Assembly: GCF_000023965.1 (NCBI RefSeq)
Contig: NC_013202.1
Location: 870,001-902,000 of the forward strand
From: Halomicrobium mukohataei DSM 12286
GTDB taxonomy: Archaea; Halobacteriota; Halobacteria; Halobacteriales; Haloarculaceae
Direction: 5' to 3'
DNA length: 32,000 nt
A program made the position numbers and the translations under genes. Below the pieces are notes generated by a model that saw only the letters and a list, made by a program, of their open reading frames with translations, had not been told where the DNA came from and searched no databases. This document shows positions 1 through 32,000 of the stretch, piece after piece (within the stretch, counting starts at the first letter, position 1; each line of letters opens with the position of its first letter).

Positions 1-350
1 TCGCTCACTACGTTCGCGCTGCGACTTGCAGGGCTCGAATCCACTCCGTCGACGATTCCGCGGCTCGCGAGTTTGCGAGCCGCAGGAATAGTCCATCCTG
101 GATATCGAACCGGAGCAAGACGGTCGCTCACTACGTTCGCGCTGCGACTTGCAGGGCTCGAATCCACTCCGTCGACGATTCCGCGGCTCGCGAGTTTGCG
201 AGCCGCAGGAATAGTCCATCCTGGATATCGAACCGGAGCAAGACGGTCGCTCACTACGTTCGCGCTGCGACTTACAGGGCTCGAATCCACTCCGTCGACG
301 ATTCCGCGGCTCGCGAGTGTGCTCGCCGCAGGAATAGTCCATCCTGGATT
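1..350. repeat. Tandem direct repeat with 123-bp period. Units 1-123 and 124-246 are identical. A third, slightly divergent unit (247-~350) runs into the genuine tRNA-Gln gene. The array is cut by the window edge.
   Basis: Direct comparison: 'tcgctcactacgttcgcgctgcgactt(g/a)cagggctcgaatccactccgtcgacgattccgcggctcgcgag...' restarts at 1, 124 and 247. Each unit ends with 'gccgcaggaatagtccatcctggat', which is the trailer plus the 3' acceptor/T-arm part of the tRNA (89-103, 212-226, 335-349). Units 1-2 contain a perfect 9-bp hairpin, GCGGCTCGC-gagttt-GCGAGCCGC (60-83, 183-206). Confidence 0.9.
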
Positions 351-407
351 CGAACCAGGGTCGAAGCCCCCAGAAGGCTTCAGGATTGGCCACTACCCCA
401 ATGGACT
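335..407 (-). tRNA. tRNA-Gln (anticodon CUG), no encoded CCA
   Basis: Reverse complement reads AGTCCAT-TG-GGGTAGTGGCCAATCCTG-AAGCC-TTCTGGG-GGCTT-CGA-CCTGG-TTCGAAT-CCAGG-ATGGACT-A. The 7-bp acceptor stem, anticodon stem AAGCC/GGCTT and T-arm CCTGG/CCAGG with TTCGAAT loop fold by eye. The anticodon loop is TT-CTG-GG. Confidence 0.85.
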
Positions 408-493
408 GTGTACCCCATCGTATCCGGCAGTCGCATATCAGTGTTACGGACGAGACGGTTCCGTGTGACCGTCTGCCATCCGATCGCCGGGGG

Positions 494-1213
494 CTACAGC
501 GACACCGTCTCCAGGGACTCGGAGATCTCCTGGACGTGGTCGTTGTAGGCGGCGACGAACGCGCTCACGTCGTCGGCGTGGGCTCGCAGGTCGTGGGCGT
601 CCGGGGGCTGGTACTGCGAGAGGAGGTAGACGCCGCCCTCGCCGCCGACCCGGAGGTAGTCCGCCCGCCCTTCCTCCCAGTTGAGTTCCCAGCGCGAGCC
701 GTCGATCCGAGTCGTGAAGGTACCGTAGCTGTCGCCGCTGTAGCGGTAGAGCTGCTGGGCCATGGCGTCGGCGGCCTCCCGGAGCTCCGAGAGGATCGCC
801 TGGCGGGTAGCGACCACGTCGTCGACGGTGGCGATCTCGGGGAACTCGGTCGAAACGTCGTCGAGGACGCCGTCGAGCGAGCGAACGTGGTCGTTGAACG
901 CGGCGACGAACGCGTCGTAGTCGCTCATCGCCGTCGCCAGAGCGGACGGTTCGGGCGGTTGCTGGGTCGAGACGACGTAGATCTCGCGACCGCCCCGTTC
1001 GTAGCGGAGGTACTGCACGTCGCCGGCCTCGTATTTCAGCGTCCAGGAGGCGGCGTCGGTCTCGAAGGTCGCCTGTCCGTAGTCGCCGCCCTGGAGGCGG
1101 GCGAGTTCGCGGGCGATCTCACCCGCGTGGTCTGTGACCGCGGCGACGATCTCGTCCCGGCGCGCGGCGGCCGCGTCGGTCCCGACCACGTCGGCGTCCA
1201 GCCCCTCGATCAT
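494..1213 (-). CDS. Conserved hypothetical acidic protein with an internal tandem duplication (two ~110-aa halves)
   Basis: ATG start at 1213; acidic composition typical of haloarchaea. The two halves align: ...W.L..E.G...YLR...G..Y..S...PP......D..AFVAA(F/Y)NDHV... No family recognised. Confidence 0.7.
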   Translation of the reverse strand: MIEGLDADVVGTDAAAARRDEIVAAVTDHAGEIARELARLQGGDYGQATFETDAASWTLKYEAGDVQYLRYERGGREIYVVSTQQPPEPSALATAMSDYDAFVAAFNDHVRSLDGVLDDVSTEFPEIATVDDVVATRQAILSELREAADAMAQQLYRYSGDSYGTFTTRIDGSRWELNWEEGRADYLRVGGEGGVYLLSQYQPPDAHDLRAHADDVSAFVAAYNDHVQEISESLETVSL

Positions 1214-1362
1214 CGTCCACAGCGAAGGGTTCGAACGGCATAACGGCGGTGACTTCGGACGGGCGCAGAAAGACGAGCGTACCGTCGTGGCGGGGCGAAT
1301 ACGCCCGGATTATCCCGTGAACGATCGAGACAGTATAGCACCGGGCGGCCCCGAGTCGATGC

Positions 1363-1818
1363 ATGGCTTCCGAAACTCCCGCTTCGAGCGTCGGCCGCGA
1401 CGGGACGCCCGCCGTCTCCTCGCCGTGGGTGCGCGGCCTGGCGGCCGGACTGATCGGCGGGCTCGAGACGGGCGTGTTTCTGACAGTCGCCGCACCGGCT
1501 GTCCTCTCGGAGACGTTCCCGGCACTGGTCTTTGCGAGCGGGCCGGTCGTGGGCTGGCTCGTGCTCGCGGTCGCCAGCGCCGCGGCCGGGATCGTCTTTA
1601 CGACCGTCGTCGAGCGACAGGCGCTCTCGACGACGGTCGTCCTCGGAATCGGATACAGCGTCGCGCTGTGGCTCGTCGCCGCGGTCGCGCTCCCGACCTG
1701 GCTCGGGGCGGTCGGAGCCACCGCCCCGCCGTTCCCGTGGTTCGATCCGACGCTGCTGGCCGGACTGGCCCTCTACGGTATCGTCCTCGGAATCGGACAC
1801 TGGCTGTTCGGCCGGTGA
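1363..1818 (+). CDS. Hypothetical small integral membrane protein (~4 predicted TM segments)
   Basis: ATG at 1363 about 27 bp downstream of a TATA-like 'cagtatagca'. Hydrophobic stretches include [56 protein letters not shown] and [19 protein letters not shown]. Confidence 0.6.
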
Positions 1819-1864
1819 CGGGCAAAATCGACACCTCCTTACTTCGACCGCCGAACGAACGGAT

Positions 1865-2467
1865 ATGTACGTTGGACGGTTCGTCGTCGTCGGCCCGCAG
1901 GTCGGCGCGTACCGCGTCTCGTCGCGATCGTTCCCGAACAGGAGAGCCCTCGACCGTGACGGCACGATCACGGTCGGACCGACCGAAGACGCTCCCGAGA
2001 CCGACAACCCCTACATCTCGTACAACGCCGTGCGGGAGACCGACCGGGGCGTCGTCGTCGGTAACGGCTCTCACGTCGACCCGATCGCAGAGAAGCTCTC
2101 GCTTGGCTACCCCGCGCGGGACGCCGTCGCCGAGTCGCTGCTGGCGCTTGACTTCGAGAAGGACGACTACGACACCCCGCGCATCGCCGGGATCGTCGGC
2201 GTCGATCCCGACGACCCCACGACGCGGGCCGAGGGCCACGGCGGCGTCATCGGGACGGTCCGCCGGGACGCGCTCCTGGTCGAAGAGGTCACCGAGCCGA
2301 CGCTGGTCGCGACCTACGAGACGGACAGCCCGGAGGCGTTCGACCTGGAAGCGACCGACGCCGAGGAGATCGCCCGGGAAGTCTACGGCCACGAGTTCGA
2401 ACACGCCGTCTGTGCGGCGGGCGTCACCGTCGACGGCGGCGTCGAGACCGCGATCTACAACGGCTAG
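1865..2467 (+). CDS. purO: IMP cyclohydrolase, archaeal type (PurO)
   Basis: Internal ATG of track ORF 1532..2467. The N-terminus [26 protein letters not shown] and ~200-aa length match my recollection of archaeal PurO. The upstream part of the track ORF is Arg/Ser-rich shadow sequence. Confidence 0.75.
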
Positions 2468-2559
2468 GGCGCTCCAGTCCGCTTTTTACGGCTCTCGGCC
2501 GGAGTCCGAACGGGTCAGTCCAAAGGTCTAAGCAGGCGGGGCACCCATGTGTAGACACT

Positions 2560-2922
2560 ATGAGCACGGAGACCGAAAGCGGCGACGACCTCGAGGAGCG
2601 TATCACGAACTTCCTGCGCCGGAACTTCCCGCAGATCCAGATGCACGGCGGCTCGGCGGCGATCCAGAACATCGACCGCGAAGAAGGCAGTGTCACGATC
2701 CAGCTCGGCGGTGCCTGTTCTGGCTGTGGGATCTCGCCGATGACGATCCAGGCGATCAAGACCCGCATGACCAAGGAGATCCCCGAGATCGACACGGTCC
2801 ACGCCAACACGGGCATGGACGGCAGTGAGGGCATGGCCGGCGGTGCCAGCCCGTCGATGCCCGGCGACTCGCGGGGCGGCGAGATCGGCGGCGACGACGA
2901 AGGCCCCGAAGCGCCGTTCTAA
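2560..2922 (+). CDS. NifU-like (Nfu C-terminal domain) Fe-S cluster assembly protein with an acidic Gly-rich tail
   Basis: FLRRNFPQIQMHGGSAAIQNIDREEGSVTIQLGGACSGCGISPMTIQAIKTRM carries the Nfu/NifU_C CxxC motif and surrounding consensus. Confidence 0.75.
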   Translation: MSTETESGDDLEERITNFLRRNFPQIQMHGGSAAIQNIDREEGSVTIQLGGACSGCGISPMTIQAIKTRMTKEIPEIDTVHANTGMDGSEGMAGGASPSMPGDSRGGEIGGDDEGPEAPF

Positions 2923-2938
2923 GCTCCAAGCTTCTCCG

Positions 2939-2944
2939 TTTTTT
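2939..2944 (+). terminator. Oligo-T tract (TTTTTT) 17 nt after the nifU-like stop, followed by hairpin CGGCTCC-gcgccgt-GGAGCCG
   Basis: Archaeal intrinsic termination commonly uses oligo-T runs. Only position and composition support this call. Confidence 0.4.
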
Positions 2945-3018
2945 CTCGTCGGTGAGCGACGGCTCCGCGCCGTGGAGCCGGGCCGTGGGATTATGCATCT
3001 CGCTGCCTAACTACGGGT

Positions 3019-3843
3019 ATGCGTCTGGGGCCCCTCGCGCTCGTCGCCGTCGCGCTCCTGGCGGGGTGTGGCGGGCTGGTCGGCACGTCCACGGAGACGA
3101 CGGTGACGCCGGCACCGGTCCCCGAACCGCCCGCCACCGAGTCGACCGGCAGCGCGATCGCACCGGGCGTCGGGGGTGCGCGGATCGTCGACGCCGACCG
3201 GCTGGCCCGAGCCCACCGAACGGCGATCCGGAACCGCTCGTACGTCTGGCAGGAGCGCCAGCGCGCGAGTCCCGTCGAGACGAACGAATCCGAGCGAATC
3301 GACACGCGGCTGTGGGTCGAGCGCGAGCGGCGCTATCGCTACGAGCTGTCGACCTCGTGGCGTCCGGTCAACACCTCCGAGTACACCGAGGGCGAGACGC
3401 GATACCGACGTGACGTGAGTCGCGCCGGCTTCACCTACTCGACGGCACCCGGAACGAACGTCACGGCACGCTACGGCCACCAGCCCGAAGTGGCGATCAG
3501 CCGGTATCTCGCGATCGGATCGGCCACCGTCGCGGCGACCACGGTCGACGGCCAGCGGTACTATCGGATCACGGGCTCGGCCGACACGTTACCCGTGACC
3601 GGTGAGATCAGCAACTACAGCGTCGAGGCACTGGTGGCTCCCTCGGGGTTCGTCCGCTCGCTGTCGGTCAGCTACGAGGACGTGATCGGCAGCAACCGCG
3701 AGCGGATCGACTATCGCTACCGGTACAGCGCCGTCGGCGAGACGACGGTCCAGCCCCCGGAGTGGGTCCGGGCGCGCTGGCCGGAGAACGTGACGACGGC
3801 GACGACCACCCCCACGGGGAGCGCGACCGATACACCGGACTGA
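3019..3843 (+). CDS. Hypothetical secreted lipoprotein
   Basis: N-terminus MRLGPLALVAVALLAGCGG is a signal peptide plus lipobox (LAGC). Thr-rich linkers sit at both ends. No family recognised. Confidence 0.65.
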   Translation: MRLGPLALVAVALLAGCGGLVGTSTETTVTPAPVPEPPATESTGSAIAPGVGGARIVDADRLARAHRTAIRNRSYVWQERQRASPVETNESERIDTRLWVERERRYRYELSTSWRPVNTSEYTEGETRYRRDVSRAGFTYSTAPGTNVTARYGHQPEVAISRYLAIGSATVAATTVDGQRYYRITGSADTLPVTGEISNYSVEALVAPSGFVRSLSVSYEDVIGSNRERIDYRYRYSAVGETTVQPPEWVRARWPENVTTATTTPTGSATDTPD

Positions 3844-3897
3844 CACTTTCTTTGACTATCGAAACAATCTTTGTACTACAGGAGGAGTCCTCCACCA

Positions 3898-5154
3898 GTG
3901 ACAGAACGCCAGAAACAACTGCGAGCGCTGTTTTTCACGCGATTCGCCGGTGCCTTCGGGCTGGTGACGCTCCTGACGCTGTTGCCGACGTACATCGAAG
4001 TCCTCGGGGCCGAGGGGTTCGTCGTCGGGATGTTCGTCACCGGCCTGACCTTCGCACAGGCAGTCGCGGTGATCCCGGTGTCGTACCTCGGGGACCGCTA
4101 CGACAAACGGACGATCCTGCTCGTCGGCCTCGGGCTGGCAGCCGCCGTCTACGGTGCCTTCACGTTCGTCGAGACGAGCTGGGGGTTCGTCCTCGTCCGG
4201 GGGGTCCAGGGCATCGCCGCGACCACTGCCGGCCTGCTCGGACTCGCGCTCGTGGGCCAGTTAGCCAGGGACAGCAAACGCGGCAACACCATCGGCAAGT
4301 CGAACTCCTGGCGGTTCGCCGCGGACATCGGCGGGACGCTCTCGGCCGGGGTACTCTACGACAACTTCGGCTTCTCGACCGTCTTCGGGCTCCTGATGGT
4401 CGTCACCGGGCTGGCCTTCCTCGCGGTGCTCGCGTGGGTCGAGCCCGACGAGACGACCGTCGAGGAGTTCGCGTTCTTCGATCTGGCGGTCAACCGCCGG
4501 ATCGCGACGATCACGAGCTTCCGGGCCCAGTACGCCGTCGCGGTGACGCTGGTCCGTAACTGGGTGCCGATCTTTGCCGGCGTCGCGGCCGCTCAGGGCG
4601 GACTGGGGTTCAACGCCGCCGTCAACGGTGCGACGGCGGTGAGTCTGACCATCGTCAGCGCCCGCTTCATGAACATGCTGAGCCAGCCGTTCACGGGCCG
4701 GCTCTCCGACCGGTTCGGTCGCGCGCGGTTCGTCTTCGTGGGCGGGCTCGCATACGGGATCGCCGCCCTCCTCGTCCCGTTCACGCCCGCGATCGGCTCC
4801 GCGCTGGCGCTCCCGGCCACGTTCCCCTACTTCGGCGAACTCTCCGCGGCGTTCCTCCCGCTGCTGGCCGTCAGTGCCCTGCTCGGGATCGCCGACTCGA
4901 TCCGGGAGCCCGCCAGCATGGCGCTGTTCGCAGACGAGGGGACGGGTGAGGGCGTCGCCGCGAGTTTCGGGATCCGGGACATCGTCTGGCGACCGGGCGC
5001 GGTCGTCGCACCGCTGGTCGGTGGCTGGCTCATGAGTAGCGTCGGCATAGACTGGGTGTTCTTTCTGGGCGCTGGGGCCGCCTTCTCCGGCGTGATCGCG
5101 TTCGTCGGCATCCTCTCGTACGACCACGGGCGCGAGGGGCTGGCGAAGTGGTGA
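3898..5154 (+). CDS. MFS transporter
   Basis: About 12 hydrophobic segments. The MFS loop 2-3 motif is 'GDRYDKRTILLVG'. The track start 3871 is TTG; I prefer the in-frame GTG at 3898, which is preceded by GGAGG. The start is uncertain. Confidence 0.7.
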   Translation: MTERQKQLRALFFTRFAGAFGLVTLLTLLPTYIEVLGAEGFVVGMFVTGLTFAQAVAVIPVSYLGDRYDKRTILLVGLGLAAAVYGAFTFVETSWGFVLVRGVQGIAATTAGLLGLALVGQLARDSKRGNTIGKSNSWRFAADIGGTLSAGVLYDNFGFSTVFGLLMVVTGLAFLAVLAWVEPDETTVEEFAFFDLAVNRRIATITSFRAQYAVAVTLVRNWVPIFAGVAAAQGGLGFNAAVNGATAVSLTIVSARFMNMLSQPFTGRLSDRFGRARFVFVGGLAYGIAALLVPFTPAIGSALALPATFPYFGELSAAFLPLLAVSALLGIADSIREPASMALFADEGTGEGVAASFGIRDIVWRPGAVVAPLVGGWLMSSVGIDWVFFLGAGAAFSGVIAFVGILSYDHGREGLAKW

Positions 5155-6003
5155 TCAGAGTCGCTCGGCGACGGCGCTCGCGGCGCTCACGTCGCTGACG
5201 GCCCGTTCGATCGTGTCGGTGCCGTAGACCCGTTCGACGCCGGCACTCGCCAGCTTCGTCTGGGCGTTGGACGCCAGCATGGGGTGGACACAGGAGACGA
5301 AGACCCGGCCGGCCCCCCGGTCGTTCAACACGCCGACGGCCTCGCTCATCGTCGATCCGGTGGCGATGATGTCGTCGGCGACGACCACGTCCCGGTCGGC
5401 GACGGTCGCGTCGCTTGGCGAGATGTCGACCGCGCCGGTGTCGTAGTCTCTCTCTTTCTCGAAGTAGTCGACGGTCCCGCGCCCGTAGGCGTCTCGGACG
5501 GTCGTCGCGATGTCGACGGCCCCCTCGTCGGGCGAGAGAAAGAGCGGTTCGTCGAGCGTCGCGGGCAGCGGGTCGGCCAGGACGCCGGCAGCGTCGACCG
5601 GTTCGGCGGGCACGTCGAAAAAGTCGCAGACGGAGTCCTCGTGGGGGTTGACCGTCAGCACGCGGTCGGTGCCAGACGAGATGGCCCGTGCCATCGCACG
5701 CGAGGAGACGGGTTCGCCGGTTCGAAACGCCTCGTCCTGGCGGGCGTAGCCCATGTACGGCAGGACTGTGAGGACCTCGTCGGCACCGGCTTCGCGGGCG
5801 GCGTCTTGCAACTGGAGCAGTTCGACGTGGGCGTGATCCGAGAGCGTCGAGGCGACGACGACCGCCCGGTCGATCTCGTCGGGGACGCGCACGACAGACT
5901 CGCCGTCTGCGAAGTCCTCGTACTCGACGCGCCCGAGTGACTCGTCGCTCGCGTCGGCCAGCGCCGCCGCGAACGCCTGCGATTCCGAACCGGGGATGAT
6001 CAT
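5155..6003 (-). CDS. prs: Ribose-phosphate pyrophosphokinase (PRPP synthetase)
   Basis: MIIPGSESQAFAAALA..., VLPYMGYARQD, TVNPHE and DVVVADDIIATGSTMSEA (the PRPP-binding loop) are classic Prs motifs. Confidence 0.85.
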   Translation of the reverse strand: MIIPGSESQAFAAALADASDESLGRVEYEDFADGESVVRVPDEIDRAVVVASTLSDHAHVELLQLQDAAREAGADEVLTVLPYMGYARQDEAFRTGEPVSSRAMARAISSGTDRVLTVNPHEDSVCDFFDVPAEPVDAAGVLADPLPATLDEPLFLSPDEGAVDIATTVRDAYGRGTVDYFEKERDYDTGAVDISPSDATVADRDVVVADDIIATGSTMSEAVGVLNDRGAGRVFVSCVHPMLASNAQTKLASAGVERVYGTDTIERAVSDVSAASAVAERL

Positions 6004-6067
6004 GTTCGCCCATCTACCGGCCGCGCTAAACCCCTTTTCGGTTCCCAGAGAGCCCCGGTCCGGCGAG

Positions 6068-6874
6068 CTACGGCACGGCGACGCCGGTGACTCCGGCCAG
6101 CCCGAGCGCGCGCGAGCGCCACTCCGGTGCGCCGTCTTTCGCGGTCACCGGGTCGATCGCGACGGTGCCGTCGGCGGTGACCGTCACCGTCGCGGCGGCG
6201 TAGGCGACGTCGACGATCCCGGACACGGTCGGGTCGACCGCCGCCCACTCGCCGCTGGCGCGTGCGAAGAGATCGCCGTCGACGACTGCGTGTGCGCGGT
6301 CGCCGTCACGCTCGGCCGAGACGACGGTCGCGTCGCCGGCCAGTTCGGTCGTCCAGCCGTCGGCGAGACGGTCGACGCCGTCGGCGGTCCCGGCGTACGG
6401 TCCGGCGGCGGCCACGTCTCGGACGGCGTCCCCGCCCAGCGCGACGAGGTCGTCGCCGTCGATCCGGAAGCAGCCCTCGGCGGCCGCCACGAGGTCGCCG
6501 TCGACGGCGTGGGGCTCGTCGACAGCGCCCAGTGTCACCCACTCGTCGCCGTCGAGCCGGGCGAGTGTCCCGTCCTCGCTCGCGGCGACGACGCGCTCGT
6601 CGACGCCGACCGCCGTCGCCGGGCCGAAGCCGGTGGCGGTGAATCCCGCCTCGTCGCCGACCAGCACGTCCTCGTCGGTCGCGACCGCGAGGCGGCCGTC
6701 GCTGCCGGCGATGTCGCGGGCCGTACACCCGTGTTCGAGCCCGAAACGGCCGATCTGGTCGTCCGAGAGCGCCACCGTCGCCACGCCCATCTCGCAGGCG
6801 ACGTAGGCGTGGACCTCCTCGCGGCGCTCCTCGTAGATCCGCTTCTCGTCGAGGGCGATGTCGTCGTCGCTCAT
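6068..6874 (-). CDS. Conserved haloarchaeal hypothetical, repetitive beta-propeller-like protein (resembles what RefSeq calls the 'HVO_0234 family')
   Basis: ATG start; very acidic. Short 'DG.L.A...D..V' strand-like units recur along the sequence. The family name is from memory only. Confidence 0.55.
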   Translation of the reverse strand: MSDDDIALDEKRIYEERREEVHAYVACEMGVATVALSDDQIGRFGLEHGCTARDIAGSDGRLAVATDEDVLVGDEAGFTATGFGPATAVGVDERVVAASEDGTLARLDGDEWVTLGAVDEPHAVDGDLVAAAEGCFRIDGDDLVALGGDAVRDVAAAGPYAGTADGVDRLADGWTTELAGDATVVSAERDGDRAHAVVDGDLFARASGEWAAVDPTVSGIVDVAYAAATVTVTADGTVAIDPVTAKDGAPEWRSRALGLAGVTGVAVP

Positions 6875-7069
6875 GGGCGGGGGTTGGTCGGGTCGGCTGG
6901 AAAGGCTACCGCCTCACCGGTTCGGGACGCCGGTGTGACGGACGGCCCTCGGAATCTCGAAGCACGGGCCGGCGTCGGAGGCTGCCGAGACACACCACGT
7001 CGTGACTCAAAGCGGCCTTTCACCGTTCAGGGCCTTGATGCGACCGTCCGTCGTACGATCAGGCGACCC

Positions 7070-8062
7070 ATGCCAACGATACACGTGACCAGACGACAGA
7101 TCGCGCTGCTGGCCGTCGTCGTCCTCGTCGCCGTCGCCGGCTGTTCGGGTGCCCAAAACACCGCCGACAGCGGCGGCTCCGATCTGGGAATGCAGTCGGC
7201 CGGCGACGGCAGCGGCGGCAGTAGCGGTGGCGGCGGCGTCGGCAGCTACTACGACGCCGACGGGGATCGCGTGATCGTCCGCGAGTCCCGGATGGACCTG
7301 CGGGTCGACAACTTCACGCGGGCGTTTCGCTCGACCCGCGAGATCGCCGCGGCCCACGGCGGCTACGTCGGCGACCGCTCGCAGAACTCCCGGGGCGACT
7401 GGGACGAGGGCCGGATTACGGTCCGGGTGCCCCCCGAGAACTTCTCCGAGGCCCGCGACGACCTCGCGGTGCTTGGCCACGTCGAGGACGAGTCGGTGTC
7501 GGTCCAGGACTTCACCGACGAGTACAACGACCGCGAGGCCCGCATCGAGGACCTCCAGCAGGAAGAACGGGCCCTCGAAAGCCTGCTGAGCCGGGCCAAC
7601 GACAGCGAGGAAGCCAGCGAGATCAGAAACGACCTCCGGGAGGTACGAGACGAGCTCCGAACCCTCCGCCAGCAACAGTCCTCGCTGGAGCGCCGTGAGG
7701 CCATGTCGACGATCCGGATCGACGCCCACGAGCCGGTGAGCGAGCAGCCACCCGAGAACTACCGCTCCTCGTTTGGCTTCGACGACGCGTTCATGGAGGC
7801 GTTCTACGGCGGCCTGACGGCGGTGAAGTACGTCGTCGTCTTCTTCGGCTACGCGATCCCGATCGGGCTCTCGCTGTTGCCGCTGGCGGCCTTCGGCCTC
7901 GTGCTCGTCGGCGGCTTCCGCCGGACTCGGCGGTTCGTCTCGGGAGCGATGAGCGCCGACTCGGAGAGGGCAAACGACTCGCCGGCAGTCGTCGAGACGA
8001 GCGGTGACGAGGCCGGGACGACCGACGACGGCGAGCCCGACGGCGGCGAGACCGACGAGTAG
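7070..8062 (+). CDS. DUF4349-like lipoprotein with coiled-coil segment and C-terminal TM anchors
   Basis: Internal ATG (7070) of track ORF 5996..8062. MPTIHVTRRQIALLAVVVLVAVAGCSG is a signal peptide plus lipobox. The remaining features are 'MDLRVDNFTRAFRSTREIAAAHGGYVGDRSQ', 'ITVRVPPENFSEARDDL', a coiled coil and two TM helices. The 5' 1 kb of the track ORF is shadow sequence antisense to real genes. Confidence 0.7.
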   Translation: MPTIHVTRRQIALLAVVVLVAVAGCSGAQNTADSGGSDLGMQSAGDGSGGSSGGGGVGSYYDADGDRVIVRESRMDLRVDNFTRAFRSTREIAAAHGGYVGDRSQNSRGDWDEGRITVRVPPENFSEARDDLAVLGHVEDESVSVQDFTDEYNDREARIEDLQQEERALESLLSRANDSEEASEIRNDLREVRDELRTLRQQQSSLERREAMSTIRIDAHEPVSEQPPENYRSSFGFDDAFMEAFYGGLTAVKYVVVFFGYAIPIGLSLLPLAAFGLVLVGGFRRTRRFVSGAMSADSERANDSPAVVETSGDEAGTTDDGEPDGGETDE

Positions 8063-9403
8063 CTACAGGGCGTCCTTGTACGCTTCCAGCGCTTCGTCGA
8101 TGTCCGCCTCGGTGTGGGCGTCACAGACGAACTGCGACTCGAACTGGTTGGCCGTGAGGAAGACTCCTTGCTCTTTCATCGCCGGCCAGAACAGGCGCTG
8201 CCAGCGCTCGGTCTCGGCCCGTTTGACGTCCGCCCCGGTCTTCGGGCAGGTCTCGAAGCGCTCACAGTCGGGGTCCTGCGTACAGCCGGCGTCACAGGGG
8301 CCGCCGGCCTGCGTGCCGTCGGCGTCGCGGGTGAACACCACCTTGAACATCGAGTCGGTGCCGACGACGGTGTACTCGGGTGCCTGATCCGCGAGGATGT
8401 CCGTCAGGCCGGCTCGCAGCCGTTCGCCAAGGCCGTTCACGTGGTCGTACACGTCGTTCTCGGCGGCGTAGCGCAGCGTCTCCAGGCCGGCGGCCATCGT
8501 CACGGGGTGACCCGAGAAGGTGCCCGACTGGAACACGTCGCCAGCGGGGGTAAACTGCTCGACGATCTCCGAGCGGCCGCCGACGGCTCCGACCGGGAAC
8601 CCGCCCCCGACGATCTTGCCGAAGGTCGTCAGGTCGGGCGTGACGCCGAATTTCCCCTGAGCACACTGGAGGCCACCGACCCGAAAGCCCGTGATGACCT
8701 CGTCGAAGACGAGCAACGAGCCGTGGTCGTCACACAGCTCGCGCAGCGTCTCGTGGTAGCCATCGACCGGGTGGACGATGCCGTAGTTGCCCAGGATCGG
8801 CTCGGTCAGGACCGCGGCGATGTCGTCGCCGTGCTCGGCGAACAACTCCCGTGCGGCCTCGGCGTCGTTGAACGGCAGCGTCAGGGTGTGCTCGGCGAAC
8901 TCCGGGGGGATGCCGGGACTGGAGGGGGCGGTGTGGTCGCCCTCGCCCTCGACCAGCGTCGACTCCTGTGCGCCGTGGTAGCCCCCCTGCATGACGACGA
9001 TCTTGTCCCGGCCGGTGTAGGCCCGCGCCAGACGCACCGCCGACACCGTCGCCTCGGTGCCGCTGTTGACGAAGCGGGTCATCTCGACGCTGGGGACGTG
9101 CCGGCGGACGAACTCCGCCAGCTCGACCTCGACTTCCGTCGGCGCGCCGTACATCGGCCCCTCGGCGGCGCGTTGCTGGACCGCCGACTGGACCGGTTCG
9201 GGCAGGTCGTGGCCCAGCAAGAGCGGGCCGTAGCCCATCACGAAGTCGAGATATCGGTTTCCGTCGGCGTCGATGACGTGGCCGCCGTCCCCGCGCTCGA
9301 CGAAGAAGGGGTAGGGCTGGGTCGCTCGCACCGAAGAGTTGACGCCGCCCGGCATCACCGACAGCGCCCGATCGTACAGCGATCGCGACTGCTCGTGGTT
9401 CAT
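8063..9403 (-). CDS. hemL: Glutamate-1-semialdehyde 2,1-aminomutase
   Basis: [22 protein letters not shown]...[34 protein letters not shown], class-III aminotransferase fold, 446 aa. Confidence 0.85.
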
Positions 9404-9452
9404 GGCCGTGGATTTGGCCCAGGTCGGAAAGATACTGTCGGTCGTGGAGCCG

Positions 9453-9932
9453 TCACCTCGACACGTCTGTCGTCTCCGCGACGACGGGCACCCGCTCGTG
9501 GCCGGCCGCGCCCAGCAGCGCGATCGTCCGCGCGGTCAGGAGCGTCCCCACGGAGACGGTCTCGCGGCCGCCAAGCGTCGTCGCCGAGAGGACGTTCTTG
9601 CCGGGGACCACCGGCTCTCTGAGCGCCACGTCGTCGTTTCGACGACTGGCGTCGTCCGTCTGGACGACCGCGTCCGTGGTCGGGGGAAGCGGTGCGCCCG
9701 CGGCGACCGCGACGGCAGTCCGCAACGGCGTCTCGGCCGGCGGCTCGTCGTGAGGAGCGAGGTCTGCGACCACGTCCATGACCACCGGGGCCGCCCGCCG
9801 CGTGTCCTCGACCTCGACGGCCGCGACGGCGTAGCCCGCGACGCGAGCGCGGTCGTACTCCGGGGTGGCGGCCGGGCGGTCCTCGGCCAGGACCGCGCCG
9901 CGGGCGTCGGCGAGGGAGACCTCGTGGCTCAC
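9453..9932 (-). CDS. Stand-alone MoeA N-terminal (domains I/II)-like protein
   Basis: GTG start. It aligns by eye to the E. coli MoeA N-terminus: [11 protein letters not shown] ~ [21 protein letters not shown] ~ [25 protein letters not shown] ~ [33 protein letters not shown] ~ TTAELPVIASLGIAEVPV. It ends after ~159 aa with no MoCF_biosynth or MoeA_C domain. Confidence 0.6.
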
Positions 9933-9957
9933 GTGTCGAACGTCGCCGTCCGGGCGC

Positions 9958-10505
9958 TCATCGACCCGCCAGCCCGACGACGTGGCCGATCTCGGGCAGG
10001 AGCACGTCCTCGACGCCCAGCGCGATCGCGTCCGGGCTCCCGGGGAAGGCGTAGACGGCGGTCTCGCCGACGATCCCCGCGGTCGCGCGGGTCAACATTG
10101 CGGCGGTGCCGACCTGCTCGTGGCTCAGCCGCCGGAAGTACTCGCCGATACCGGGGATTTCGGGGTCCAACAGCGGCCGGACCGCCTCGATGGTCACGTC
10201 GTCGGGCGTCAGTCCCGTCCCGCCGGTGGTGACGATCACGTCGACCGTCGCTCCGCCGGCGCGCTCGCCCGCCAGCGTCTCGACGCGCTCGCGGATGGCC
10301 GCCGCGTCGTCCGCGACAACGTCGGTGACGGCGACGCGGTGGCCGGCATCCTCGATCGCCGCGCTCGCGACCGGCCCGCTCTCGTCCTCGTCGCTCGACC
10401 GAGAGGAAGAGATCGTCAGCACGGCGAACGCGAGGGTCTCGTCGGTGCCGTGGTGATGGTGGTGGCCGTGCTCGCCGTCGCCGTGATCGTGGCCGTGCTC
10501 GTCGC

Positions 10506-10509
<4 letters not shown>
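9958..10509 (-). CDS. moaB: Molybdenum cofactor biosynthesis protein MoaB/MogA-type (MoCF_biosynth domain) with a His-rich N-terminal extension
   Basis: Internal ATG at 10509 of track ORF 9958..10755, overlapping the moaC stop (ATGA). DVIVTTGGTGLTPDDVT and GIVGETAVYAFPGSP are MoaB/MogA signatures. The N-terminus is MSDEHGHDHGDGEHGHHHHHG. Confidence 0.8.
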
Positions 10510-10976
<467 letters not shown>

Positions 10977-11070
10977 ACCGCCCGCAACGGCCGGGGCCTA
11001 CAAACCGCTTTGTGCTTCTGTCGTTGGTCGTGTGGAAAAATCGAAGGTGGACTCGACCACTGGCTCATTC

Positions 11071-11280
11071 TCACGTCTGCGTGACAACGGTGTCCGTTTT
11101 CTTCCCGATAATCTTCACCGAAAACACGCGTTCTCGGGGAACGAGCTCGTAGACATCCCGACCGTCTTTTTCTCCCCTTTTGACCCTCCAGTGTTGGGTC
11201 TCGTCGTTGTATTCTATCTCGGAGCTATCGACATGTAGTTCCTGAACGCCGTCCGGAGTCTCGTATCTGATCGCAGGCAT
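11071..11280 (-). CDS. Small (69 aa) hypothetical protein in a locally AT-richer island
   Basis: ATG start and clean ORF. Codon usage and GC content are visibly different from the neighbours. No Cys and no recognisable motif. Confidence 0.45.
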   Translation of the reverse strand: MPAIRYETPDGVQELHVDSSEIEYNDETQHWRVKRGEKDGRDVYELVPRERVFSVKIIGKKTDTVVTQT

Positions 11281-11477
11281 ATCTTCACTTCGGATCGGAC
11301 GGGTTTATCTCTGTGTCACGTCGGCTTGTCTGGGTGAACACGTCCCACAGAGGGAATCGGCGACCGTGTCGAGGGTTTTGGATGCTCGAACCCGTTTACA
11401 GTCACAAGTGCTACCGGTCGTTCCCGACGAGTGAGAGCCTGGGCAACGTATAGGTAGCTCGGGCAGCCAGTTCCGGT

Positions 11478-12302
11478 ATGCACGTTCTGGGAGTCGCCGG
11501 CCCGTCGGACGCGGGGAAGACGACCCTCGTCGAGCGGGTCTGCGAGCGGTTGGCCGAGCGGGGCCGCGTCGCGACGATCAAGCACTGCACGCACGCGCCC
11601 GACGTGGACACCGAGGGCAAGGACACGGCGCGCCACCGGGCGGCCGGAGCGGCAGTGAGCTACGGTCTCGCCGACGACGCGTGGTTCGCGACGGGCGAGG
11701 ATCGGGGCCTCGACGAGACGCTCGACGAACTCGCGCGGTCGTACGACTACGCCGTCGTCGAGGGGTACTCCGGGGCGCGGATTCCGACGGTGGCGCTTGG
11801 CGGGCGCGACCACGCCGGGCGACGGCTCGCGGCGGGCGAGACCGCGAGCGACGTCGACGCGGCGGCGCTGGTCGAGGCGCTCCACGACTGCGAGCCCTAC
11901 GAGACGCTGGGCTCGCTCGTGGCACGGGTCAAAGCGTCGAGCGACAGCGACCGTGCCGGTGCGATCGCGACGTTTACCGGACGGGTCCGCGAGCGCGACG
12001 ACCACGACGACACGCCGACGGAGTACCTGGAGTTCGAGAAGTACGAGGGCGTCGCCGAGGAGAAACTGGCGACCATCCGCGACGACCTCTGTGCGCGCGA
12101 TGGCGTCTTCGAGGTCGCGCTGCACCACCGCACCGGCGTCGTCGAAGCCGGCGAAGACATCGTCTTCGTCGCCGTGCTTGCGGGCCATCGCCGCGAGGCG
12201 TTCCGAGCGGTGGAGGACGGGATAGACCGCCTCAAGGACGAGGTCCCGCTGTTCAAGAAGGAAGTGACCGTCGAAGACGCCGTCTGGGCGCACGAGCGGT
12301 AA
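11478..12302 (+). CDS. MobB (P-loop GTPase) fused to MoaE (molybdopterin synthase catalytic subunit)
   Basis: The N-half is MHVLGVAGPSDAGKTTLVERV...ATIKH (MobB Walker A). The C-half is IATFTGRVRE...EYLEFEKYEGVAEEKL...HHRTGVVEAGEDIVFVAVLAGHRREAF...DRLKDEVPLFKKE (MoaE). Confidence 0.75.
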   Translation: MHVLGVAGPSDAGKTTLVERVCERLAERGRVATIKHCTHAPDVDTEGKDTARHRAAGAAVSYGLADDAWFATGEDRGLDETLDELARSYDYAVVEGYSGARIPTVALGGRDHAGRRLAAGETASDVDAAALVEALHDCEPYETLGSLVARVKASSDSDRAGAIATFTGRVRERDDHDDTPTEYLEFEKYEGVAEEKLATIRDDLCARDGVFEVALHHRTGVVEAGEDIVFVAVLAGHRREAFRAVEDGIDRLKDEVPLFKKEVTVEDAVWAHER

Positions 12303-12304
12303 TA

Positions 12305-12940
12305 CTACAGCAGATCGCTGGCCGTCGTGTCCTCTGCCACGTCGGTGTCGAGGTCGATGTCCTGAATCATCGCCACGAGGTCTTCGAGCTGGGGGAAGGT
12401 GTACACCGTCATGTCGATGTCCGCTCCCTCGGCGACGATGTGTGAGTCGACGACGAAGACGAGGTCGGAGTCGGGCCAGCCGCCCATCGAGTCGATGATC
12501 GTCGCCGTGTCGTCGACCAGCAGGCTCGGGGTCGTCATGTCGATGGTCGCGTCGAGGACGTTCGCCCACCCGTCGATGAAGCCGCTGGTCATGATGTTGC
12601 CGATCTCCTGGAGCGCCGACTCTTCCATCTCGGAGAACCCCTCGTCGGCCCCCTGGATACCGCCCATCATCTGTCCCGCCAGGCGCTTGCCGTGGTCGGG
12701 ATCGAGGACGAACAGCACGTACCCGCCGGGAGCCTCGGTCAACTCGACGTAGATGCCGATTCGCTCGTCGTTTCCGAGGTGGGTCTTGACGTCGCCGATG
12801 TCGAGAAAGTTGATCTGAGAGGTCCGCACCGAGGCGTCGACACCGGTCAGTTGCGAGAGGTGATCGGCGACGGTGTCCGATCCCTCCTTGGCCATCTTGT
12901 TGAAGAGGTCGAGTTTCCGCACGTCGACTTGCAGGCTCAT
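12305..12940 (-). CDS. CheC-family (CheY-P phosphatase-like) protein
   Basis: The full (D/S)xxxExxN-x22-P active-site motif is present once: S108-ALQ-E112-IG-N115...P138 (nt 12527-12619). The N-terminal half (KMAKEGSDTVADHLSQL) has the fold-like sequence but lacks the E/N pair. Confidence 0.7.
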   Translation of the reverse strand: MSLQVDVRKLDLFNKMAKEGSDTVADHLSQLTGVDASVRTSQINFLDIGDVKTHLGNDERIGIYVELTEAPGGYVLFVLDPDHGKRLAGQMMGGIQGADEGFSEMEESALQEIGNIMTSGFIDGWANVLDATIDMTTPSLLVDDTATIIDSMGGWPDSDLVFVVDSHIVAEGADIDMTVYTFPQLEDLVAMIQDIDLDTDVAEDTTASDLL

Positions 12941-13071
12941 ACGCTCGAATCGGGAGCCACTCGCTTAATCGCACCGCCGGGATTTCAGCGTCTGATACTC
13001 GGAGCCACCCGTCGTCGCGAGGACGGCACGCCGGTCGAACAGCGCGACGCCGGCGGCGTCGCGGACCGACG

Positions 13072-13527
13072 TTACTCCCCCTCGACGCGAAACTGTCCGT
13101 ACTCCGTGACCGTGTTGAGCACGACAGACGTTTCGACGGCGGTGATGTCGTCGTCTGTCATCAGCTCCTTGATCCGTGCGTTCATCGCCGCGGTGTCCGT
13201 GAACTTCCCGATCGCGACCACGTCGTGGCTCCCGGTCACCTCGTAGACGCCGATCATCTGCTCGGCGTCGCCGAGTCGCTCCGGGACGCCGGGCAGTCCG
13301 TCTCCGTCGATCGTCAGCTGGAAGACGGCCGTCACGTCGTAGCCGAGCGACTCGTAGTCGATACGGGGCTCGTACCCCTCGATAACGCCGCGGGTTTCGA
13401 GCTGGTCGATCCGCTGGGAGACGGTCGGCTCCGCGATCCCGGTCGCCCCGGAGATGTCGCGGGGGCTGGCGCGGCCGTCCGCCAAGAGGGCGTTGACGAT
13501 CCGGCGCTCGGTGTCGTCGACGTTCAT
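13072..13527 (-). CDS. Lrp/AsnC family transcriptional regulator
   Basis: The HTH is RRIVNALLADGRASPRDISGATGIAEPTVSQRIDQLETRGVIEGY, followed by a RAM/AsnC_trans_reg C-domain. The track start 13560 would overlap glnK by 26 nt; the ATG at 13527 (MNVDDTE...) lies 7 nt after the glnK stop and is preferred. Confidence 0.8.
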   Translation of the reverse strand: MNVDDTERRIVNALLADGRASPRDISGATGIAEPTVSQRIDQLETRGVIEGYEPRIDYESLGYDVTAVFQLTIDGDGLPGVPERLGDAEQMIGVYEVTGSHDVVAIGKFTDTAAMNARIKELMTDDDITAVETSVVLNTVTEYGQFRVEGE

Positions 13528-13534
13528 CGAGCGA

Positions 13535-13885
13535 TCAGACGGCGTCCGGTCCGCGTTCACCCGTCCGGACCTGGACTGCGTCCTCCACGTCGATCACGAA
13601 GATCTTCCCGTCGCCGGGCTCGCCGGTGTGTGCGCCTTCCTGGATCGCATCGACCACGTCGTCGGCCGGGATGTCGGCGACGACACACTCGATTTTGACT
13701 TTCTGGTGGAGATCGACGACGTACTCCTCGCCGCGCCACTGGCCTTTCTTGGCCGGCTGTGAACCGCGGCCGGAGACGTTCGTCACCGTCAGCGACGGCG
13801 CGCCCACTTCCGCCAGCGACTCCTTGACGTCGCCGAGCTTGTCCGGCCGCACCATCGCGACGACCATCTTGATCTCGTCAGTCAT
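13535..13885 (-). CDS. glnK: P-II nitrogen regulatory protein (GlnK)
   Basis: [37 protein letters not shown]...[10 protein letters not shown]...KIECVV...[11 protein letters not shown] is the P-II consensus. Its start overlaps the amt stop by 8 nt. Confidence 0.9.
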
Positions 13886-15203
13886 CGTTGGTCACCTCCG
13901 TGAAGTTCGCAGTACCACCGTCGGCGACGACGCCCTCGCCGCTGCCGAACTCGGGGTAGGTCTCGACGCCGTGCTCCGAGACGTCCAGGCCTTCCTGTTC
14001 GTGCTCGGGCGTGACGCGTGCCTGTCCGACCGCCTTGAGAGCGCCCCAGATGAGGCCGGTCGCGGCGACCGTCCAGACCGTGATGATCGCGACGCCGATC
14101 AGCTGCGTGACGAAGCCGTCGATCATGAAGCCGACGTTGGCACCGCCGGCCCAGGCGTCGACCGCGACGAAGGAGTACAGCAGGGTCCCGAGGACGCCCG
14201 CGCTCCCGTGGACCGGGAAGACTGCACATACGTCGTCGATCTGGAGGCGTTTCTCGACGAAGTTGAAGACGATCGGCAGCTGCGCGCCGGCGAGGCCACC
14301 GACGAGGAACGCACCCCACCAGGTCGTCGTGTTGGGAATCGCGGTGATGCCGACCAGGCCGGCGAGGAGACCGTTGGCGACGTACAGCGTGTCGACTTTG
14401 CTGGTCTTGACCCAGGAGATCAGACCGGCACCGATGGCCCCGCTGGCCATGGCGATCGTCGTCGTCATCGCGACACGCCCGACGTACGAGAAGTCGCCGA
14501 GCGCGATCGCGCCCTCTTCGATGCTGAAGACGGTCGCGGCGGTGCCGACGTTGAAGCCGTACCAGCCGAACGCGAGGATCAGCGTCCCCAGCACGGCGAA
14601 GGTCATCGAGTGGCCGGGGATGACGTTCGCGCTGCCGTCCTCGTTGTACCGGCCCATGCGCGGGCCGAGCACGTAGGCCGCCGTCAGACCGGCGATACCG
14701 CCCATCCCGTGGACGACCATGCCGCCGGCGAAGTCAGCGAAGCCCAGGCCGGCGAGCAGACCGCCGTCGTACCACGACATCCCGCTGACGACCGGGTAGA
14801 TCACTGCGGCGATCAGGACCGTGTACGTGATGTACGCCCGGAGCTTCGCGCGACCGGCGACGGCCCCGGAGACGATCGTCGCCGCCGTCATCGCGAAGAC
14901 GGCCCCGAACAGCCACGTCACCCAGCCCGACGAGCTACCGTTCATCTGCCAGGAGAGCCCAGCACCGCCGACCAGTCCCTCGACGGTCGCCCCGACGAGG
15001 AAAAACAGCGCGACGCCGACACTCCAGGTCAGGAGGTTCTTCGTCAGCTGGTTCGCGACGTTCTTGGAACGGACCTGGCCGGCCTCCAGCATCGCGAAGC
15101 CCGCGTGCATGAAGAAGATCAGGAACGTTACCACCAGTACCCACAGGAGGTTGACTCCCTCGACAATCGATTCTGGGTTCGACTGTAGTAGTTCGTACGT
15201 CAT
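13878..15203 (-). CDS. amt: Ammonium transporter (Amt family)
   Basis: [33 protein letters not shown] and [15 protein letters not shown] are Amt/MEP signature blocks. 441 aa, about 11 TM segments. Confidence 0.9.
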
Positions 15204-15504
15204 TGTTTTGGATCGTGTTTGAATTGCGTCTGAATGTCCATCTTTATCTCCACAGCGCCCGTCATCGTCAACTTGCTCACGGAAGTGGTCTTGCCGTAGC
15301 CCTACATAAGGATTTGCTTTACAATAACAGAGATAGGAGGGTGTTGCGTAGACGATCGTCCAGATTAAGGTATGATATTATCGATATAAGGTTGTATTCC
15401 GTCCAGAAAATCGCTGCCTGTCCGCCCGGATTTCGAACGTTCGTCAACCGGGCGAACGGCCGATTGCGGTGCTTCGGGGGTATTTCGCTCGCGCGCACCC
15501 ACTG

Positions 15505-15585
15505 ATACGGTTTATTGTAGTTGCGTACCGGTGATCGTCTACTCCGTGGCGACGATCACCGGTAAATCGCTACAATAATCCGTAT
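15505..15585. other. 81-nt imperfect palindrome / long hairpin
   Basis: The outer arms are ATACGGTTTATTGTAG (15505-15520) and CTACAATAATCCGTAT (15570-15585), 15/16 complementary. The inner arms are TACCGGTGATCGTC (15526-15539) and GACGATCACCGGTA (15551-15564), 14/14. There is a 5x5 internal loop and an 11-nt apical loop. It lies 65 nt downstream of the 15651..16925 gene and ~300 nt upstream of amt. Confidence 0.85.
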
Positions 15586-15650
15586 GACAGCAGTGTCGCC
15601 GCGCCGGTCCCCAGTCGTGAGATGGGCGCGTCGGCGCTGCTCGCCCGGGC

Positions 15651-16925
15651 TCACGACCGGGATCGATCGGCCTCGCGGTCGAAGACCGACAGGATCGGCG
15701 TCGTCGCGGGGAGATGCGGGAGCAGGTACTCGTCGTCGGGCAGCTCGACGACGACCGTCTCGGTGCCGAGCAGCCGATCGAGGAGCGTCCGTTCGATCCG
15801 AACGGCCGTCTCGTCCCAGGGCTCGACGCGCCACAGCGAGACGCCGAACAGCCGGTCGTACGCGACGAGGGCGCGCTCGCCCTGCGCGGCGCGGTACTCG
15901 ACTGCGCCGTATCGCAACAGGTGATCGACAGAGACGAGTGTCAGCGGAATCGCGACGCCGAGCGCGACCAGGAGGCCGACGACGAGCCAGGCGCTGCCGA
16001 AGGCAAACAGCGCCGCGACGGCCAGCAGAAAGACACCGAGAAACGCGGCCCCGGGGTGCTGTGGGAGACGCAACGCGCCACCGAAGACGCGACCTGCGAG
16101 TGTGGGTCGAACCCGGTCGGCCGCGGCGGCGGACACGCCCGCGACCGACTGGGGCTCGGGCGGGGCCTGGGACCACCCGTACGCCTCGTCGTACGAGACG
16201 AAGTAGACGGCGAGCCGGTCGCTGTACACGCCAAGGAAGTCAGAGGCGTACTTCAGACCGATAATCGCGATCAGCAGCGCCGGACCGACCGCGGTGGGAT
16301 CGAGCGACCCCAGCGTCGTGTCGGGTCCGGCGCTGACGATGCCGACCATCGAGAGCGTGAACATACCGACGAAGAACACGGTGAAGATGCGAAAGACGAC
16401 ACCGCTGATGGCGGTCTGAGAGTTGTGGTTCCGGTACTCGCCGCGCAGGAAGTAGGTCCGTATCGTCGACACACCGGTGGTACAGAGGATCGCGAGCGTG
16501 GCCAGGGTCACGCTCGCGACCGTGTCGTCGTCGAGTGCCGACGTGCCCAGCGGGCCGACGAGGAAGGCACCGGCGAACAGCCAGACCCCCGCGACGACCA
16601 GTACCGCGATCGGGAGGGTCAGCAGCGTCACGACGTAGATCTGGAGGTCGGTCCACGGAACGTCGAGCGTCGGCCGGCGCTGTGCAACCGCCCCGATCAA
16701 CAGCCCGTCGGTGTCGACCTCGGGCGGTCGGGCGGCAAACAGCGCACGCACGAACGCCCACACCGCGTCGACGCCCAGTTCGAACCAGTAGAGCACGAGG
16801 AGGGCGGCGACGTTCCACTCGAAGGCGACGACGCCGACGACCGGCACGGCGTTGGTGACGGTGATCTCTGCGAGTTCGAGCCGACGACTGTCCGTCGACG
16901 GAACGATCCGGCGGAGGGCGACCAT
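15651..16925 (-). CDS. Polytopic membrane protein with a C-terminal bacterial-PH (bPH_2/YdbT-like) domain; the N-terminal part resembles DUF6498
   Basis: ATG start; at least 8 hydrophobic segments. The C-terminus ...RYGAVEYRAAQGERALVAYDRLFGVSLWRVEPWDETAVRIERTLLDRLLGTETVVVE looks like a membrane-flanked PH domain. Family names are from memory. Confidence 0.6.
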   Translation of the reverse strand: MVALRRIVPSTDSRRLELAEITVTNAVPVVGVVAFEWNVAALLVLYWFELGVDAVWAFVRALFAARPPEVDTDGLLIGAVAQRRPTLDVPWTDLQIYVVTLLTLPIAVLVVAGVWLFAGAFLVGPLGTSALDDDTVASVTLATLAILCTTGVSTIRTYFLRGEYRNHNSQTAISGVVFRIFTVFFVGMFTLSMVGIVSAGPDTTLGSLDPTAVGPALLIAIIGLKYASDFLGVYSDRLAVYFVSYDEAYGWSQAPPEPQSVAGVSAAAADRVRPTLAGRVFGGALRLPQHPGAAFLGVFLLAVAALFAFGSAWLVVGLLVALGVAIPLTLVSVDHLLRYGAVEYRAAQGERALVAYDRLFGVSLWRVEPWDETAVRIERTLLDRLLGTETVVVELPDDEYLLPHLPATTPILSVFDREADRSRS

Positions 16926-17046
16926 CTACGCGTCGGTAGCGACGCTCGACAGATGAATGGCCCGGTAGTCCACCGTCCGATCTGGAGCCACGCCGTGTCA
17001 CAATAGCGAGAGCTGGCGAGTGTGGCGACCACACCGCTGGGCAGCC

Positions 17047-18027
17047 TCAGAGGCGCTGGGCGATGTCCTCGGCGAAGTACGTCAGAATGAGGTCCGCGCC
17101 GGCCCGCTTGATCGAGAGCAGCGACTCACGGGCGACCGCGTCGAGGTCGAGCCACCCCTTCTCGCTGGCGGCGTGCAACATCGCGTACTCGCCGCTGACG
17201 TTGTAGGCGGCGACGGGGTGGTCGTACTCGCGGCGAATCGCGCTCACGATATCGAGGTAGGGCAGCGCGGGCTTGACCATCAGCACGTCCGCGCCCTGCT
17301 CTACGTCGAGGGCGACCTCCCGCATGGCCTCGCGGCCGTTCGCGGGGTCCATCTGGTAGTGTCGCCGGTCGCCGAAGGCGGGTGCGCCGTCGGCGGCGTC
17401 GCGGAAGGGACCGTAGAAGGCCGACTCGTACTTGGCCGCGTAGCTCATGATCGGCACGTCCGAGAAGCCGTCGTCGTCGAGCGCCTCGCGGATCGCCCCG
17501 ACCATCCCGTCGGTCATGCTGGAGGGTGCGACCATGTCCGCCCCCGCGCGAGCGTGCGAGACCGCCGTCTTCGAGAGCAGTTCCAGGGTCGGGTCGTTGC
17601 GGACCGTCAGCGTCGGGTCGTCGGCCGCACCGTCCTCGACGATTCCGCAGTGGCCGTGACTGGTGTACTCACAGAGGCACACGTCCGTGATGACGTAGGC
17701 GTCGGTCTCGTCGGTGATCGACCGGACCGCGCGCTGGACGACGCCGTCGGTCGCCCAGGCTCGCGAGCCGCGTTCGTCCTTTGCCTCGGGGACGCCGAAG
17801 ACGATCACCGCCTCGACGCCGGTCGCCAGCACCTCCTCGACGCGGTCGACGGCCGCCTCGACCGGGACGCGTTCGTGACCCGGCATCGTCTCGATGGGCA
17901 CTCGCTCGTCGGTGGTGGCGTCGACGAAGATCGGCGCGATCAGGTCCGCTGGCGAGAGGGCCGTCTCGCTGACCAGCCCGCGGACGCCGTCGGTCCGGAG
18001 CCGGCGCGGTCGGCGTGTCGGTTGCAT
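17047..18027 (-). CDS. hemB: Porphobilinogen synthase (delta-aminolevulinate dehydratase)
   Basis: RPRRLR...LIAPIFV..., [46 protein letters not shown] and [11 protein letters not shown] are the HemB consensus. Confidence 0.9.
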
Positions 18028-18140
18028 ACGACAGTCTCGGTGGCTCGGCCCAATGAAGTCACCGCTCCCGGTGACCCAGCAGCGCCGGTCCGGCGAGCCC
18101 GTGGCGAACGTTTTCGGTCCCGTCGCCCGAACGGCGAGCT

Positions 18141-18452
18141 ATGGCTGCTGGCACTGTGACCGTCGTGGGTAGCGCGCTCCTGATACTCGCCCTCGGCGTC
18201 CTGATCAGGTTCGGTCGCGTGACGACGCTGATCGCGGGCGTCGGCCCCGACGACAGCCCGGACCCGTCGGTGGTCGATCTCGTCGGCACGTACACGATCC
18301 TCGTCGGACTCGCTACGGGCGCGATGGCCGTCCTGACCTGGACCGGCGACGCGGGCGATCGGCTCTGGATCGCCTACACCGCAGCGATCGTCGCGAGTGC
18401 CGTGGTACTCGTCGGCTGGGTGAACCGCGCGCACCGCGGCATCGGCGGGTAA
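18141..18452 (+). CDS. Small hypothetical membrane protein (3 TM)
   Basis: ATG start; hydrophobic segments VVGSALLILALGVLI, YTILVGLATGAMAVL and AAIVASAVVLVGW. Confidence 0.5.
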   Translation: MAAGTVTVVGSALLILALGVLIRFGRVTTLIAGVGPDDSPDPSVVDLVGTYTILVGLATGAMAVLTWTGDAGDRLWIAYTAAIVASAVVLVGWVNRAHRGIGG

Positions 18453-18491
18453 CAGAAAGCATTTCCACCACAGGATCGTTGCCCCTGTCGA

Positions 18492-19139
18492 ATGGCCTCT
18501 CTGGCGTTCCCCGCTCGCTCGCGGCTCCGGACGTGGGCCGAGGAGTACGGCCTGCTCGCGATCGCGCTCTCGTTCGTCGTGCTGGCGGGAGCCGGTGTGG
18601 CGCTGTTCGTCGTCGGCGACGAGCAGCTGGCCCGCGAGCTGATCCAGCGCTACGGGCTCGCGGCGCTGCTCGTGATCTTCGTCCTCGAAGGCGCGATGTT
18701 GCTGTATTTCGCCCCCAGCGAGGTGCTCGTCCCCGCCGCCATCGGCGCGCTGGCGACGACCGACGGCGGCTACGACTGGGGTGCGATCGTCGCCATCTTC
18801 GTGGTGGCCGTCGTCGGGGCGACGGCGGGCCAGACGACCCTGTTCGTGCTGGCCCAGCGGGGCGGCCGCGAGTGGCTCCTCCAGAAGCCGTGGTTCCGGG
18901 TCAGCGAGTCGAAGCTCGACCGCTTCGACGGCTGGTTCGATCGCTGGGGCCACGCCGCCGTCCCCGTCAGCAACGCGCTCCTGTTCACCCGCGGCATGCT
19001 GACGGTGCCGGCCGGCGTCGCCGAGATGCGCGTGCGGCGGTTCGCCGCGCTGTCGGCCGTCGGGACGCTGGTCTTCGAGACGTGGCTCGCGGTCTCGTTT
19101 TACTACCTCAACGAGGCCGGCCTCCTGTGGTTCCTGTGA
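18492..19139 (+). CDS. DedA/VTT (SNARE-associated) family membrane protein
   Basis: YGLAALLVIFVLEGAMLLYFAPSEVLVPAAIG...VVGATAGQTTLFVLAQRGGREWL...RWGHAAVPVSNALLFTRGMLTVPAGVAEM is a DedA-type pattern. Confidence 0.65.
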   Translation: MASLAFPARSRLRTWAEEYGLLAIALSFVVLAGAGVALFVVGDEQLARELIQRYGLAALLVIFVLEGAMLLYFAPSEVLVPAAIGALATTDGGYDWGAIVAIFVVAVVGATAGQTTLFVLAQRGGREWLLQKPWFRVSESKLDRFDGWFDRWGHAAVPVSNALLFTRGMLTVPAGVAEMRVRRFAALSAVGTLVFETWLAVSFYYLNEAGLLWFL

Positions 19140-19205
19140 CAGACCGGTCGACGGCGAACTGGTCGGCTAACAAAGGTAAAGTGTCTCTGCGCTGGAGGTA
19201 CAGGT

Positions 19206-19676
19206 ATGAGCAACACGGGCCTCGACGACGTGGACAGAGCGATCCTGTACGCGCTGCAGGAAGACGCTCGCGACATGTCCTCGGGCGACATCGCGGAACG
19301 AACCGGCACCTCTGACAGCACGGTCCGCAAGCGCATCCAGCGCCTCGAAGGCGACGAGATCATCAAAGGGTACAGCGCCGAGGTGGACTACCAGGAGTCG
19401 GGCTATCCGCTCCGAATGTTGCTTTTCTGTACCGCGTCGATCCCGGAGCGGGGCGAGATCGTCCCGGAGATCCTGTCGATCGACGGCGTCGTCTCCGTCC
19501 AGGAGCTGGTCACCGGCGAGGAGAACCTCCTCGTGACGGTCGTCGGGGAGTCCGACAGCGACATCACGCCGGTCGCACAGGAGCTGCTCGACATGGGCGT
19601 GACGGTCGCCGACGAGGTGCTGGTTCGAAGCCACGAGACGACGCCCTTCGGGGAGTTCGACCCCGAAGACGTCTAA
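19206..19676 (+). CDS. Lrp/AsnC family transcriptional regulator
   Basis: LDDVDRAILYALQEDARDMSSGDIAERTGTSDSTVRKRIQRLEGDEIIKGYSA (HTH) plus a C-terminal ligand-binding-like domain. Confidence 0.8.
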   Translation: MSNTGLDDVDRAILYALQEDARDMSSGDIAERTGTSDSTVRKRIQRLEGDEIIKGYSAEVDYQESGYPLRMLLFCTASIPERGEIVPEILSIDGVVSVQELVTGEENLLVTVVGESDSDITPVAQELLDMGVTVADEVLVRSHETTPFGEFDPEDV

Positions 19677-20689
19677 CAGATCACGCGCTCGACGTCCAGC
19701 GCGGTCGCGCGCCGGACGACGCTCTCGACGGGGTGGCGTGAGCCGGCCAGATTGTCCGAGTCGCCGTCGAGGACGGTCAGGGCCGCCCGCTTGCCGGGCG
19801 CGACGACGCCACAGTCGAGGCCCGCGATCTCGGCACCGGCCGTCGTCGCCATCCGCAGTACCTCGCGGGCGCTCACGTCGAACTGCCTGACCGTGTACGC
19901 CATCTCTCGGAACATCGACGGCGGGTTCAACATGACGTTGTCCGTGCCGAGCGCGACGGTCGTGTGATCGAGCAGGTCTCGAATCGGCGGCCGGCCGACG
20001 CCGAGGACGGTGTTGGCGCGCGGGCACACCGCCACCGGGACGGACTGCTCGGCGACGCGTTCGAGGTGCTCCCCTGCGGCGTGAACCATGTGGACGAGCA
20101 GGTCCGGCTCCAGATCGAGCGCGGGGTGGATGTCCGTCTGGTCCGGTTCTCCGGCGTGGATGGCGAAGGGGACGCCCCGGTCGGCCGCCGCGTCGCGCTG
20201 TGGCCCGAAGTCGTCGTCGTTGGCACCGCTGGCTCCGAAGCCGTCGGCCACGTCGAGGACCGACGCGTCTCCGCTCCCGAAGACGAACGGATCGATCGAC
20301 AGCGGCTCGGCGGCCTCCCGGAGCGTCCGCGCGCCCTCTCTCCCGAACTCCCGGAAGTCCAGCGTCGAGACGGTCCCGGTCCGCTGCATGAACCGAAGCG
20401 TCCGGCGCATCGCGGTCACGAGCTCGGCCCGGTCGGCGTCGGCCAGTCGACGGTGCTTCAGGCTGTCGGGCGGTGCGACCGCCGCGTCGAGCGAGAGCCC
20501 GACGGCGGCGTCTTTCGCGACCGCGTCACCGAGGTGGGTGTGTGCGTTGACGAACGCCGGCAGGATGATGTCCGTCGACGCCGTGTCGGTCTCCTCGACC
20601 GCCTCGATCCGGCCGTCTTCGACGACGACACGGCCCGTAACGGGTTCGAACGACTCACCGACGAGAACGGTTCCCTCTAACGCAGGCAT
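19673..20689 (-). CDS. Amidohydrolase-superfamily metal-dependent hydrolase (short, deaminase/chlorohydrolase-like); substrate unknown
   Basis: The N-terminal beta-sandwich is VVVEDGRIEAVEE. The HxH metal motif is PAFVNAHTHLGD, followed later by HAGE, VHMVH and GTDNVM blocks. Confidence 0.7.
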   Translation of the reverse strand: MPALEGTVLVGESFEPVTGRVVVEDGRIEAVEETDTASTDIILPAFVNAHTHLGDAVAKDAAVGLSLDAAVAPPDSLKHRRLADADRAELVTAMRRTLRFMQRTGTVSTLDFREFGREGARTLREAAEPLSIDPFVFGSGDASVLDVADGFGASGANDDDFGPQRDAAADRGVPFAIHAGEPDQTDIHPALDLEPDLLVHMVHAAGEHLERVAEQSVPVAVCPRANTVLGVGRPPIRDLLDHTTVALGTDNVMLNPPSMFREMAYTVRQFDVSAREVLRMATTAGAEIAGLDCGVVAPGKRAALTVLDGDSDNLAGSRHPVESVVRRATALDVERVIC

Positions 20690-20708
20690 ACCCGTGGTGG
20701 TGTACAGG

Positions 20709-20752
20709 GAACGATATGGTTTTCTATATGCGATATTCGAACGATCCGGTAG
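20709..20752. promoter_or_regulatory. Two copies of GAACGATnnGGT(AG), 30 bp apart, bracketing the TATA-like block of the amidohydrolase promoter
   Basis: GAACGATATGGT (20709-20720) and GAACGATCCGGTAG (20739-20752) flank 'tttctatatgcgatatt'. Confidence 0.4.
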
Positions 20753-20898
20753 CGTTATGGGCCAAGGTGGGCAAGCCGACAGCAGCGCGGCGGGGAACGC
20801 GAGAAGGGCCTCCGCGACGGTGACGACGTGTGCGAAACGCGTCGGTCCCGTGCTCGAAGCGCTCGAAGACCATCACGTTCTATAATCTACTTCTTCCA

Positions 20899-20930
20899 GA
20901 ACGATCTGGTAGTATAGATAGATTTAATAG
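20899..20930 (+). promoter_or_regulatory. Third GAACGATCTGGTAG copy (20899-20912) abutting a TATA-like block (tatagatagatttaatag), the putative dabB promoter
   Basis: AT-rich TATA-like sequence lies ~30 bp upstream of 20958 and ~95 bp upstream of the ATG at 21025. The motif is 13/14 identical to 20739-20752. Confidence 0.35.
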
Positions 20931-21024
20931 ACAGTCTGTTCGTACATCCGGGTGAAGATGACCGATCGCTGTGATCGCGTGTGCCACGCGGGGTCACGGT
21001 GATCGGACGGAGACCGACCAAACG

Positions 21025-22512
21025 ATGACCGGACAAACGCAGGCGACGACCGTAGGACAGCTACCGACGCCAGACGGCGAGGACTCGCGCGTCGCGGCGA
21101 CACTGACACGAGTCGTGTGGTTCCTCTGTGTCGTGAGTGTCGGCGTGTTGGCGCTTCGGCTCCGGGGCAGCGGACCATGGGGGATCGACGGTCTCGTCGC
21201 GGTCGACGGCCTGACCGCCGTGATGTGGGTGACCGTCACCTTCGTCAGTGGGATCGTCCACAGCTACTCGCGACGCTACATGGCCGGCACCCGGACGATC
21301 GATCGCTTCTTCGGACGCGTGTTCGCGTTCACGCTGATCGTGATGGTCCTGGTTGCCGCCGACGCCCTCGCGCTGTTCGTGGCCGCGTGGCTCGGGATGG
21401 GGCTGGTGATGGCCGACCTGATCGGCCACGTCGAGGGGTGGCCACAGGCACGGGCCGCCGCCGCGCTCTCGCGCCGGTACTTCCTGGCCAGCACCGGCGC
21501 GCTCGCGGTCGCGCTCGGAACGCTGTGGTGGCACACCGGCGCGACGACGGTCTCCGGCGTCGCGCCGGCGCTGGGCGAAGCCTCCGGGACGGTCGTGCTG
21601 TTTGCCGCCACCGCGCTCGTGCTGGCGGCGATGATCCAGTCCGCGCTCGTCCCGTTCCACACCTGGCTCGTCTCTTCGATGACGGCACCGACGCCCGCCT
21701 CCGCGCTGATGCACGCCGGTTTCGTCAACGCCGGTGGCGTCCTGCTGGTTCGCTTCGCGCCGGTGGTCACCGTCGACAGCGCGTTCATGCTGGCCGTCGC
21801 CGTCGTCGGTGCGACCAGCGCGCTGTCGGGAAAGCTCCTGAAGACCGTCCGCACGGACGTGAAGGGGAAGCTCGGCTGTTCGACGGTCGGCCAGATGGGG
21901 TTCATGATCATGCAGGCCGGCCTGGGCTTTTTCGGGGCGGCCGTCACGCACCTCGTCTTGCACGGATTCTACAAGGGCTACCAGTTCCTGAGCTCGGGGA
22001 GTCAGGTGGCCCACGAGAGCCCGCAGTCGCCGACGGCCACCGATTCGGCGGGACCAGTCGGCGCGGTCGTGATCGCCGCCACCGCGCTGGCCGGTGGCGT
22101 CCTGTTCGCCGTCCTCACCGGGAAAGGGACGAAGCTGGACAGCGGGCTGGTGCTCGCGCTGCTGGTCGTGCTGACGGTGCTTCACGCCGCGCGCGATCTC
22201 GTCACGCGGTCGGCGCTGCCCGCGTCGGTTCGGTACGGAGCCGTCCCACTGGTGGCGTTGCCGGCGATCGGGATCTACGGCGTCGTCTACGGGACGATCG
22301 AGGGACTGCTGGGCGGACTGCCGGGAGTCGGAGCGACCGCGGAGCTGACGGTGGCCCACGGCCTCATCGCCGCCGCGTTCGTCGCCACGTACCTCGCGAT
22401 CGAGCGCGGTGCCTACAAGCACAGCCAGCGCCTCTACGTGGTGCTTTTGAACGCCACACAGCCACCGTCCGAGACGCAACTGACCGCTACGGAGGAGTAC
22501 AATGAGTACTGA
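21025..22512 (+). CDS. dabB: DabB-like subunit: NuoL/ND5/MrpA-family (PF00361-type) cation-translocating membrane protein
   Basis: LAAMIQSALVPFHTWLVSSMTAPTPASALMHAGFVNAGGVLLVRF and KGKLGCSTVGQMGFMIMQAGLG match the NuoL core ([31 protein letters not shown]...). No other nuo/mrp genes are adjacent. The start is ambiguous: GTG 20971 or ATG 21025. Confidence 0.75.
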   Translation: MTGQTQATTVGQLPTPDGEDSRVAATLTRVVWFLCVVSVGVLALRLRGSGPWGIDGLVAVDGLTAVMWVTVTFVSGIVHSYSRRYMAGTRTIDRFFGRVFAFTLIVMVLVAADALALFVAAWLGMGLVMADLIGHVEGWPQARAAAALSRRYFLASTGALAVALGTLWWHTGATTVSGVAPALGEASGTVVLFAATALVLAAMIQSALVPFHTWLVSSMTAPTPASALMHAGFVNAGGVLLVRFAPVVTVDSAFMLAVAVVGATSALSGKLLKTVRTDVKGKLGCSTVGQMGFMIMQAGLGFFGAAVTHLVLHGFYKGYQFLSSGSQVAHESPQSPTATDSAGPVGAVVIAATALAGGVLFAVLTGKGTKLDSGLVLALLVVLTVLHAARDLVTRSALPASVRYGAVPLVALPAIGIYGVVYGTIEGLLGGLPGVGATAELTVAHGLIAAAFVATYLAIERGAYKHSQRLYVVLLNATQPPSETQLTATEEYNEY

Positions 22513-24919
22513 CGACGCGATCCACGAGAGTATCGAGACGGCAGCACAGACGGTCGGCTCCCGCTGGCCGTTGCACTCGTTCGTGACGGCCAACCCCCTC
22601 TCGGGCTTCGAGGACCAGCCCTTCCACGAGGCCGTCGCGGCCACAGCAGACACGCTGGGGAGCGACGGTTACCCAGACGCCGACGTGTTCCGCCGTGCCT
22701 GGGAAGACGGTCGGATCGACCCCGACGTCCTCCGGACCACGCTGCGCGAACACGGGTACGAGAGCGATCCCGAGACGACGCTCGATCGCATGGCGAACAC
22801 GGAGCGGGCCGAGGCGACCGAGACGGCGACCGCCAGCGAGCGGGTGGACGCGGTGCTGACCAAGTGGCTGTCGGCGTTCCTCGATCAGGGACAGGCCAAG
22901 TGGCCGATGCCGGAACGCGAGGACGGCTTCTACGACGCGTTCCGCGCCGTCGCTCGCCACGACGGCGAGATCCCCGACGCCGAAGCGATCGCCGAGCTTC
23001 CGGACTGCCCGCTCGACGCCATCCGAGAGCAGCTCGTGAACGATCCCGTCGGAGAGTGGCCGGACATCTTCGAGTTCCACCTGGCCGCGTTGCCGGGCTG
23101 GACCGGCCTGCTCAAGCAGCGGGCCGACGACGGGGACGCCTGGCAGTCCGCGTACCCGATCACGCTGGCCGGCTATCTGGCGGTCAGGCTGACGCTGGTC
23201 GACCTGTTCGACGCCCCGCGCACGCCCGCGGAGGCAGACGGGGACGACGCCACGGTGGACGGGGCCGTCCCGCTCCCCGAGGTCTGGCTGACCGCCTGGG
23301 AGGCGACCTACCGCTCGGAGCTCGTCGCGGAGCTTACCGACGCAAGCGAGTCGGTCGCTGAGACCGACGAGGGGGACAGACCGGACGCACAGCTCGTCTT
23401 CTGTATCGACACCCGCTCGGAGATCATCCGCCGCCACGTCGAGGCCGCTGGCGACTACGAGACCCACGGCTACGCCGGGTTCTTCGGCGTCCCGATGCGC
23501 TACGAGGGACACGACTCGGAGGTGGCCGTCGACGCCTGCCCGCCGATCCTCGACCCACAGCACCGCATCGCGGATCGTCCCACGGACCGCGAGGTGTCAC
23601 GCCACGCCGAACACGACCGCTGGGCGGCCATCCGCGAGGCGGGCGAGAGCGTGATCGGGCGGCTCCGCTCCAACGCGGCGACGGCGTTCAGCTACGTCGA
23701 GACCACCGGCGCGGGGTACGGGGCCGCACTCGCGGCCCGGACGCTGGTCCCCGGACGCGTCCACGACCTGCTCGACGCCGTCGACGATCGCACGCCCGAC
23801 GACCACGCGGTCTGGGAGCCGGCCGTCGATCACGATCCGGACCACGCCCACGAACTCCCGGCGGGGCTGACGGTCGAGGAGAAAGTCGAGTACGCCGCGA
23901 CGGCGTTCGAACTCATGGGCTGGGAGCAGTTCGCCCGCCTGGTCGTGTTCACCGGCCACGCGAGCCAGACGGCGAACAATCCCTTCGACGCCAGCCTCGA
24001 CTGCGGTGCCTGTGCCGGCAACCCCGGCGGCCCCAGCGCCCGCGTCCTCGCCGCTGTCTGCAACGACGACGCCGTCAGAGAACGCCTGCGTGACCGCGGC
24101 ATCGACGTGCCCGAAGACACCTACTTCCTGGCCGGCGAGCACAACACGACCACCGACGAGATCGAGCTGTACGCGGACGCCGTCCCCGAGACACACGCCG
24201 ACGATCTCGACGCGCTCCGCGCCGATCTCGAAACTGCGCGTGCCGGTGCGGCCGCCGAGCGCGCCGACGACATGGGCGCGGACGGCGACGCGGGCCGTGA
24301 TACGCACCGCCGCGCGGCCGACTGGGCAGAGACGCGCCCGGAGTGGGGGCTGGCGGGCAACGCCGGCTTCGTCGTCGGCCCGCGCGAACTCACCGACGGG
24401 CTCGATCTGGACGCCCGCGCGTTCCTCCACTCCTACGACTGGACGACCGACGACGAGGGCGACGCGCTCGAAGCCATTCTGACCGGGCCGATGGTCGTCA
24501 CCCAGTGGATCAACGCCCAGTACTACTTCTCGACGGTCGACAACGCCGTCTTCGGCAGCGGCTCGAAGGTGACTCACAACCCCGTCGGCAACGTCGGCGT
24601 CTACCAGGGCAACGGCGGCGACCTGCTGACCGGCCTCCCGCTGCAATCGCTGATGGCTGCCGACGACGAACCGTACCACCAGCCGCTTCGCCTCTCGACG
24701 GTCGTCCACGCGCCCGTCGAGCGCGTCACCGACGTGCTCGCCGACAACCCCGAGGTCGCCGAACTGCTGGACAACGACTGGCTCCACCTCACCGTCGTCG
24801 ACCCCGAGCAGGAGCACTGCGCGTTCCACTACGCCGAGGACCTGGAGTGGACGCCGATCTCGGAGGAGACGACACCAGCACAGGCGACCGCTGGGACGCC
24901 CTCGCCGGCCGACGACTGA
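22502..24919 (+). CDS. dabA: DabA-like subunit (DUF2309/UPF0753, beta-carbonic-anhydrase-like)
   Basis: The N-terminus is ...VGSRWPLHSFVTANPL. Zn-ligand motifs are LVFCIDTRSE (C301, D303) and FTGHASQ...SLDCGACAG (H486, C501). The C-terminus is VVTQWINAQYYFSTVDN...GSKVTHNPVG. 805 aa. The ATG overlaps the dabB stop by 11 nt. Confidence 0.8.
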   Translation: MSTDDAIHESIETAAQTVGSRWPLHSFVTANPLSGFEDQPFHEAVAATADTLGSDGYPDADVFRRAWEDGRIDPDVLRTTLREHGYESDPETTLDRMANTERAEATETATASERVDAVLTKWLSAFLDQGQAKWPMPEREDGFYDAFRAVARHDGEIPDAEAIAELPDCPLDAIREQLVNDPVGEWPDIFEFHLAALPGWTGLLKQRADDGDAWQSAYPITLAGYLAVRLTLVDLFDAPRTPAEADGDDATVDGAVPLPEVWLTAWEATYRSELVAELTDASESVAETDEGDRPDAQLVFCIDTRSEIIRRHVEAAGDYETHGYAGFFGVPMRYEGHDSEVAVDACPPILDPQHRIADRPTDREVSRHAEHDRWAAIREAGESVIGRLRSNAATAFSYVETTGAGYGAALAARTLVPGRVHDLLDAVDDRTPDDHAVWEPAVDHDPDHAHELPAGLTVEEKVEYAATAFELMGWEQFARLVVFTGHASQTANNPFDASLDCGACAGNPGGPSARVLAAVCNDDAVRERLRDRGIDVPEDTYFLAGEHNTTTDEIELYADAVPETHADDLDALRADLETARAGAAAERADDMGADGDAGRDTHRRAADWAETRPEWGLAGNAGFVVGPRELTDGLDLDARAFLHSYDWTTDDEGDALEAILTGPMVVTQWINAQYYFSTVDNAVFGSGSKVTHNPVGNVGVYQGNGGDLLTGLPLQSLMAADDEPYHQPLRLSTVVHAPVERVTDVLADNPEVAELLDNDWLHLTVVDPEQEHCAFHYAEDLEWTPISEETTPAQATAGTPSPADD

Positions 24920-24928
24920 TCCGGTCGA

Positions 24929-25660
24929 CTACTCGGGGCTGTCGACGCGTTGTGCGACCCACTCGGCCGCCGCGGCCACCTCCTGGGCGTCGGTCCCCGA
25001 CACCTTCACCCGACCGTCCGCGTCCCCGTGTGCGGGGTAGCTGCCGACCGCCACGTCGAACCGCTCGCGAACGCCCGCGAGCACGTCCTTGAGCGCGCCC
25101 TCGGGCGTGACCGTCGGCACGGACTCGGCGACCGCGTCGCCACCGAACTCGTCGGCGACGCTGTCGAACATCGCCTGCAACTCCTCCGGGAAGCCGGGGA
25201 AGACGTAGACGTTCTCGACCACGCAGCCGGGGTTGAAGCTGGCCGCCGTCTGGAGCGGGCGGGCGTCCGCCGGCAGCGCCGCGGTCTCCTCGAAGTCCAG
25301 GTCGAAGTCGTGTTCCTCGTAGCGCTCGGGGTTCTCCTCGCGGTACTCGCGGGCCTTCTCCTCGACGCGCTCGCGGACGGCGGGCTGGACGGTCATCTCG
25401 CGGTCGAAGGCGTCGGCGACCGCTTCGAGGGTCACGTCGTCGGGCGTGTCGCCCAGGCCGCCCGTGACGATCACGGCGTCGAAGGCGTCGGCCCACTCCC
25501 GGACGTGGCGGGCGATCAGCGCCCGGTCGTCGGGGATCGTGAGCATCCGCGCGATCGTGACCCCGCGCTCGGTCAGCCGGCGGGCCAGCCACCCGGCGTT
25601 CGTGTTCTCCGTGTCCCCCGAGAGAATCTCGTCGCCGACGGTGATGAGTGCGACCTGCAT
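24929..25660 (-). CDS. CinA-N-terminal-like molybdopterin-binding (MoCF_biosynth) domain protein
   Basis: MQVALITVGDEILSGDTENTNAGWLARRLTERGV...VIVTGGLGDTPDDVT...VYVFPGFPEELQAMF. Confidence 0.7.
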   Translation of the reverse strand: MQVALITVGDEILSGDTENTNAGWLARRLTERGVTIARMLTIPDDRALIARHVREWADAFDAVIVTGGLGDTPDDVTLEAVADAFDREMTVQPAVRERVEEKAREYREENPERYEEHDFDLDFEETAALPADARPLQTAASFNPGCVVENVYVFPGFPEELQAMFDSVADEFGGDAVAESVPTVTPEGALKDVLAGVRERFDVAVGSYPAHGDADGRVKVSGTDAQEVAAAAEWVAQRVDSPE

Positions 25661-25703
25661 CGGGCCGTCGTTAGATCCTCGGGGAGGTAAGTGTTGGCGA
25701 CGG

Positions 25704-27791
25704 TTAGGCCGCGCTCTCGGCGGCGATCGCTTCGGCCAGCAGTTCGGTGACGCCGACGATCTCGATGTCGTCCTCGTAGTCGCCGGTCTTGCGGCCGTCC
25801 TCGTACATCGTCATGCACATCGGGCAGGCGACGACGAAGCGATCCACGGTCGCGCCCGCTTCGGTGTCCTCCAGGGCCTCGCGCAGGCGCTCTTCGCTGG
25901 GTTTTGCCTCCTCTTCGAGGTCCATCCAGAGGCCGCCCCCGCCCCCGCCACAGCAGAAGGAGTCGTCGCGGTTGCGGGGCATCTCCACGCGGTCGACGCC
26001 CGTCGCGTCGATCAGCGCCCGCGGGGCCTCGAACTCGCCGTTGTACCGCCCGAGGTGGCAGGGGTCGTGGTAGGTGACGGTGTCTGTGAGCGTCGCCGGC
26101 ACGGCCAGTCGCCCGGTCTCGACGAGGTCGGCGACGACCTGCGTGTAGTGGGCCACGTCGTCTCCCTCCCACTCGCAGGCCTCGAACTCGGGGTACTCGT
26201 GTTTGAACGTGTTGAACGAGTGGGGGTCCGTACAGACGATCCGGCCGAACTCGCAGTCCTGGATAGCGGCCGCGTTGTCCTCGACGAGCATCTCGTAGAG
26301 CCCCTCCTCGCCGACGCGGCGCACGTCGTTGCCGTCGGTCTGCTCGTCCTCGTAGAGGATGCCGTAGGAGGCGTCGCTGGCTTCGAACACGCGGGCCAGC
26401 GCCTTGGCGATCTCCTGGTTGCGGTCGTCGTAGCTGGGGTAGTCGCCGACGTACCAGCAGTAGTCGACGGGCTCCTCGCGGGCGTCGGGCACGTCGAAAT
26501 CCAGTTCCTCGGTCCAGTCGGGCCGCTTGCGTTCGGGTTCGCCGAAGGTGTTGCCCTGCTGGAAGACGTTCATCATGGCGTCCTGGACGTGTTCGTCCAT
26601 CTGGCCCGACTCCGTCAGCCGGCGGTTCATCTCGGTGAAGTGAGTGAGGTGTTCGATCTCGACCGGACAGGCGTCCATGCAGGCCATACAGGCCATGCAG
26701 GACTCCATCGTCGCGCTGTCGACGACTGATGTACCCCCATCCGCGACGATGTCGACGGCCTCGCCCCCGGCGTCCCGTTCTTCGCGGTACTGCTTCAGGT
26801 CGAGGATCACGTCGCGCGGATCGAGCGGGCGGCCCGACTCCTTGGCCGGACACGCCGACGAGCAGCGGCCACACTTCGTGCAGGCGTCCTGATCGAGCAG
26901 CTGTTTCCAGGAGAAGTCGTCGATCTCGCTTGGGCCGATCTCCTCCGGGCTGGCGTCTTCGGGGACGCCGGGGAGGCGCTTGCCGGCCTTCTCGTCGCGA
27001 GTGACGACGTTGGCAAAGGACGACAGCATGTGGAAGGGCTTGGCGTAGGGCACCCAGGCGACGAAGGCCAGCGCCAGCAGCGAGTGGCTCCACCAGATCA
27101 CGGGGTAGGCGGCGGCCGCCATCTCGGGGGAAACACCTGCAGCGGCGAGCCACTCCTTGCCCGCCCAGCCGACGAAACTCCACGTCTCGAAGCTCACGTT
27201 TCGGACCGCGCTCGTCCCGAGGATGCGGACGGCCTCGGTGACGTACCCGCCGACGCCGAGCAGGAAGAGCGCGCCGAGGAAGTAGTCGTCCTCGCGGGCG
27301 GTGTGGCGGCCGTGGAGCCGGTCCGTCCGGCGGACGTACCGCCGCCACATCGCGACGCCGACCCCGACGACGAACAACAGCCCCATCGCGTCCATCACGA
27401 AGGAATAGGAGAGGTAGAACTCGCCGACGAAGAAGGACTCGCCGGTCAGGGGCCGGTAGAGGTCCATGTCGATGCCCAGAATCGTCGTCCCGATCAGCAG
27501 CGTCAGGAACCCCCAGAAGACGAAGGTGTGCATCACGCCCGCGACGAGGTCGCGGTCGAACTGCTTGGCGTTGGTCAGCGCGAGGCGCGCGCCCGAGAGG
27601 ATCCGCGAGGGAAGCGCGTCCAGGCGCGGGAACGGCTCGTCACTCCCGCGAGTGTAGCGTGTGAGACGCTCGTACACGCCGAAGGCGAACACGAGCAACG
27701 CCAGCGCCGCGAGGTAGTAGAACACCGCCTTGCCGACCGGTCCGATCTGCCAGAAGGTCGGTCTGGTGGTGGTCTGGAGTGGAACTGTCAT
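25704..27791 (-). CDS. Membrane-anchored (Fe-S)-binding oxidoreductase: NarI/DsrM-like heme-b membrane domain fused to an HdrD/DsrK-like module (2x[4Fe-4S] + two CCG domains)
   Basis: The N-terminal ~230 aa have 5-6 TM helices containing His residues. The ferredoxin motifs are CTKCGRCSSACP and CMACMACMDACP. The CCG-type motifs are YHDPCHLGR, FCCGGGGG and VVACPMCMTM. Confidence 0.7.
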   Translation of the reverse strand: MTVPLQTTTRPTFWQIGPVGKAVFYYLAALALLVFAFGVYERLTRYTRGSDEPFPRLDALPSRILSGARLALTNAKQFDRDLVAGVMHTFVFWGFLTLLIGTTILGIDMDLYRPLTGESFFVGEFYLSYSFVMDAMGLLFVVGVGVAMWRRYVRRTDRLHGRHTAREDDYFLGALFLLGVGGYVTEAVRILGTSAVRNVSFETWSFVGWAGKEWLAAAGVSPEMAAAAYPVIWWSHSLLALAFVAWVPYAKPFHMLSSFANVVTRDEKAGKRLPGVPEDASPEEIGPSEIDDFSWKQLLDQDACTKCGRCSSACPAKESGRPLDPRDVILDLKQYREERDAGGEAVDIVADGGTSVVDSATMESCMACMACMDACPVEIEHLTHFTEMNRRLTESGQMDEHVQDAMMNVFQQGNTFGEPERKRPDWTEELDFDVPDAREEPVDYCWYVGDYPSYDDRNQEIAKALARVFEASDASYGILYEDEQTDGNDVRRVGEEGLYEMLVEDNAAAIQDCEFGRIVCTDPHSFNTFKHEYPEFEACEWEGDDVAHYTQVVADLVETGRLAVPATLTDTVTYHDPCHLGRYNGEFEAPRALIDATGVDRVEMPRNRDDSFCCGGGGGGLWMDLEEEAKPSEERLREALEDTEAGATVDRFVVACPMCMTMYEDGRKTGDYEDDIEIVGVTELLAEAIAAESAA

Positions 27792-27949
27792 GTGCTACCA
27801 CGAACCGGAAGCCGCTTAAATTTTGCTCCGAACCCGCGCCGTCTTGCGAGAACGAGCCAGCCGTTTTGAGTTGTCTGCCTCGTCGGCGATCGCAGTCTTG
27901 CCACGTCGTCGACAGGTATAAACGGTAGAAGGCACAGAGATACGGTCCG

Positions 27950-28552
27950 ATGGACGAGAAAACAGAGGAGCTCCGAGACATCTTCGTCGACGTAGCGGGC
28001 GAGGACACCGTCACCGAGCGCCAGGAGGACGGCCACGGCTCGCTACTCTCCGACGAAGGGGGTGTCGAGGAGCGCCTGCTGACAGTGATCGACCGTCTGT
28101 GCGAGCGCTTCGAGGTGGACACATCGCTGTCGGACGAGGCACTCGTCACGGTCGTCCGTCGCTACTACGAGGGCGACGACGACGCGGCCATCGCCGACGC
28201 CGTCGACGCCGACACCGACGTGGTCACCCGTGCCCGGATCGACCTCCACCTGCTCCGAGACGAGGACACCGACGCACCGTTCGACCTGGCACGACTGCGC
28301 GAGGCCGACACCGCCGAGACCGTCCGCGAGGAGTTCGATCTCACGGAGGCCGAACTGGCACGCTACCGGCGCGTCGTCACCGCCCAGACCCGCGCCCGGC
28401 AAGTCAGCGGTCGCTTCCAGAGCGAGTACGAAGACGTGCTCCACGACGCCGGGATCGGGACGGTGTTGACCGACGGCGTCCGTGACGACGGACTCGGGGA
28501 AGCGACCGAAGACATCGGCTCGCTGGAGGAAGACGCCGACGTGGACTTTTAA
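27950..28552 (+). CDS. Conserved haloarchaeal acidic hypothetical (I recall homologues annotated 'conditioned medium-induced protein 4')
   Basis: MDEKTEELRDIFVDVAGEDTVTERQEDGHGSL... An ATG lies ~30 bp downstream of 'aggtataaacgg' (TATA-like). The name is from memory and unverified. Confidence 0.55.
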   Translation: MDEKTEELRDIFVDVAGEDTVTERQEDGHGSLLSDEGGVEERLLTVIDRLCERFEVDTSLSDEALVTVVRRYYEGDDDAAIADAVDADTDVVTRARIDLHLLRDEDTDAPFDLARLREADTAETVREEFDLTEAELARYRRVVTAQTRARQVSGRFQSEYEDVLHDAGIGTVLTDGVRDDGLGEATEDIGSLEEDADVDF

Positions 28553-28812
28553 CTACCCGAGATCGGCGACACTTCGACGTGCCCGTCGGCCCGAACCGTC
28601 ACGTCGTGGCCCGCGTACGCGAACGTGAGCACGCCGAGCGTCTGGCGACCGCTGAACAGCGCGTCCAGCGCGTCCGGGTCGACGACTTCGTACAGCGGCG
28701 GGAGTTCCACCACCGGCTGTCCGGTGTGTGAACTGACCGCTCGGACGATCGCGGTACTTGGCTCCCACTCGTCGTCGATTTCGACACCGTTCCTACGTTC
28801 GGTCGCTGCCAT
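28549..28812 (-). CDS. HalOD1 (haloarchaeal output domain 1) stand-alone protein
   Basis: PSTAIVRAVSSHTGQPVVELPPLYEVVDPDALDALF...LTFAYAGHDVTVRADGHVEV is the HalOD1 pattern. Confidence 0.65.
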   Translation of the reverse strand: MAATERRNGVEIDDEWEPSTAIVRAVSSHTGQPVVELPPLYEVVDPDALDALFSGRQTLGVLTFAYAGHDVTVRADGHVEVSPISGS

Positions 28813-28931
28813 GTTTCGCAGATATTCACGCCAATTAATAAAAGTTCGTCAGACAGTTCAATGGATTGTACGGACGGGTCGGTGCCCGGACATTGTCTTC
28901 GAATTATCATTCAGGCAGACGATCGGCAGTA

Positions 28932-29963
28932 TCAGTCCCCAGCCGCCGACTGCCCGCCCCCCGGCTGCCCCGAGGACAGCGGCGTCCGTTCCACGACGGT
29001 CCCGTCGTACGTCGGGTGCTGCTCGACGATCTCACCCTTCTCGACGTCGCCGTCCTCGACCATCTCTTCGAGGAGCCACCAGGCGAGTTCGACGTGCTCC
29101 GATTTCACGGCGTAGAACTCCTCGGGCACGCCCAGTTCCTGCAGGCGGTCCTCGCCGACCCAGGTCTTGCCGTAGACGAGCGTGCCGTCGTCGGTGACCT
29201 CGTCGAACTCGCGGCCGATGTTGCGGGCCATGCGCTTCATCCGGGAGCGGTGCTGGGCGGCGTCCTTGAAGACGGAAGTACAGAAGTAGACCTTCTCGTG
29301 GTCGCCCATCGTCTCCAGGATCTCGTGGCTCCCCTCGACGGCGCTCATGTGGCCTTCCTTGCGCTCGAAGCCCTCCGCTTGCATCCGGCGGAAGTTCCCG
29401 TCGGACATCTCGAACTCGTTGATGTTACAGAAGTCGGCGGCCCCTTCGTCGAGAAAGTCGAGGAACTCCTCTTCGGCGCGGATGCCGGGAATCTCGAAGG
29501 CCGGTGTGAGACCTTCCTCGCGGGCGATGTAGAGGATCTCCTCCCACTCGGTGCCGTGGAGGTCGCCCCACTGTTCGAGGGGCGGGTGGAAACGGATCTC
29601 GTCGAGGCCCGCCTCGCTGAGGCGGCGCATGTTCTCGCGCCCGCCCGTGATCCCGGTGTAGAGGTGCGTGTGGTGGTCCTCGCCGAATTCGTCTTTCAGC
29701 AGTTCGAGGTAGTGACACGTTCGGTCCAGCGCCTCCTGGGGCTCGCCGCCCGTGATGGAGGTCCCCAGCGCGTCCATCAGTTTCGCCTCGGCGATCACGT
29801 CCTCGTCGGACTCGACGGGGCGCTCGTTCGCGTACACCTGATCGACGTTCTTGCGGTTCTCGCCCAGCGGACAGTAGAAGCAATCGCGCTGGTCACAGTA
29901 GCCGTAGACGAACATGACCATCTTCCCGCCCTCGGCACACTGTTCACAGCCCTTGGAGATCAT
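28932..29963 (-). CDS. Radical SAM-like protein (COG2108-like, PFL-activase related) with CX4CX2C cluster motif
   Basis: MISKGCEQCAEGGKMVMFVYGYCDQRDCFYCPLGENRK..., then GTSITGGEP (SAM-binding GGE-type motif). 343 aa. Confidence 0.65.
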   Translation of the reverse strand: MISKGCEQCAEGGKMVMFVYGYCDQRDCFYCPLGENRKNVDQVYANERPVESDEDVIAEAKLMDALGTSITGGEPQEALDRTCHYLELLKDEFGEDHHTHLYTGITGGRENMRRLSEAGLDEIRFHPPLEQWGDLHGTEWEEILYIAREEGLTPAFEIPGIRAEEEFLDFLDEGAADFCNINEFEMSDGNFRRMQAEGFERKEGHMSAVEGSHEILETMGDHEKVYFCTSVFKDAAQHRSRMKRMARNIGREFDEVTDDGTLVYGKTWVGEDRLQELGVPEEFYAVKSEHVELAWWLLEEMVEDGDVEKGEIVEQHPTYDGTVVERTPLSSGQPGGGQSAAGD

Positions 29964-30068
29964 TCAGTGCTCGGTCTTGTTCGTCCAGCGGCAAAAAGCG
30001 TCCGAAACGCGATCGCAGCGCGTCGGTCTCGTGCCCACTCGTAAGTACCGGCCGTCCGTACGGAGCGT

Positions 30069-31388
30069 ATGGCCACCCGCTCGCGGCGTGGGCTCGCGAT
30101 CGTCTTCGCCGTCGTCTTTCTGGACCTGCTGGGGTTCGGGATCATCATCCCGATCCTGCCCTACTACACGCGCACGTTCCCCGGCGGTACGGAGTTCGTC
30201 ATCGGACTGCTGGCGGCCTCGTACTCGCTCATGCAGTTCGTCTTCGCTCCACTGCTGGGCTCGCTCTCGGACCGGATCGGCCGTCGCCCCGTCATCGTGG
30301 TGTCGCTCGGCGGCTCGGTGATCGCCTGGACCGTCTTCGGGCTGGCCGACGCGCTGTGGCTGTTGTTCCTCTCACGCATGCTCGCAGGTGCGATGGGTGG
30401 GAACCTCTCGACGGCACAGGCCTACGTCGCCGACGTGACCCCGCGAGAGGAGCGAGCGAAGTCACTGGGCCTGCTCGGGGCCGCGTTCGGACTGGGATTT
30501 ATCTTCGGTCCCGGAATCGGTGCAGTGTTGAGTTTCGACGGCGTCGTCGCCGCCGTCGACGGCCTCGTCCCGGTCGTGGCCATCACCCGCTTCTCGCTGC
30601 CGAGTTTCGCCGCCGCCGCGGCGAGTCTCTGCGGCGTCGTCGTCACGCTACTGTTCCTGCCGGAGTCGCTGCCGGCCCCCGCCCGCGGCGACGAGACCAC
30701 GCGGCGGCCGTCCCAGATCGCGCAGTTGGTGACGGCCGTCCGGACGACCGGGTTGCGAGAGCTGCTCGCCGCGTTCTTCCTCGTCTCCTTCGCGTTCTCG
30801 GGCGTCCAGATCATGTTCATTCCGTTCGTCGCCGACGTGTACGGCTACACGGCGAGTCAGAGCGCGCTCTTGCTCACCTATATCGGCGTGCTGTCGGTCG
30901 TCGTCCAGGGCGTGTTGATCGGGCGACTGACGGCGCGATACGCCACAGTGTCGCTGACGGTCGGTGGGACCGCGGTGCTCGCAGTGGGCGTCGGGCTCTT
31001 GCCGTTCACGAACTGGCTGGGAGCGAGCGTCTTCGATCTGACCGGCGTCGCACCGTTTCTCACCGGCGAGTTGCTGGCACTGCTGGCGGTGCTGACGCTG
31101 CTGCCGCTCGGCAACGGCGTGTTGTCGGTGACGCTGACGACGATCGTCTCCCAGCGAGCCTCCGCCGCGACCCAGGGGAGCGCGTTCGGCCTGACACAGG
31201 GTGCCGGCAGCCTCGCGCGGACGGTCGGGCCGATCGTGATGGGCGGGCTCTACACCGTGGTGGGTTACTGGTCGCCGTTCGTCGTCGGCGCGGTGTTGCT
31301 CGTCCCCGTCGGAGTGTTGGTCCTCCGTCTCGGGAACGCTCCGGAGCCGCCCGAGCCGCGGCCTGTCGATCCGGGCCACGTTCGATGA
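30069..31388 (+). CDS. MFS transporter (drug:H+ antiporter / TCR-Tet-like)
   Basis: FLDLLGFGIIIPILPYY, MQFVFAPLLGSLSDRIGRRPVI (motif A) and LSRMLAGAMGGNLSTAQAYVADVT; 12 TM segments. Confidence 0.8.
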   Translation: MATRSRRGLAIVFAVVFLDLLGFGIIIPILPYYTRTFPGGTEFVIGLLAASYSLMQFVFAPLLGSLSDRIGRRPVIVVSLGGSVIAWTVFGLADALWLLFLSRMLAGAMGGNLSTAQAYVADVTPREERAKSLGLLGAAFGLGFIFGPGIGAVLSFDGVVAAVDGLVPVVAITRFSLPSFAAAAASLCGVVVTLLFLPESLPAPARGDETTRRPSQIAQLVTAVRTTGLRELLAAFFLVSFAFSGVQIMFIPFVADVYGYTASQSALLLTYIGVLSVVVQGVLIGRLTARYATVSLTVGGTAVLAVGVGLLPFTNWLGASVFDLTGVAPFLTGELLALLAVLTLLPLGNGVLSVTLTTIVSQRASAATQGSAFGLTQGAGSLARTVGPIVMGGLYTVVGYWSPFVVGAVLLVPVGVLVLRLGNAPEPPEPRPVDPGHVR

Positions 31389-31684
31389 AGTGTGTACCCG
31401 TATTCGGGGAGATGTTCCCACCTTTCGCATATACGTCTCTTCTCTACACCAGACACACATATTATTCAGATATATGGACGTATACTCAACTTTCAGCAGC
31501 TAATTAGTCATCCCTGTCGTTACTTGCTCCCGGTTCTGATTCAAGAACGCCAGTATACAATCATAGAGGTAGCTTACTGGTCGGAAAAGCCAGTAGACGT
31601 AGCCAGGTTCGAAAATGCGGTCGTCAAAGCTACCGGCCGTTCCCGCCACAGCGGGCATCGCGGGGGACGGCCGAATGTCCCTCG

Positions 31685-32000
31685 CTACTCGCTGCGAGCG
31701 ACGAGTTCGATCTCGACGCCGATGTCGATGGGGAGGCGGGACACTTCCATGGCCGCGCGGGCCGGGTACGGCTCGGACATGTACTCGGCGTACACTTCGT
31801 TGACCGCGTCGTAGTTGTCCATGTTGGTGACGTAGACGTTCGTCTTCAGCACGTCGTCTAGCGACGCGTCGGCAGCCTCCAGGATCGTCTCCAGATTTTC
31901 GAGGGTCTGTGCGGTCTGCTCTTTGATGTCTTCGGAGACGATCTCGCCGCTCTCGGGATCGACCGGCCCCTGGCCGGAGACGTAGATGCGGTCGCCGTCC
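31685..32000 (-). CDS. ridA: RidA/YjgF/UK114 family protein, 5'-truncated by the window edge (not in the ORF track)
   Basis: My own translation of the minus strand gives ...DGDRIYVSGQGPVDPESGEIVSEDIKEQTAQTLENLETILEAADASLDDVLKTNVYVTNMDNYDAVNEVYAEYMSEPYPARAAMEVSRLPIDIGVEIELVARSE*. This matches the RidA consensus (VSGQ, K.T.Y...M..F..VN.VY..Y, PAR..VEV..LP....VEIE). Confidence 0.8.
   Translation of the reverse strand, partial: DGDRIYVSGQGPVDPESGEIVSEDIKEQTAQTLENLETILEAADASLDDVLKTNVYVTNMDNYDAVNEVYAEYMSEPYPARAAMEVSRLPIDIGVEIELVARSE

Follow-up and report, generated by a model that had tools for sequence, protein, structure and literature searches.

Sequence evidence for a DabBA-type inorganic carbon system with a conserved Lrp-linked upstream region in Halomicrobium

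Organization of the locus

The window, by which we mean the whole 32 kb stretch of Halomicrobium DNA analysed here, contains a pair of overlapping genes, dabB and dabA, together with a divergently transcribed amidohydrolase gene, a gene for an Lrp/AsnC-family regulator, and several non-coding elements. The features are as follows.

19206-19676, + strand: gene for an Lrp/AsnC-family (FFRP) regulator, 156 aa (PF13404, HTH_AsnC-type, E 1.2e-13)
19673-20689, - strand: amidohydrolase gene (chlorohydrolase/deaminase-like), 338 aa, divergent from dabB (PF01979, E 6.4e-33)
20709-20750, + strand: two copies of GAACGATNYGGT (20709-20720 and 20739-20750), at distances of 20 and 50 nt from the start codon of the amidohydrolase gene
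20872-20944, + strand: putative dabB promoter/operator block, with ATCACGTTCTATAAT, a GAACGATCTGGT copy, a TATA-like box and CAGTCTGTTCGTA in that order
20959-21009, + strand: long hairpin in the predicted dabB 5' leader, in which outer stem 20959-20967 pairs with 21001-21009
21025-22512, + strand: dabB, NuoL-like membrane subunit, 495 aa (PF00361 and PF00662)
22502-24919, + strand: dabA, cytoplasmic beta-carbonic anhydrase (CA)-like zinc subunit, 805 aa (PF10070; DabA2, 9rd0_A)

The original prediction had described plus-strand open reading frames at 20971-22512 and 22502-24919 that overlap by 11 nt. Both are present, their translations contain every peptide that it quoted, and the overlap (ATGAGTACTGA, 22502-22512) is as claimed. 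A Shine-Dalgarno-like GGAGGAG run lies 5 nt 5' of the dabA ATG, and dabA is probably translationally coupled to dabB. The gene order and the 11-nt overlap recur at about 40 loci, which represent many haloarchaeal genera. The likely genes of the window include no nuo, mrp, RuBisCO or carboxysome genes, as had been noted before. The Halomicrobium DabA and DabB are both acidic, halophilic proteins.

The maximal open frame of dabB starts at GTG 20971, the first possible start. Homologues at 40 loci align from ATG 21025 (MTGQTQ...), and in the locus alignment 20950-21024 has the conservation pattern of a non-coding leader rather than of protein. The gene thus most likely spans 21025-22512, and on this comparison ATG 21025 rather than GTG 20971 is most likely its true start. 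The earlier description of a NuoL/MrpA-type protein of about 500 aa holds as to family (PF00361, E 1.1e-32; PF00662, E 1.5e-10), but its start at 20971 is probably to be moved.

DabA is a full-length family member with an intact zinc site

Residues 11-761 of DabA match positions 1-747 of the 747-position PF10070 (DabA) profile in Pfam with an E value of 4.8e-267, in agreement with its earlier identification as a DUF2309 protein. Against the solved Halothiobacillus neapolitanus DabA2 (9rd0_A) the match extends over residues 9-771 (E 1e-107), with 35% identity across 736 aligned columns. A threshold of E <= 1e-10 gives 2610 relatives, of which the best 120 are 68-94% identical to DabA and are haloarchaeal wherever the source gives a name; several relatives carry the UniRef label "Probable inorganic carbon transporter subunit DabA".

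The four proposed zinc-site residues C301, D303, H486 and C501 fall in the columns of C351, D353, H524 and C539 of DabA2, as was predicted, and the codon positions given for them (23402-23404, 23408-23410, 23957-23959 and 24002-24004, respectively) are correct. The roles of DabA2 residues are taken from cryo-EM and mutagenesis of DAB2 (bioRxiv 10.64898/2026.03.13.711513, also PMC13144422). Residues C301, D303, R305, S306, E400, H486, C501, H547, D552, R612, W615 and L617 are each conserved in no fewer than 159 of 160 relatives. The Asp-Arg dyad, the finger glutamate, the tunnel gates and L617 are also found in the matching DabA2 columns, with E400 corresponding to E444, the membrane "finger" glutamate, and L617 to L658. 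At each of the 21 mechanistic DabA2 positions, DabA has either the same residue or a conservative replacement, and most of these positions are invariant across the 160 relatives.

DabB is a NuoL-like subunit of a distinct subtype

The best PDB match of DabB is DabB2 (9rd0_B; E 1.6e-36, residues 47-431), and whereas this alignment reaches residue 431, those to NuoL/ND5 end near residue 330. The glutamate of NuoL TM5 is replaced by L123, and this Glu is missing in all 136 of the nearest DabB-like cluster representatives (at least 400 aa), as it is in DabB2 (I151). The best solved relative and the lost Glu bear out the earlier proposal of a DabB-type membrane subunit. Residues H230, H309, H313 and K317 are invariant among the same 136 representatives. 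A shared-core profile of the nearest DabB relatives scores DabB2 at 240 bits, slightly above NuoL at 223 and 207 bits; since it separates the two only slightly, the membrane-subunit assignment rests largely on its architecture, its gene context and the signature residues. An AlphaFold model made in the course of the analysis was of low quality (pLDDT 60).

The TM7 lysine of NuoL corresponds to Q205, which is Gln in 42 of 42 loci, and to Gln in 110 of the 136 nearest representatives. By sequence, Gln in place of this lysine marks a widespread subtype of DabB. The K235/D185 ion pair of DabB2 is accordingly absent, with Q205 and G158 there instead; its disruption in DAB2 lowers growth yield by 30-60% (bioRxiv 10.64898/2026.03.13.711513). 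The missing pair is a point against a DAB/DAC reading.

The upstream region carries conserved, putatively regulatory elements

The PDB relatives of the Lrp/AsnC regulator are FFRP/Lrp proteins. Orthologues with 68-99% aa identity lie upstream of dabB in 38 haloarchaeal loci, that of the window among them, and lrp is syntenic with dabBA in all haloarchaeal loci that extend far enough upstream; a 64% homologue adjoins dabA in a Planctomycetia MAG. This protein is a candidate for a dedicated regulator of dabBA. In 21 of 42 loci the amidohydrolase gene separates lrp from dabB. Its product has only distant PDB relatives (TM0936 and atrazine chlorohydrolase), and scores 241.6 bits against NF005552 (PRK07213), under the cut-off of 294.

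Exact matches to GAACGATNYGGT occur three times in the 32 kb window, all within the single amidohydrolase-dabB intergenic region. The third copy, GAACGATCTGGT, is at 20899-20910, and a TATA-like TTTAATA follows at 20923-20929. In an upstream alignment the columns of the blocks within 20872-20944 are conserved at 80% or more among haloarchaeal genera. The 21 intergenic regions together contain 36 occurrences of the GAAC-N5-GGT motif (0.97 expected), at fixed positions: the site 50 nt from the amidohydrolase start is kept in 13 of the 21 loci that have this gene, and 17 of 21 have one at 101-140 nt 5' of the dabB ATG. A positioned motif is common to both promoters which, with the lrp synteny, upholds the link to the amidohydrolase and Lrp that had been proposed. 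We infer from its sequence that TTTAATA is the dabB TATA box, and we place the transcription start by reference to it; in two published Haloferax volcanii transcriptome studies we found nothing on the leader or the transcription start.

The hairpin at 20959-21009 has a predicted minimum free energy of -38.2 kcal/mol (z -4.09), and none of 200 shuffles is equally stable. In a sequence-only alignment 77.7% of its outer-stem cells pair, compared with 19-43% when the partners are slid; compensatory changes occur in seven of nine outer-stem pairs, and the covariation score of 0.346 (0.194 in shuffles) is reached in none of 500 shuffles. No Rfam family matches it. This conserved structure in the leader may act as an additional means of control. 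It is possible, albeit doubtful, that the inverted repeat acts in DNA rather than RNA, as an Lrp operator palindrome or a remnant of a small palindromic mobile element. The arm bases CGACCG...CGGTCG are its most conserved part, the transcription start rests on the TATA-like box, and the element is missing in one locus (L031) and short in another (L016). Against this, the interior differs wholly in sequence between genera while retaining self-complementarity, and the repeat keeps a constant place about 15 nt 5' of the ATG and 3' of the conserved TATA-like box. Moreover, the arms co-vary (GACCGAT/ATCGGTC, GACCGGT/ACCGGTC, GACCAGT/ACTGGTC, GGCGGC/GCCGC), which fits base pairing rather than protein recognition of fixed half-sites.

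Proposed function and alternatives

Judged from sequence, both subunits are intact and retain the residues needed in DAB2, save for the K235/D185 pair of DabB. We consider it very probable that the Halomicrobium dabB-dabA operon encodes a DAB/DAC-type "vectorial carbonic anhydrase", one in which a membrane ion gradient most likely drives the capture of CO2 as bicarbonate. The buried zinc site of DabA (C301, H486, C501, with a water held by D303-R305) would receive CO2 that has entered by diffusion or stems from respiration, while cations, most likely H+, would move down the gradient through H230, H309, H313 and K317 of DabB and the finger E400 of DabA. This flow would gate hydration and bicarbonate release, making the reaction one-way, and HCO3- would build up in the cytoplasm. 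In an aerobic heterotroph in brine the system would probably serve to supply or recapture the bicarbonate that carbamoyl-phosphate synthesis and bicarbonate-dependent carboxylases consume. The neighbouring Lrp/AsnC protein probably controls dabBA through the GAAC-N5-GGT sites on either side of the TATA box. In Hfx. volcanii, HVO_2411 was reported to be more than 30-fold up-regulated in stationary cells infected with a virus, and the operon is thus strongly regulated.

DAB/DAC systems in heterotrophic Halobacteria, with candidate roles including bicarbonate for carboxylases and pH regulation, are already in print (PMC5700660, 2017; bioRxiv 10.1101/476713; PMC8305020, 2021; PMC10880623, 2024), and the original prediction overstated its novelty in this respect. 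Hfx. volcanii HVO_2410/2411 are annotated as dabAB with a predicted function, and orthologues are present in 108 of 166 haloarchaeal genomes (PMC8305020). The statement in the original prediction that no experimental study of a haloarchaeal member is known stands, as we found no such study of any archaeal DabAB in the literature. The conserved Lrp regulator, the GAAC-N5-GGT promoter motif and the leader hairpin appear to be undescribed, although this is a modest addition; a literature search found nothing on a dabBA regulator, promoter motif or leader.

Coupling to Na+ rather than H+, as in an MpsAB-style Na+-dependent bicarbonate accumulator driven by the very large sodium gradient at about 4 M NaCl, seems unlikely to us. 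MpsAB has been argued to run on a sodium gradient (summarised in bioRxiv 10.64898/2026.03.13.711513), and the TM7 lysine and acidic partner of the H+-coupled DabB2 are Gln and Gly/Ala in haloarchaeal DabB; the presence of this Gln in 110 of 136 representatives defines a distinct subtype. However, the family has no known sequence signature of Na+ selectivity, so that the Gln is no more than suggestive. DAB2 does not rescue a Na+-transporter-deficient strain and works without sodium (same preprint), and the protonatable relay of DabB H230, H309, H313 and K317 with DabA E400 is invariant.

Operation in reverse, in which DabA would carry out bicarbonate dehydration or some other exergonic reaction in the cytoplasm to expel H+ or Na+ for pH or ion homeostasis or energy conservation instead of carbon supply, is very improbable. 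The COG1009 and COG3002 pair was originally proposed to export ions and convert energy (PMC5700660), and pH regulation by CAs has been raised for heterotrophs; but inorganic carbon is accumulated by DAB2, MpsAB and their relatives, which also complement E. coli lacking CA, and the features that block reverse dehydration in DAB2 (buried site, gated tunnels, L658) are kept in DabA as R612, W615 and L617. That DabB is a stray complex I or Mrp subunit, as automatic annotation often has it, with a DUF2309 protein unrelated in role, is hardly credible: its best NCBIfam models are named "NADH-quinone oxidoreductase subunit L" and "NADH dehydrogenase subunit 5" and its core is nearly as similar to NuoL/ND5 as to DabB2, but all NCBIfam matches are far under cut-off (best 211 versus 380 bits), the 495-aa protein has no NuoL-type C-terminal extension and neither the TM5 Glu nor the TM7 Lys of NuoL/ND5, no other nuo or mrp gene is in the window, the overlap with dabA recurs in about 40 loci, and Pfeiffer and Dyall-Smith (PMC8305020) explicitly warn of this misannotation. 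This reading is effectively refuted.

Comparison with known systems

The closest characterized relative is DAB2 of H. neapolitanus (DabA2/DabB2, Hneap_0211/0212; PDB 9rd0, 9rd8, 9rd9), likewise formed by two subunits from adjacent genes, a full-length PF10070 protein and a short PF00361 subunit. The two systems share the Cys2His zinc site, the Asp-Arg dyad, the finger-motif Glu, a Leu in place of the beta-CA Gln/His, the tunnel-gate Arg/Trp, and loss of the NuoL TM5 Glu with retention of the His/His/Lys axis. They differ in that identity is only 35% for DabA and about 27% for DabB, that the Halomicrobium DabB is about 55 residues shorter, and that its host is an aerobic heterotrophic archaeon without a carboxysome context. 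An Lrp-type regulator adjoins dabBA in Halomicrobium, whereas bacterial clades have been described with LysR or PII neighbours (PMC5700660).

Canonical beta-class CAs have the same Cys-His-Cys zinc ligation and Asp-Arg dyad, but members of the DabA family combine two fused pseudo-symmetric beta-CA-like domains with a 280-residue N-terminal domain, and their active site is buried and lacks a transition-state Gln/His; DAB2, once purified, shows no spontaneous CA activity (bioRxiv 10.64898/2026.03.13.711513). The cyanobacterial NDH-1(3/4) CupA/CupB systems carry out an analogous energised one-way CO2 hydration on the cytoplasmic side of a membrane module that resembles an antiporter, although with an unrelated catalytic subunit in a multi-subunit complex driven by electron transfer, and the window has no such partner genes (contrast drawn from the same preprint).

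The HVO_2410/HVO_2411 proteins of Hfx. volcanii belong to the same orthologous group as the Halomicrobium DabA and DabB. Identity between the proteins of the window and of Haloferax profundi is 63% for DabA and 65% for DabB, and the lrp-dabB-dabA order is the same; the Haloferax locus lacks an amidohydrolase gene between lrp and dabB, whereas Halomicrobium and about half of the loci have one. MpsAB of Staphylococcus aureus and NdhF-YbcC (MpsB) of Bacillus subtilis, compared here by description, are DAB-family inorganic carbon accumulators of heterotrophs that cells without carbonic anhydrases need in order to grow in ambient air. They are bacterial and reportedly Na+-linked, and the B. subtilis genes share an operon with the beta-CA gene canC, but their physiological logic is that proposed here for haloarchaeal DabBA.

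Organization of the dab operon

Two open reading frames on the forward strand, 20971–22512 and 22502–24919, have GC3 values of 0.88 and 0.90 in a genome of ∼68% G+C, which marks them as real genes, and their translations contain all of the peptides quoted in the original prediction of a DabB/DabA-type inorganic carbon (Ci) pump. The genes, dabB for a NuoL-like membrane subunit and dabA for a β-carbonic anhydrase-like (β-CA-like) zinc subunit, are adjacent and co-oriented and overlap by 11 nt as predicted (ATGAGTACTGA, 22502–22512); the overlap is kept in ∼40 homologous loci. A Shine-Dalgarno-like run, GGAGGAG, is located at 22491–22497, inside the 3′ end of dabB and 5 nt upstream of the dabA ATG, and this run and the 11-nt overlap would both fit translational coupling of the pair. 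The membrane protein of ∼500 aa had been placed from 20971 onwards; the reading frame is real, but its start is different. In ∼40 loci the alignment of orthologues begins at the ATG at 21025, and the DNA 5′ of this ATG is conserved as non-coding sequence, so that dabB most likely occupies 21025–22512 and encodes 495 aa; GTG 20971 is just the earliest codon at which the frame could open.

Likely genes of the window (coordinates, strand, product)
3871–5154, +, MFS transporter
9958–10755, −, molybdopterin-cofactor gene
10506–10976, −, molybdopterin-cofactor gene
11478–12302, +, molybdopterin-cofactor gene
13072–13560, −, Lrp/AsnC regulator (second)
13535–13885, −, P-II
13878–15203, −, ammonium transporter
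15651–16925, −, DUF6498 protein
17047–18027, −, porphobilinogen synthase
18492–19139, +, DedA/VTT protein
19206–19676, +, Lrp/AsnC regulator (dab-linked lrp)
19673–20689, −, amidohydrolase
21025–22512, +, dabB
22502–24919, +, dabA
24929–25660, −, CinA-like protein, convergent with dabA, 9 nt apart
25704–27791, −, CCG/4Fe-4S oxidoreductase
28932–29963, −, radical-SAM protein
30069–31388, +, MFS transporter

No nuo, mrp, RuBisCO or carboxysome genes were found among the likely genes of the 32 kb window, in agreement with the original reading of the neighborhood. DabA is 97% identical to a protein of Halomicrobium katesii DSM 19301, where 11 neighboring genes are syntenic (96–99% identity), and 94% identical to one of Halomicrobium sp. 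LC1Hm. We also note a contiguous same-strand cluster at 13072–15203 (−), ∼4 kb upstream of the dab-linked lrp, made up of a second Lrp/AsnC gene (ligand-binding domain recognizable), P-II and an ammonium transporter.

DabA retains the residues of the DAB2 active site

DabA matches the PF10070 (DUF2309) profile over its full length (positions 1–747 of 747) with 888.7 bits, far above the curated cut-off of 25, and an E-value of 4.8e-267. It also aligns over residues 9–771 with the solved DabA2 subunit of the Halothiobacillus neapolitanus DAB2 complex (PDB 9rd0, 9rd8, 9rd9; E 1e-107, 35% identity). An AlphaFold2 model built from a 37-sequence alignment of homologues 68–94% identical was poor (mean pLDDT 60, pTM 0.49), and a Foldseek search of that model against the PDB gave no match at E≤0.001. 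By homology to 9rd0, DabA would comprise two β-CA-like domains and an N-terminal helical domain.

In DabA2 the zinc ligands are C351, H524 and C539, accompanied by a D353-R355 dyad, a water network of S356, H585 and D590, and tunnel residues F375, A376, F378, L629, R653, W656, H684, V696, I700, A703 and P704; L658 stands in place of the β-CA Gln/His, and the essential E444, on a membrane-inserted finger, completes the proton path (bioRxiv 10.64898/2026.03.13.711513, PMC13144422). When DabA2 was aligned with the window DabA and 159 relatives, the four residues originally proposed for the zinc site, C301 and D303 (codons within 23402–23410), H486 (23957–23959) and C501 (24002–24004), fell in the corresponding DabA2 columns, with their codons as predicted. 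C301, H486, C501, D303 and R305, the zinc site and dyad, are each conserved in at least 159 of the 160 sequences. The conservation extends beyond the four ligands, in that the equivalents of the mechanistic residues are nearly all invariant across the clade. The water-network equivalents are S306, H547 and D552, and those of the tunnel are Y324, A325, F327, M591, R612, W615, H643, A655, I659, G662 and P663. L617 (equivalent to L658) is invariant, as are R612 and W615, which correspond to the gates Arg653 and Trp656. E400, the counterpart of Glu444, is found in all 160 sequences and lies within SYVETTG, the predicted finger motif.

DabB belongs to a glutamine subtype

DabB is short (495 aa) and carries PF00361 and PF00662. 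Among solved structures DabB2 is the closest relative (E 1.6e-36), and the alignment with it extends to residue 431, whereas those with NuoL/ND5 end near 330. The PDB search scores separate DabB2 from NuoL by only a small margin (129.9 versus 120.8 bits), with MrpA far weaker at 66.8 bits, and a profile of the relatives over the shared core gives a similarly modest margin (240 bits for DabB2, 223 and 207 for NuoL). Because the margin over NuoL is slight, we base the assignment on the architecture of the protein, its signature residues and the fact that its gene overlaps dabA in other loci as well. The WEGVG motif of NuoL/ND5 is WLGMG in DabB, such that the TM5 Glu is replaced by Leu123, a position that is likewise hydrophobic in DabB2 (I151). 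H230, H309, H313 and K317, which form the His/His/Lys relay, do not vary among 42 loci or among the 136 nearest DabB-like representatives of 50% clusters (minimum length 400 aa, mostly 420–530 aa). In a published tree (PMC5700660), the NuoL homologues associated with YbcC, among them those of haloarchaea, form a clade of their own with strong support. Identity as a true NuoL or MrpA subunit is rejected, as every NCBIfam model for NuoL or MrpA falls well short of its cut-off, L123 and Q205 replace the TM5 Glu and TM7 Lys, and the window holds no partner genes.

DabB differs from DabB2 in one of its ion pairs. The K235/D185 pair (TM7 Lys/TM6 Asp) of DabB2 corresponds to Q205 (21637–21639) and G158 (21496–21498); the Gln is invariant in 42 of 42 loci and position 158 is Gly or Ala. 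We considered whether the Lys-to-Gln change is a haloarchaeal speciality and rejected this, since Gln occupies the TM7 position in 110 of the 136 nearest DabB-like representatives (Arg in 14, Lys in 9). As Gln is the majority state, the K235/D185 pair marks a subtype rather than the family. Alanine substitutions in these ion pairs of DAB2 cut growth yield by 30–60% and do not abolish function (bioRxiv 10.64898/2026.03.13.711513, PMC13144422). Coupling of the DabBA complex to Na+ instead of H+ is a live alternative in view of the Gln subtype and the brine habitat, although DAB2 itself is Na+-independent (bioRxiv 10.64898/2026.03.13.711513, PMC13144422).

A conserved lrp gene and a shared promoter motif

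In each of the 38 haloarchaeal loci with enough upstream sequence, the window included, dabB is preceded by an orthologue of lrp (19206–19676; 68–99% amino acid identity); where none is present, a contig end truncates the locus. The orthologue is often more conserved than DabA and DabB themselves. The closest non-archaeal DabA/DabB found, at 45–54% identity, are from hypersaline metagenomes, in Bacteroidetes bacterium SW_4_67_19 (locus L040) and a Planctomycetia MAG (locus L043), an occurrence that would fit exchange of the operon between members of brine communities. In the Planctomycetia MAG a 64% Lrp homologue adjoins dabA (L043, 8176–8631, −), which hints that lrp and the pump may be transferred together.

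In 21 loci the amidohydrolase gene separates lrp from dabB. GAACGATNYGGT has three exact copies in the 32 kb (20709–20720, 20739–20750 and 20899–20910), and all of them fall in the 335-bp region between the divergent amidohydrolase and dabB genes of the window. In the intergenic regions of the 21 amidohydrolase-bearing loci we counted 36 occurrences of GAAC-N5-G[GT]T, compared to an expectation of 0.97. The motif is fixed in position at both ends: it lies ∼50 nt from the start codon of the amidohydrolase in 13 of 21 loci, and 101–140 nt (usually 121–130) from the dabB ATG in 17 of 21. Around the third copy, the dabB promoters of different genera share the pattern ATAATGTTCTATAAT-N(∼14)-GAACgatcTGGTAaTATAGAtAGATTTAATA-N(∼6)-CTGTTCGTA. 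A motif so positioned at both promoters supports co-regulation of the dabB and amidohydrolase units and, with the syntenic lrp, bears out the association with these genes that had been suspected. This arrangement suggests that GAAC-N5-GGT may be a common operator of the two divergent promoters, and the adjacent Lrp could plausibly be the regulator of both units.

A covarying hairpin in the predicted dabB leader

The predicted dabB leader, ∼70 nt long from an inferred transcription start near 20952, lies between a TATA-like box and the dabB ATG and folds as a long hairpin at 20959–21009 (+) with an MFE of −38.2 kcal/mol (z −4.09). Across 31 loci the leader folds have a mean z of −2.2, with z below −2 in 15. 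The position and pairing of the hairpin are kept across haloarchaeal genera while its interior sequence differs; it is short in locus L016 and absent from L031. Support comes from single-sequence folds, a scan for complementary arms and a count of paired positions in the outer stem. In a sequence-only alignment 77.7% of outer-stem cells pair, compared to 19–43% with slid partners, and seven of the nine pairs show compensatory changes. The outer-stem covariation score is 0.346 versus 0.194 in shuffles, none of 500 shuffles reaching 0.346. RNAalifold found no consensus structure on a MAFFT alignment of the leaders because the hairpin interior cannot be aligned, and an Rfam scan of 20600–21200 returned one hit, at chance level (IMPDH RNA, 13.9 bits, gathering score 95.4). 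An upstream open reading frame in the leader (ATG 20958, 14 codons) was rejected, as it is not conserved in other genera.

Proposed mechanism and role

Every part that a vectorial carbonic anhydrase would need is conserved in the DabA and DabB alignments, and this interpretation of DabBA is supported, with activity, coupling ion and physiological role inferred. In the proposed mechanism, CO2 would arrive at the buried Zn-hydroxide site of DabA, and a flow of cations by way of DabB and the finger Glu of DabA would gate hydration and product release. This gating would make the reaction one-way, and bicarbonate would build up in the cytoplasm. Brine dissolves CO2 poorly, and the membrane is impermeable to bicarbonate. 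In an aerobic heterotroph the pump would likely supply or recapture bicarbonate for carboxylases and carbamoyl-phosphate synthesis. Such a bicarbonate-supply role has been demonstrated genetically for the Bacillus subtilis relative, and Desmarais et al. put it forward for heterotrophs (bioRxiv 10.1101/476713).

The only expression datum found for the system concerns HVO_2411, the Haloferax volcanii dabB orthologue, which is up more than 30-fold in stationary cells chronically infected with HFPV-1 and was filed under "energy production" (PMC9436352). This label probably reflects the NuoL-like annotation. The up-regulation shows the operon to be strongly inducible; no transcription-start or expression entries for HVO_2410–2412 were found in two Hfx. 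volcanii transcriptome papers. The regulatory features suggest that the pump would be switched on under defined conditions rather than being constitutive. A more ambitious reading, which we consider rather unlikely, takes lrp, the GAAC-N5-GGT sites on either side of the TATA box in both promoters (dabB and amidohydrolase), and the hairpin with its covarying stem together as a dedicated, undescribed haloarchaeal circuit for Ci acquisition; the hairpin would be a new cis-regulatory RNA sensing a signal (Ci, pH or salt) or binding a protein, and the Gln-type DabB would define a subfamily with different ion coupling, possibly to Na+. The syntenic lrp, shared promoter motif and leader hairpin appear to be modest new leads, undescribed so far. 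They offer concrete regulatory handles in Haloferax volcanii, and the residue-level conservation provides precise mutagenesis targets for work in that host.

Relationship to known systems

The literature search found no experiments, such as Ci accumulation or CA-free rescue, on any archaeal DabBA member, which agrees with the original prediction for haloarchaea. The system itself is already known and annotated there. Desmarais et al. reported that DabA occurs in archaea and that Euryarchaeota with DabA have form III RuBisCO or none (bioRxiv 10.1101/476713). Pfeiffer and Dyall-Smith (2021) annotated HVO_2410/2411 as dabAB, with orthologues in 108 of 166 haloarchaeal genomes, and warned that dabB is easily mislabelled nuo or mrp (PMC8305020). 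A 2024 minireview lists DACs in the class Halobacteria, which are heterotrophs (PMC10880623), and several haloarchaeal orthologues in UniRef are named "Probable inorganic carbon transporter subunit DabA". An energy-consuming, CO2-hydrating pump is kept in about two-thirds of haloarchaeal genomes, in aerobic heterotrophs living in brine. Given these prior annotations and reports, the operon described here is an ordinary member of the family, and it is chiefly of use as a clean, carefully checked case that adds one further intact orthologue.
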